From positions 1 to 48,182 of the forward strand of contig MGEK01000006.1 of NCBI GenBank assembly GCA_001791325.1: DNA of 48,182 nucleotides, in the 5' to 3' direction. Positions 1 to 48,182 of this stretch are shown piece after piece; position 1 is the first letter of the stretch; the number at the start of each line of letters is the position of its first letter. The DNA comes from Candidatus Uhrbacteria bacterium RIFCSPLOWO2_01_FULL_47_25. GTDB lineage: Bacteria > Patescibacteriota > Patescibacteriia > GWA2-46-9. The position numbers and the translations under genes are program-made. A model generated the notes under the pieces. That model made no database searches, was not told the DNA's origin, and saw only the letters and a list, made by a program, of their open reading frames with translations.

Positions 1-1782
1 ATCACCACCACCTCAGCCACTCTTGGCGCGAATGTTACTTCAACTGGCGGGTCTACTATTAACGCCTATGGCACGTGCTGGGCACTTACGGCAAATCCAA
101 CATTGTCAACCGGCGACTGTGTAGCAGCTTGCTCCAGCGGTTGTTTAACTGGTATCTTTACCCATAGTCGCTCTGGATTCACGGCCAACACCCTTTATTA
201 CTACCGCGGCTACGCCACGAACAGCGTTGGTACTGGATATTCGGCTGATGATACGGTTTTGACCCTCCCTGGTACACCTGGCACGCCGACGTTCGCGAGC
301 GTGGCCGCTACGACCCTGACCGTCAACTGGACTGCTCCTGCTGGTGGAGCTGGCGGAACCCTCACCTACAAGATTGAGCGTTGTCAGGATCCTGATGGTG
401 GACCAGCTTGTAGCCCCACTTCGCAGATAGGCACTAGCGACACAACCTCTTACAACGACAGCGGTCTGACCGCCGGAAAGACGTACCGTTATCGCGTTCG
501 CGCCGCGAACACCACGGGTGACGGGGGTTACTCTGGCGTGGGGTCGGTGACGACGCTTGGCAACCCCACCGTTACTTCACCAACTGCCACTTCAATCACC
601 ACCACGTCAGCCACTCTTGGCGCAGAAATAACCTCGGATGGCGGCTCGGCAATCCTGGTTCGCGGCATCTGCTATGGAATATCTTCCGCACCAACTACCC
701 CATGTTCTACAGGTGGCACAGCAACAGGCATTTTTACTCATTCCATTACTGTTCTCAATCCAAATACCGCATATTACTACCGCGGCTATGCCACGAACAT
801 CGTTGGTATTGGATATTCGGCTGCTGACGGAACTTTTATAACACTGCCCAATGCTCCAGGTATGCCAACAGTGAGCAATCTTTCTCGCACAGATCCTGCC
901 GCTTCTACAACCCTTCAGGTTAGTTGGTCTGAGCCCACTGGCGGCGCGGCAAGTTATAAAGTTTATCGTTGTCAAGGTACGGGCTGCAATCCCAGTGCTC
1001 CGCCTATTATTACTGGCTTGGCTAGTACCAATTATAACGACAGTGGCCTTAGCCCAAACACTCTTTATCGTTATAGAATCATAGCCACTAATGCGGCAGG
1101 AGCAGATGGTAACCAATCGTTTGCAGCAGGAAGGTACACACGGCCCAATGCTCCAGGCACTCCATTTTTCACTGACGTGACGGAAAACAGTTTGATCGTC
1201 AACTGGACAGCGCCCGATGGTGGTAGCTATACTTATCAAGTTTGGCGATGTCAAAATTCGGGCTGTTCGCCAAACGTACTTGTTGATAATGATGAAGCGA
1301 ATCTTTCTTTTTATAACAGTGGCCTTGTTGCAAGTACGCTTTATCGTTATAATGTTCGCACTAAAAGTAGTTTATCAGGATTATTTAGTGCTGATTCTAA
1401 TATAGGCGAACAAACGACAGCCGCCCTTGCCAATACTCCTCCCCTTGCTAACATCACTGGCTGGCCGTCCGCTCTTGTTGTCGGGCGAATATATACTTTA
1501 ACTGCCGGGGGGAGCTCTGATGCTGAAGATTGTCCTTCTCCTTGTACTGGTTTGGGGAGTAGCTTTAATTTCAGCGCCTATGCATGGAGCATTGTAACAA
1601 AACCGTCGGGGAGCACTGTTGTCTTCAGTACTCCGAATCAATACAGCCAGTCGTTTACTCCTGACGTTGGTGGCACCTATGCCATTAGTCTGAGCGTGCG
1701 CGACTCGGATGGCGAGTGGAGCTCGGTTTACAATACGTCAAGCTCACGCACACTCCCCCGATGGAGAGAAGTTAAACCTTGA
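1..1782 (+). CDS. Fibronectin type III repeat surface protein with a C-terminal PKD domain and PilY1/PilC-like WRE tail (5' partial)
   Basis: Frame 1 is open from base 1. Repeated FN3 motifs (LTVNWTAP...YNDSGL...YRYRVRA), PKD-like end (YAWSIVTKP...FTPDVGGTYAISLSVRD), terminal LPRWREVKP. Confidence 0.85.
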   Translation: MTTTSATLGANVTSTGGSTINAYGTCWALTANPTLSTGDCVAACSSGCLTGIFTHSRSGFTANTLYYYRGYATNSVGTGYSADDTVLTLPGTPGTPTFASVAATTLTVNWTAPAGGAGGTLTYKIERCQDPDGGPACSPTSQIGTSDTTSYNDSGLTAGKTYRYRVRAANTTGDGGYSGVGSVTTLGNPTVTSPTATSITTTSATLGAEITSDGGSAILVRGICYGISSAPTTPCSTGGTATGIFTHSITVLNPNTAYYYRGYATNIVGIGYSAADGTFITLPNAPGMPTVSNLSRTDPAASTTLQVSWSEPTGGAASYKVYRCQGTGCNPSAPPIITGLASTNYNDSGLSPNTLYRYRIIATNAAGADGNQSFAAGRYTRPNAPGTPFFTDVTENSLIVNWTAPDGGSYTYQVWRCQNSGCSPNVLVDNDEANLSFYNSGLVASTLYRYNVRTKSSLSGLFSADSNIGEQTTAALANTPPLANITGWPSALVVGRIYTLTAGGSSDAEDCPSPCTGLGSSFNFSAYAWSIVTKPSGSTVVFSTPNQYSQSFTPDVGGTYAISLSVRDSDGEWSSVYNTSSSRTLPRWREVKP

Positions 1783-1821
1783 ATTGTCTCATTGAGCAAG
1801 ATAGATATTTTTGTTTGTTTG

Positions 1822-1857
1822 CACCACCTTCATTCACCATGGTGAATGAAGGTGGTG
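1822..1857. repeat. Perfect 36-bp palindrome (possible terminator or cruciform)
   Basis: CACCACCTTCATTCACCA|TGGTGAATGAAGGTGGTG with no spacer, about 40 bp after the stop of ORF1. Confidence 0.9.
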
Positions 1858-1926
1858 GATAATTATGGTCATACAGTTGCTTCGTCATATGCAGCCTTAC
1901 TCAACTGGATTTTTTGCACGGACGCA

Positions 1927-1964
1927 TATATACAAATTGTGACGATCGTCACAATTTGTATATA
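1927..1964. repeat. Perfect 38-bp palindrome
   Basis: TATATACAAATTGTGACGA|TCGTCACAATTTGTATATA with no spacer. Confidence 0.9.
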
Positions 1965-2089
1965 GCGCGATGGCCCATATAGCTATTTCCAGAGAGGTGT
2001 GTCATCAGTGTCGCCATGGAAGCCTCGGATGCCAAAAATTTGATTTTTTGGTTTCTTTGTGCTATACTATAACAGATATTTAAAAAAAT

Positions 2090-2818
2090 ATGCCCAATTT
2101 TTTGGTTGAAACAAAAATAGAACATAAAATATCTGGAGTGATTCTAGGGGTTGTTGTTCTATTGGCGGGGATAGTGATATATTCGGGCTGGCGCTTGTCA
2201 GTATCACGGCTTGATAATTTAGTATCAAAAGAACAGCCCTCGGACAAAGGTGATGAAGCTAAGCAGATGATGGTCGCGGAGATTATCAAAAGCGGCGACA
2301 TCGGGCAGTGCGTCAAGGTTCAGGGGCTTTTCATTAACGGCATAGATTACGAAGCAGTTTGTCGTAGTAATATCGCGCGCAATCAGGCGGTCAAGAACCT
2401 TGACCCCGCTTCTTGCGACCAAATTGATAACGCGCTTTTTTCAAAAGATGAATGCAAATTCGGCGTCACTCTTTCCAAGGCTCTGCAAACAAGTGACGTC
2501 TCTTTGTGCGCCACGCTGTCCGAAGCAGAGCGGCCAAAATGCCAGCTGGGATACTGGAGCGAGCAGGCCGTGGCAAAAAATGATATAAAATTATGCGCCA
2601 ATGTGGCAGAAGCGTCTGACCAGACGAAGTGCCAAGATCAGTATTATGTAAAACGCCTGATGGTTGAGCCCTTTGCCGTTGATTGCGGCAAATTATCAGA
2701 GACGATGAGGTTTTACTGCCAAAATTATCAAACAGTAATGCGCTCGGGAAAAAACTGTGACGATGTCTCGGAAATACGCCTGCAAGCCGCCTGTCGCGAT
2801 TATCGGGCGAAAAAGTAA
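2090..2818 (+). CDS. Membrane-anchored Cys-rich helical repeat protein
   Basis: N-terminal TM segment, then about 29-aa repeats of the form A..D...C..I.......C. Confidence 0.8.
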   Translation: MPNFLVETKIEHKISGVILGVVVLLAGIVIYSGWRLSVSRLDNLVSKEQPSDKGDEAKQMMVAEIIKSGDIGQCVKVQGLFINGIDYEAVCRSNIARNQAVKNLDPASCDQIDNALFSKDECKFGVTLSKALQTSDVSLCATLSEAERPKCQLGYWSEQAVAKNDIKLCANVAEASDQTKCQDQYYVKRLMVEPFAVDCGKLSETMRFYCQNYQTVMRSGKNCDDVSEIRLQAACRDYRAKK

Positions 2819-2835
2819 TAATAAATTGCCGGTGT

Positions 2836-5800
2836 ATGATAAATAAAATTTTTGGCGAGATCAGTACTAGTGTTTTGAAGGCACTCGGTTTTTCCTTGTT
2901 TATTCTCCTTTGTCAAATAATTGCTGGGATGAAGGCGAAAGGAGAAACCCTCCGGATCCACCAGATGACAGAGAAGGATGATACAGGGCGTCGGAGGAAT
3001 GAAAATAGAAAAATACCCCGCATCTTGTTGCGGGGAATACAAATGAGTTTCATTTTTTTCTTTATTGTCTCGCCGGTTAAGGCTTGGGAGCGCGCGGTTC
3101 CTACGAGCGGCAACGCGGCACAGGTGGCTGACAGCGTGATATCTAACGGGTATTTATATGCGGCTTACGACCAAAGTGTGGGCACTCATAGTGATTGGAA
3201 GATTTATAAGTATGGCGTGAATGATGGTTACGATGGGTGGACGGTTGTTACTTACAATGGAACTGGGAATACTGATGATCACGTAAGAAGTGTTACAACG
3301 GATGGCCCCAATTTATACGTGGCGGGATGTAGCATTGATAGCGGTGGCGCTTACAGTATTCGTCTCAATAGATATGATAGTCAAGGTAACCAGACCGGAA
3401 GTTATTCTTCGCTTGCTTCAACCAATGAATGCTTAAATAGTATTACCTATTATCTTGGGTATATTTACGGCGTTAGTAAGGATTCGGCAACTAACAAGGT
3501 TGAAATTTATAAATGGCCTACTGGGACTTTAAGCATCGTAAGCGGCTGGCCGAAGCCATACCAGTATGGAACTGCCCAGACCGAAGCTTATGATATCGCC
3601 GCAAATGTCGGCGGGGTATATATAACTGGTTTTGCCAACGTGACAGGACAGGGAGAAAATTTGTTAGTCGCGAAATTTTCTTTGACTGTAGGGGCGGTCA
3701 CATGGGTATATAACTGGAATTCAAGCGGTGCAAGCAATGAGAGAGGTAGCGGCCTTGCTCTTGATACATTAGGTAATATATATGTAGCAGGTTATACGAA
3801 TAGTGGCGGTACTGACGATTACTTAATAGTGAAGGTTACCAATGCTGGGACTCTTGTCATTGGTTCTTGGCCAGTCATTTATAATCACGGCTATGGCACG
3901 TCGGATGATCGCGCCGCTAGCATAAAATTTGATTTAACAACCAACAGAGTTTATGTTTCCGGTTGGGTTACTACCAGCAATGGAAGCGATTATTACACGA
4001 TGGTGCGCAGGACAGATGGCGGTTCAGTAACCGGTTTTGGCCCATCAGGCAAGGCAACAGGAACATCGGACGAAGCCAAATCAGTGGAGATTAACGGTTC
4101 AATAGTATATGTTACGGGAACCAGCGACTCCAAGATGTGGACAATTACTTATACCGCTACAGCCCCCCGTATTACTAGTCTAACTAACTATAATCCTCAA
4201 ACCACCTCTGGCGGTAAGCAAATTTTGATTAACGACAGTAATTTTGCGCCGTCAACTTACAAACAAAGGCCTATTGATATAACAAATAGTAGCGGCACAG
4301 CCCTGGCCAACTACACCGTTTTGGTGGATTTAAGTAGTGTGGCGTTTTCCGGCGAGGTTTCATTTTTTGATTCAGATTTGGTTACATATTTGAAGTATTA
4401 TGCAGAAGGTTCAAAAAAATATTCGGTGACGATTCCTAGCATTGGTGCTAGCGGCACGCGAATTTATGTAAGATACAATGGCGGGGCATTGTGGGTTCCG
4501 CCGAGCGACGCCGCTGGTACCTTTGCTTTATATGATGATTTTGAGCAGAATTATGCCAGTGGTTCTATGCCGGATGGGTGGCAAACTTATGGTTCGGGAG
4601 AGGTTCAGGTTGGCACTGATGGATCCAATAAGGTTTTGAAAAAAGTTACTAATTCTGACCCCAACGGCGGAGGTCGTGATTTATCCATTCCCATACAGTC
4701 CGGAGTCGGATGGGAAGCGTCAATGAAGATAAAATCTTTATCATCTGGCAAGGTTAAATTCAGTCTTGGTAATAGTAGCGCCGATGGCTATGGCGCTTCA
4801 GTATCTTTTGGCACGGGGCGCGGCCGTTTGTTTTATGGCTTACAAGACGACTTTAGAGACAGAACTCGGGCATGGAATGGCGGAACGTCATTTAATAACG
4901 AAGTGATTACTAATAGTGAGCAGCCCGTACCCAATGATGGTCAGATTGGCTGGGAAAAATTGGTTAATTCACCAAAAAACGAAGGGGAATATTTGGCTGG
5001 GCGCATAAGAATAAACGGTACGGGCGGCAAGGAATTGTACGCAAAGAGCTGCACTGACGACAATTGCATTATAGGTTTTACGGTGCCTGTTGCTTCTGAT
5101 GAAATGCCCATTTTTGATTTGGCCTATGAAGCTAGTTCTGGTGAAGGCTTAGCAGTATGGCGGGACAGTGTTACTAACACTAAATTTGATTACAGAATAT
5201 GGAACGGAACTTCGTGGGGAACCGTCTCATCTTATAATACAAGCGGTAATGCAATTCAATGGGTTAAACTTATACCTAATCCTGCTAATGATACTATGGC
5301 GCTCATATGGTCACAAACGGGCGGCAATGTGGGTGGTGTGATTTGGAATGGTTCTTCTTTTATCAATGCGTCGCCAACGTATTGCACGAATCTCAATAAT
5401 ACTGATATGTGGTCATTTGACGCGGTTTGGGATTTTAATGGAAGTAAACTTTTAGTAGCTTGTTCTTCTAATACTTCTGATGCCGCAACGCCGTATCTTA
5501 AAACCTATACCTATGCTGGGGGAACATGGAGTATGGCTACAACATCGTCCAGTATTACAGCAAAAACAACTGCTCAAGTGCAACTCTTCGCTAATCCCTC
5601 TGATGCAAACAAAATCGGGTTAATTAAAGCAGGCCCCTCTGGCACTGGCGCAATTCAGCTTGGTATGTGGAATGGTAGTACCAATACAATGACTATTTCT
5701 AAAGAAGTATCGTCATCATCAGAACAGGGATCACGACAAAACAACACTGCGGGAGCTTGGCTTAATCAGAATCAGGCCATTGCTGTCTATACGGTTTCAA

Positions 5801-8800
5801 CGGCTGGCGATAATAAATTGTATTATTCTTTATGGAATACCAGCTCATGGAGTAACGGTACAGTTATGAATATCTCATCTCCCATGACAGTGGACGCCCA
5901 AAAATGGATTCAGGTTGAACGCTTAACTGATGACAATGTGATGGTGACAGTGTCGGATGGCTCTAAAAATATATATTCTTTTACTTATACCTATAATGTG
6001 GGCTGGGCATTAGTATCGCCATATCCCTTAAACAGTGCCACGTTATCCCAAGATAATATGCGGCCGTTCTATTACGCGCCGGACCAGCGCTATTATAAGC
6101 AGACTCAGGATATTGAAAAACGAACCGCGGGAGTTAAAAGTTCTTTAAATAACGTAGCGCTCGTTATGGCATATAATACTTGGTATAAAATTGAAATGAA
6201 AAAAGCCGGGAGCAATCTTGAACTGGTTCTTAAGGATAACAACGGAGCTGAACTTGGCAGTGTTAGTGACACCAATTCAGTCTATAATAATTTCAGCAAA
6301 CTATTTATTCACGGCGATAAGAATTTTTATGTGGATGATATTCGGGTGCGGCCTTATGCGGGGAGTGTAGGCTCGGAAGGCGTGGAAGCTGTTGTAGGAG
6401 CTTCAGGCAGCGCCCCACCAGTTGTGGTTAAGATTGGCGGAGAGAATGGCGATGCGGCAACCGTAACGGGTGCTATTAACTCCCAAATAACCGCAACTGC
6501 TCCTCCAAAACCAGTCGGATTTTATGATGTTTATGTTCAGAATCCTGACGGGTCGTCAGAAATTTGCGTTGGCTGTATGGAGTATGTCGCCCCGCCGAGC
6601 GGGCTTTATATTGACGGTCAGTCGCCGGATTATAAAAAAATGGAATATGCGCCGGCCGATGTTGTTCAAGGTAGCGCCAATCAGCGTACTATAAAAGGCA
6701 CTGGTTATAACACCAACCCAAGCCTTTGTACCATTAGAGAGTTAGTGGGTGGAGTTGGTGGGCCTGACTGTTTGCCACAGCAATCAGGATTTCCACTAAG
6801 TAGCAACAACTTCAAACCGCCAAGCCGAAGCACTGGCTCAACCCTAACTCTTCGTGTTTATGGTAAAAGCGGTAGCGATCAGAATGGCATTTATACTGAT
6901 TTCCCCAACGCCATAACTTACGTAACTCCGCCGAGTATAACAAGCATAGATGGCGCAAGCCCAGATGCTAGAAAAATGGAATATGTGCCGGTAAATCCAG
7001 TGCCAGAGGTAGTATTTGATTTTGATGAGGGATCAGGTTCAACTACAAGTGATTCATCAGGGACCATGACGGGCACTTTGGCCAATAGCCCTATTTGGGT
7101 AGATGGACAGGAAGGATATGGCAAAGCGCTTCGGTTTGATGGCTATGCCCAGCCCAGCGATTATAAATATGTTTCCTTAGGCCCGGATGACGTACTTGAT
7201 GATTTGTCTCAAGGTACTATTATGGCCTGGGTAAAACCGGCGGTTAACAATAATACATTTAAGGGATGGTTCCAAGCTGGCAAAAATGGGCAGTGTTTGA
7301 ATTCTATTGAACTTGCGGTAATAGATAATCAGTTCGCTGTTTGGGGTGGTACACCACCACCACCACCGGGAGACGGTTGCATCGATCCCGGACCGACACT
7401 TTACGCTCAAGCCGAAATTACCGACACGCCTCTCAAGCCGTTTATTGGCTGGCACCATTTGGCTTATGTTGTAAACAATACTAGCCCCGATATTGGCTTT
7501 AAATTATATATTGACGGCACGGCCGTCACGCCGACTTTCCCCCTCACCCCGCCTCCCTCAGCCTCACCCTCGTCGCGTGGCAGTTCCTCGTCTACACTAT
7601 TCTTTGCGCAAATGGCTGGAAGTCCCCAAAAATATAGAGTCGGCGCGACCGAGTGGCCGCAGGAAACATTTAATGGATTGATTGATGATTTTCGCATCTA
7701 TGACGAACCCTTGTCCGCGGTAGAAATACTGGCCGCTATGAGCGGATCTCCAGCTAGCGTCCAAATGGTTGAAAGGGTCATAAGCGGTACCAATTTGGCA
7801 GATTTTTCGGGGCCTCCCACGTCCGGTTCGGTTGTTCAAACAAACGACGGAACCACAAAGACCGGATTTAATTTAACTGGTAAAAGTTTTTCGCAAACAG
7901 AAGTAATCAGAACTGTGCCAGGAGATCCTGAAAGTGCGAGCGTTGCCTTAACCCCAATACCGCAAACTTCCACACTCACACAAACAGATAATTCTAACAA
8001 TACCGCTTCGCCAAACCCTGCGCCTCCTCCTGCCACGATAAAAGGCGGATGGAATAATATTGGGTCAGTTTTTAATAATACCAGACAAAAAGGCAGGGGA
8101 GATGGAGCAAAAGTACAATTGAAGAAATCTATGAATTCTGATCCGGGAAGCGAGCCGCCTAGTTACAACGGCATTATCAATACAGTTGCGGGTATAATAT
8201 CTATGGCCACGGATGACAGCAATAATGTTTACATTGCTACGCAATTGGGTTCTGAAGCAAAGGACATAAAAAAATATAGTCCTGATGGAGCGCTTATCAC
8301 AGAATTTGATTCAAGTTCCCTTACTCCAGTTGCTGGATCGCCTACTGGTATAGCCGTAACACCAGATGGAAACTATATATATGTTTTATATACTTTTAGC
8401 GCAACTGATTGTCAGTGTGTAAAACAATTTGAGTTGAATGGAACAGCATATCAATTTACAAATAAAGTATTTAATGACGCTGGTAATGGCGGGAGTTATT
8501 ATAATATCGGACTTGCCGTGGATGATAGGAATGAGTATTTATATGTCGTAGACAATGCTAGAGTTAAAATACATAAATTTCGAGTCAGCGATGCAACAGA
8601 GGATACTACATGGGGAAGCGGTTTATCAAATCCGCACGCACTGGTATTTGATAGTACTTATACTTTCCTGTATTTGATGGATACTGGTAATAATAGAGTA
8701 GTGAAATTTACTACAAACGGTGTTAATGCTGGTACGTGGCCCTTTCCAATTGGTACTGGCGCCGGTCAAATTGTGTCTAATTCTGTATATGGTATAGCCC

Positions 8801-11800
8801 TTGATGAACAAGGCAATATGTATTTAGCGGACAGGGCTAATCGTAGAATACAGAAATTTAATTCTTCCGGAGCTCCCATAAGCCAATTTGGAAATAGCGA
8901 ATGTAATGCCGTCACTGCTAGTAATCAATGCTATACTATTGCCATTGATCCTGATTCAAATATTTATGTGGGAGATTATGATGGAAATGATCATAGAATA
9001 TATAAGTATAAATATAATTATTACTCCACCGGCACATATACTTCCTATGTTGACGGAGGGGGAGGCGCAAACCACGCGTGGAAGACGTTTTGGTGGGATC
9101 AAACACTAAATTTGGGCTCCACTATAGCCGCCAAGGTGAAAAGTTCTGATAGCGCCTCCGCGCCGAGTTTTGCGGGTTGTGATGATGTTACTAACGGAGC
9201 CTCATTGGTAAGTAATTCTTGCGTCAGTTCGGCAGATAGATATCTTTGGTATCAATTCACGCTTAATGCCGGTTCCGGTATCGTTATTCCTAATCCGATT
9301 GATACAGCGGGTGATGTTGGTAGAAATGCGTCGCTAGCAATCGGTCTTGATGGATATATAAGGATTGCTTATTGGGATATGACTAATGGCTATCTCAAAT
9401 TCATCCAATGCACCAATACTGAATGCTCCACAAATAACAAGACCACGCTTGATTCAGTGAGCAAAAACGGTTTTGATGTCAGTATGGTCATTGGCTCGGA
9501 TGGATATGCCCGCATTGCTTATTGGGATTACACTGTTTCCTCCGTCAAATTCATCCAATGCACCAATGCCGATTGCTCAACGAAAAATATAAATACTGTT
9601 GATTCTTCACCTGACCTTGGCAATATTTGGAGTGTCTCTCTAGCTCTTAACTCAAATAACTATGGGAGGATTTCCTATCATGAATATTCCAATGGCAACC
9701 TCAAATTTGCCCAATGCACCAACGCCAGTTGCTCAACGAAAAACATCACTATAGTTGATTCGGCGGGCGATGTTGGTTTTCATAATTCTATAGCCGTTGA
9801 TTCTAATGGGTATGCTAGGATTGCTTATTGGGATAGGACCAACGGCGACCTCAAATTTGCCCAATGCACCAGTGCCGATTGCTCAACGAAAAACATCACT
9901 ATAGTTGATTCGACAGATAATCCTGGTAGTGAGAATTCTATAGCCATTGGCTCGTATGGAAACGCTAGAATTGCATATTATGAGTTCGTCAGTAAAACTC
10001 TCAAATTTGCCCAATGCACCAGTGCCGATTGCTCAACGAAAAACATAACCACCGTTGATTCAGTTCAAGGCGCTGGTTGGTATACTTCTATAGCCATTGG
10101 CGCTGATGGGTATCCTAGAATTGCTTACCATGATCATATTAATGACGACCTCAAATTTGCCCAATGCACCAGTGCCGATTGCTCAACGAAAAACATAACC
10201 ACCGTTGATTCAGTGAACAATGTTGGTCAACATACTTCTCTAGCCATTGGCGCTGATGGAAATGTTAGAATTGCTTACTTTGACTTCAGTAATAAGGATC
10301 TTAAGTTAGCTTTTATTTTATCAGGTAATGCAACGACCCCGACTCTTGATGAGGTACGGGTAGATGTAGATACAGATACTTATCCAACCGATCCAACCAA
10401 GGGCATTTTCACTTCTGGCCCGATAGATATTGATTTTGGGGCTGAATCTTGGGGAGATTTTTCGTGGAATCCAACCACCCAACCAGGCAACAGTTCCATA
10501 ACCATGCAAGCCCGCTCCTGCGTCGATAGCAGTTGTTATATAGCTGATAGCTGGGGTCCATCATGCTCAATAAATAATGGGGGTTCTCTTTCTGGCAATA
10601 GTTGTGTACATGTTGGTCACAAATATATTCAATATCAGGCGACTCTCACTACGACAGACATTTCAGTAACCCCGTCACTTGATGACGTTACTATCAATTA
10701 CAGCGTTTACGGCGCGTCAGTCGGCGTCTCCTCGGTTAAGGTGGGGTCAAAATATGCGGCTGCCGTTAAAACGGGTCCATCGTCCACCCAACTTACGATA
10801 ACAATGCCATCACTCTCGGAAGGTACTTATAGCTTGTTGGTGTTTGGCGAAAACGGCAGTGAGCAGAACGGTGTTTCTGACATTTTGTTATCTGCCTTTA
10901 CTTATGAATATCGGCCGGGGGAGAACGGATCTAATCCTCCTCCAGATGGCCTGACGCTTACACAGCCATATATAGCAACTACGGGTGGAGATCCACGCCA
11001 ACGTATAATAACAAGTCAAGTCAGCAATTTGGGTAGTACTAGAAGCGTGGTGTTAGCTGATTCTGCAACAGTGGAAAGGCTGGTTGGCAGTACTGCCACT
11101 TCAATTACTTTTAATGTGCCAAATCATAGTAAGGGAGCCGTTGGGGTGATAGCGTATTCTGAACATGGCACCGCTGACAATGGAGTGTTTAGCACCGTTA
11201 CTTTGACTTTTGCTGATCCTCCCAAAATTAGTTATTTTGATCCTGGTCAGTGTTTTATCAACTTAGACGGTGAGCCGATAAAAGTTTTTGGCACTGATTT
11301 TAAGTTCGGAGATCCGCCCAATGATGGAGGAGTAGGCTTACTTAACGACGACACTGGCCTTTGGATGAATATCGCTACCGCTCCAGACCCAAATCCAAAC
11401 CCGGACGGAGTGATATTTACGCTACCCTCGGCCGCCGCCGCCGGATTAATAGACAGCCAGACCGGAGATTTAGAAATTGATCCAGCGACGGGCGAGCAGA
11501 AGGGGACCTTGTTGCGTTTTTATTCAACTTATAGTATGGAAGAATTTATATGGATGCCAATCTCTTATGGCAATAGGGCGCCTGTGCCAAAAATAAAGAT
11601 ACTTCTGAATGGGGTTGCAGAGTGGCCGAAATACTTAAAGCAGGGGCGCAGTTACAATTTAACCGGGCAAGCTAGCTACGATCCCGAACCACGTATTGAT
11701 GATTCTGATCTTTTATGCTCTCAAGGCGGCATAGTAAATTATGTTTGGGATGTCATTAACCCACCTAGTGGCTATAATGGAGATCCTTCGTGGCTTGGTC

Positions 11801-11976
11801 AGACTTTTGCTTTCACTCCAAACGTTCCCGGTTTATATAAAATTAAGCTGACGGTGACAGATAGAATATCTGACCCTGTTCCACTTTCCACCCCTCCTAT
11901 TGCGCCCAAGATTATCGGGATAGAGACTATGTTGACTCAAACTTTCCCTTCGTGGCGGGAGTTGAGGCCAAATTAA
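2836..11976 (+). CDS. Giant (3046 aa) multidomain surface adhesin: beta-propellers, IPT/TIG, DUF2341-like/ConA, LamG, NHL, PKD and WRE tail; PilY1-like
   Basis: Propeller blades (GNIYVAGYT), LamG (FDFDEGSG...GKALRFDG...FNGLIDDFRIYD), NHL (GIALDEQGNMYLADRANRRIQKF), PKD, terminal FPSWRELRPN. Lies directly upstream of the minor pilins. Start codon uncertain (2836-3043). Confidence 0.85.
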   Translation: MINKIFGEISTSVLKALGFSLFILLCQIIAGMKAKGETLRIHQMTEKDDTGRRRNENRKIPRILLRGIQMSFIFFFIVSPVKAWERAVPTSGNAAQVADSVISNGYLYAAYDQSVGTHSDWKIYKYGVNDGYDGWTVVTYNGTGNTDDHVRSVTTDGPNLYVAGCSIDSGGAYSIRLNRYDSQGNQTGSYSSLASTNECLNSITYYLGYIYGVSKDSATNKVEIYKWPTGTLSIVSGWPKPYQYGTAQTEAYDIAANVGGVYITGFANVTGQGENLLVAKFSLTVGAVTWVYNWNSSGASNERGSGLALDTLGNIYVAGYTNSGGTDDYLIVKVTNAGTLVIGSWPVIYNHGYGTSDDRAASIKFDLTTNRVYVSGWVTTSNGSDYYTMVRRTDGGSVTGFGPSGKATGTSDEAKSVEINGSIVYVTGTSDSKMWTITYTATAPRITSLTNYNPQTTSGGKQILINDSNFAPSTYKQRPIDITNSSGTALANYTVLVDLSSVAFSGEVSFFDSDLVTYLKYYAEGSKKYSVTIPSIGASGTRIYVRYNGGALWVPPSDAAGTFALYDDFEQNYASGSMPDGWQTYGSGEVQVGTDGSNKVLKKVTNSDPNGGGRDLSIPIQSGVGWEASMKIKSLSSGKVKFSLGNSSADGYGASVSFGTGRGRLFYGLQDDFRDRTRAWNGGTSFNNEVITNSEQPVPNDGQIGWEKLVNSPKNEGEYLAGRIRINGTGGKELYAKSCTDDNCIIGFTVPVASDEMPIFDLAYEASSGEGLAVWRDSVTNTKFDYRIWNGTSWGTVSSYNTSGNAIQWVKLIPNPANDTMALIWSQTGGNVGGVIWNGSSFINASPTYCTNLNNTDMWSFDAVWDFNGSKLLVACSSNTSDAATPYLKTYTYAGGTWSMATTSSSITAKTTAQVQLFANPSDANKIGLIKAGPSGTGAIQLGMWNGSTNTMTISKEVSSSSEQGSRQNNTAGAWLNQNQAIAVYTVSTAGDNKLYYSLWNTSSWSNGTVMNISSPMTVDAQKWIQVERLTDDNVMVTVSDGSKNIYSFTYTYNVGWALVSPYPLNSATLSQDNMRPFYYAPDQRYYKQTQDIEKRTAGVKSSLNNVALVMAYNTWYKIEMKKAGSNLELVLKDNNGAELGSVSDTNSVYNNFSKLFIHGDKNFYVDDIRVRPYAGSVGSEGVEAVVGASGSAPPVVVKIGGENGDAATVTGAINSQITATAPPKPVGFYDVYVQNPDGSSEICVGCMEYVAPPSGLYIDGQSPDYKKMEYAPADVVQGSANQRTIKGTGYNTNPSLCTIRELVGGVGGPDCLPQQSGFPLSSNNFKPPSRSTGSTLTLRVYGKSGSDQNGIYTDFPNAITYVTPPSITSIDGASPDARKMEYVPVNPVPEVVFDFDEGSGSTTSDSSGTMTGTLANSPIWVDGQEGYGKALRFDGYAQPSDYKYVSLGPDDVLDDLSQGTIMAWVKPAVNNNTFKGWFQAGKNGQCLNSIELAVIDNQFAVWGGTPPPPPGDGCIDPGPTLYAQAEITDTPLKPFIGWHHLAYVVNNTSPDIGFKLYIDGTAVTPTFPLTPPPSASPSSRGSSSSTLFFAQMAGSPQKYRVGATEWPQETFNGLIDDFRIYDEPLSAVEILAAMSGSPASVQMVERVISGTNLADFSGPPTSGSVVQTNDGTTKTGFNLTGKSFSQTEVIRTVPGDPESASVALTPIPQTSTLTQTDNSNNTASPNPAPPPATIKGGWNNIGSVFNNTRQKGRGDGAKVQLKKSMNSDPGSEPPSYNGIINTVAGIISMATDDSNNVYIATQLGSEAKDIKKYSPDGALITEFDSSSLTPVAGSPTGIAVTPDGNYIYVLYTFSATDCQCVKQFELNGTAYQFTNKVFNDAGNGGSYYNIGLAVDDRNEYLYVVDNARVKIHKFRVSDATEDTTWGSGLSNPHALVFDSTYTFLYLMDTGNNRVVKFTTNGVNAGTWPFPIGTGAGQIVSNSVYGIALDEQGNMYLADRANRRIQKFNSSGAPISQFGNSECNAVTASNQCYTIAIDPDSNIYVGDYDGNDHRIYKYKYNYYSTGTYTSYVDGGGGANHAWKTFWWDQTLNLGSTIAAKVKSSDSASAPSFAGCDDVTNGASLVSNSCVSSADRYLWYQFTLNAGSGIVIPNPIDTAGDVGRNASLAIGLDGYIRIAYWDMTNGYLKFIQCTNTECSTNNKTTLDSVSKNGFDVSMVIGSDGYARIAYWDYTVSSVKFIQCTNADCSTKNINTVDSSPDLGNIWSVSLALNSNNYGRISYHEYSNGNLKFAQCTNASCSTKNITIVDSAGDVGFHNSIAVDSNGYARIAYWDRTNGDLKFAQCTSADCSTKNITIVDSTDNPGSENSIAIGSYGNARIAYYEFVSKTLKFAQCTSADCSTKNITTVDSVQGAGWYTSIAIGADGYPRIAYHDHINDDLKFAQCTSADCSTKNITTVDSVNNVGQHTSLAIGADGNVRIAYFDFSNKDLKLAFILSGNATTPTLDEVRVDVDTDTYPTDPTKGIFTSGPIDIDFGAESWGDFSWNPTTQPGNSSITMQARSCVDSSCYIADSWGPSCSINNGGSLSGNSCVHVGHKYIQYQATLTTTDISVTPSLDDVTINYSVYGASVGVSSVKVGSKYAAAVKTGPSSTQLTITMPSLSEGTYSLLVFGENGSEQNGVSDILLSAFTYEYRPGENGSNPPPDGLTLTQPYIATTGGDPRQRIITSQVSNLGSTRSVVLADSATVERLVGSTATSITFNVPNHSKGAVGVIAYSEHGTADNGVFSTVTLTFADPPKISYFDPGQCFINLDGEPIKVFGTDFKFGDPPNDGGVGLLNDDTGLWMNIATAPDPNPNPDGVIFTLPSAAAAGLIDSQTGDLEIDPATGEQKGTLLRFYSTYSMEEFIWMPISYGNRAPVPKIKILLNGVAEWPKYLKQGRSYNLTGQASYDPEPRIDDSDLLCSQGGIVNYVWDVINPPSGYNGDPSWLGQTFAFTPNVPGLYKIKLTVTDRISDPVPLSTPPIAPKIIGIETMLTQTFPSWRELRPN
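3012..3039. mobile_element. Miniature CCCCG...CGGGG element with AATA direct repeat, in frame
   Basis: AATA-CCCCGCATCTTGTTGCGGGG-AATA; 20+4=24 bp. Confidence 0.55.
9295..10320 (+). repeat. Seven intragenic repeats of about 150 bp (predicted 7-bladed propeller)
   Basis: Seven I(A/S)Y...(L/V)K(F/L) units. The DNA block CTCAAATTTGCCCAATGCACC...TGCTCAACGAAAAACAT recurs almost identically. Confidence 0.85.
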
Positions 11977-11989
11977 CGAGATGTAGCGC

Positions 11990-12583
11990 ATGGATATAAG
12001 AGAATGCCCGCGCGGGTATAGCATTGTCGAGGCGCTGGTAACCTTGTTTATTGTAGCCACAGTTGTAACTTTGTCGCTGGCAAATTATCGCACGGCGCAA
12101 AACGCCGCTCTACTTCGTCAAACTGTGGTCAATGTGGAAGGGGCCTTGCGCGACGCCCAACAGCACGCTTTGGCCGGCACTGTGGCTGACACCGGCGCGA
12201 CTTATGGATACGGCGTGCATTTTGATACTACAGCTTTGCCATATACAGTTTATGCGGATAAGGACGACGATAATGACCTTTTTTTTGACGGTGAGCCGAC
12301 GGATTTTAAATTTGCAAATCAGCCAGAGTCTCGGCCAGCAAAAATTAGCTTAACGATTGGAGTTACTGGAGTATGCGGTTCTTCAAATGCTGTTGATGTG
12401 GCTTTTCAGCCCCCCTTGCCATCAGTGTCTATAAAAAAGGAGGCCGACTTTGTAAGTGATTGCGACATTGCGTGCCTTGACTTGAGCCTTGGCGGCAAAA
12501 CTTCTCGCGTTAAAGTAACGCGCGAATCTGGGCTTATTGAAACAATCAATAATCAGGATCCGGCGGCGGGGTGTTCCACATAA
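11990..12583 (+). CDS. Type IV minor pilin (FimT/FimU-like)
   Basis: Class III signal RG|YSIVE followed by a hydrophobic helix; YGYGVHF motif. Confidence 0.85.
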   Translation: MDIRECPRGYSIVEALVTLFIVATVVTLSLANYRTAQNAALLRQTVVNVEGALRDAQQHALAGTVADTGATYGYGVHFDTTALPYTVYADKDDDNDLFFDGEPTDFKFANQPESRPAKISLTIGVTGVCGSSNAVDVAFQPPLPSVSIKKEADFVSDCDIACLDLSLGGKTSRVKVTRESGLIETINNQDPAAGCST

Positions 12584-12646
12584 ATATCCCACTAATAAAC
12601 ACTAATAATGAACTAATAGACACCAAGCTCAAATGTCAAATATACT

Positions 12647-12740
12647 TACGAAAGTACGAAACTATACGAAAGGTACGAAAAAGCCGCATATTCACCCCAT
12701 CAACCAATTTCGTACATACGTACTATTTCGTACTTTCGTA
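12647..12740. repeat. TACGAA-type inverted repeat element, copy 1
   Basis: Perfect 15-bp IR TACGAAAGTACGAAA...TTTCGTACTTTCGTA. Confidence 0.85.
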
Positions 12741-12768
12741 TGAATGTAGAGATTAGATATTAAATACT

Positions 12769-13350
12769 ATGTCATCTGCTGATAAATACAGAAACCAAAC
12801 TTTTAATCATGCCAACAAGAATAGGGGAGTAAGAGGGTTTACCATTATTGAGCTTATAGTCGTTATCGGCATATTGAGCGGCGGTATCGTGGCCGTGCAA
12901 ACAGCCATTCAATACGGCTTAAGAAACGCCGTTGTTGTTTCTGATGGCATTGTGGCCGCGCACTTGGCTGAAGAAGGCCTAGAACTTATTCGCAATGTGC
13001 GCGACGGCAATTGGGCAATCAGACAATTTCAACAACCGACTCCCACAGCAGATACTTGGGATGAGCTCAGTACTGGATATTATCGTTTGGATTATCTTCT
13101 TAGTAATGGAGTTTCTAGACTTTATTCTGGCGCTCCGGCTACTTGCCAGGACGGACAAGTATTGAATTTTGACTCAACCAGCGGCTTATATTCTTATGCT
13201 GGGGGTACTTTTTCAAAATTTAGAAGGGTTGTAAATATAACTAATAATACCACTTATATTGAAGTCAGCAGTCAGGTCTGCTGGACCGACAGCATTGGCC
13301 CTCATGAAATTATCATAACCGAGCGTTTGTATGATTGGCGGCCAGAATAG
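12769..13350 (+). CDS. Type IV minor pilin (PilV-like)
   Basis: RG|FTIIE; A..LAEEGLELIRN motif. Confidence 0.85.
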   Translation: MSSADKYRNQTFNHANKNRGVRGFTIIELIVVIGILSGGIVAVQTAIQYGLRNAVVVSDGIVAAHLAEEGLELIRNVRDGNWAIRQFQQPTPTADTWDELSTGYYRLDYLLSNGVSRLYSGAPATCQDGQVLNFDSTSGLYSYAGGTFSKFRRVVNITNNTTYIEVSSQVCWTDSIGPHEIIITERLYDWRPE

Positions 13351-13885
13351 ATGCATCAAATACACGCAAAGCAAGCCCCAAGGCCAAACACTGCTTGAGC
13401 TTATTGTGGTTCTGGGAATTTTCTTAACGATGGTTAGCGCCATTGTGGGCAGTTTTATTTCGGCCATTGCCGCGGAACGGCGGGCCATCACCTCCCAAGA
13501 AGTTTTAAGCAATGCCCGCGCTACTATTGAAACAATGATGCGGGCAATAAGACAGGCCGATCCGGATACGATCACGACAGCTCCTGCAGTTTGTGCTTCT
13601 TCGCCGTGTCTTGAATTTAACCATCCAATTAAGGGCGTGATGCAATATTATTTGTCGGGAACACAAATTTATGAAAATAGCGGCGGCAGTGATTTTTTCA
13701 TAACGCCAGATAACGTCAACGTACAAAGTTTGGGGTTCATTCTCATAGGTAATGATCCGATTACTGGCACCAGCGATCAAATTCAACCAAGAGTAACAAT
13801 GACCGTCGCTGTTAGAGCGAACCCTGCCGGCGGCCCAACTTTGAGTTTACAGACAACAGTGTCATTAAGAAGCCCACAGGAATAG
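13331..13885 (+). CDS. Type IV minor pilin (PilW-like)
   Basis: QG|QTLLE followed by a hydrophobic helix; NARATIETMMRAIRQA. Confidence 0.85.
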   Translation: MIGGQNRCIKYTQSKPQGQTLLELIVVLGIFLTMVSAIVGSFISAIAAERRAITSQEVLSNARATIETMMRAIRQADPDTITTAPAVCASSPCLEFNHPIKGVMQYYLSGTQIYENSGGSDFFITPDNVNVQSLGFILIGNDPITGTSDQIQPRVTMTVAVRANPAGGPTLSLQTTVSLRSPQE

Positions 13886-13982
13886 ATTATTATTTGATCG
13901 GGAATATTGAATATAGAATTTAGAATATACAAAATGGCGATAATTCTGAATAATTAATATTAATAATGAGTGTTAAGCCCCT

Positions 13983-14417
13983 ATGATCAAATACCAATAT
14001 TCCATATTCCATATTCCATATTCTAGGGCTTCGCGGAAACCAACCGGTTATGCTTTGCTCTTAACCATTATGGTGATGTCCACCATGCTGGTAATAGGGC
14101 TCACAATTACCGGTATTGTGCTGACCCAGGCTCGTTTAAGCACGAGAGTTTTTAACGCTATGAAAGCTTTGGCTATGGCTGATAGCGGGATAGAAAGAGG
14201 GTTGTATGAGGATTTTATGGCACCTCCAGTGGGTTTGGGGATTTGGGGCCCTACTGTTCCTAATGCAACTATAGGTCCAGAGATTGTTGGCAACGGATCA
14301 TATACAGTGGAAAAATGTCCGGCTGGCGTCAGCCCATGTGGACCTCCCGATGCTACTACCTTACGTTCCATTGGCACATACGGCGGCGCGCAGAGGTCGG
14401 TGGAAGTATCATATTGA
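13983..14417 (+). CDS. Type IV minor pilin (PilX-like)
   Basis: TG|YALLL lacks Glu5, as is typical of PilX/GspK; KALAMADSGIERGL. Confidence 0.85.
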   Translation: MIKYQYSIFHIPYSRASRKPTGYALLLTIMVMSTMLVIGLTITGIVLTQARLSTRVFNAMKALAMADSGIERGLYEDFMAPPVGLGIWGPTVPNATIGPEIVGNGSYTVEKCPAGVSPCGPPDATTLRSIGTYGGAQRSVEVSY

Positions 14418-14536
14418 AAAATTTCTAAGCACTAAGCACGAATTTCTAAACAAATCCCAATATCTAATTCACAAATATCAATTGTTTGGAACATTGGAAT
14501 TTCGAGCTTAGATATTGTTTAGAGATTAGAAATTAG

Positions 14537-16699
<2,163 letters not shown>

Positions 16700-16920
16700 T
16701 TGGTATAATAATTGTGTCATATATAGAGCAAGAATTACCCATCTCACTCTTAACCACTATCTTTCGCAATCGAGCAAGATAGTGGCAACTCTGAATTGTT
16801 GAAAAAAGTGAAGCTCCATGGCTTTGTCCGCTCAGGTAGCCGCGTCCGCCAGTTGGCGGATCAAGCTGGTAGAACCTCTGGACGCAACATTATTTTTTCT
16901 TTATTATAGCTATATCATTT

Positions 16921-17214
16921 ATGTCACTCACCAGAGAAGAAGTTAAACATATTGCCGCATTGGCTCGCCTAGAGCTGACGGAGGACGAGATTACGCGCTA
17001 TCAAAAGGAATTAGCGCGTATTCTTGATTATGTGGGGCAGCTTCAAGAAGTGGATACGGCGGGTATTGAGCCGACAGCGCAGGTAACAGGGCTTGTCAAT
17101 CGTTTGCGGGAAGACAAATCTATCTTGGTAGATGAGGAGGCCCGGAAGTGTTTACTGTCAGCCGCGCCAGACCGCGAGGGTGACTATTTCAAAGTGAAAG
17201 CGGTGTTTGAATAA
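16921..17214 (+). CDS. gatC: Asp/Glu-tRNA amidotransferase subunit C
   Basis: EEVKHIAALARLEL...LRED...YFKVKAV; upstream of gatA. Confidence 0.95.
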   Translation: MSLTREEVKHIAALARLELTEDEITRYQKELARILDYVGQLQEVDTAGIEPTAQVTGLVNRLREDKSILVDEEARKCLLSAAPDREGDYFKVKAVFE

Positions 17215-17231
17215 TGACGAAATATTCTTTT

Positions 17232-17326
17232 TACGAAATTACGAAATAATACTAAAGGTACGAAAAATGACTTATTCTTTGAGCAAACGATATTTCGTAC
17301 ATTCGTATTGTTTTCGTACTTTCGTA
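17232..17326. repeat. TACGAA-type inverted repeat element, copy 2
   Basis: TACGAAATTACGAAA...TTTCGTACTTTCGTA between gatC and gatA. Confidence 0.85.
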
Positions 17327-17363
17327 TGGGTCTAGAGATTAGTGCTTAGAAATTATACTTGTT

Positions 17364-18851
17364 ATGCATTTATACGAGCTAGATGTTGTTGCCACTGCCG
17401 AGGGGTTGAGGCAGAAGGAGTTTTCTTCAGTTGAGGCGACGCAGGCATATCTTGAGCGCATTGATAATTTGAATCCAAAACTGAACGCTTATCTTACGGT
17501 GGCGGCTGCTGAAGCTTTGGCCGCGGCGAAAACTGCTGATGAGCGTCGTCGCCGCGGGGAAGATGGGAATCTTTTGGGTGTGCCATTAGCCATTAAGGAC
17601 AATATAACGACCGTGGGCATTCGCACCACAGCCGCCTCAAAAATTTTGGAAAATTATCAATCAGCATACGACGCGACAGTGATTAAAAAATTGAAAGACG
17701 CGGGCGCTGTAATTTTAGGCAAAACCAATCTTGATGAATTCGCGCACGGCGCTTCCACGGAGAATTCTGCTTTTGGGCCGACAAAAAATCCTTGGGACAC
17801 AACGCGCGTGCCCGGCGGTTCTTCCGGCGGTTCGGCCGCGGCCGTGGCTAGCGACCTTTGCGCCGGCGCGTTGGGCTCGGACACGGGCGGGTCAATTCGC
17901 TATCCGGCCACATTTTGCGGAGTGGTCGGCTTAAAAACCAGTTATGGACGAGTATCGCGCTCCGGCCTTTTGTCTATGACTTCGTCAACTGATGTCATTG
18001 GGCCGATAACCAAAAGTATTCACGACGCGGCTGTACTGCTTCAGACCATCGCTGGACCAGATTCTTTAGATCAGACAACATATCCAAAATCGCCTCGCGA
18101 CAATGAATACGCGGAAGCTATTAGCACTCGGGCCGATTTAAAGGGCTTAAGATTCGGTGTACCTAAAGAATGGCTTAGTGTTGGCGGTTTAACAGCGGGA
18201 GTTGCCAAAATGATCAAAGAAGCTATTGGCACTGTTCAGAAACTTGGAGGTGAGGTTGTAGATGTGTCTTTACCGTACGCTAAATATGGTATCCCTGTTT
18301 ATTATGTTATAACTCCGTCAGAAATCAGCGCCAATTTAGCGCGCTACGATGGGATTCGTTACGGTTATCATGCGACCGAGGCTACCAATCTGTTTGATGT
18401 CTATGCCAAATCGCGTGGCAAGGGTTTTGGGCCGGAAGCCAAGCGGCGTATTATGATTGGCACGTACGCTTTGTCGCACGGCTATTATGATGCCTATTAT
18501 CTGCAGGCGCAGAAAGTGAGAACGATAATATGTCAAGACTTTGACAAAGTTTTTAAATCAGTAGATGCCATTATTGGCCCGGCCGCGCCTCATGTCGCAT
18601 TCAAACTTGGCGCGAAAGTTAGTGACCCCTTAAAAATGTATTTGGAAGATATTTTTATGAGTCCGGCGAGTTTAGCGGGACTCCCAAGTTTGGTTTTGCC
18701 GGCTGGTTTTGCTAAACCCGAAGAGGGGGGCGAGGAGATGCCAGTGGGTTTGCAAATAATCGGCCGTCGGTTTGATGAAGCGGCACTGTTCGCCATAGGC
18801 CACTGTTTTGAGCAGGCGACGGAGCACCATATAAGGAGACCCAAACTCTAA
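17364..18851 (+). CDS. gatA: Asp/Glu-tRNA amidotransferase subunit A
   Basis: Amidase signature GGSSGGS, GSDTGGSIR, NLARYDG, KRRIMIGTY. Confidence 0.97.
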   Translation: MHLYELDVVATAEGLRQKEFSSVEATQAYLERIDNLNPKLNAYLTVAAAEALAAAKTADERRRRGEDGNLLGVPLAIKDNITTVGIRTTAASKILENYQSAYDATVIKKLKDAGAVILGKTNLDEFAHGASTENSAFGPTKNPWDTTRVPGGSSGGSAAAVASDLCAGALGSDTGGSIRYPATFCGVVGLKTSYGRVSRSGLLSMTSSTDVIGPITKSIHDAAVLLQTIAGPDSLDQTTYPKSPRDNEYAEAISTRADLKGLRFGVPKEWLSVGGLTAGVAKMIKEAIGTVQKLGGEVVDVSLPYAKYGIPVYYVITPSEISANLARYDGIRYGYHATEATNLFDVYAKSRGKGFGPEAKRRIMIGTYALSHGYYDAYYLQAQKVRTIICQDFDKVFKSVDAIIGPAAPHVAFKLGAKVSDPLKMYLEDIFMSPASLAGLPSLVLPAGFAKPEEGGEEMPVGLQIIGRRFDEAALFAIGHCFEQATEHHIRRPKL

Positions 18852-18907
18852 GCACGAATTTCATGCCCAGAATATGGAATATAGAATATTGAATACAGGA
18901 ATATGCT

Positions 18908-18992
18908 TACAAAATTACGAAAAGATACGAAAAATCGTTTGTCGCAGGTTAAATGGCATTTCGTATATTCGTATTGATTTCGTACTTTCGTA
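18908..18992. repeat. TACGAA-type inverted repeat element, copy 3
   Basis: TACAAAATTACGAAA...TTTCGTACTTTCGTA. Confidence 0.8.
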
Positions 18993-19007
18993 TGGGTACA
19001 GAAATTT

Positions 19008-19436
19008 ATGCGATTGACTATTTTATTGCTAACGGCTGTACTGGGGGTCGTTGTCGGCCTTATTTATTTGTTGAAATATCTAAAGAGGCGCTCTTATGCG
19101 CGTGATTTTAGAATTAACGACCGTTTAGCTTGGCAAAAGAGGTGGCAAGAGTTGGAGGCCATGCTCGCGGGGGGTTCGTCGCAGTGGGCTGTCGCGGTGA
19201 TTGAAGCCGACAAATTATTTGATCGGGTGACGCGCTCAATGGCCCTGCCGGGCAAGGATTTTGGCGAACGCCTGCGTTTTCTTTCTTTAAGCAGGCCAGA
19301 AATTAGGGCTGTCTGGCCCGCTCATTTAATACGGAATCGTTTAGTTCATGAAGCACATTATGAACTTGACCGGCGCACGGCTATCAGCGTCTTAAAAACG
19401 TTTGAGCGAGCATTGAAGGATTTGGGAATATTGTAA
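19008..19436 (+). CDS. Membrane-anchored hypothetical protein with HEPN-like RxxxxH
   Basis: N-terminal TM, AVIEADK..D, G..FGERL, RNRLVHE. Confidence 0.7.
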   Translation: MRLTILLLTAVLGVVVGLIYLLKYLKRRSYARDFRINDRLAWQKRWQELEAMLAGGSSQWAVAVIEADKLFDRVTRSMALPGKDFGERLRFLSLSRPEIRAVWPAHLIRNRLVHEAHYELDRRTAISVLKTFERALKDLGIL

Positions 19437-19763
19437 TTGTAATTGATTATGCCATTTATAAATAGATTAATCTTATATGTTTTTGTCAAACATGGAATCA
19501 TTAACGATTTACAAATGTCGTTTGACATATTTGAATTTTTTTGATACAATAACAACATAAAATAATTAAGTCTGGTACTTACGCACTTCATATCATAGAT
19601 TTCTAGTGATTTTGATGAATTTTGACTAACAACACTAATAACTTTTTAAGAATCAAGATAAGAAATGGGCAACTTTTGTAATATGGAATACGTAATTTAG
19701 GCGTCGTATAACGTTAAAATGCGTAGGCCCTATTAAGTATAAATAAAATAGAGGGGAGCCCAT

Positions 19764-22283
19764 ATGTTTTTTAATTCACATATTAAACTTGTCAAACTCA
19801 AGCGGAATAAAGTCTGTCGCGCTTGGTACAACCGTCCAGAGCATATATTCTGGCACTGGTTTATTATTGGTAGTTGGCTTACTCTCGCCTTGCTCGTGAT
19901 TTTAGGAATCGGATTCAATCAAATGGTCTCGGTTGATGATTATGCGTTAATTAACTGGCCGTCAGCACAAGCACAAAGTGGACCAGTTGAATTCATTTCT
20001 ACCATCAAACAATCAGTGGGAGATTATAGCTCTTTAAGCTCGTGGTGGAACGCTATGAGCTCTGGAGGAATTGATCTTACAGTTACTTCAACAAAGGTTT
20101 TTTCTCACACTGGCATTACTGGAACCATTGCTGATGGCGCTCTGGTCACCGGGGACATGTCTGGAGCAACCGCTACCGCTGTGCATACAACCCCCACCCA
20201 GATTCTTCTCAAAAACATTGTCGGCACATTCCAATCGGATGAACCAGTCCGCGTTGATGCTTCAAATTACGTCACTCTTACTGATGTGGGCAATAGTGTA
20301 GCCCTCATAGCCAAAATAGACGGTACTTGGACAGTAGCTGATACAGCCTATGTCAACATCCAAAATGCGATTACCTCGGCCTCCAATTATATCAAAATCT
20401 ATACAACACCTGTGGCTAGACATACAGGAAAATGGGATGACACCAAATATCGTCTGGTGATGACGAGTTGGCGGAATCCTATTGTTGTCTTTGTTAGCAA
20501 CGTAATAATCGATGGCTTACAAATACAGGCAAATAATCAACAAGATGGCAGAGGGATTGCTCACGGGGTGAGCGGTATTAGTAATGTTTTGGTTTCTAAT
20601 AATATTATTCGCTTTACCATTTCTCCTCCCGGCACCAATAATCGTGGAATCTCCTTTGCAGGAGTTCCTGCTGGCGGATCCGTAAAAATCTGGGATAATA
20701 TTGTCTATGGTTTTTATTACGGAATCTTCGGCAATCTTCAAAGTAACCAAGGATCAGTTTATATTTACAATAATACGGTTTCCGGAAACCAATACGGTAT
20801 TGTCCGTGGTGGCTATGGCAGCACTGTTTCTGCAAAAAATAATATTGCTGTGGATAGCGCTGTTCAAGATTACTACGCACAATACACGGCATTTAATAAT
20901 CCTGTTAACAATATTTCCTCCGATGCCACCTCTCCCAACACCTCGCTCCGCAACCAGACTGTCTCTTTTGTTGATACATCAAATAACGATTACCATCTTG
21001 CTTCTTCTGATACTGCCGCCAAAGATATGGGGGTTGACCTTTCCTCTGATGCCAATCTCGCCTTTGCTAGTGACATTGATGGTCAATCCAGACCGCAAGG
21101 ATCATCGTGGGATATTGGAGCAGATGAAGTTGAAGAAACGGTTAGCGCTCCTCCTTCATCCGGCGGCGGTTATATACGTAGTCCCACTTTTTCAGATAGC
21201 GGTTACGGTACAACAGATTTAATCATGGGCGGGACAGTTGTTTTTGGTCTTGGCGACGGTAGTTATGGCATCATTCGTATTCCGCCAGACTCTAGCGGTG
21301 GCAAAGTGGTACATCTCAGCATCGGTCAGGTAGCGTCATCTCAATTACCTAATTTGTCGCCCTTGCCCGGTGGCGCTGTCGTAGTTGGGCCTCTCTATCG
21401 TTTTACGGCAGCTTTAGATAATGGCACCCAAGCCGATCTTACCAAAGAAGCCACCATTGTTATGGAAGTCGTTGATCGCAGTATGGGGTTGTCTCTTTTT
21501 GATCAAGCGTCTTTGGCTATTTACCGTTACGATCCAACGCTTTCAGAATGGAAAAAATTTGACACCATTATGACCGTTTATTCCACCAATCTTATTTCCG
21601 TCGGAACGCAAACTAGCCAATTCGGCATATTCGCTTTGATGAGTGTTATACCCTCACCACCATCTTCTTCTGTAAATACTGCGCCTACGCCTTCTTCGGA
21701 CCAAAAACCGCCAGAACAGACTTCTCTCCCCTTACCTACCACGGCCTCGCTTTCTGGAATAATCACCGTTGATAGCTTTGGCGGCTCTACCTTACCCGAA
21801 GCAGTAGTCACGCTTCAACCAATAAATCTTACTGTTCGTACGGACGCGGTTGGGCATTACCAATTTGATGGGTTAAAAGAGGACGATTATTCTTTGGCTA
21901 TCAGCCAGTTCGGTTACCGTTCGTATACCAGCCGTATTATTACGGTTAAGGCAGGAGATACTCTCAAGAGAAATTTTTACTTATCTATTCTGTCATCGGG
22001 CACTCTGCAAGTCACCACGTCGGGGCGGCGGGATATTAGTTTAGAAAAACAGGCGCTCGGTATTTTTGGTCGTTTGTATAGCCGTCTTCCTCTGCAAGAG
22101 TCTGATTGGGTGCTGGTGCGTTATTTAGCTTATGGAGGTGCAATAGCTAAACGAGACCTTAGTGAGGAACGTCGGGCTATCAATCGTTTTTATACTATTT
22201 TCCGCTATCTGCCCTCCAGTACGCAGGACTGGCGCGTTGTTCATGTGTTGGGGTACGGTACCTTGATGAGTGTTATGAGATAG
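19764..22283 (+). CDS. Surface protein with beta-helix, choice-of-anchor Q-like and carboxypeptidase-regulatory-like domains
   Basis: TM anchor, NN-rich beta-helix, DYHL...A.D.G...DIDGQSRP....DIGADE, TDAVGHYQFDGL, duplicated C-terminal RD.S.E..A...F...P....DW. Confidence 0.75.
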   Translation: MFFNSHIKLVKLKRNKVCRAWYNRPEHIFWHWFIIGSWLTLALLVILGIGFNQMVSVDDYALINWPSAQAQSGPVEFISTIKQSVGDYSSLSSWWNAMSSGGIDLTVTSTKVFSHTGITGTIADGALVTGDMSGATATAVHTTPTQILLKNIVGTFQSDEPVRVDASNYVTLTDVGNSVALIAKIDGTWTVADTAYVNIQNAITSASNYIKIYTTPVARHTGKWDDTKYRLVMTSWRNPIVVFVSNVIIDGLQIQANNQQDGRGIAHGVSGISNVLVSNNIIRFTISPPGTNNRGISFAGVPAGGSVKIWDNIVYGFYYGIFGNLQSNQGSVYIYNNTVSGNQYGIVRGGYGSTVSAKNNIAVDSAVQDYYAQYTAFNNPVNNISSDATSPNTSLRNQTVSFVDTSNNDYHLASSDTAAKDMGVDLSSDANLAFASDIDGQSRPQGSSWDIGADEVEETVSAPPSSGGGYIRSPTFSDSGYGTTDLIMGGTVVFGLGDGSYGIIRIPPDSSGGKVVHLSIGQVASSQLPNLSPLPGGAVVVGPLYRFTAALDNGTQADLTKEATIVMEVVDRSMGLSLFDQASLAIYRYDPTLSEWKKFDTIMTVYSTNLISVGTQTSQFGIFALMSVIPSPPSSSVNTAPTPSSDQKPPEQTSLPLPTTASLSGIITVDSFGGSTLPEAVVTLQPINLTVRTDAVGHYQFDGLKEDDYSLAISQFGYRSYTSRIITVKAGDTLKRNFYLSILSSGTLQVTTSGRRDISLEKQALGIFGRLYSRLPLQESDWVLVRYLAYGGAIAKRDLSEERRAINRFYTIFRYLPSSTQDWRVVHVLGYGTLMSVMR

Positions 22284-22407
22284 ATGGAGAGATTTGTGTT
22301 GTGCGCTTGCTAGACATTCCTGATTTGAATAACAGAGCACGGTGCTTAGAGCGTTGAAAATACAAACGTCAGCATTTTTATTTAATGTCAATATTATTGA
22401 TAATATT

Positions 22408-23391
22408 ATGCTTTACGACGTTATAATCATCGGTGGTGGGCCGGCGGCCGTGGGCGTGGCGGTTTACGCGGCGCGCAAAAAATTAACCAGTTTGCTTATA
22501 ACAGAGACTTTCGGCGGTCAGTCAATTGTTTCCGATGATATCCAAAACTGGATTGGCGAGCCGCATATTGCTGGCTGGGAGCTGGCTCAAAAACTTGAGA
22601 AACATGCACGTGACTATCCTGATGTTTTGACCATTAAAGATGGTGAACGGATTGTGGCGGTTCAGGAAATCGCCTGCAGTCAGGATAGGATTTGCGATTT
22701 TGAAGTGGCCACGGAAAAAGGGGAAAAATATCAAAGCAAAACAGTTATTGTGGCTTCGGGCGCGCGTCGTCGTAAGTTGGGCATTCCGGGCGAAAATGAA
22801 CTAAACGGCAAGGGCGTGGCTTATTGCTCCACTTGCGATGCTCCGCTTTTTAAAGACAAAACAGTGGCCGTTGTCGGCGGCGGCAACGCCGGTCTGGAAG
22901 CGGTTATTGATCTTATTCCTTATGCTTCTAAAATCTATTTGGTTGAATATGGAGAAACATTAAAGGGCGATGCCGTTACTCAAGCAGAAATTAAGAAAAA
23001 TCCTAAAGTTGAAATTTTATTAAATACTCAAACCGTGGCTGTGTTGGGTGATAAATTCGTGCAAGGGTTGAAATGTCTGGATCGCAAAACCAATAAGGAG
23101 AAAACGCTTGATGTTGGCGGCTTGTTCGTGGAAATCGGGTCTGTTCCTAATTCGGAGATTGTTAAAGGATTAGTAGAGATTGATAAATTTGGGCAGATTG
23201 TTACTGACGCCAAATACGCGACCACTTCGCACGCTGGCATATTCGCGGCTGGTGATGTTACGGATGATCCGTTTAAGCAAAACAACATTTCGGTTGGTGA
23301 TGGCGTGCGAGCGGCCTTGTCCGCTTATGATTATTTATTGAAGCGTCAGAAGATGAGCCCGGCGGCGGAAACAGCGAGACACGGCGATTAA
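22408..23391 (+). CDS. trxB: Thioredoxin reductase / AhpF-like FAD oxidoreductase
   Basis: YDVIIIGGGPA, GVAYCSTCDAP (CxxC), VVGGGNAG, GIFAAGDVT. Start moved to ATG 22408. Confidence 0.85.
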   Translation: MLYDVIIIGGGPAAVGVAVYAARKKLTSLLITETFGGQSIVSDDIQNWIGEPHIAGWELAQKLEKHARDYPDVLTIKDGERIVAVQEIACSQDRICDFEVATEKGEKYQSKTVIVASGARRRKLGIPGENELNGKGVAYCSTCDAPLFKDKTVAVVGGGNAGLEAVIDLIPYASKIYLVEYGETLKGDAVTQAEIKKNPKVEILLNTQTVAVLGDKFVQGLKCLDRKTNKEKTLDVGGLFVEIGSVPNSEIVKGLVEIDKFGQIVTDAKYATTSHAGIFAAGDVTDDPFKQNNISVGDGVRAALSAYDYLLKRQKMSPAAETARHGD

Positions 23392-23411
23392 AATAAAAGA
23401 CGACGCCGCTC

Positions 23412-23621
23412 TCATTCTGAGTGCGGCGTCGTGGTGGTTTCGTGGTCGCTGTCCACATACCGGAAGAAGTGGGCAAAAAACAAGAGCGCTGCCAGAAAAA
23501 TGAGAAGAGGTAATACTAGAAGCGCTATTGGCCCCCACACCTCATTCTCAATCCGAGCGGCCAAAAAGAAGCCGATCTGTCCCGCGATGACCATTAAAGC
23601 CCAAAACACTATACCCGGCAT
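23412..23621 (-). CDS. Small two-TM membrane protein
   Basis: Two hydrophobic segments; strong SD AAGGAGG just upstream of the ATG on the minus strand. Confidence 0.55.
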   Translation of the reverse strand: MPGIVFWALMVIAGQIGFFLAARIENEVWGPIALLVLPLLIFLAALLFFAHFFRYVDSDHETTTTPHSE

Positions 23622-23809
23622 TTGACCCTCCTTTTGGTTTCAGCGTGACGTACGTTGAGGGGAAGTATATAGATTTTTTTAGATTTGTCAACGCCTGTAA
23701 AATTTTATATAGTGATCACGAATCGTCGTGCCCAAAGCAGATCCCTGCCCGCCGGTAGGCGCGGCGCCTCTGGCGGAGAATCCAGAAGTTTGTACTTTAT
23801 ACATTGAGC

Positions 23810-23894
23810 GGAAGGGTCGCATAGAGGCCTAGTGCGCCTGCTTGGAGAGCAGGTATACCGAAAGGTATCGCGAGTTCGAATCTCGCCCCTTCCG
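23810..23894 (+). tRNA. tRNA-Ser(GGA)
   Basis: Acceptor GGAAGGG/CCCTTCC, anticodon arm CCTGC-TTGGAGA-GCAGG, long variable arm, GTTCGAATC, discriminator G; no encoded CCA. Confidence 0.95.
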
Positions 23895-24100
23895 CTCAGT
23901 GTGAAATATTTACCCCGCACCGTCCCGCCATGTGCGAGAGAGAGCAGGTACCCCGCATGGAGGAGTCACGACCGAGGAGACGGTAGCCAGATGAGAGTTG
24001 TGACCGAATCTTGCCTTTGGTAGCAACATTTAGTATCGTTAGATCGAGATGGTTTGAGATTAAGTTGTCTGTTGTAGTTTAAAAATTTAGTCCCCATATT

Positions 24101-25009
24101 ATGTCTAGGGAAGGAAAATATTGGTTCAATGACGAGGACAATGTTGTTGAAAATAAAGCGACCCGCACTCCTGACTCAATATCAGAGGTGCCGCAGGGGG
24201 AAATAAATAGAGAAAGAGACCAGCAGAGTCGTCTATTGGTCGTTAAGGAGGCTCCTCCTCTTGTGCACGGGAGCGAACGGCGAGATGAAGCAACACAACA
24301 GGAGACGAAGGAGGTATGCCGTAAGCCCAGCACAGTCACCGATTCTGAGCGAGAAGTCGGTAAAGAACGAGAGGTCAGCCTCGAGCCAGAAGGAAATGAT
24401 CAAGAAAAACTAAGTGAGAGATCGTTCATTGTGAGCCTTTTGGGTCTTACAGCTTCCGGAAAAAGCACAGTCACCGGGTTGTTGACAAAAACTTTTGAAG
24501 AAGAGGGAGTTTCGTGCACCGTTATAAAGAAAGATGATGCAATTCGCAGGCTAGCTCGGGAAAGATTTGGAGAACGACAGGAGTGGCGAGGCTACGCACC
24601 CGTACGTGGTTTTGGTGAACAGGACGTGAATGCCGAAATAAATCGAGAGATTCTTCAAGTATTAGGAAAGGCCAAGGTGATATTTCTGGAGGGCGGAACC
24701 AGAACCAGACGTTCGCTTGCTACTACTCTTCATGGTGTTGAGGGTCAGGCAGATTATCGTATTATCAAATTCGACGTGTCGCCGCTCGAAATCATGAGAC
24801 GATTGGCTGGGAGAAGAAGGCGCACAAAGCGGATTGACGATGCTCTTCCTTTGGCTTTTTTTAAGTTGGTAGGGCAATATATTCGTCCTCTGCTCACCGA
24901 TGCCCCAAGCAGGCGCGATCACGACGTCGAGGTGGTTGATGCTAACCAACCACCCGAGCGAGTGGCGGAAGCAGTGAAGGGGATTATCAACAGAGGACTG
25001 AAGAGATAA
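24101..25009 (+). CDS. P-loop NMP-kinase-like protein with a disordered N-terminus
   Basis: Walker A GLTASGKST, LEGGTR, VVDANQPPERV. Confidence 0.7.
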   Translation: MSREGKYWFNDEDNVVENKATRTPDSISEVPQGEINRERDQQSRLLVVKEAPPLVHGSERRDEATQQETKEVCRKPSTVTDSEREVGKEREVSLEPEGNDQEKLSERSFIVSLLGLTASGKSTVTGLLTKTFEEEGVSCTVIKKDDAIRRLARERFGERQEWRGYAPVRGFGEQDVNAEINREILQVLGKAKVIFLEGGTRTRRSLATTLHGVEGQADYRIIKFDVSPLEIMRRLAGRRRRTKRIDDALPLAFFKLVGQYIRPLLTDAPSRRDHDVEVVDANQPPERVAEAVKGIINRGLKR

Positions 25010-25063
25010 GGATCGTAATCTTGAGATTGTAAAGAGTAAAATTTTAGCTATAATTTTATTTGT

Positions 25064-26395
25064 ATGCCACCAGGAGAACGCGGAGGATACAACCCCGAAC
25101 AGCTTATTCCTTCGGAGCCGACACAGCCAAAGGACATTCTTGCGGAACTTGACGCACAATCAGTAGAGATCAAAAAGCGTCGTTCCTTGAAGATCACTCG
25201 TCCTTCTAATGTTCGTGGTCCTGAACGAAAAGTTGACGCTAAACGTCCCGAGCAGGAACGCAACCTCATTGTACGTTTTGAGCGTGAAGAAATATTACGT
25301 ATCTATAAATTATTACGAGAAAAAGGGGCGCACGCGGGCAAATCCTCTGAAGGGAAGCCCTCAGAATTATTAAAACGATTCCGTGAACGCGCGAAGCAGC
25401 TAGAGCGCAACCTTGACCTTTTGAGTGAACAATTATACAAGAACGTTCGTCCCGTGCAGATTGAAGACGCAGATATTGGCCAACACGTTGTTCCGGTGGC
25501 TGAGCTTTGTTTACCGGATGATCAACGCGAACGAACCGATAAGGACACTCCTTATGTTACGCTCGCTGGTATTGCGACAAATCATCACCAACAGGCCGCT
25601 CTGGCTATGGCCATGGCTTTGCAAGGGAAGCGAGTGTTCGCGATGACGCATCCAGGAAATGCTCTCGCCAAGACGCCAAAAGATTGGGCAAAACATGTTC
25701 GCCAGGATGGAACCTATCGGCTTCAGGCGAAAGTTCTTCAAGAAGCTGTGAAGAAACTTGGGCTCAAAGAGTTTCACATGGTTGGGTACTCAATGGGTGC
25801 TAGCGTTGCCCTTAAAGCAGCGCGCGATCCGGAGTTTAGCCGCGCCGCTAAAGAGATCGACCTTATTGAACCATTGGGCTTTGAAAATCTCGGGCTGGCT
25901 CGTTTGGGGTACCGCTTTTTAGGCAAAGAAACAGTTGGCGTCATGCGCGATCCCGAATCAAAGCTAAAAGCATTTTTATCGGGGAACAAGACGACCGGGC
26001 TCCCCGGCGGGCCGTTTATAGCCGATGCTTTTGCTTTGAGTAAAGAACAGTTTACAGTTAGAGAGCTCGCCGAACTCCGGCCGGAAGGGAAGTTGCGCAT
26101 CTGGACGATGAGTCAGAGTACTCTCGTGGATGTTGCCGCAGTACGAGGGAAGATTGCCGCCGCGAACGAGCTGCGCGAAGGCGCTACCGCCAATCACCCG
26201 ATAGAATTTTATACCGTCGAGGGTGATACCCATTCGACGCCACTTATCCATGCCAACGGGTTTGCAAGTATGTTGGAACATGGTCCTGGGGTTCCTTCGG
26301 GCGATGAAGTAAGTATAGCCCAGCTAGATAATTCTGCGGCGCGAGCATTATTTAGGGGGGTCGTCGACGCTGAGTCTAGGAAGGAGAGAATTTGA
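25064..26395 (+). CDS. Alpha/beta hydrolase
   Basis: Nucleophile elbow GYSMG, LIEP, late His in EGDTH. Confidence 0.75.
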   Translation: MPPGERGGYNPEQLIPSEPTQPKDILAELDAQSVEIKKRRSLKITRPSNVRGPERKVDAKRPEQERNLIVRFEREEILRIYKLLREKGAHAGKSSEGKPSELLKRFRERAKQLERNLDLLSEQLYKNVRPVQIEDADIGQHVVPVAELCLPDDQRERTDKDTPYVTLAGIATNHHQQAALAMAMALQGKRVFAMTHPGNALAKTPKDWAKHVRQDGTYRLQAKVLQEAVKKLGLKEFHMVGYSMGASVALKAARDPEFSRAAKEIDLIEPLGFENLGLARLGYRFLGKETVGVMRDPESKLKAFLSGNKTTGLPGGPFIADAFALSKEQFTVRELAELRPEGKLRIWTMSQSTLVDVAAVRGKIAAANELREGATANHPIEFYTVEGDTHSTPLIHANGFASMLEHGPGVPSGDEVSIAQLDNSAARALFRGVVDAESRKERI

Positions 26396-26413
26396 GTCGC
26401 TCGTCCCCTCCGT

Positions 26414-27637
26414 TCAGGGCAGAAGTTTAGTTAATTTGTCTAAAACTTGATTTCTCTCTTTCATACTGCGCGCGTGCATGACCACGATAATGTCGTCGCC
26501 TTTCTTTATTGCAACGCATCGTTGCGCTTCAATTAAAAATCCCACCTTAACCGCGTCAGGCTGGTAAGCCTGCAGGCTGGCGTTATGGTCATTAACTTTA
26601 ATACTTCGCGGAGCGATGTTACGCGTGGTGATAATATAATTATCTTGCCGCGTGGCGGCAACTATTTCTTGCTGACTAAATGCGGCCTTGGCGATAATAG
26701 TCATCTCATACGGCGTGGTAACATTGTGCGCGTCAAGGCCGGTTGGTTCAAAGAATAGCGTGTGCTTTAGCCCGAGTTCTGCCACTTTTTTATTCATCGC
26801 CGCCGCAAACATTGGACGCGACAATCCCGAGGCGTCCACGAGCGCCATGGTTGCTTGGTTAGATGAGGCAACGAGCATTGCTACCCACAAATCGTAGGCA
26901 CTGACCACGTCGCCGTCTTGCAATTTAACTTCACTAGTTGTATCGTCGCCGACGAGTGAAGCGGGGTAGTCAAGTTGCGCTTGGGTAATTGTTATTGTTC
27001 GGTCCCAGTTTAGCGGAGTTTGATCAAGCAGTGCGAGCGCTGTTACCAGTTTGCTCATTGAGGCCGGCGGCAGAATTTGATTTTCGTTTTTACCAGTTAT
27101 GATTTTGCCGTCGCGCAGGAAGGCGTAGGCAACGTCATCAAAAGTAGTATCATGCACTATCTGTGATGGGTTGATGGGAATGGTTCGCAAATCAGCGTTG
27201 CTGACCCCAAGCGCAAATTTTTTCATGAGGGCATAAGCCGTCTCGCCGTCTCTCATATAGTAACGCAATCCGTCAAGCGGGTTCACGTACCAAGCTTCTC
27301 CGCGATCTTCTACTTGCAGTAAAATTCGGCCAGACAAACGCGTTGCCAGTTGGCTGTTTCGCGGCCCCATCGTGTTGGTTGGAATTTTCGCGAGATCAGC
27401 GTTGGTTATGCCCAAGCCCATCGTGCGCATTATTTCGTATGCCGTTGGCCCATCTTTTAGGTAGTAGCGAGTGTCGTCGGTTGGATTAACGTACCAGGCT
27501 CGGCCATAGCTTTCCACCTGCAAGAGGATTCTGCCCTTAAGGTGTTCCGTCAAATCGTTATCCGACGCAAAAGTAGGCAAAGGCGCAAAAAACGTTATAC
27601 TCATTGCGCCAATGAACAATAAAACAATCTTTTTCAT
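26414..27637 (-). CDS. D-alanyl-D-alanine carboxypeptidase (peptidase S11) with duplicated N-terminal repeats
   Basis: SxxK (ASMSK), SSN, EPTGLD, KVG in place of KTG; two GRILLQVE..G.AWYVNP repeats; signal peptide. Confidence 0.85.
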   Translation of the reverse strand: MKKIVLLFIGAMSITFFAPLPTFASDNDLTEHLKGRILLQVESYGRAWYVNPTDDTRYYLKDGPTAYEIMRTMGLGITNADLAKIPTNTMGPRNSQLATRLSGRILLQVEDRGEAWYVNPLDGLRYYMRDGETAYALMKKFALGVSNADLRTIPINPSQIVHDTTFDDVAYAFLRDGKIITGKNENQILPPASMSKLVTALALLDQTPLNWDRTITITQAQLDYPASLVGDDTTSEVKLQDGDVVSAYDLWVAMLVASSNQATMALVDASGLSRPMFAAAMNKKVAELGLKHTLFFEPTGLDAHNVTTPYEMTIIAKAAFSQQEIVAATRQDNYIITTRNIAPRSIKVNDHNASLQAYQPDAVKVGFLIEAQRCVAIKKGDDIIVVMHARSMKERNQVLDKLTKLLP

Positions 27638-27764
27638 AAGCTATATTATAGTAAATATTGGGTATAATGAAAATCTGCCCTGTTCAGATTGTTGAAATAA
27701 TATTACAATGTATGCACAGACTTAATGCTTAATCATACATAGTGACTTATAAACTTTTTTGTTT

Positions 27765-28727
27765 ATGTTATCTCAAGCCATAAAAAATTTTCCCAAACAA
27801 TTTTCTTTTGAGCCGATCATTGAGAACAAGGAGGGGCTTAAATCAGCCTCCAAATTTGTGGTTGCCGGCATGGGTGGCTCCAATCATGCCACGGATGTTT
27901 TGAAGGCCTGGAAGCCAGAATTAGATATCATTGTCCATCGTGATTATGGGCTGCCGATCGCTAATGATCTAAAAAATCGTTTCGTTATCGCTTGTTCATA
28001 TTCGGGCAATACAGAAGAGACAATTGACTCATTTAACACCGCCGTAAAAAATAATTTATCAGTTGCTGTTATTGCCAAAGGTGGAAAGTTGATTGATTTA
28101 GCTAAAAAGCACATAGCGCCCTATATTGTACTTCCGGACACTGGCATTCAGCCGCGTTCAGCCATAGGCTTTATGTTTATGGCTCTTTTGAAAATCATGG
28201 GAGATGAGGCTGATTTGAAAGAGGCATCAAGAATGGTTGAAATTTTGCAGCCGGTGTCAACCAAGATTCCGGGTCGCGAACTGGCCAATAAATTAAAAGG
28301 TTACGCGCCAGTGATTTATGCCTCAAGTCGCAACTATGCTGTGGCTAACAACTGGAAAGTTAAGTTCACGGAAAACACGAAGATCCCCGCCTTTATGAAC
28401 GTTTTTCCAGAACTCAATCACCACGAGATGAATGGGTTTGATGCGGCAAAAAGTACTCGGGAATTGACTGCGCCATTCCACTTTATTTTTTTGCGAGACG
28501 ACGAAGACAATCCTCGCGTCATTAAACGAATGGCAATTTTACAAAAGATGTATACAGACAGGGAATTGCCAGTGGAAGTTATTAACTTAACAGGTCAGTC
28601 ACGCCTGGAGAAGATATTTTCTTCGTTACTGTTGGCCGATTGGACCTCCCTGGCTCTGGCCGAAATTTATGGCATTGATCCCGAACCTACGCCAATGGTG
28701 GAAGAGTTTAAGAAATTGATAGCTTAG
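27765..28727 (+). CDS. Bifunctional phosphoglucose/phosphomannose isomerase
   Basis: SIS domain GMGGS, SYSGNTEET, QPR, EN.K, PELNHHE. Confidence 0.9.
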   Translation: MLSQAIKNFPKQFSFEPIIENKEGLKSASKFVVAGMGGSNHATDVLKAWKPELDIIVHRDYGLPIANDLKNRFVIACSYSGNTEETIDSFNTAVKNNLSVAVIAKGGKLIDLAKKHIAPYIVLPDTGIQPRSAIGFMFMALLKIMGDEADLKEASRMVEILQPVSTKIPGRELANKLKGYAPVIYASSRNYAVANNWKVKFTENTKIPAFMNVFPELNHHEMNGFDAAKSTRELTAPFHFIFLRDDEDNPRVIKRMAILQKMYTDRELPVEVINLTGQSRLEKIFSSLLLADWTSLALAEIYGIDPEPTPMVEEFKKLIA

Positions 28728-29521
28728 GAGCTCGGCTGAATAATAATCATGGCTGTTTGCGGATTGGGGTTTGGTTCACGGTGACCGGTGGGGTAGTCAA
28801 CGATAGCCTGCGCGACCACGTTGCTTTTGTATCGGTAATTTTGGCCGCGGCGCGTGCCCGGGTCATTCGTCACGAATTCATCCGTCTTTTCGTCATAGTC
28901 AAAAATAACAAGCATATGCTCAGGCGGGCCAGGTTGGCGGTAGTAGGGATTGCCTAATTTTCTGCCGTCGGTCGGCACCAGCACGAGATTGCCATCTATT
29001 AATGATGCTTTAATATCTTCGGCGGAGATATCGTGTTGCACAGTTATGTTGTTGTAGTTATAGTATTCGCGAAAAATTTTTGCCGTATCTTCGGCCGAGG
29101 TGCTGCGCCATTCGCCAATCGTTTTTTCTTCAAACGCGGAAATGGCAAGAATTTCATCAAGCGCTTGTGATTTGGTAAAAGTGGTGCCCTCTATCCAGTG
29201 CCAAGCCATTACTAGACTGGCTTCTTCGCAACCATCTTGCTGACGCGGATCCTGCCAATCGCCAAACGGCGCCTGCGCCGTGAAAGGAACAGGGCGTGGT
29301 TTTAGGGGGACAATTTTAGCCGGCGCCGAAATCGTTGATTTAATTTCATTTGTAAGCTGGGAAATTACGGTATTATTTTGAATAAATTGAGGATTCGTGT
29401 TAGCGACATTAACGGGGTTGAGCTTCTTTTCTTGTGTATATGGCAACGGCAGCTTCGCTAAGCCCCACAAGAGTAGGCCTAGGGTTATAATGGCGATTAA
29501 AGTCCGTTGTTTAGTCGTCAT
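28724..29521 (-). CDS. Peptidase C39-like exported protein
   Basis: VPFTAQAP, DGCEEASL (Cys), HMLVI, TNDPGT. Confidence 0.8.
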   Translation of the reverse strand: MTTKQRTLIAIITLGLLLWGLAKLPLPYTQEKKLNPVNVANTNPQFIQNNTVISQLTNEIKSTISAPAKIVPLKPRPVPFTAQAPFGDWQDPRQQDGCEEASLVMAWHWIEGTTFTKSQALDEILAISAFEEKTIGEWRSTSAEDTAKIFREYYNYNNITVQHDISAEDIKASLIDGNLVLVPTDGRKLGNPYYRQPGPPEHMLVIFDYDEKTDEFVTNDPGTRRGQNYRYKSNVVAQAIVDYPTGHREPNPNPQTAMIIIQPSS

Positions 29522-29691
29522 GGCCTTATATTATCTTAATAGATATCTGATGGCAAAGTTTTGGCTATTAGCGATTTATGTTATACTGAACTTAGTTATT
29601 AAAATTAAGTTATACTCCGCAATATTGTTGCGCAGTAGAGTTTTTGTTTTAATGCAGTAACTCGTCTCTCTATGGAGATTAGGGGTAAGAC

Positions 29692-29715
29692 ACATTCGCA
29701 CGAATGAGCGAATAT
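29692..29715. promoter_or_regulatory. 8-mer box array upstream of ArsR-1 (putative operator)
   Basis: ACATTCGC ACGAATGA GCGAATAT; shares 21 identical bp with 30037-30057. Confidence 0.6.
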
Positions 29716-29750
29716 GATTCATATTGATGAATAATAAGTAAATAATAAAT

Positions 29751-30011
29751 ATGAGACAGCTTAGCAAACTTTTTAGAGTTCTGGGGAACGAACGACGATT
29801 GCGGATTTTAACATTACTGGAGCGCGGGCCGCGCACGGTTGACAGTATTGCCGAGAATCTTAAGCTGTCGGTGAAGAGCACCTCAAAACACCTTCTGCGA
29901 TTGGAAGAGGCCGGTTTAGTTGGCCGTGAGGCCAAGGGCCGTTATGTTTATTATAAGCCAAAGCATTTGACTATGAAGAAATTATTGACCATAGAGCGTT
30001 TGTGTCGATAG
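29751..30011 (+). CDS. ArsR/SmtB-family winged-helix regulator
   Basis: FRVLGNERRLRIL...STSKHLLRLEEAGLV...GRYVYY. Confidence 0.9.
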   Translation: MRQLSKLFRVLGNERRLRILTLLERGPRTVDSIAENLKLSVKSTSKHLLRLEEAGLVGREAKGRYVYYKPKHLTMKKLLTIERLCR

Positions 30012-30027
30012 TATCAACATCAGTTAG

Positions 30028-30059
30028 ATATTCGCTCATTCGCACGAATGAGCGAATGT
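30028..30059. promoter_or_regulatory. Palindromic 4x8-bp box downstream of ArsR-1
   Basis: ATATTCGC TCATTCGC ACGAATGA GCGAATGT; 13-bp perfect IR. Confidence 0.65.
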
Positions 30060-30112
30060 GGGAGATGAAGAATGTTGGTAGGAGGCGTGATGGTGTGACG
30101 AGGCGACGGAAG

Positions 30113-30523
30113 ATGGATAGAAATAAAAGACGGTCGTTTGAGCTTCGCGGTCGGGTAATTAGAGGCGATGGCTTGGGTTGCGCGCTTGGCTATCCGACGG
30201 CTAACTTGACTCGTCATTATTTTCACTATCATCACGTGCCCGATGGGGTGTATTTTGGCTTCGTCAATTTTGGCGCCAGTCGCCCGCCCACCCGTTCACT
30301 GACTGGTCTGCCTGCTTTAGCGATTGTGGGAGTAAATAAAAAGGTTGAAGTCTACATTCTTAATTGGCATAAGATTTTATATGGACGTTATTTGCGCATG
30401 GAGCTTATAAAAAAAATCAGGCCCTTGCGTTCATTCACCAGCCCGGGGGCGCTTAAATCACAAATTAAAAAAGATATCATTGTCGCTCGGCGTATTCTTA
30501 GTTATCAAAAAAATAACTTTTAA
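30113..30523 (+). CDS. Stand-alone riboflavin kinase (RibF kinase domain only)
   Basis: GRVIRGDGLG..LGYPTAN, GVY, LYG, IRP...F, QI.KDI. Start uncertain. Confidence 0.85.
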   Translation: MDRNKRRSFELRGRVIRGDGLGCALGYPTANLTRHYFHYHHVPDGVYFGFVNFGASRPPTRSLTGLPALAIVGVNKKVEVYILNWHKILYGRYLRMELIKKIRPLRSFTSPGALKSQIKKDIIVARRILSYQKNNF

Positions 30524-30554
30524 CTTTTAAATTTTGCATTTTGACTTTACATTT

Positions 30555-31133
30555 GTGTTCACTGGCATAATCATTTCTCGGGGAACAGTCCGTCGTCGCC
30601 AAACGTTACGAGAGAACGCGGCTGTTGCTTTAGCTATTCCCCGCGCCCATTTGCGTCGTGGCGATTCAGTAGCTGTCAATGGCGTTTGTCTAACTGTGAC
30701 CTCGACGGCCAGGGGATTGTACAATGTTGTTATCATGCCGGAAACACTGCGCCGTACGACCTTGCGGCGTATTCAGAAAGGCGATAAGGTGAATGTAGAA
30801 TTACCCTTGAGATATGGCGAGCCATATGGCGGACATTTTGTGTTGGGCCACATTGATACCGTCGGTAAAGTTAATGATGTCAAAAGAGGAAAAGGCGGGA
30901 TAGTGGCAAGAATTTCATTTCCCGCTCGTTTTCGTCATCTGGTAGTAGCCAAGGGTTCCATTGCCATTGATGGCGTCAGCTTGACGATTGTGGGCGTTCA
31001 TCATAATTGGGTTACCGTAGCCCTGATCCCCCATACGCTTCAGCGCACGACACTTGGGGCTCTTAGTAAAGGAAGTCAAGTAAATATAGAATTTGATATT
31101 TTTGCGCGTTACGTTCATGCAACGAGCCGTTAA
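30555..31133 (+). CDS. ribE: Riboflavin synthase (alpha chain)
   Basis: GTG start gives MFTGII; GDSVAVNGVCLTV, GGHFVLGHID, KGSIAIDGVSLT. Confidence 0.93.
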   Translation: MFTGIIISRGTVRRRQTLRENAAVALAIPRAHLRRGDSVAVNGVCLTVTSTARGLYNVVIMPETLRRTTLRRIQKGDKVNVELPLRYGEPYGGHFVLGHIDTVGKVNDVKRGKGGIVARISFPARFRHLVVAKGSIAIDGVSLTIVGVHHNWVTVALIPHTLQRTTLGALSKGSQVNIEFDIFARYVHATSR

Positions 31134-31584
31134 AAAAATTACCGTGAGTTCAAAAAGCCGCAGTCTCAAGCTGGCGGTAGTTGTTGCTGATTTTAATGAA
31201 GAAATAACAAAAGGACTTTTAAAAGGAGCGTTAAAAGCCATTCACGATAGCGGACTTGAGAGGAAGCAAGTCAGAGTTTATCACGTGGCCGGATCATTTG
31301 AAGTGGCCGAGCTCGCCATGCGTTTAGCCAAAACCAAGCGCCTTGAAGCTATTGTTTGTTTGGGGGCGATTATTAAGGGCGAAACAACGCACGATCAGCA
31401 TCTCGCGAGCGCTGTTACTCATGGCCTAATGCAAATCGGCTTAGATACGGGCGTGGCAATCGGTCTTGGGGTTATCACAGCGAATAATATGGTCCAAGCT
31501 CGCGCCCGCTGTGGCGCGGACAAATATAATCGCGGTTATGCCGCCGTCGTGGCCGCTATTTTATTGGCCACACAAAAAATTTAA
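31117..31584 (+). CDS. ribH: 6,7-dimethyl-8-ribityllumazine synthase
   Basis: FNEEIT, V.GSFE, CLGAIIKGETTH. Confidence 0.93.
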   Translation: MQRAVKKITVSSKSRSLKLAVVVADFNEEITKGLLKGALKAIHDSGLERKQVRVYHVAGSFEVAELAMRLAKTKRLEAIVCLGAIIKGETTHDQHLASAVTHGLMQIGLDTGVAIGLGVITANNMVQARARCGADKYNRGYAAVVAAILLATQKI

Positions 31585-31595
31585 CCGCTACGGCT

Positions 31596-33467
31596 ATGTC
31601 ACCAGCAGAGGAAGTCAAGTCACGGCTGGATATCATTGACGTTGTCAGCGAATACTTTCCTTTAAAGCCAGCCGGTGCCAACTGGCGGGCGCGCTGCCCT
31701 TTTCACGAGGAGCGCACGCCGTCGTTTATGGTAAGTAAGTCTAAACAGATTTGGCATTGTTTTGGTTGTGGCGAGGGAGGCGATATATTTTCATTTGTCA
31801 TGAAGCAGGAGGGGCTGGAGTTTCCAGATGCCCTGCGACTGTTGGCGGATAAAGCCGGAGTGCGCTTGAAGGCCGAAGATCCTACTATTCGCAGTGAACG
31901 GCAGAGACTCATGGCTTTGCTTGAAGCGGCTGTAGTGTTTTGGTCAGAAGTTTTGTGGCGGGAAGTATCTGCTAAATCTGCCATGAGCTATCTGGTAGAG
32001 GAAAGAAAACTAAAACCGGAAACAATTCGCGCCTGGCGGTTGGGCTATGCTTCAGATTCGTGGGAGGCGCTCATAAATCATTTGGTTAAGCTCGGATATA
32101 AAGAAGAAGAAATGATCAAAAGCGGCGTGGCTATACGCAAAATGGAAACGCGCGGGCGGGGGGCATATGATCGTTTTCGCAATCGTATCATTTTTCCTAT
32201 TGCCAATACCTCCGGTCAGATAATTGGAATAAGCGGTCGGACCTTGTCTAGTAGCGAGACCGAGGCCAAATATGTCAACACACCGGAAACACTCCTTTAT
32301 TATAAAGGGCAAGTTCTTTACGGTTTAGATAAAGCCAAAACTTCAGTCAAACAGCAAAATTTAGCCATTATCGTTGAAGGCAATATGGACGCCATTGCTT
32401 CACACGAAACTGGTGTGGCTAATGTCGTGGCGTCTTCGGGCACTGCCCTGACTCAAGATCAGGTGCGTTTACTTAAGCGCTTTACCGATAATTTAGCCTT
32501 TGCTTTTGACGCGGACGCGGCCGGCGAGTCAGCCACTCTGCGCGGTTTAGTGATGGCTCTTTCCGACGGCTGTCAAGTTTCGCTTATCAGCTTGCCGCTT
32601 CGCCCTGACGGCAAACGTTTTAAAGATCCGGATGAGTGCATTCGCGCCGATTCTAAACTCTGGCTTGAAGCCATTGCTAAAGCCGAACCAATGTTGGAGC
32701 ATTATTTCAGCCGAGCCGTCTCGGAGTACGATCTTACGAAATTGCCGGACAAACAGAAGGTAACCAAATTACTTTTGTCATTGATTGGCCGATTGCCAGA
32801 TCCGGTGGCCTTAAATCATTATTTGAAAAAATTATCTAATTTGGTTGATGTGCCGGAGAGATATTTAAGAGAAGTAATGCCACGGCAATTTAACAGTTCT
32901 GACTCGCAGACAGGTTCGCCAGTTAGCGTTAGTTCGGGTATTGTTACGCCGCTTCGTGCGCGCGACAGCCGTTCAGTTCAGAGTGAGCGGCTATTGGCGG
33001 CGCTTCTCGCCGCGCCCAAGCAAACGGGCTATGTGGTCGGCGTCATTGTTCCGGAAATGCTGGCGTCCGAATATGCCCCTCTTTATCGGGAAATGGTGGT
33101 TTTCTATACAGCCAAAACAAAAAATGGTAAGATTGATTGGCAGGGGCAAGACTTTACTGAACACCTGCGAAATTATTCAGAAAGCGAGTCGTTCTTAGCA
33201 CAGCTGGCGGTACTGTTGCTCTTGGCAGACAAAGAATTTGCTGAGTTTGATTCACTGGGGATTGAGCGCGAAATACTTGTCACTATTAATCGTTTAAAAA
33301 CGTCGTATTTGAAGTCAGTTTTGCAAAGACTAGAAAACGATATTCGGACTATTGAGCAGTCTCCATCGCAAGATAAAGTACGATTGGCTGCCTTGTTTGA
33401 GGAATTCAAGACGGTCAGCGTAGAATTGGCCAAAATTCATCATCAGAAAAATAGCAATAGTAAATAA
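31596..33467 (+). CDS. dnaG: DNA primase
   Basis: [53 protein letters not shown]. Confidence 0.97.
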
Positions 33468-33469
33468 TT

Positions 33470-34708
33470 ATGAAGCGTAAAAAGAAAAAAATTGGTATTC
33501 GCTCAAAAAATGGACGTCGGAAAAAGTTATTGGCGCGCAAATCTGCCGCAGTTAAAGCCCGCAAAAAATCGGGCTTAACTCGTCGTGCCATAAAATCATT
33601 ATTGCCGCCATCGCCGCACCCTGACGAAGCGGCCGTAGAACGCTTGCTAGCCAAGGCCCGCTCCCGCGCTTTTGTGACCGAAACCGAGATAACTTATGTT
33701 TTTCCTGAAGTAGAAGAATATCTGGAAGAGTATGAAAAATTTTTAGACACCTTGGAAGATATGGGTGTTGGCATTGTGGCCATGGGAGCAAACATTCTTG
33801 ATCTTCATGGTCAAGTAAAAAAGGAAGAAATGAACATAAAGATTGGTGCGCCAGTAGACAAACGCCGTCTTGATCTCTCTGATATTTCCGCCGATTCTAT
33901 TCAAATGTATTTGCGAGAGATCGGCAAAGTGCCGCTTTTAACCGCCGAAGAGGAGGTTGTTTATGCCAAGCGTAGAGAGAAGGGTGATGAAGAAGCCAAG
34001 AAAAAACTTATTGAAGCAAACCTGCGTTTGGTTGTGTCTATCGCGAAGAAATTTACAGGGAAAAGGCTTTCTCTTCTGGACTTAATTCAAGAGGGTAATA
34101 TAGGTCTTTTCAGAGCTGTGGAAAAATTTGAGTACCGTAAGGGTTATAAGTTTTCCACTTACGCCACATGGTGGATTAGGCAGGCGATCACGCGGGCCTT
34201 GGCCGATCAGTCACGCACCATTCGCATCCCCGTGCACATGGTGGAAACCATTAACAAGTTTCAGCAGATTGAACGTCAATTGATACAAGACCTCGGCCGT
34301 GAGCCATTACCCGAAGAGATTGCCGCGGAAATGGGGGAGCCCATTGAAAAAATCCGCCATATCATTAAAATATCTCAAGATACGATTTCACTGGAAACCT
34401 CCGTTGGTGAAGATGATGAGGATTCAACTTTGGAAGATTTCATTGAAGACGTTAAAAACATTACGCCTGACCGCGCGGCCGCTCTGCAATTACTTAAAGA
34501 TTACGTGCGCGATGTTATTAAGGAATTGACTCCTAGAGAGCAGAAGATTTTGGAAATGCGCTTTGGTTTGATAGATGGCGTGGCACATACCCTGGAGGAA
34601 GTGGGCAATGAGTTTGGCGTAACGCGCGAGCGCATTCGCCAAATTGAAGCGAAAGCCCTGGAAAAAATTCAGAAACATGAGGGAATTAAGCGGCTGAAAG
34701 ACTACTAA
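33470..34708 (+). CDS. rpoD: Primary sigma-70 factor
   Basis: [45 protein letters not shown]; follows dnaG. Confidence 0.96.
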
Positions 34709-34744
34709 ATTGAGCTGTAAGCTGTAAGTCATAAATTTTAAGTT

Positions 34745-35770
34745 ATGACCAAACAAGATTTTCTCAAAACACCGGTTGAGCATATTGATTTTAAAAAAAT
34801 TGATCCAACGTATTTAGTGGAAGCGATGTCCAAGATGTCGTTTTCGTCGCGCGATTTGGCGCGGGCGGCCGATATTTACGTAAGGATGCTTAGCGAAAAA
34901 GAGAGCACTGTTATTTTAACGCTGGCCGGCTCCACCAGCGCCGCCGGTTGCATGCAGGTTTATGTTGACCTCGTGAAAAACAAGATGGTAGATGTCATCG
35001 TGGCTACAGGTGCCAGCATCGTGGATATGGATTTTTTTGAGGCTCTAGGATTTAAGCACTATATTGGCACGCCTTGGGTTGACGATAACCAATTGCGTGA
35101 GCTTCATATTGATCGCATCTATGACACGTTTATTGATGAAGATGAATTGAAAGAATGCGATATTATTATTGCTAAAATTGCCGACAGCATTGAACCAAAA
35201 CCGTATTCTTCGCGAGAATTTATTCAATTGATGGGCAAGTATCTGTCCGAGGTGGGCGCCAAAAAAAAAGATTCGCTGGTACAAGTGGCGCATGAAGCAG
35301 GAGTGCCGATTTTCTGTCCGGCTTTTTCTGATTCCAGCGCCGGCTTTGGGTTGGTGTATCATCAGTATCATCATCCGGATAAACACGTCTCCATTGATTC
35401 GGTAAAAGATTTTTTGGAATTGACTAAAATCAAGATGGCTGCGGGAACGACTGGCCTTTTAATGATTGGCGGCGGCGTGCCTAAGAATTTTGCTCAAGAC
35501 ACGGTGGTGGCCGCGGAAGTTTTGGACAAAGAAGTGCCAATGCATAAGTACGCCGTGCAGATTACTGTGGCTGATGTGCGCGACGGCGCTTGCTCCAGCT
35601 CAACCTTAAAAGAGGCGAGCTCATGGGGTAAGGTGGAAACGACTTTTGAGCAGATGGTTTATGCTGAAGCAACACTTGTGTTGCCACTCATCGCCGCTCA
35701 CGCGTACAGGAGTGGGGTTTGGCATAATCGCAAACAGCATCGTTGGGCAGATTATCTCAATAAGCAATAA
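34745..35770 (+). CDS. Deoxyhypusine synthase-like protein (probable polyamine/homospermidine synthase)
   Basis: IDRIYD, FCPAFSDSSAG, GGGVPKNF, DGACSSSTLKEASSWGK. Confidence 0.9.
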   Translation: MTKQDFLKTPVEHIDFKKIDPTYLVEAMSKMSFSSRDLARAADIYVRMLSEKESTVILTLAGSTSAAGCMQVYVDLVKNKMVDVIVATGASIVDMDFFEALGFKHYIGTPWVDDNQLRELHIDRIYDTFIDEDELKECDIIIAKIADSIEPKPYSSREFIQLMGKYLSEVGAKKKDSLVQVAHEAGVPIFCPAFSDSSAGFGLVYHQYHHPDKHVSIDSVKDFLELTKIKMAAGTTGLLMIGGGVPKNFAQDTVVAAEVLDKEVPMHKYAVQITVADVRDGACSSSTLKEASSWGKVETTFEQMVYAEATLVLPLIAAHAYRSGVWHNRKQHRWADYLNKQ

Positions 35771-35868
35771 TTAAAAGTTGCGCAAAACTTATTCTCGTGC
35801 TACACTGCTGCATATTTTGTTCTTTGATTTATATTCCGGGGTAGCTCAGTGGTAGAGCAGGTGACTGT

Positions 35869-36494
35869 GAACGTATCCGCGGTATACTTTTTATATGCCG
35901 AAACGGAGAACATATGCTGACCGTCGAGAGTACATAAAGGCGGCCGTGGCCAAGCGACGCAAGAAGATTAAAGTCATGGCTGTTGAGTACCTTGGTGGAG
36001 CGTGTCATATTTGTGGTTATAAACGCGCAATAGTAGCTCTTGATTTTCACCACTTGGATAAACATCATAAAGATTTTGCTGTTTCTCAAGATGGATTAAC
36101 AAGAGCTTGGAGTCGTGTGAGTTCAGAGTTAGATAAATGCGTTTTATTGTGCGCGAATTGTCACAGAGAAGTACATGCTGGTGTAATCGCAGCCCCGCGT
36201 AGGAATGCGCGGAGAAAAACTGGGTGAATTCGGGGAAGCCCAGCCCCACTTTTTGATAAGATGCCACCAGTAGATAAATAATTGTGTATTTATTTGCTGA
36301 CGTTAGTACTAGTCATTATCGGTTTTGTCAGAAAGTGGGGCTGGGTAATCCCGAGCCAATACCTGACGGGTAAAAGTGTCAGGAAAGGTGTAGAGACTAG
36401 CGGGTGAGTCCCAACGATAATCCCGCCACGAGCGCCCAGCGCCTAGAACAGGCGATGAGATAGTCCGTCCCTATTGGTAACAGTAGGATAAACG
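35869..36494 (+). ncRNA. Group I intron (626 nt) inserted between anticodon positions 35 and 36
   Basis: Exon ends in U and intron ends in G. IGS GCGGT (35879) pairs with ACTGT. P GAATTCGGGGAA (36226), Q AATCCCGAGC (36347), R GTAGAGACTAG (36390), S GAGATAGTCC (36457); P3 CTGGGTG/CGCCCAG; P7 GACTA/TAGTC. Confidence 0.92.
35895..36227 (+). CDS. Intron-encoded HNH homing endonuclease
   Basis: CHICGY...ALDFHH...KCVLLCANCHREVH. Confidence 0.85.
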   Translation: MPKRRTYADRREYIKAAVAKRRKKIKVMAVEYLGGACHICGYKRAIVALDFHHLDKHHKDFAVSQDGLTRAWSRVSSELDKCVLLCANCHREVHAGVIAAPRRNARRKTG

Positions 36495-36537
36495 TAATCA
36501 CTTGGTCGTGGGTTCGAGTCCCACCCCCGGAGCCATC

Positions 36538-36570
36538 AAAAAACTTCTGCCATCTCGGCAGAAGTTTTTT
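36538..36570 (+). terminator. Intrinsic terminator after tRNA-Asn
   Basis: AAAAACTTCTGCC-ATCTC-GGCAGAAGTTTTTT. Confidence 0.8.
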
Positions 36571-37050
36571 GATATTTCAGAGGTGCGGGTTGGAACTCGA
36601 ACGGGCAGAAGTGAGCGGCGATGAGTAGCGGAAGCTGCGACGAGCCAAGTGAATGTCGATAAGTCTGAGCGAGCGCAAGACTTAGCGCTGCCCAAGGCAG
36701 AGTGCGGAGTCGGTCTGCTGCCGATAAAGCACGTCGGAAGTCCCACCCCCCGAGCATTGATTGAGATCGAGTCATGAGTTTATCGAAGGGCTCGATTTCT
36801 GTTTTACTTGTCCTGAGTCTTATCGAAGGATTCACTGGGTTTTTTTGCGGTTTCCTGCCCGCCGAAGCCCTCACCTTGTCGCGAAGCCCTCGGCGAAGCG
36901 CAGGTCGGCGCAGGCGGGGAACCGAGAGTGGAGAGAGTCTCTTTTTTCTTCTCCCACGAGCCGGTAGTTGTATTATATAACTCCTTTATGTTAATATATG
37001 AACTGGAGATGACCTTTAAAGTATTTTCGGGTAACAATATTGCTAAATAT

Positions 37051-37449
37051 ATGAGTAGAAAATCTGGTTTTAAACTAACAAAAGAACACAAAAGAAGCAT
37101 AAGCGCAGGGATGAAGCGTGCTTGGGAAAAATCTGTTGGAGGGACAGGGGCAGCCTCTCTTGAGAAGTACGGATTTCTTATAAAAGACAGGAAGCAGATA
37201 AGGAAAGAGGTAATAAAAATGCTTGGTGGAAAATGTAAAAGATGCAACTTTTCTGATATTCGCGCCCTTCAAATAGATCACGTAAATGGGAATGGGAGCA
37301 AGGAAGTTAAGTCGTTTTATGGTGGAAACAAAACAATGCAGAGATATATCTTCACGGGACGACTTCCGAAAGAAAATTATCAGATTTTGTGTGCTAATTG
37401 TAACTGGATTAAGAGACACGAGAACAAAGAGTTTACGCAACCCAAGTAA
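37051..37449 (+). CDS. Free-standing HNH endonuclease
   Basis: CKRC...ALQIDHVNG...YQILCANCNWIK; basic N-terminus; ATG at 37051. Confidence 0.75.
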   Translation: MSRKSGFKLTKEHKRSISAGMKRAWEKSVGGTGAASLEKYGFLIKDRKQIRKEVIKMLGGKCKRCNFSDIRALQIDHVNGNGSKEVKSFYGGNKTMQRYIFTGRLPKENYQILCANCNWIKRHENKEFTQPK

Positions 37450-37468
37450 GGTTACTTCCAGTATAAAT

Positions 37469-38173
37469 ATGGACCCCGTTAGATATTTGCGGGGTAAAAC
37501 AGGTAAAAAACAAAAAATTATGATGATATCTAATGGGGTGGATAAAAAACCTACAAAGGGCGAATACTTGGATATCTTGTTAAGATCTCCCAAAACCGTC
37601 TTTTCAACCAAAGATGTTGCTTTATTGTGGGTTGAAGAAAGAGAAAATACGGTCAGTGCTAGATTAAATAAATATGCTAAGGCCGGAAAGTTGATTAGAG
37701 TTCGTCGCGGCTTGTATGCCAAAGACAAAAATTACGACAAGTTTGAGTTGGCGACAAGAATCTATACTCCCTCATATATCAGCTTTGAGACCGTTTTGAC
37801 CCGGGCTGGGATTAACTTTCAGTATTACAGCAACATCTTTGTTGCGTCTTATGTTTCGAGAGAAGTAGAAATAGACGGCCAAAAATTTACATTTGTGAGA
37901 ATGAAAAGTTATGTTTTGTCGAATACCGACGGCATTGACCACAAAGCCGGCCATGCCATTGCTACAAAAGAGCGGGCCTTTTTAGACAGAATCTATGTAA
38001 GCAAGGATTATCACTTTGATAATTTGGATTCTTTGGATTGGGATGCGATTTTTCGGATTTTACCCATTTATAACAACAAAAGGATGGCAAAGAGAGTTAA
38101 CGCATATTTTAAACATTATTCCGCAGAAGGCGGATCCGCCTCTGGCGGAAAAAATTCCAATTCAAACATATGA
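37469..38173 (+). CDS. abiEi: Type IV toxin-antitoxin antitoxin AbiEi
   Basis: wHTH GKLIRVRRGLY, PSYISFETVL, IATKERAFLD; ATGA overlap with the toxin gene. Confidence 0.85.
   Translation: MDPVRYLRGKTGKKQKIMMISNGVDKKPTKGEYLDILLRSPKTVFSTKDVALLWVEERENTVSARLNKYAKAGKLIRVRRGLYAKDKNYDKFELATRIYTPSYISFETVLTRAGINFQYYSNIFVASYVSREVEIDGQKFTFVRMKSYVLSNTDGIDHKAGHAIATKERAFLDRIYVSKDYHFDNLDSLDWDAIFRILPIYNNKRMAKRVNAYFKHYSAEGGSASGGKNSNSNI
37470..37542. mobile_element. CCCCGTTAGATAT...ATATCTAATGGGG element with TGGA duplication, in frame in abiEi
   Basis: TGGA-[65 bp]-TGGA, net 69 bp; removing it restores MDKKP. Confidence 0.75.
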
Positions 38174-38865
38174 CCTTAGATTATTCGATACATAAAAACA
38201 TACAGCTTCAGATTCTCAAAGAAATATATACCGACACGACGATTGCTCCGCACCTCGGTTTTAAGGGTGGGACAGCAGCCCTTATGTTTTATGACTTGAA
38301 CCGATTTTCGGTTGACCTTGATTTTGATCTTTTGGATGAAAGCAAAGAGAAAAAGGTATTTGAGAAAATTTTAGAGATTGCCAAAGGATACGGGGATATA
38401 CGAGAATCGCGGATTAAGCGCTACAACTTAATAATAATTCTTTCCTACGACATCAAGGCTCAAAATGTAAAAATCGAAATCAATCGCAGAGAGTTTGGTT
38501 CTCGATACGAGCTCAAAACCCTGCTTGGCATTTCCATGCTTGTAATGATCCGCGAAGATATGTTTGCCAACAAGCTTATGGCAATGTATGAGCGGGTCGG
38601 CAAAACGAGCCGGGATGTTTTTGACGTATATTTCTTTGCGAAAAATAACTGGCCGATTAACAAAGAGATCGTAGAAAAAAGAGCCGGCATGCCTTATAGG
38701 AAAACGGTAGGAAAATGCATTGAGCTTTTAGAGAAGATGAACAATCGGAACATCTTAGATGGTCTTGGCGATTTCTTGACCGAAAGCCAAAAAGATTGGG
38801 CCCGGGCAAAACTCCGTACGGAAACAATTTTTCTATTAAACGCTCGCCTTGAAAGCGAAATATGA
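38170..38865 (+). CDS. abiEii: Type IV toxin AbiEii nucleotidyltransferase
   Basis: FKGGTA, RFSVDLDF, KIEI, ANKL.A, RDVFD. Confidence 0.9.
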   Translation: MTLDYSIHKNIQLQILKEIYTDTTIAPHLGFKGGTAALMFYDLNRFSVDLDFDLLDESKEKKVFEKILEIAKGYGDIRESRIKRYNLIIILSYDIKAQNVKIEINRREFGSRYELKTLLGISMLVMIREDMFANKLMAMYERVGKTSRDVFDVYFFAKNNWPINKEIVEKRAGMPYRKTVGKCIELLEKMNNRNILDGLGDFLTESQKDWARAKLRTETIFLLNARLESEI

Positions 38866-38935
38866 AAATGGATATTCGCGGAACGCTCGCCCGGATTGAT
38901 TTTTAATTATTACTTGTAGTGAATTTAATTAAACT

Positions 38936-39340
38936 ATGATTATTGAACTCAAAAAATTCGGCGCAATTCTGATATCCCGTCCCGCCGGCCGGGAGGCGTT
39001 CAACGCTATTCGGCCAGAGCTAAAGCGTGGCGAGGCGGTACAGGTGGATTTTCGCGGAGTGCTTGCGGTAACTCCGTCATGGGTGGATGAATTCCTTTTG
39101 CTTTTAATTGATTATGTCGGCGACAATGTGGAACTTTGGCCGACTGACAACACCTCGGCACTCGCTACGTTTCGGGTACTTGCCGAAGCGAAACAAGAAC
39201 CAGTTGCCAGCCTCGCGCGCCGATATTTAGAAAGTGAAAAATTCACCCCATTAGATACGAAGTTATCTAACGGGGTAAATGTGCGATTCGTCAATAACGA
39301 AGCCAATCGGGAAGAAATTAAGAAAGAGAGAAAAACATGA
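38936..39340 (+). CDS. STAS-like (DUF4325-type) protein
   Basis: L.SR..GREAF, VDFRGV..VTPSWVDEF; paralog at 45482. Confidence 0.75.
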   Translation: MIIELKKFGAILISRPAGREAFNAIRPELKRGEAVQVDFRGVLAVTPSWVDEFLLLLIDYVGDNVELWPTDNTSALATFRVLAEAKQEPVASLARRYLESEKFTPLDTKLSNGVNVRFVNNEANREEIKKERKT

Positions 39341-40053
39341 AAATTAAGGACCTGCCCAAAATTGATAGACCACAAAACGAACATCCAAGTGCTGGTCATA
39401 GAAAAAGATTACGCGAAAGGTTTTTGCGCGCTGGGCTGGATGGGTTTGGGGATTATGAAATTGTTGAATTACTTTTAACCTTGGGTACCCCGATGAGAGA
39501 TTGCAAACAAATGGCTAAAGAAGCAATTAAGGAGTTTGGTGGATTACGCGGTGTGCTCGACGCTTCATATGAAGAATTGCAAAAAATAAAAGGACTCGGT
39601 CCTCATAATATTTTTGGCCTGAAATTTTTCCAAGCACTCTCAAAGCGTTATTCTAAAGAGAAACTCCCCAGGAAAATTACATTTGATTCTCCGCAAGCCG
39701 TCATATCTTTTCTTCAAGAAAAAATAGGTCAAGAGCCAAAAGAACATTTCCTGATTCTTTCGTTGAATACGCGCAATAATTTAATCAGGCACGACGAAAT
39801 TTCCATTGGGACTCTCAACGCCAGCATTGTTCACCCGCGCGAAGTTTTCAAAACTGCAATCCAAGCTCTCGCCGCTAATATAATAGTGGCCCATAATCAC
39901 CCTTCAGGTGATTCAGAACCTTCTAGGGAAGATATAGAAATTACCGTGGCGTTGAAAGAAGCTGGTAAAATTATAGGCATCGAGGTTCTAGACCATATAA
40001 TTGTAGCAAGGGAAAAAACTTTCAGCTTCAAAAATAATGACCTTATAGTATGA
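39337..40053 (+). CDS. radC: RadC / JAB-domain protein
   Basis: GHRKRLRERF, HhH, VHPREVF, HNHPSGD..PS.ED, LDHII. Confidence 0.93.
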   Translation: MKIKDLPKIDRPQNEHPSAGHRKRLRERFLRAGLDGFGDYEIVELLLTLGTPMRDCKQMAKEAIKEFGGLRGVLDASYEELQKIKGLGPHNIFGLKFFQALSKRYSKEKLPRKITFDSPQAVISFLQEKIGQEPKEHFLILSLNTRNNLIRHDEISIGTLNASIVHPREVFKTAIQALAANIIVAHNHPSGDSEPSREDIEITVALKEAGKIIGIEVLDHIIVAREKTFSFKNNDLIV

Positions 40054-40403
40054 AAGATCAAAGAATAAAGAAACTTATCGCAAAGATAATTAAATTCAGA
40101 GATGCGAGAGACTGGAAGCAGTTTCACAACCCTAAAGATGTCGCGTTATCTCTTGTATTGGAATCGGCAGAAGTGCTTGAACATTTCCAATGGAAAACCA
40201 AAGAGGAAATAGAAGAATACGTTAAAACAGCAAAGAACGAGATAGGAGAAGAACTTGCAGATGTATTATACTGGGTTTTGTTGTTAAGCAATGATCTAGA
40301 AATTGATGTTCTTGATGCCCTTGATTCTAAAATGAAGAAAAATGAACAAAAATATCCAGTTGATAGGGCTAAGGGAAGGCACACAAAGTATACAGATTTA
40401 TGA
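40050..40403 (+). CDS. MazG-like nucleotide pyrophosphohydrolase
   Basis: FRDARDWKQFHNPK, E.AE.LE.FQW, EELADV, N..KYP. Confidence 0.9.
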   Translation: MKDQRIKKLIAKIIKFRDARDWKQFHNPKDVALSLVLESAEVLEHFQWKTKEEIEEYVKTAKNEIGEELADVLYWVLLLSNDLEIDVLDALDSKMKKNEQKYPVDRAKGRHTKYTDL

Positions 40404-41506
40404 TTGACTTCACCCCGTCATTAATCGCAAAAGGATTTTTCAGGTTTACTGGACCGCCCGAGAACTGGTTGACGGCGATTAAGTTCATGACTTGGGGGTT
40501 AGAAGAAAAGTTACATCCTCGATGGGAAAAAATCCAACCAGGCGACATATTTTTTATACATAGCACAGGCCCGCAAACTTCTTTATTCGAAAACGCTAGG
40601 TCAGGGATTATAGGTTTGGGGGTGGTGGGACCAAATTTCTCAATTAAAAATAATTACCTCTGGATTAGAGAGTTTGAAGAAAAGCGGAATATTTGGCCTC
40701 TTCTGGTCCCTTTTTCAGAAATTTATTTATTTAGCGAACTGCCACCGCGCGAAAGTTGGGTAGTGCCTAGCTCTACAAATATCCAACAAATAACTAACTT
40801 AGTTGATAGGTTATTAAAAAACTACATACCCTTAGCGAGTCTTCAAGGTTTTCCGCGGATGGGAAGTTTTTCTCCTGTTTCTAAAACAGTATCAGAACAA
40901 ATCCTCTATGATAAAAGGCCTCTCTACATTTATACAAGTGAAATAGCGTTAAGTACTCTGAAGGCAAAACCAACAAGATTAGAAAAAATAAAAAGCGCTT
41001 CGGAAACACTGCGATACGCAGAAACATTGAGGGTATTTGACACAATCAGAAAACGAATGGTCCGAGAAACGCCTGGTCAATATACTCGCGATAATGAATT
41101 GCTGGCGAGGGCCGAAGCTGCTCATAGCACTATTTTAGAAGAGCTTATTGAGATATTTAGGAACAAAGGATATGAAACACGCTCAAATAAGCATGTAGAC
41201 CTATTTGCATATAATAAAGAAAGGTCATTCTTGTTCGAAGTAAAAAGTACTGAAAATAAAAATTTCATAAGTCAGGCCAGAAAAGGTTTAATTCAACTTT
41301 TCGAATATGATTATTTCGAAATACGGAAATTCACGTCTGAAAATAAATTTGATTTTAAAGATAAGTATAAAATTTTAGTACCCTCACAAATTCCTAAAGA
41401 CACTAATTATGTGGGGTTCATTAACGATTTAAAAACTGGCGTAGCAGTAGTAAAAGATAGGTCTATTAAACCTGTGGGTGCAGATTTTGGTTTTTCAAAA
41501 ATATAA
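40400..41506 (+). CDS. EVE/PUA-like domain fused to a PD-(D/E)XK nuclease (putative modification-dependent endonuclease)
   Basis: N-terminal ENW......WG.......I.PGD.F......GIIG.G.V; C-terminal VDL......LFEVKS and QLFEY. Confidence 0.65.
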   Translation: MIDFTPSLIAKGFFRFTGPPENWLTAIKFMTWGLEEKLHPRWEKIQPGDIFFIHSTGPQTSLFENARSGIIGLGVVGPNFSIKNNYLWIREFEEKRNIWPLLVPFSEIYLFSELPPRESWVVPSSTNIQQITNLVDRLLKNYIPLASLQGFPRMGSFSPVSKTVSEQILYDKRPLYIYTSEIALSTLKAKPTRLEKIKSASETLRYAETLRVFDTIRKRMVRETPGQYTRDNELLARAEAAHSTILEELIEIFRNKGYETRSNKHVDLFAYNKERSFLFEVKSTENKNFISQARKGLIQLFEYDYFEIRKFTSENKFDFKDKYKILVPSQIPKDTNYVGFINDLKTGVAVVKDRSIKPVGADFGFSKI

Positions 41507-41594
41507 TAAAATATAATTCTGTTTATAAACTCTACGCCCTCCCTCCAGAGGCGGGCAGGCACCCCGGAGGAGATTAAGATCGTTGAACAAGATT

Positions 41595-43373
41595 ATGGCA
41601 CGAAAAACAATTGAAAATTTAACAAAAAGTAGCCTTTCAAAAGTTTTTAGACGCCTTAAAAAAGATACAAAGGGCTTTTCTACATTATTGGTGCGAGATC
41701 CTATTGATTTTGTAGATTTTGAATCAAATTTGGATGAGGCGCTTGATTCTTTGTTATCTGAAATTAACAAAAATCATTATCACCCTCAAAAACCGTGCCT
41801 ACACCCTTCGCCAAAAAGTAAAGGTATCAATCGCCCAACCGTTGTATTTGATGTAAAAGATGCGCTGGTTTATCGTTTCTGCATTGAACAAATTGAAGAT
41901 GTGCTTTTCAAAAAAGCTAGACAGAAAAACATCCGTGGTGGAGTAAAAATTACCCCGAATCGCGCGGTCAGTGGCGGTGATTTCTACGAAAAATGGTTTA
42001 AAGATTGGGCAGATCACCTAGATGGTATTAAAGATAGCCTCACAACGAAAAGATACTTAGTTAATACAGATATCGCCTCTTACTTTGAAAACATAAATAT
42101 TTTAGTGCTTAAGGACTTGGTGCGAAGTGATGTGAAAGAGAAAAAAGGCGTTATGAATTTACTTTTTTATTTTTTGGAGAATACAAGATTTCGAATCGAT
42201 TATGAAGTTAACACTTTTACAGGACTCCTTCAGGAAGATATTGACTGTTCTCGTGTATTGGCATACTACTTTTTGCATCTTCATGATGGTGTAATGCGGG
42301 CTTTTTGCAAAGAGCATGACGCCGAGTTTTATCGCTTTGTAGACGATATGTCTATTGCAGTAAACTCAGAGGTTATTGGCAAAAAGGCATTAAGATGTAT
42401 CACCGAATCCCTGAGGAGGTTAAATTTAGTATCCAGTATAGAAAAAACCACAATCTTCAATCAAAAAATAGCCAAACAGCAACTTTTCTTTGCTGAAAAT
42501 ACAAAACTATCGGAATTTGAAAAAAATGTCTTGCTTAAGTTGGGAAAAGGTCAAAAAGTTACAAGAGAAGTTCAGGCGATACAGAAATATTACCAAAAAC
42601 TTTTAAGAGATGAGAAAGATGAATACAAAAATTGGATAAAAATACTCAAAAGATTTTATTCACTTGCGGCATACACGAAATCTAACTTTCTATTTTCGGA
42701 TATAACAAAACATCTCATTGATTACCCCATCCTTTTTACAGGAAGCAATACGAAATTAAGTAAATATCTTCTTAGGACCCGGGGCGAGAAAAAATTCAAT
42801 AGTGTGATGAGTGGGATTATTAAATATCTCTATTCAAAGGAAAATCTTTACTCGGCTACCGAGACAAGTTTGCTCGAGCTTTTATTAACTATTGATCCGC
42901 AGAACTATTCTCCTAGTGTAAAAATTAAAATTAAAACCCTAGCTGACGATATTCTATTTAAAAAAAATGGTTATAACCCCCTTTCAGATTATGCTCGAGC
43001 ATTGGCTTGTTTATTTTTCTATCGCTATAGACGCAGCGATATTGATCGGATCGCAAATCACTATTTACGATCAAACGAAGAAAACCGTCTAATAAGAAAA
43101 TATTTGATTTCTGTTTCGTTAATAACGCAAAACAACGATTTGCGAACCAAGGTGTTAAATAAAGCGAAGAAAGAACAAGATCTTTCAATTAACCGTCTGA
43201 TTAATCTCGTTGATAACATCAATGAGTATAAAAAGTTGCCAACAATCAAACACTATCTTAAAGAAAAAGAAGTTTACTATACCTATAAAAATCCATCAGT
43301 TCAGATAATAGAAAAATATAGGGCGGTACGCGCAGAAATACTTAACGAAATTATCAGTATTTACTCAACCTAA
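41595..43373 (+). CDS. Reverse transcriptase of UG/Abi (defence-associated) type with a long helical C-terminal domain
   Basis: PKSKG..RP, TDIASYFENI, GLLQ....SRVLA, YRFVDD, L.RLNL....EKT; about 290-aa Leu/Lys-rich helical tail; AT-rich. Confidence 0.85.
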   Translation: MARKTIENLTKSSLSKVFRRLKKDTKGFSTLLVRDPIDFVDFESNLDEALDSLLSEINKNHYHPQKPCLHPSPKSKGINRPTVVFDVKDALVYRFCIEQIEDVLFKKARQKNIRGGVKITPNRAVSGGDFYEKWFKDWADHLDGIKDSLTTKRYLVNTDIASYFENINILVLKDLVRSDVKEKKGVMNLLFYFLENTRFRIDYEVNTFTGLLQEDIDCSRVLAYYFLHLHDGVMRAFCKEHDAEFYRFVDDMSIAVNSEVIGKKALRCITESLRRLNLVSSIEKTTIFNQKIAKQQLFFAENTKLSEFEKNVLLKLGKGQKVTREVQAIQKYYQKLLRDEKDEYKNWIKILKRFYSLAAYTKSNFLFSDITKHLIDYPILFTGSNTKLSKYLLRTRGEKKFNSVMSGIIKYLYSKENLYSATETSLLELLLTIDPQNYSPSVKIKIKTLADDILFKKNGYNPLSDYARALACLFFYRYRRSDIDRIANHYLRSNEENRLIRKYLISVSLITQNNDLRTKVLNKAKKEQDLSINRLINLVDNINEYKKLPTIKHYLKEKEVYYTYKNPSVQIIEKYRAVRAEILNEIISIYST

Positions 43374-43396
43374 GAAAAAAATACGCAAATAAAAAG

Positions 43397-43626
43397 ATGA
43401 ATCCAGAAAAATATTATTACAACCGATTTCGTGATCAGTTTACGGAGTTTGTTAGAAAATCAAAAGCCCTTTCTCGCCTCTCCAAATCCAAAAACAAATT
43501 GTCCAAAAATTGTCGGTAGTTCAGGAATATAAAACGCGACTCATTGAGCAACGAGCGAAATTAAAAGAACTATTTGACAGTATGCTACATCAATCTTTCA
43601 GTAATAAAACATCCTTACAAACTTGA
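43397..43626 (+). pseudogene. Restriction-modification remnant (HsdS-like C-terminal helix)
   Basis: The frame from 43456 reads KIKSPFSPLQIQKQIVQKL...QRAKLKELFDSMLHQSF, preceded by a stop. A short ORF start lies at 43397 in another frame. Confidence 0.55.
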
Positions 43627-43646
43627 GAATATGAGAATGTTTTTGT

Positions 43647-44378
43647 ATGCAGCCGAAATACGATTTGGATAAAATTAAATTTGCGACGGATGGGCCGACT
43701 TTTGAGAAGGCGGTTGATTTGTATGAGAAAGGAAAGGTAACACAATTTAAGGAAGAACTTAATGGATTTTTCGCGATTGTTTTAGGAACGAAACCATACA
43801 AGGTTTATGTAGATAACCGGCATTATGATCAAGGTGACTGCGAGTGTTATCTCGGCCAGAATGATACGCTTTGCAAGCATATGGTGGCGGTTGCGATTCG
43901 GGCCGTAACCGGTGGTAAACCGCTTTCAGACGAAAATAAGCGGCTTGTAACTCAAGTTACTTGTAGCGGTAAATTGGGGGAGTTAAGCAAGAATGAATTA
44001 TCTGTGGTGAAAAAATCCATCACTGGCGCCATGAAATATATAAAACCGTATAATGGCCCCTCTCGCATTTGGTTTTCATATCAAAGTTCACTGTCGGAAG
44101 GGTGTAATCGGCTGGCAAAAATTGTCTCGGAGTTACCGGTGAGCGAACAGACGGCGAAGTTACTAGTTGATATGCTTCTTCGGCTTGATAACAAACTCTG
44201 CCGGAGCGGTATTGATGATTCTGACGGCACCGTTGGCGGTTTTATTGAGGAAACCGTACAAATGCTCAAAGAATACTCAAAACTTGATCCTTTTTGCGCG
44301 AAAGCGTTCAATGAACTGAAAGACAAAGAAACTTGTTTCGGCTGGGAAGAGCCTCTTTTGGATATTGGTCATCATTAG
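43647..44378 (+). CDS. SWIM zinc-finger protein
   Basis: CECYLGQNDTLCKH, V.GTKPY.V, DDSDG..GG. Confidence 0.85.
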   Translation: MQPKYDLDKIKFATDGPTFEKAVDLYEKGKVTQFKEELNGFFAIVLGTKPYKVYVDNRHYDQGDCECYLGQNDTLCKHMVAVAIRAVTGGKPLSDENKRLVTQVTCSGKLGELSKNELSVVKKSITGAMKYIKPYNGPSRIWFSYQSSLSEGCNRLAKIVSELPVSEQTAKLLVDMLLRLDNKLCRSGIDDSDGTVGGFIEETVQMLKEYSKLDPFCAKAFNELKDKETCFGWEEPLLDIGHH

Positions 44379-44743
44379 AACATCCTTATAAACTTGAGAA
44401 TGTTGGTATGATGTAGTACAATGTGAATATGGGCAAAATTAAAACTGCAAAACAAGGAGTTTGATCCTGATTAATTTGACGAAGATCCTCCTTCGTCCTG
44501 AATTTACTGAAGGACTACGGACGGGCGCAGCGAGCAACCCGCATGTGCCGACCTGCGCTTCGCCGATGGCTTCGGTCTGGCTTCGGCGGCCGGGAAAAAT
44601 ACCTTATTGCAGTTAAAGAAATTCAAACGGCCTTATATGCGGGCTAATCCTTAATTTTCGCCTATTTTTGCATAGTTTGTTAACTTTGTGCATAGATTTT
44701 ACTGCATATTGCATAGATTTTAAAGATGTAATAGGATACGGAA

Positions 44744-45463
44744 ATGGATGAAAGATTGCTTAAAATTAGTGAAGCCGCCGAAATTCTAGGTGTTTCTATA
44801 GATACGCTTCGTCGTTGGGATGAAAGTGGGAAGTTAACTGCGATTAAAAAGGAGGGCGGTACGCATCGTTATTATTGGGAAAAAGATATAGAGATTTTTG
44901 CAAGCGATCTTTTTAAGTTTGCTTCTGATTGGATCAAAGAGGGAGCCGAATTTCCCGGCACTTTTTACTGCCCTACGAGCGCTGTGTTTCAGGCAAGGCT
45001 GGTAAAAATGGAGCGTATGATTATGGAAAAGCCGGGCTTCGAAAAATTATACTCTTTGATTGTTCTGGTAGCCGGGGAAATCGGAGATAATTCATTTGCT
45101 CATAACTTGGGAAAATGGCCGGATACTCCGGGGATCTTCTTTGGATACGACATTCAAAAGGGTACCATTGTTCTTGCCGATCGGGGTTTGGGTATTTTAG
45201 AAACGTTGCGCCGCGTTCGCCCGGATTTATCTACGCATGTGAAAGCAGTTGAGGTGGCATTTACGGAATTTATATCCGGCCGCGCGCCGGAAAAGCGTGG
45301 TAATGGTCTTAAATTAGTTCGAGAAGTGGTTCTTACCCAGCCGATTGATCTATTTTTCGTGAGTGGTGATGCAGAGGTATATTTAAAGGGCGCCAATAAA
45401 TCCTTTCAGGTTACTCGTGGCCCGAATGTAATACGCGGTTGTATGGCAAAAATTAATTTTTAA
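44744..45463 (+). CDS. MerR-like HTH fused to a HATPase_c (GHKL) domain
   Basis: ISEAAEILGVSIDTLRRWD..G...GTHRYY; E..DN...H, ADRGLGI, RGNGL. Confidence 0.85.
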   Translation: MDERLLKISEAAEILGVSIDTLRRWDESGKLTAIKKEGGTHRYYWEKDIEIFASDLFKFASDWIKEGAEFPGTFYCPTSAVFQARLVKMERMIMEKPGFEKLYSLIVLVAGEIGDNSFAHNLGKWPDTPGIFFGYDIQKGTIVLADRGLGILETLRRVRPDLSTHVKAVEVAFTEFISGRAPEKRGNGLKLVREVVLTQPIDLFFVSGDAEVYLKGANKSFQVTRGPNVIRGCMAKINF

Positions 45464-45481
45464 CGTAATCTAATAAAATAT

Positions 45482-45808
45482 ATGAAATTAAAATTAGAAA
45501 AATTCGGCACTACTCTCATGTCCCGTGAATTAGGCAGCGAGGCATTCAAAGCGTTCCAGCCCACCTTGCTTGAACTTTACCCGTCCGATGAGCTGGAAAT
45601 TGATTTTTCCGGCGTATTAACATTGTCATCCTCATGGGCGGACGAGTTTTTAAGTCCTCTACTTGAAAAATTGGCTGAACGGCTGGTGTTATTGCCCTCT
45701 GACAATCTCTCGGTGCAAGCAACCTTAAAGATTCTGCAAGAGGCGAATAAACGCCCGTTCAAATTTAGATTCACCCCGTTAGATATAGCAAACGATCTAA
45801 CGGGGTAA
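45482..45808 (+). CDS. STAS-like (DUF4325-type) protein
   Basis: SRELGSEAF, IDFSGVLTLSSSWADEF. Confidence 0.8.
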   Translation: MKLKLEKFGTTLMSRELGSEAFKAFQPTLLELYPSDELEIDFSGVLTLSSSWADEFLSPLLEKLAERLVLLPSDNLSVQATLKILQEANKRPFKFRFTPLDIANDLTG

Positions 45809-45895
45809 ACACCCGTTAGATATTTATAATATGTATTACATCTATATATTGCAAAGCAAAAAAATAAAACCAACTAAAATAACATCCTTATAAAC

Positions 45896-45924
45896 TTGAG
45901 AATGTTGGTATGATGTAGTATAAT
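45896..45924 (+). promoter_or_regulatory. Sigma-70 promoter of ArsR-2, with the -35 inside the repeat box
   Basis: TTGAGA-17 bp-TATAAT, ATG 6 bp downstream (leaderless-like). Confidence 0.65.
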
Positions 45925-45930
45925 GTGAAT

Positions 45931-46218
45931 ATGGGCAAAATTAAAACAGCAAAACAAATGGAGCGGCACTTCAAGGGGGTAGCAAATCACTACCGTATTG
46001 AGATACTGCTTCTTATAGCTGAGCACGATGGTATAACGCTGGAAGATATTGTTGAGGGGCTTGGAGCAAACGAGAAGACCATTGGTGAACACACCCGACG
46101 ACTGTACCAAGCCGGATTAATCAATAAAAGATACCGCGGCAAATTTGTGGAACACGCCTTGTCGCCATACGGAAAAACATTTGTCCATTTCCTAAAATCA
46201 TTTCAACAAACACAATAA
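45931..46218 (+). CDS. ArsR-family winged-helix regulator
   Basis: FKGVANHYRIEIL...TIGEHTRRLYQAGLI.K...G. Confidence 0.85.
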   Translation: MGKIKTAKQMERHFKGVANHYRIEILLLIAEHDGITLEDIVEGLGANEKTIGEHTRRLYQAGLINKRYRGKFVEHALSPYGKTFVHFLKSFQQTQ

Positions 46219-46245
46219 CATCCTTACATACTTGAGAATGTAAGG

Positions 46246-46566
46246 ATGTTGCGGATGTGGAGAGTGGGCATCGCGGCGTTTTTTGTTCAGCTATTCTTAA
46301 ACGCTATCTGGTCAATTATTTTCTTTGGCCTGCATGGTTCGACGTGGCTCACCATAAATAGTCCCGGCTGGGCCATCGTTAATATCGTGGCGCTCTGGCT
46401 CGCGATTGTCTGGACAATGATTGTCTTTTACAAAATTTCTCCTCCTTCGTCCTCGTGGTGGACTACGGAAGGACACGGAAAACTCGCGGCTTATCTGCTA
46501 GTACCGTACATACTTTGGGTAAGCTTCGCTTCGTATCTGAATTATTCGATCTGGGTTCTTAACTGA
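46246..46566 (+). pseudogene. TspO/MBR protein, 5'-truncated, with two palindromic insertions
   Basis: QLFLNAIWSIIFFG...AAYLLVPYILWVSFASYLN; N-terminal helices are missing. Confidence 0.7.
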
Positions 46567-46825
46567 ACTGACAAGCTGCCAATAATTCGCAACTATAGAT
46601 ACCCATCAGTATTTGTCACCTCAATAAGGTTAACGGTATATGTCGTTGACATTTTATGAGATTAGATTATACTGCAATGTTCCTAATACAATATCAGGAG
46701 GGTATTGGGAATCTCTGCTGACGCATAGGGCGTTCACGCTAGAGTAAGCACCGAGCATAGTTACATCGTAGGCTCGGAAGCGCACCTTACAACATGGGGC
46801 ATAACGTCCCCACAGGAGGTCAGAG

Positions 46826-47935
46826 ATGGTTGACCAGCGAAAGATTTTGGAATGGCACCGCAAAGGGGTGAAGACAATCGTCACGCACATGGATCCGCAC
46901 CCTGACGAGATCGTAGCGATTCTCCTTGCTCGTTCCAAGCCGGGATTGCAGTATTTTCCGGGCGCGGACACGGCGCCGATTGAAACGTGGTCCAAGTCAG
47001 ATGAGCGCCTTCAGCGACCGCCGGACGCATTGGCACAGGAGGGCTGCCTCCTTATTGGCATTGGCGGCAGTCCGTTTGATGAGCACGCTACCGAGCACGG
47101 AGAGGGAAAGCCCGGCTGTGCTTCAACCTTGATGGCAAAGCTTCTCGGCTTTGACAAGGTTGACCAGTTGCGAAAGTTCCTCAAGCACATCGAGCGTAAC
47201 GACAATGGTCAGTGGGGTCAGTTTGATCTTGCGACCGCTGTCATGCAGATGTACGACGAGGGGCGGCCGACCGATTCCGCCCTGACTGCCCGACACCAAC
47301 AGCGGTGCGTGGGAATCGCCTTGCACCTCTTCAGCGCCTTGGTGAACCGTCACCTGCGGTTCTTGAGTGAAGGCGCTGCGGCTTTTGCGGCGGCCCAGAA
47401 GTTCAAGGTGGAGCGCCGCGGTGACCGCCGTGTTATCAACATCGCCGTCGGCGTCAGCGACGCCGAGAGCTTCCCGCGCTATGCCCGCTCCGAGCGAGGG
47501 AACAGTGCAGACATCGTCATCGTCAAGAGTCCGTCGACCGGGTGTATCTCCATCCTGACGGTCGATCAGAAATTCGACCTGACGCCGCTTGCCCGGGCGC
47601 TCCGGATGCGGGAGCTCTATCTCCGCAACCAGCACCGCGGCACGGGGTGGGAAGAGCTCTCGTGTGTTGGTGTTCATCCGGCTGTTCCCGAGTGGTATCT
47701 TCACGACAGGCGCGGTCTTGTTCTCAACAAGAGTCGAGTTCGCCCCGACGCCCCGCCGACGCAGATTCCCTTGGAGGACGTGGTTGACATGACCGAGTGG
47801 GTGGTCGGCGGGTGGCTACCGGAGTTTCGGGATCAGTCCTGCGTCCGAGCCCAATGCTGTTTCTGGGAGAAGTGCTCGGTCTACGCCCTTGGCCTGCCTC
47901 GGTGCAGGGATTATCGCCGCGAGCTTGCTGCTTAG
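46826..47935 (+). CDS. DHH/MYG1-like phosphoesterase with a Cys-rich C-terminus
   Basis: IVTH..PH.DE, IGIGG..FDEH, D..G; SD AGGAGG; visibly GC-rich. Confidence 0.6.
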   Translation: MVDQRKILEWHRKGVKTIVTHMDPHPDEIVAILLARSKPGLQYFPGADTAPIETWSKSDERLQRPPDALAQEGCLLIGIGGSPFDEHATEHGEGKPGCASTLMAKLLGFDKVDQLRKFLKHIERNDNGQWGQFDLATAVMQMYDEGRPTDSALTARHQQRCVGIALHLFSALVNRHLRFLSEGAAAFAAAQKFKVERRGDRRVINIAVGVSDAESFPRYARSERGNSADIVIVKSPSTGCISILTVDQKFDLTPLARALRMRELYLRNQHRGTGWEELSCVGVHPAVPEWYLHDRRGLVLNKSRVRPDAPPTQIPLEDVVDMTEWVVGGWLPEFRDQSCVRAQCCFWEKCSVYALGLPRCRDYRRELAA

Positions 47936-47981
47936 GTGGAGGACTCTGCCTGCCTGGGACAGCGTGACAAATGACGCTACA

Positions 47982-48033
47982 AAAGGGCGAGCTGTTGCTG
48001 GTATATCCGCGCACAGCTCGCCCTTGACTTTTT
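47982..48033 (+). terminator. Intrinsic terminator
   Basis: AAGGGCGAGCTGT...ACAGCTCGCCCTT followed by a T run. Confidence 0.6.
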
Positions 48034-48182
48034 TATATATTGTGTTAGTGTATAATCATTGACAACGTGCTGTCCTGGCAGGAGCTCGGACAGCCCAGAC
48101 GAGAGGAGGGATCAAATGATCCACAATCGTGGCCGCCCCGTAACAACGGGCCATCAGCCGTTCGCCATTATTGTCGACGTCG

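Follow-up and report, generated by a model that had tools for sequence, protein, structure and literature searches.

A group I intron with an HNH endonuclease gene in its P1 loop divides the sole detected tRNA-Asn gene of an ultra-small bacterium

The only tRNA-Asn(GUU) gene detectable in the genome of an ultra-small groundwater bacterium of the Candidatus Uhrbacteria type (1.2 Mb, 40 contigs) is divided at anticodon positions 35/36, and the intervening DNA is very probably a mobile group I intron that would be spliced from the pre-tRNA, spread by homing with an HNH endonuclease encoded in its P1 loop, and express that enzyme from a promoter inside the intron. This reading draws on the observed anatomy of the element, its junction, conservation and covariation, its sporadic distribution among relatives, and the selection acting on its ORF. 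The locus lies in a window of 48,182 nt, the whole stretch of DNA analyzed here, and the exons, the intron and the elements mapped within and just after them are on its forward (+) strand.

Split tRNA-Asn gene

Exon 1 (35835-35868), as delimited by ARAGORN, supplies the 5′ strand of the acceptor stem, the D arm, the 5′ strand of the anticodon stem and C32, U33, G34 and U35, ending in CTGT; exon 2 (36495-36535) opens with TAATC and contributes U36, A37 and A38, the 3′ strand of the anticodon stem and the variable loop, followed by the T arm, the 3′ strand of the acceptor stem, G73 and an encoded CCA. When the exons were joined by script, ARAGORN returned a 75-nt tRNA-Asn(gtt) with G73 and CCA present, and with its intron option it reported tRNA-Asn(gtt) in the unspliced DNA with a 626-nt intron, i(35,626). 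As read from these exons, the insertion lies within the anticodon loop between positions 35 and 36, and the predicted spliced product is a normal tRNA with a fitting anticodon. The initial annotation of this DNA had proposed that tRNA-Asn is interrupted at 35/36 by a group I intron, with a U·G splice-site pair, a terminal G and a GTT anticodon restored upon joining, and each of these elements was recovered at the position it gave. Directly 3′ of the tRNA, a terminator-like hairpin bordered by runs of A and of T can be read from the sequence (36538-36570); it is not among the sites listed by a terminator scan.

Run with default settings on the window, ARAGORN reported tRNA-Ser only and missed the split gene, as had been anticipated. 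The accompanying suggestion that the unspliced gene mimics tRNA-His was not borne out: no tool calls tRNA-His here, and the tRNA-His gene of this genome lies on a different contig. Across the whole 40-contig, 1.2-Mb assembly, ARAGORN found 48 tRNA genes, with the other 19 amino acids covered, and no second tRNA-Asn gene, although a further copy could lie in sequence that was not assembled. Because the split gene is the sole tRNA-Asn that ARAGORN detects, its splicing should be essential.

Alternatively, the split gene might be a defunct remnant or an artefact of assembly, with a working tRNA-Asn residing in unassembled DNA; tRNA genes are often missed in assemblies of this kind, divided into 40 contigs. 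We consider this extremely improbable, given that estimated completeness is 100%, that several studies yielded metagenome runs containing the stretch (in nine of these runs, at least half of its sampled words), that one metagenome contig spans 35839-36411 with zero differences, and that a same-genus genome shows the identical arrangement of the split gene, with exons, core pairings and ORF intact and conserved. The sequencing runs found to contain the stretch included no RNA run.

Ribozyme boundaries and core

The intron (35869-36494, 626 nt), located with Rfam RF00028 and ARAGORN, begins with GAACG, ends with the omega-G at 36494 and is single-copy in the genome. Its match to the Rfam Intron_gpI model (RF00028) extends over 36133-36487 and scored 69.8 bits against a gathering score of 50 (E 8.6e-16), in agreement with the proposed group I assignment. 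In P1, the last nucleotides of exon 1 and the first of the intron, CUGU|GA (35865-35870), pair with an internal guide sequence, UCGCAG (36187-36192), placing a U·G pair at the 5′ splice site after U35 (35868). GCAG is aligned in all 36 homologous introns, and the +1:-1′ pair that extends P1 is maintained in 36/36 through four pair types (G-C 24, A-T 7, G-T 3, C-G 2). The guide was assigned from where it aligns, upstream of P2 and P3, and pairs were counted only afterwards; two automatic guide pickers, one taking the best P1 extension and the other the most stable downstream hairpin, chose GCAG sites of the core in several introns and were dropped.

RNAalifold, applied to 26 cores, predicted 40 pairs, of which 26 show compensatory changes, in P2, P3, P4, P5, P6, P8 and P9. 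P2 is a hairpin with a GGAA loop (36195-36212; pairs 12-17/22-28 in RNAalifold, where 9 to 16 of the 26 sequences carry compensatory changes), and P3 joins CUGGGUG (36220-36226) to CGCCCAG (36433-36439), with covariation at 3/7 pairs. The Rfam alignment and RNAalifold, which support P3, also delimit the P4-P5 region through P5′ and P4′, including its long P5 extension (36231-36352), and P6/P6a (36353-36389). The P5 extension folds at -54.4 kcal/mol (36238-36346); in the core alignment, relatives do not have this extension of roughly 90 nt. The core elements P and Q read AATTCGGGGAA and AATCCCGAGCC, respectively. P7 is formed by the R element, GTAGAGACTA (GUAGAGACUA; 36390-36399), and the S element, GAGATAGTCC (GAGAUAGUCC; 36457-36466, placed by the Rfam alignment and RNAalifold); the R strand is invariant in 26/26 aligned cores, and covariation is therefore uninformative for this helix. 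Between P7 and P3′, at the P7.1/P7.2 position, lies a 27-nt hairpin (36400-36426) that folds at -10.3 kcal/mol; most relatives have one or two hairpins in this interval, and four short introns (L011, L027, L052 and L053) have none. P8 (36440-36454) and P9, a hairpin with a GUAA loop (36470-36487), show covariation at 4/5 and 6/7 pairs, respectively. The omega-G is present in 10/10 homologues found without a condition on that base; in the 27 loci found by pattern, the G was imposed by the pattern. Together, the Rfam E-value and the covariation in 26 to 36 homologous introns show that the intron is more than a chance match.

An HNH gene in the P1 loop

The P1 loop contains an ORF of 110 codons plus stop (35895-36227, from the ORF list) that starts 26 nt into the intron and whose TGA (36225-36227) falls at the 3′ end of the P3 5′ strand, confirming the start and the core overlap given in the initial annotation. 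Its last 13 codons double as the guide sequence, P2 and the P3 5′ strand. The translation matches PHROG 2255 'HNH endonuclease' (3.4e-29) and a further PHROG HNH family (2.5e-25), scores 17.2 bits against Pfam HNH, under the 21.4 gathering cut-off, and reads CHIC...DFHH...CANCH...H, with the CxxC...HH...CxNCH motifs intact. In the PDB, the sequence matched a group II intron maturase, in its HNH part (6me0, E 0.0018), and McrA (6ghc, E 0.012), and homologues of the protein number 2567.

Compared with the same-genus copy, which lies in the same synteny, the HNH protein is identical at 86/110 residues, and its gene has a dN/dS of 0.087 and a pS of 0.71; pS is 0.60 for the adjoining deoxyhypusine synthase gene in the same genome pair, and only 0.175 in the 13 HNH codons shared with the ribozyme. 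From these comparisons, the HNH gene appears to have been under purifying selection since the two species split. Such intact retention does not fit a simple model in which homing endonucleases decay after fixation.

Upstream of the ORF, a -10-like box, GGTATACT (35881-35888, with TATACT at 35883-35888), ends 6 nt before the HNH start codon and may mark an internal promoter. A promoter scan of the region, which found 6 sites against 1.8 expected, gave a weak match here (GTGACT-16-TATACT, 35861-35888, 9 of 12); its -35-like GTGACT lies in exon 1 and was given no weight alone. A comparable -10-like box precedes the gene in 58 of 80 distinct HNH leaders, which are related sequences and not independent, against 7.8 +/- 2.6 (maximum 17) in 1000 shuffles. 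Conservation of the box before the HNH ATG suggests a separate, nearly leaderless transcript that would start inside the intron, distinct from the pre-tRNA.

The intron could be genuine and yet inefficient alone, needing a protein helper, which might be the HNH enzyme acting as a maturase too, or a host factor. P1 must form across a 310-nt loop, and with a dN/dS of 0.087, synonymous sites near saturation and a locus vertically inherited with its neighbour gene, the HNH ORF has persisted longer than would be expected if the endonuclease were purely selfish and its intron fixed. However, 16 of 36 homologous introns have no ORF and nonetheless keep all core pairings, with intact-looking exons, so a helper encoded in cis is not generally needed. 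HNH enzymes are not known to act as maturases, and we regard dependence on a helper as unlikely.

Distribution among relatives

The split, CTGT|...G|TAA, was found by BLAST, with no junction condition, in 10/61 genomes of the class. Across the phylum, a pattern of omega-G plus exon 2 was present in 27/401 genomes, with 0 control matches, and all 27 pattern-found loci had an exon 1 ending in CTGT 208-626 nt upstream. Two genomes of the same family (G002 and G003) have tRNA-Asn genes that lack the intron, as do others in the class. Among the 36 tRNA-Asn introns collected from relatives, 20 have a long P1 loop that contains an ORF, in most cases an intact HNH gene, and in 20/20 the stop lies 13-199 nt beyond the start of the guide sequence. 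Degenerating ORFs also exist, as in L039, where a Cys-to-Arg change affects the CxxC motif. This patchy occurrence in 10/61 genomes, together with intron-less genes in the same family and degenerating ORFs, is what one would expect if gain and loss were continuing.

Of 80 genomic homologues of the HNH gene, 68 are located within a tRNA-Asn gene split at 35/36, 6 directly beside such a gene, and 6 are cut by contig ends. (A first regular expression for exon 2 was too strict, recovering both exons in 19/80; ARAGORN with introns, combined with reading the ends, gave 68.) The initial annotation had singled out an endonuclease-bearing copy as notable, an assessment that these 68 loci and the 20 introns with P1-loop ORFs, mostly intact HNH genes, do not sustain. 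The element is real and well preserved, but it is common, with the same site occupied in many relatives, and in that sense fairly ordinary.

Several metagenome contigs (4, 2, 2 and 2 in four runs, at 85% likeness) skip exactly 35869-36494 and were considered as intron-minus alleles. This was rejected: they match only 35-38 nt per side, and are thus intron-less tRNA-Asn genes of other organisms.

A further possibility is that the HNH enzyme no longer homes and is retained as a domesticated passenger, for example as a nuclease against competing DNA, in an intron that is fixed and vertically inherited within the genus. In each of the two species sampled from the genus, intron and ORF are present in the same synteny, synonymous divergence of the HNH gene resembles that of its neighbour (pS 0.71 and 0.60), and just downstream lie a defence-type island and a second HNH gene (37009-37446), free-standing and distantly related. 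Against this stand the location of 74/80 HNH loci in or beside a tRNA-Asn split at this very site, the other 6 being cut by contig ends, and the evidence of the patchy intron, the intron-less same-family genes and the decaying ORF of L039. We therefore think it improbable that homing has ceased, and favor a mobile intron whose HNH enzyme would still act on tRNA-Asn. The downstream HNH gene was also considered as a regular partner of tRNA-Asn and rejected, as it is found in only 2/61 relatives, this genome included.

Comparison with known systems

All four classical bacterial tRNA introns belong to subgroup IC3, and extra hairpins between P7 and P3′ are a trait of subgroup IA and not known to be one of IC3. 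With such hairpins present here and in most relatives of its type, though not in the four short ones, the tRNA-Asn intron may depart from IC3 in this respect. The classical introns are described as self-splicing elements of the anticodon loop that build P1 from loop and stem nucleotides and are compact and patchy in distribution (Hausner et al. 2014, PMC3984707; Williams 2020), and the tRNA-Asn intron shares the site in the anticodon loop, the build of P1, the compactness and the patchiness set out there. The tRNA is another one, and the exact position differs: 35/36 in Asn, after 34 in Leu, and positions 2 or 5 of Williams's scale in the others.

The text of Williams 2020 (bioRxiv 10.1101/2020.01.27.920355) reports 21 tRNA/site classes of group I introns, 17 of them new, and, for metagenomic assemblies of unnamed phyla, a rate of 0.49 split tRNA genes per genome, identified with Rfam Intron_gpI and the ARAGORN intron option; it adds that introns longer than about 400 bp may hold genes. 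The element described here resembles these classes as an anticodon-loop group I intron with U at -1 and G at omega, and would be named 'Asn.4Ug'. That text does not mention Asn and describes neither the HNH gene nor its location within the P1 loop and overlap with the guide; the classes are named in a table and figure of the paper, and the tRNA-Asn site is likely to be among its 17 new ones. This preprint was the nearest we found to a published report naming tRNA-Asn 35/36 introns in Patescibacteria, of which the initial annotation had mentioned recent examples; no such report was found, the papers retrieved on group I introns and tRNA-Asn being mitochondrial or plastid and those on HNH and the anticodon loop concerning phages, and the term 'Asn.4Ug' did not appear in the searchable literature.

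A tRNA intron with an endonuclease was reportedly described by Bonocora and Shub in 2001, the tRNA-fMet intron of Synechocystis PCC 6803, which is said to encode I-Ssp6803I. The Synechocystis intron differs from the present one in tRNA and site and in enzyme family, I-Ssp6803I being of PD-(D/E)XK type, and the Asn/HNH combination, at 68/80 kept loci, is far more widespread.

HNH homing endonucleases are also carried by phage group I introns, among them I-HmuI of SPO1, I-TevIII and I-TwoI, whose hosts are protein-coding genes. These share the HNH motif class with the tRNA-Asn element, whereas their sites lie in protein-coding genes and not in a tRNA. The nearest phage relatives of the HNH protein, at about 52% identity in the 2 of 118 matching records examined, are free-standing and situated within clusters of tRNA genes: in Vibrio phage PC-Liy1 the end of the gene is 4 nt upstream of a tRNA-Asn gene, and in Felix O1 it abuts tRNA-Ile. 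In these two records, unlike in the tRNA-Asn introns, the HNH genes lie outside introns, and no DNA similarity between the ribozyme and phage records was found.

Group I introns with homing endonucleases are known from rRNA genes of candidate-phyla-radiation (CPR) bacteria (Tsurumaki et al. 2024, PMC11270868); they match the present element in host lineage and general kind and differ in host gene. In the genome analyzed here, the 16S rRNA gene likewise contains a group I intron, unrelated in sequence to the tRNA-Asn intron.

Discussion

In the mechanism we propose, a pre-tRNA would be made and the intron would fold, with P1 formed by CUGU|GA and the guide UCGCAG 320 nt downstream, and the remainder arranged as P2 to P9, including an extended P5 arm and a single additional hairpin following P7. 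Free guanosine would attack after U35, the omega-G (36494) would dock, and the exons would be ligated as CUGU-UAAUC, restoring the GUU anticodon. The 110-residue HNH protein would act as a homing endonuclease that cuts intron-less tRNA-Asn genes near the anticodon, whereupon repair would copy the intron in, and it would be produced from its own nearly leaderless transcript starting inside the intron. Because the last 13 codons are at once the guide sequence, P2 and the P3 5′ strand, a ribosome finishing the ORF and a folded ribozyme should be mutually exclusive on one RNA.

More tentatively, HNH gene and ribozyme may form one interlocked unit, in which an extended -10 promoter of its own would yield a near-leaderless mRNA that lacks the 5′ splice site, splicing and translation would exclude one another, and the protein would have been kept since at least one species split. 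We hold this to be possible, though rather doubtful. If true, the selection on the ORF would mean that homing continues within populations or that the protein has a second role, for instance in aiding the long-range P1, and a P1-loop ORF that ends past the guide, as in all 20 long-P1-loop introns, would constitute a defined and undescribed architecture of tRNA-Asn introns in Patescibacteria and possibly Omnitrophota.

The current understanding of group I introns is unchanged by these findings. Their practical consequence lies in annotation: standard tRNA finders miss the split gene, so that such genomes appear to lack tRNA-Asn, an effect touching about 7% of sampled Patescibacteria genomes (27/401) and 16% of the class (10/61). 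For the biology of these bacteria, they point to an essential single-copy tRNA that depends on a ribozyme in very small genomes. For the intron family, they offer a natural series for the combination and decay of HNH genes and introns, from a free-standing HNH gene beside an ORF-less intron, through HNH genes in the P1 loop and degenerating ORFs, to introns that are ORF-less.

A group I intron interrupts the sole tRNA-Asn gene detected

The tRNA-Asn gene (35835-36535, plus strand, as are all its parts) is divided into a 34-nt 5′ exon (35835-35868, ending GACTGT), a 626-nt intron (35869-36494, starting GAACG and ending AAACG) and a 41-nt 3′ exon (36495-36535, starting TAATC and ending GAGCCA). 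ARAGORN called a 75-nt tRNA-Asn(gtt) on the exons joined by script, bearing out the initial annotation's claim that splicing restores GTT. The group I intron proposed at position 35/36 was supported by the Rfam model, which matched 36133-36487 at 69.8 bits (gathering score 50, E 8.6e-16), and by ARAGORN with its intron option, which returned tRNA-Asn(gtt) with a 626-nt intron from unspliced DNA. Because a one-base shift of the cut alters the product, CTGTTAATC is obtainable from no other junction, and the predicted CTGT/TAATC boundary recurs as CTGT/...G/TAA(T/C)C in the printed ends of all ten split genes found in relatives of the class. Default ARAGORN made no tRNA call at this locus, as expected of a gene thought likely to be missed by annotation; the suggested mimicry of tRNA-His was supported by no tool, and the genome's tRNA-His(gtg) sits on contig C22.

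The genome comprises 1.2 Mb in 40 contigs, the window being contig C6, with an estimated completeness of 100%. Across all of them, ARAGORN found 48 tRNA genes, none of them an unsplit tRNA-Asn, that together serve the remaining 19 amino acids; with introns allowed, tRNA-Asn was the only split tRNA, and its intron is single-copy. The host gene should thus be essential and single-copy. The tRNA complement also includes only two tRNA(cat) genes, a tRNA-Ile(tat) at C32:11253-11328 and a 93-nt 'tRNA-Pyl(cta)' at C25:8551-8643 (minus strand), possibly a false call. Interrupted rRNA genes are a known habit in CPR, and the 16S rRNA gene on contig C19 breaks after ...GCTAACTCTGTG and picks up again at CCAGCAGC..., at about 25730-26365 (locus L002:1237-1868). 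Part of this ~630-nt insert matches the group I intron model weakly (34.2 bits, under the cut-off), and the insert is unrelated to the tRNA-Asn intron.

Intron architecture and covariation

P1 pairs 35865-35870 (CUGU/GA) with 36187-36192 (UCGCAG), placing U35 opposite G, and is followed by P2 (36195-36212, GGAA loop), P3 (36220-36226 with 36433-36439) and P4/P5 (36231-36247 with 36337-36352), whose P5 arm spans 109 nt at -54.4 kcal/mol. P6/P6a (36353-36389), the R element of P7 (36390-36399), an extra hairpin (36400-36426), P8 (36440-36454), the S element of P7′ (36457-36466), P9 (36470-36487, GUAA loop) and omega-G (36494) complete the structure. Rfam's placement of the P1/P2 columns at 36133-36180, in ORF sequence, was rejected as forced; homologues put the P1 3′ strand, or guide, at GCAG 36189-36192.

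For 36 introns, the guide GCAG was located from where it aligns, upstream of P2 and P3, before pairs were counted. In every one, the first intron base and the base 5′ of GCAG form a pair (G-C 24, A-T 7, G-T 3, C-G 2), which fixes the predicted 5′ splice site without appeal to the tRNA; the second intron base is paired in 22. RNAalifold predicted 40 pairs on 26 cores aligned from guide sequence to exon 2 (one row, L035, includes masked N), with compensatory double changes at 26 pairs distributed over P2, P3, P4, P5, P6, P8 and P9. P7 is invariant in the aligned cores and hence carries no covariation information.

The same intron in relatives

BLAST with the whole element against 61 genomes of the class, mostly one per family, found both exons apart in ten and adjacent in many others, the intron-less genes including those of the same-family genomes G002 and G003 (L016, L022). 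Phylum-wide, a 'G + exon 2' pattern, which judged from printed ends would recover all ten of the class set, matched in 27 of 401 sampled genomes (reversed control, 0), and an exon 1 ending in CTGT lay 208-626 nt upstream in each of the 27. Patescibacteria thus have many copies of this kind, of which the window's is one. In all, 36 distinct tRNA-Asn introns of 197-626 nt were collected, 20 with an ORF in a long P1 loop and 16 ORF-less; the window intron is the longest, its P5 arm accounting for this. The cores fall into at least two types: a short type (L011, L027, L052, L053) with nothing between P7 and P3′, and a larger group, window intron included, with one or two hairpins there, a subgroup IA trait.

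Within the class, tRNA-Phe(GAA) genes of four or five genomes are also split, after U33 (33/34); the group I introns there lack an ORF and measure about 216-278 nt (L005, L006, L009, L010 and L029, from G009, G007, G015, G060 and G052). Their cores resemble the window intron at 77-81% over about 80-140 nt (BLAST); the window genome's own tRNA-Phe has no intron.

An HNH gene shares its last codons with the ribozyme

The HNH ORF (35895-36227, plus strand, 110 codons) begins 26 nt inside the intron, which places it in the P1 loop, with codons 98-110 doubling as guide sequence, P2 and the P3 5′ strand. PHROG 2255 (3.4e-29) and PHROG 3106 (2.5e-25), both families of phage HNH endonucleases, match it; it scores 17.2 bits with Pfam HNH, under the 21.4 cut-off, and resembles a group II intron maturase in its HNH region (PDB 6me0, E 0.0018) and McrA (6ghc, E 0.012). 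Its translation retains both CxxC pairs, the HH and the N...H. Database homologues number 2567 at E ≤ 0.001, the few with organism names being Uhrbacteria or Patescibacteria.

A protein scan over one genome per species found 163 relatives of the HNH, of which 80 loci were kept. Most come from records labelled as Patescibacteria lineages; the label Omnitrophota is carried by a few, one of them a chromosome-level MAG record of 1.28 Mb, and the labels Planctomycetes, Nitrospiria or Proteobacteria by others, some of which may be mis-binned. By ARAGORN with introns and printed ends, 68 lie inside a tRNA-Asn gene split at CTGT/...G/TAA (position 39 is G in 27 of these). Six are free-standing right beside a tRNA-Asn with the same-site intron (L060, L074, L085, L129, L090, L138), and the remaining six are cut off by contig ends. 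In phages, judged from 2 of 118 records, the closest relatives share ~52% identity and are HNH genes standing free within tRNA clusters: in Vibrio phage PC-Liy1 the gene ends 4 nt upstream of tRNA-Asn, and in Felix O1 it abuts tRNA-Ile. Movement of a free-standing nuclease gene into an ORF-less intron has been proposed for phage introns, and the series from free-standing to in-intron HNH genes is as would be expected if a tRNA-targeting nuclease gene had entered in this way.

In all 20 long-P1-loop introns the ORF stop lies 13-199 nt beyond the start of the guide sequence, so that completing translation would always unwind P1 and P2. Upstream of the ORF, a TATACT hexamer with GG in front of it occupies 35883-35888, its end 6 nt from the ATG; a promoter scan took GTGACT, in the anticodon arm, as the matching -35 element (a weak 9-of-12 match). 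Hexamers matching TATAAT in at least five of six positions and ending 4-12 nt before the ATG occur in 58 of 80 distinct leaders, a count that overstates independence since the leaders are related; shuffled leaders gave 7.8 ± 2.6 (maximum 17 in 1000). The form TGnTAnnnT is present in 42 of the 80. We infer an internal promoter within the intron, which would yield a nearly leaderless HNH mRNA without the 5′ splice site and would uncouple enzyme synthesis from tRNA maturation.

In the same-genus relative G001, deoxyhypusine synthase is likewise followed by tRNA-Asn with intron and HNH gene. The two HNH proteins share 86 of 110 residues (pN 0.175, pS 0.71, dN/dS 0.087), with pS falling to 0.175 in the 13 dual-use codons; for the adjacent synthase gene, pS is 0.60 and pN 0.052. 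On this synteny and these divergences, both intron and ORF appear to date back to the separation of the two species, with selection maintaining the protein ever since. Decay is seen elsewhere, in a replaced CxxC cysteine (L039) and in ORF-less introns of intermediate length.

Sequence surrounding the tRNA gene

Three degenerate copies of nearby sequence lie downstream of tRNA-Asn (36576-36629, 36733-36756): an inverted partial copy of its 3′ end (arms 36512-36551 and 36557-36596, 73% complementary), a 19-nt stretch from the end of the upstream deoxyhypusine synthase gene, repeated in inverted orientation (35683-35701 and 36611-36629, 95%), and a direct copy of the tRNA 3′ end with the T arm deleted (36733-36756). 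All three resemble scars left at tRNA-Asn by earlier insertions or by recombination.

Another HNH gene, this one free-standing (37009-37449, with its frame open from 36928), lies 470 nt downstream of the tRNA and was found in only 2 of 61 relatives, window genome counted. Its product falls in the same PHROG families as the intron HNH (29% identity over 77 residues, E 5e-6), and a KEHKRSISAGMKRAW stretch in its N-terminal part resembles a NUMOD3-type DNA-binding motif. Inverted repeats (36827-36918 and 44538-44597; one stretch of 37 nt at 92% and another of 19 nt at 89%) flank a 7.7-kb block encoding this HNH, an AbiEi/AbiEii pair, DUF4325, RadC, MazG-like and SWIM-finger proteins, and a reverse-transcriptase-like ORF (weak RVT_1 match). 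The block looks like a defence-type variable island adjoining the tRNA gene and is possibly mobile or invertible. A ~58-nt repeat with core AACATCCTTATAAACTTGAGAATGT occurs four times in 43585-46251, upstream of small regulator-like genes; two copies reach 77 nt at 97% identity.

Relation to known tRNA introns

In line with the initial annotation, the classical bacterial tRNA introns number four; they interrupt Leu, fMet, Ile2 and Arg and belong without exception to IC3 (10.1101/2020.01.27.920355; PMC3984707), with an endonuclease, I-Ssp6803I, on one (PMC3984707). The window intron may differ from them in subgroup, given its hairpin between P7 and P3′. A screen of 80,413 bacterial genomes added 17 tRNA intron classes and noted that such introns are frequent in metagenomic genomes from unnamed phyla (10.1101/2020.01.27.920355); given the size of that screen and how frequent the tRNA-Asn class is here, this class is very likely among the 17. 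Under that paper's nomenclature the element is Asn.4Ug, a string found in no searchable paper. No published account of these introns' HNH gene, its P1-loop position or its guide overlap was found in the paper texts searched.

The initial observation is confirmed and its structural interpretation was right: the element is a well-preserved, HNH-bearing group I intron that is probably active. Its main interest, a modest one, is as an annotation trap and in its putative internal promoter and dual-coding layout.

Follow-up and report, generated by a model that had tools for sequence, protein, structure and literature searches.

Repeated palindromic boxes at gene breakpoints of a Patescibacteria island: putative operators of a small ArsR/SmtB-like regulator

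A gene island of Candidatus Uhrbacteria bacterium RIFCSPLOWO2_01_FULL_47_25 carries four copies of a palindromic box, which raises the question of whether such boxes serve as operators, as sites at which genes were rearranged, or as both. The window (the whole stretch of DNA analyzed, 48,182 nucleotides) contained exact matches to AACATCCTTAYAWACTTGAGAAT at 43608-43630, 44379-44401, 45881-45903, and 46217-46239, each on the + strand. No further match with up to three mismatches was found in the window, and none arose in 100 dinucleotide shuffles. A preliminary description of the island had given the same four start positions and had placed every copy at a gene boundary, and both points were correct. 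Copy 1 overlapped the last codons of an HsdS-like tail and lay 17 nt before the ATG (43647) of a SWIM gene, copy 2 began 1 nt past the SWIM stop, copy 3 preceded a regulator gene, and copy 4 overlapped the TAA of that gene, with a TspO frame continuing from it. These boxes extended beyond the island, with 14 sites detected by nhmmer (E≤1e-3) in the 1.2-Mb genome (G000).

Each box was a 34-bp palindrome of two 15-bp arms around a 2-bp center (15-2-15), and each arm comprised two ACATyC-like hexamers. Box 1 (43608..43641, + strand) had a degenerate right arm and no usable -10 element downstream. Box 2 (44379..44412, + strand) was followed by a promoter (TTGAGA-17-TACAAT) and then by the first regulator codons. 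Box 3 (45881..45914, + strand) was a predicted operator over the regulator promoter, and box 4 (46217..46250, + strand) was a near-perfect palindrome on the regulator stop, equivalent to a box found inside intact TspO genes elsewhere. Copy 4 had been described as a perfect 12-bp inverted repeat; the repeat is indeed perfect, but its perfect arms are longer, at 13 bp, and, counted differently, the arms are 16 nt long and 94% complementary, with 2 nt between them. Its predicted hairpin reached -11.5 kcal/mol (z = -7.75), and boxes 1-3 formed none, their folds (-1.7 kcal/mol, z -0.11 to 0.47) being no better than those of shuffles. A hairpin or terminator role was rejected, as box 4 alone folds. 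A restriction-site reading of the box centers (CTTGAG, CTGGAG, CTGCAG, and CTTAAG) was dropped because the variation is confined to the palindrome's 2-bp spacer. The only Rfam hit was a group I intron, the boxes matched no family, and ARAGORN found no tRNA in 30000-48182.

The gene between boxes 3 and 4 (45931..46218, + strand), previously named ArsR-2, encodes an ArsR/SmtB-like winged-helix regulator according to Pfam, PDB matches, and its relatives. The Pfam hits (HTH_5, 1.7e-6; MarR, 1.4e-6) indicated an ArsR-type winged helix-turn-helix, and the PDB matches were to ArsR (6j05, E 2.5e-4), CadC (1e-3), and SmtB (8e-3). An alternative start at GTG 45925 appears in the ORF listing; the gene probably starts at ATG 45931 and encodes 95 aa on a leaderless-type transcript. 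ArsR/SmtB proteins sense metals or metalloids through α3 Cys or α5 His/Asp residues. The 97-aa sequence of the regulator contained no Cys, and its ITLEDI aligned at LCVCDI of CadC. We take it to be a small ArsR/SmtB-like repressor that is probably metal-independent. The genome contig collection contained 208 relatives of the regulator, from at least 208 species-level genomes.

Boxes and regulator occurred together. Among 61 genomes of the class, boxes were present in 14, a patchy distribution spanning 12 of 59 genera, and a reversed control pattern gave no match in any of the 61. Regulator homologs (E≤1e-8) were found in 11 genomes, all of them box-positive; three genomes (G005, G037, and G048) had boxes and no regulator, and the remaining 47 had neither. 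The same palindrome flanked the 95-aa regulator gene in G000 and across Patescibacteria, ultra-small bacteria of groundwater, and all 13 units that were aligned had the order box, -10, regulator gene, second box. At least one HMM box match was found at 63 of 80 regulator loci, typically at -48..-10 and abutting the stop. Palindromes with at least 12 of 15 paired positions were found in 40 of 80 windows upstream of the regulator and in 43 of 79 downstream of it, compared with 15 of 400 random windows. The conserved cassette of Patescibacteria consists of the regulator gene, a predicted operator covering its promoter, and another that abuts its stop codon.

Promoter geometry distinguished the upstream boxes. 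Box 3 covers the -35 and the 17-nt spacer of the regulator's own promoter (TTGAGA-17-TATAAT-6-ATG), with the -35 at 45896-45901, the -10 at 45919-45924, and the ATG at 45931. Of the 45 boxes upstream of the regulator, 37 were followed by a -10 element (at least five of six matches, spacing 16-18 nt), compared with 2 of 30 boxes behind it, 5 of 43 other boxes, and 3 of 125 in a shifted control. Neither box 1 nor box 4 has a -10 at the spacing of a promoter, so the two are not simple promoter-operators. The two boxes of one regulator unit shared the same center type. A G in the recognition helix paired with inner arm AAACT, and an S with ATTCT, in 13 of 13 units, a pattern that does not amount to 13 independent events because it comes from two clades. 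Counting against an operator role, the asymmetric box center was oriented against the regulator gene in G002 and L107, and the genes adjoining boxes had no common function. The co-occurrence, the flanking of the regulator gene, and the overlap with its promoter support the earlier suggestion of an operator role, and in the best reading of these data the boxes look like the operators of the repressor. Box 3 would be an autoregulatory promoter-operator, at which bound protein would repress by occluding the -35 and spacer. The regulator was followed by tspO at 10 of 80 loci, and tspO is a probable target.

This arrangement resembles known autorepressors. SmtB, CzrA, CadC, and ArsR are autoregulated and bind 12-2-12 inverted-repeat operators. 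As in those systems, a small winged-helix protein is paired here with an imperfect palindrome that has a 2-bp center and lies over the protein's own -35 and spacer. The differences are 15-bp arms with two hexamers each, a second site against the stop codon, a protein without cysteine or a recognizable metal site, leaderless-type geometry, and extra sites genome-wide, some of them in frame inside genes.

Do the boxes have a role beyond that of putative operators? If they were operators only, with no box-linked recombination, their coincidence with breakpoints would merely reflect a compact genome, in which intergenic spaces are very short, so that conserved non-coding elements lie mostly at gene ends. 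Homology of the regulator unit ended at the outer box edges, covering only 45876-46250 in comparisons with five relatives, and such borders may mean no more than that selected sequence stops there. We consider this account very unlikely on account of the TspO gene. Its 3' part (46246..46566, + strand) was open in frame from the box onward (HPYILENVRMLRMWRVG..) and covered only positions 70-145 of the 145 in Pfam TspO_MBR, in agreement with the 5' truncation noted earlier. The first ~70 codons, or an N-terminal piece, were not found anywhere in G000; eight relatives had full-length TspO genes. In another genome, L129, the order was box, regulator, box, and then a complete TspO gene carrying a box in frame (KQHPYILENVRMLRVWKIG), whereas in the window HPYILENVRMLRMWRVG stood directly behind the regulator. 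The truncated TspO therefore starts at a box that is intragenic in the intact TspO of L129 and L095, and not at a gene border. Since box 4 combines the stop-side site of the regulator with the site internal to tspO, a join must have taken place inside the box itself. The comparison with L129 could not place the crossover more exactly, because L129 is only ~75% identical and the parental arms are too alike.

Other breakpoints fell at boxes as well. The SWIM zinc-finger protein gene (43647..44378, + strand; 243 aa; Pfam SWIM) was 77% identical to a gene that follows the regulator and a box in another genome, L103. The order there was regulator-box-SWIM, whereas in the window SWIM precedes the regulator, and homology to the L103 box-SWIM module began at 43608, the edge of box 1. 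The segment 44379..44455 (+ strand) is a stump of a second regulator cassette, comprising box 2, a promoter, and the first codons. It forms one copy of a 77-nt direct repeat (44379-44455 and 45881-45957, 97% identical), which bears out the duplicated ArsR start reported before, and its similarity to the regulator units of L133, L103, and L129 ended at 44455. A blastn search of 36000-48182 against G001, G002, G004, G054, and G032 recovered the regulator unit only and the island in none of them, and the ORFs that surround TspO in G002 and G003 showed no synteny with contig C6.

Upstream of SWIM, a 3' remnant (43455..43630, + strand; translation ..SPFSPLQIQKQIVQKLSVVQEYKTRLIEQRAKLKELFDSMLHQSFSNKTSLQT*) of a putative HsdS-like (type I restriction specificity) gene, assigned by a motif, read ..LFDSMLHQSFSNKTSLQT and stopped at a TGA in the center of box 1; no second copy of it was found in G000. 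A small second element (CCTCCTTCG..GGACTACGGACGG; 44486..44530, + strand) adjoined the breakpoint of the truncated regulator gene, and its second copy (CCTCCTTCG..GGACTACGGA; 46438..46480, + strand) lay in frame within the TspO remnant.

Metagenome evidence was taken from Logan contigs, and only covered parts were counted. Summed contig depth rose from 12-16 in the flanks to 336-362 at box 1 and to 1566-2077 across the regulator and box 4; the regulator unit was ~100-fold over-represented. Many heterogeneous loose contig ends lay at 46217 and 46250/51, and contigs joined boxes to alternative partners. One contig of X11 joined 46251 back to 45874, which is compatible with a circle or a tandem copy of the 378-bp unit, or with another organism. 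Gene order between the boxes was not invariant, and the breakpoints of TspO, SWIM, the unit edges, and the metagenome joints map to boxes; the earlier remark that boxes coincide with breakpoints holds. Gene truncation and reshuffling thus appear to have occurred at boxes.

The preliminary description had gone further and likened the island to an integron-like cassette array, with a site-specific recombinase moving the segments between boxes. Like integron arrays with IntI, attI, and attC, the island has repeated imperfect palindromes at gene borders in one orientation and variable gene content. Inter-box gene order that varies among genomes and breakpoints that map to boxes would fit such a system, as would the back-joint in X11, although that is a single metagenome contig that may belong to another organism. 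Small serine recombinase sites have a layout like the 15-2-15 with an asymmetric 2-bp center seen here, a likeness that may count in its favor. Relatives of the small second element sat exactly in the box center in G004:C4 and L171, and the center can therefore be opened.

Against this stand the recombinase searches. Only two PF00589 tyrosine recombinases were present in G000 (C39:28016-28492 and C27:22116-22685), none was on C6, and G000 contained no serine recombinase and no Y1/HUH transposase (PF01797). No IntI-type recombinase was encoded among the window ORFs of 39337-47935, and none of 46 box-adjacent proteins scanned belonged to a recombinase or transposase family. Integron attC sites are imperfect palindromes of 57-141 bp that are recognized as folded single strands; the boxes measure 34 bp, and only one of the four folds. 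Spacers between box and SWIM start varied with context (5, 15, 20, and 23 nt), which counts against the array because a cassette excised by a cut inside the site would be expected to keep its spacer. At least one "cassette", that of box 3, has its own promoter. Finally, a module at 44656..45808 (+ strand), identified by Pfam as a MerR-HTH/ATPase-like gene (44744-45463) and a DUF4325 STAS-like gene (45482-45808), has its own upstream TGCATAG repeats and 83% DNA identity to L133 2830-3958, with homology borders at 44656 and 45786, not at boxes. Signs of cassette gain or loss at the sites consist of the box-SWIM homology that starts at a box edge and the tspO fusion within a box, and this module departs from them. 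With neither an integrase at hand nor attC-like sites, the integron-like system is not supported, and we rate it as very improbable.

Boxes inside genes bear on another possibility. Three of 15 G000 sites examined lay in frame within conserved genes (tsaD, a FemAB-like gene, and an MnmA-like gene), and more were found in MurC of G043, an MBL-fold gene of G057, and TspO of L095 and L129. Compared with same-family orthologs, the tsaD box was a 13-codon insertion and the FemAB-like box an 18-codon insertion; the G000 ortholog of the box-bearing MurC was only 31% identical, so that insertion was not demonstrable there. All in-frame boxes read in one stop-free frame, H-P/S-x-I-L-E/K-N-V-R-M. A plain regulon would not foresee such boxes, which point to some way of spreading. 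The palindrome could be a small mobile element of the REP, MITE, or Rickettsia palindromic element type that also inserts in frame into genes, with the flanked regulator as master copy or partner and operator function secondary or co-opted. This possibility, which overlaps with the explanation we prefer, draws on the in-frame insertions and their common frame, the patchy distribution, and the metagenome over-representation of the unit. It is also consistent with the greater similarity of boxes within than between genomes (L137, for example, has four near-identical boxes) and with the position of upstream genes, since 14 of 43 non-regulator ORFs ahead of a box have their stop codon within -2..+4 of the box start. 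We nevertheless regard it as unlikely, though worth keeping in view, since G000 encodes no transposase that we could see, its two tyrosine recombinases lie far from C6, there are only ~14 copies per genome, and boxes 1-3 form no hairpin. No target duplication could be seen at either the tsaD or the FemAB-like insertion. A metagenome scan for an empty tsaD site returned only the same organism (L170) and L171, with the box present; the tsaD box is old and not recently moved, because the L171 ortholog (75% identical) has a box at the same place.

Comparison with dispersed elements refines this picture. MITEs carry terminal inverted repeats, duplicate their target site, and have an autonomous relative. 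Together with Rickettsia palindromic elements, prokaryotic MITEs are described as palindromic DNA lying in frame within conserved genes that stay intact (PMC1779305, PMC10969869), and the boxes likewise lie in frame within conserved genes without destroying them. Compared with those elements, the boxes are much shorter (34-40 bp), show no terminal duplication, and are tied to a cognate regulator gene and promoter. A study of reused or "mobile" prokaryotic promoters reports highly similar promoter-type sequences before unrelated genes and across genomes (PMC3575422). Similar promoter-type sequence also precedes unrelated genes in different genomes here, but the reused piece is mainly operator plus -35, and most copies away from the regulator lack a -10. 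REPIN-RAYT systems (PMC8049555) place a single gene between two palindrome copies, with further copies scattered through the genome. That layout is shared by our unit, except that the flanked gene is of the winged-helix DNA-binding type and not a Y1/HUH transposase, and that there are ~14 copies, some intragenic, and not hundreds.

The layout invites a bolder idea, which we rate as distinctly improbable: that palindrome and winged-helix protein form a self-propagating pair with a REPIN-RAYT-like layout and cassette-like shuffling. The protein would mark or synapse sites and host recombination would complete the process, without a known transposase. If true, such a pair would carry a common promoter-operator, together with accessory genes, from one ultra-small bacterium to another, and could settle in frame within essential genes.

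We consider it likely that the boxes are operators of the ArsR/SmtB-like repressor and that recombination among dispersed copies produced the present layout. All of the evidence is comparative: the anatomy of the sequence, the co-occurrence, the promoter geometry, and the breakpoints are what we observe, and binding, repression, and the recombination pathway are what we infer from them. Box 2 and its 77 nt would be the remains of a second regulator cassette, box 1 a site located elsewhere between regulator and SWIM, and box 4 the stop-side site of the regulator fused with the in-frame site inside tspO. Recombination between dispersed boxes would have removed the 5' part of tspO and reordered neighboring genes, most simply by an ordinary homology-dependent or short-homology route.

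A literature search, with subscription journals outside its coverage, found no description of this regulator-palindrome pair. To our knowledge, hardly any work exists on gene regulation and genome plasticity in Patescibacteria, since they do not grow as pure cultures. The pair described here, a conserved 95-aa putative repressor with a sharply defined 34-bp site, is one of few predicted regulator-operator pairs of Patescibacteria that can be read from sequence. The presence of boxes at truncations, at reorderings, and in frame in housekeeping genes suggests that a regulatory palindrome can double as a substrate for rearrangement. If so, cassette-like modularity could arise by a simple route that needs no integron.

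The preliminary description placed four copies of a palindromic box at 43608, 44379, 45881, and 46217, and a motif search, together with sequence and ORF reading, confirmed both the number and the positions. The exact 23-nt motif matched the window four times, always on the + strand; no further copy was present in the window with up to three mismatches allowed, and 100 dinucleotide shuffles gave no match. Box 1 (43608) terminates an HsdS-like tail, with the start of the SWIM gene 17 nt downstream, and box 2 (44379) lies one base 3' of the SWIM stop. Box 3 (45881) is 5' of an ArsR/SmtB-like regulator gene (45931-46218), and box 4 (46217) overlaps the TAA of that gene. Boxes are ~34 bp long and have a 15-2-15 architecture, with two ACATyC-like hexamers per arm. 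The window boxes have TG at the centre; TA, GG, and GC centres occur elsewhere. Box 4 is nearly perfect (13-bp stem, -11.5 kcal/mol, z = -7.75); the right arms of boxes 1-3 are degenerate, and these boxes fold no better than shuffles. An nhmmer profile of 48 copies detected 14 sites at E<=1e-3 across the source genome (1.2 Mb, 40 contigs), so the boxes are not limited to the island.

The regulator, encoded between boxes 3 and 4, is a winged-helix protein with Pfam HTH_5 and MarR matches. Its closest solved relatives are ArsR (6j05), CadC, and SmtB (E-values of 2.5e-4 to 8e-3), and it lacks cysteine. The source genome carries three paralogs. Those on the window contig (C6) and on contig C3 are each flanked by two boxes of matching subtype. 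In the contig C2 paralog, the promoter box is half-degenerate, the stop carries a full box, and another full box lies ~210 nt upstream. Boxes were found in 14 of 61 genomes of the class (a reversed control pattern gave 0 in all), and a regulator homolog at E<=1e-8 was found in 11, all 11 of which were also box-positive. Three genomes (G005, G037, and G048) had boxes without the regulator, and 47 of the 61 had neither. The order was constant in 13 aligned units, each running from a box, through a TATAAT-like -10 and an ATG ~6 nt on, to the gene and a second box abutting or overlapping its stop; the two boxes of a unit shared their centre type. Helix residue G accompanied inner arm AAACT in 7/7 units and S accompanied ATTCT in 6/6, which represent two clades and not 13 independent events.

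With each species represented by a single genome, a scan recovered 208 relatives of the regulator, the best 80 of which were used for locus analyses; their titles were those of Patescibacteria-type MAGs, with a few evidently automatic other labels. Among these best 80 of 208, 63 loci had at least one box-profile match, and palindromes of at least 12/15 occurred upstream in 40/80 and downstream in 43/79, compared with 15/400 random windows. Co-occurrence, flanking, and promoter overlap thus provide good comparative support for the earlier proposal that the boxes are operators, and we regard them as predicted operators of this regulator.

The putative promoter at box 3 consists of TTGAGA (45896-45901), a 17-nt spacer, and TATAAT (45919-45924), followed after 6 nt by ATG 45931, and its predicted geometry is of the leaderless type. 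Because this geometry points to ATG 45931, translation of the regulator probably does not begin at GTG 45925, the start offered by the ORF caller. The 6-nt gap between the -10 and the regulator ATG (window 45919-45933) was seen throughout the 13 aligned units, which suggests that transcripts may be leaderless. A -10 matching at least 5/6 positions at 16-18 nt spacing was associated with 47 of 125 distinct TTGAGA-type boxes, compared with 3/125 for a shifted control. For the 118 boxes with flanks long enough for sorting by place, such a -10 was present at 37/45 regulator-upstream boxes, 2/30 boxes behind the regulator, and 5/43 other boxes; in the window, neither box 1 nor box 4 had a usable -10. 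Many stop-side boxes have the fully symmetric AAACT-GG-AGTTT form, so that the upstream form appears to reconcile the palindrome with a -35.

The boxes were also proposed to coincide with breakpoints; tspO is the one clear case in favour, and several others are consistent with it. The 5'-truncation of TspO at a box was borne out: the window TspO covers only positions 70-145 of the 145 in the Pfam model, and eight relatives have full-length genes. At L129, a locus from outside the source genome, the order is box, regulator, box, and a full 189-aa TspO, whose helix 2-helix 3 loop is encoded by an in-frame box (KQHPYILENVRMLRVWKIGIAAFFVQLFLNAIWSIIFFGL); locus L095 likewise encodes a complete TspO that contains a box. 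Directly after the regulator TAA, the window reads HPYILENVRMLRMWRVGIAAFFVQLFLNAIWSIIFFGL. DNA homology with L129 spans 45877-46245 (the unit) and 46217-46554 (tspO from its internal box), and no TspO N-terminal piece was found anywhere in the source genome. The window therefore corresponds to an L129-type arrangement that lacks what lies between its stop-side box and its tspO-internal box. The regulator is followed by tspO in 10 of the best 80 of 208 loci, and also in G032 and G054, and this recurrence makes tspO the likeliest conserved target. In a Doudnabacteria-labelled MAG (locus L133, 2322-2423), the stop-side box is followed by a tspO fragment only (residues 22-55), beyond which lies the MerR-ATPase/DUF4325 module also seen in the window (89% and 86% identical). 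The regulator-tspO pair has thus decayed a second time, independently, beside this module.

Other junctions bear on the proposal that the boxes delimit gene-sized cassettes. At locus L103, the order is regulator, box, and SWIM, with a SWIM gene 77% identical to that of the window. Homology between the two begins at the left edge of box 1 (43608), and the window has the HsdS tail where L103 has the regulator. Within the 12 kb tested against five relatives, only 45876-46250 was conserved, the extent of the unit measured between the outer edges of its two boxes. The duplicated ArsR start corresponds to a direct repeat of 77 nt whose copies are 97% identical; it takes in boxes 2 and 3, a promoter, and the first regulator codons. 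The cassette proposal is limited by the MerR-ATPase/DUF4325 module, which is 83% identical to L133 over 44656-45786, has neither border at a box, and carries its own TGCATAG repeats. A regulator stump and GC-rich debris lie between box 2 and the MerR-ATPase module, and the spacer from box to SWIM start differs in each context. Directly 3' of the stump, 44456-44480 reads GGAGTTTGATCCTG, followed ~25 nt later by GATCCTCCTTC; we take these to resemble the 5' and 3' ends of 16S rRNA, respectively, possibly by chance.

Four groundwater or soil metagenome runs were compared as Logan contigs, with depth summed over all contigs at least 90% alike. In two of these (X1 and X8), summed depth was 12-16 for the flanks, 336-362 for the box 1 bin, 47-67 for SWIM, 71-335 for the MerR-ATPase gene bins, 170-226 for the DUF4325 gene bin, 480-489 for the box 3 bin, 1566-2077 for the regulator and box 4, and 14-20 for TspO, values that derive from mixed communities and show neither copy number nor events in this organism. 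Heterogeneous loose contig ends were numerous at 46217 and 46250/51, and in some joints the SWIM start was preceded, at a distance of 15-20 nt, by a site of the box 2 or box 4 type. These contigs show that pieces between boxes 1 and 4 occur in many other contexts.

Three of the 15 source-genome sites examined were in-frame boxes inside conserved genes (tsaD, FemAB-like, and MnmA-like), and two other genomes add in-frame copies, G043 in MurC and G057 in an MBL-fold gene. Boxes inside genes are not accounted for by a simple regulon. Compared with their counterparts in G002, G003, and G004, the tsaD and FemAB-like genes carry insertions of 13 and 18 codons, respectively, exactly at the box. All in-frame boxes use the only stop-free frame. 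At the corresponding position, a metagenome tsaD (L171, 75% identical) carries a box of a different subtype, its centre split by a small CCTCCTTC..GGACGGGC element, a relative of which splits a box centre in a unit of G004 (C4, L052). Boxes can therefore arise by insertion, persist, and have their centre opened. No target duplication was seen at the tsaD or FemAB-like boxes, and no empty site was found. The small centre-splitting element, of the form CCTCCTTCG..GGACTACGGA(C/A)GG, has only two copies in the source genome, both in the window: one beside the regulator stump (44486-44530) and one inside the TspO remnant (46438-46480), where it translates in frame to PSSSWWTTEGHG.

The integron-like array with a recombinase suggested by the preliminary description was not supported. 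The two tyrosine recombinase genes of the source genome are on contigs C39 and C27, with none on C6; no serine recombinase or Y1 transposase was found in the genome, and three of the four boxes lack a fold. Of 46 box-adjacent proteins scanned, 24 were assigned to Pfam families, which were diverse (NYN, YceI, peptidase S49, GT1, RadC, DNA glycosylase, MFS, HAD, SDR, MgsA, REase_MTES_1575/DUF559, HI0933-like, and others), and none of the 46 belonged to a recombinase or transposase family. The system likewise differs from REPIN-RAYT in the feature compared, because the gene flanked by the palindromes encodes a winged-helix protein instead of a Y1/HUH transposase.

The accessory island lies downstream of a group I intron (36133-36487, +; Rfam, 69.8 bits), directly followed by a tRNA-like 3' end (GGTTCGAGTCCCACCCCCGGAGCCA, ~36495-36535) that has no ARAGORN call and is partially repeated at ~36735-36750. 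Given this position, the intron and tRNA-like end may together form a tRNA or tmRNA-like gene that is interrupted by an intron and serves as an integration site. Regions 41583-43373 and 37500-38866 include a 596-aa ORF with a weak, below cut-off reverse-transcriptase match (RVT_1, 4.1e-5) and a gene pair resembling AbiEi/AbiEii by eye, suggesting a defence-type island. Each of the two DUF4325 (STAS-like) genes has a CACCCCGTTAGAT..ATCTAACGGGGTAAA hairpin at its 3' end (39244-39280 and 45772-45809), and the hairpin occurs once more upstream (37470-37500). The GGCGGATCCGCC-type hairpin repeat at 38119-38153 has many matches in G001, G002, G004, G032, and G054, a further small repeat that is dispersed in this lineage. 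Beyond the island boxes, G+C rises from about 0.4 to 0.61 over 46600-48182, which contains a 369-aa ORF without a Pfam family. Mismatch-free Logan contigs bridge 46224-48182 and 46224-48080 in X1 and X8, and the junction is therefore not peculiar to one assembly.

A full-text literature search of partial coverage returned no description of the box-regulator system. Rickettsia palindromic elements and reused promoters resemble the boxes in part. All ArsR/SmtB family features that can be assessed from sequence were found, and by these features the system would work in the manner of the ArsR/SmtB autorepressors, whose operators are of the 12-2-12 type. It departs from that family in that a second site is always present at the stop codon, site copies are dispersed and also intragenic, no sensing site is recognisable, and the sites serve as rearrangement points.
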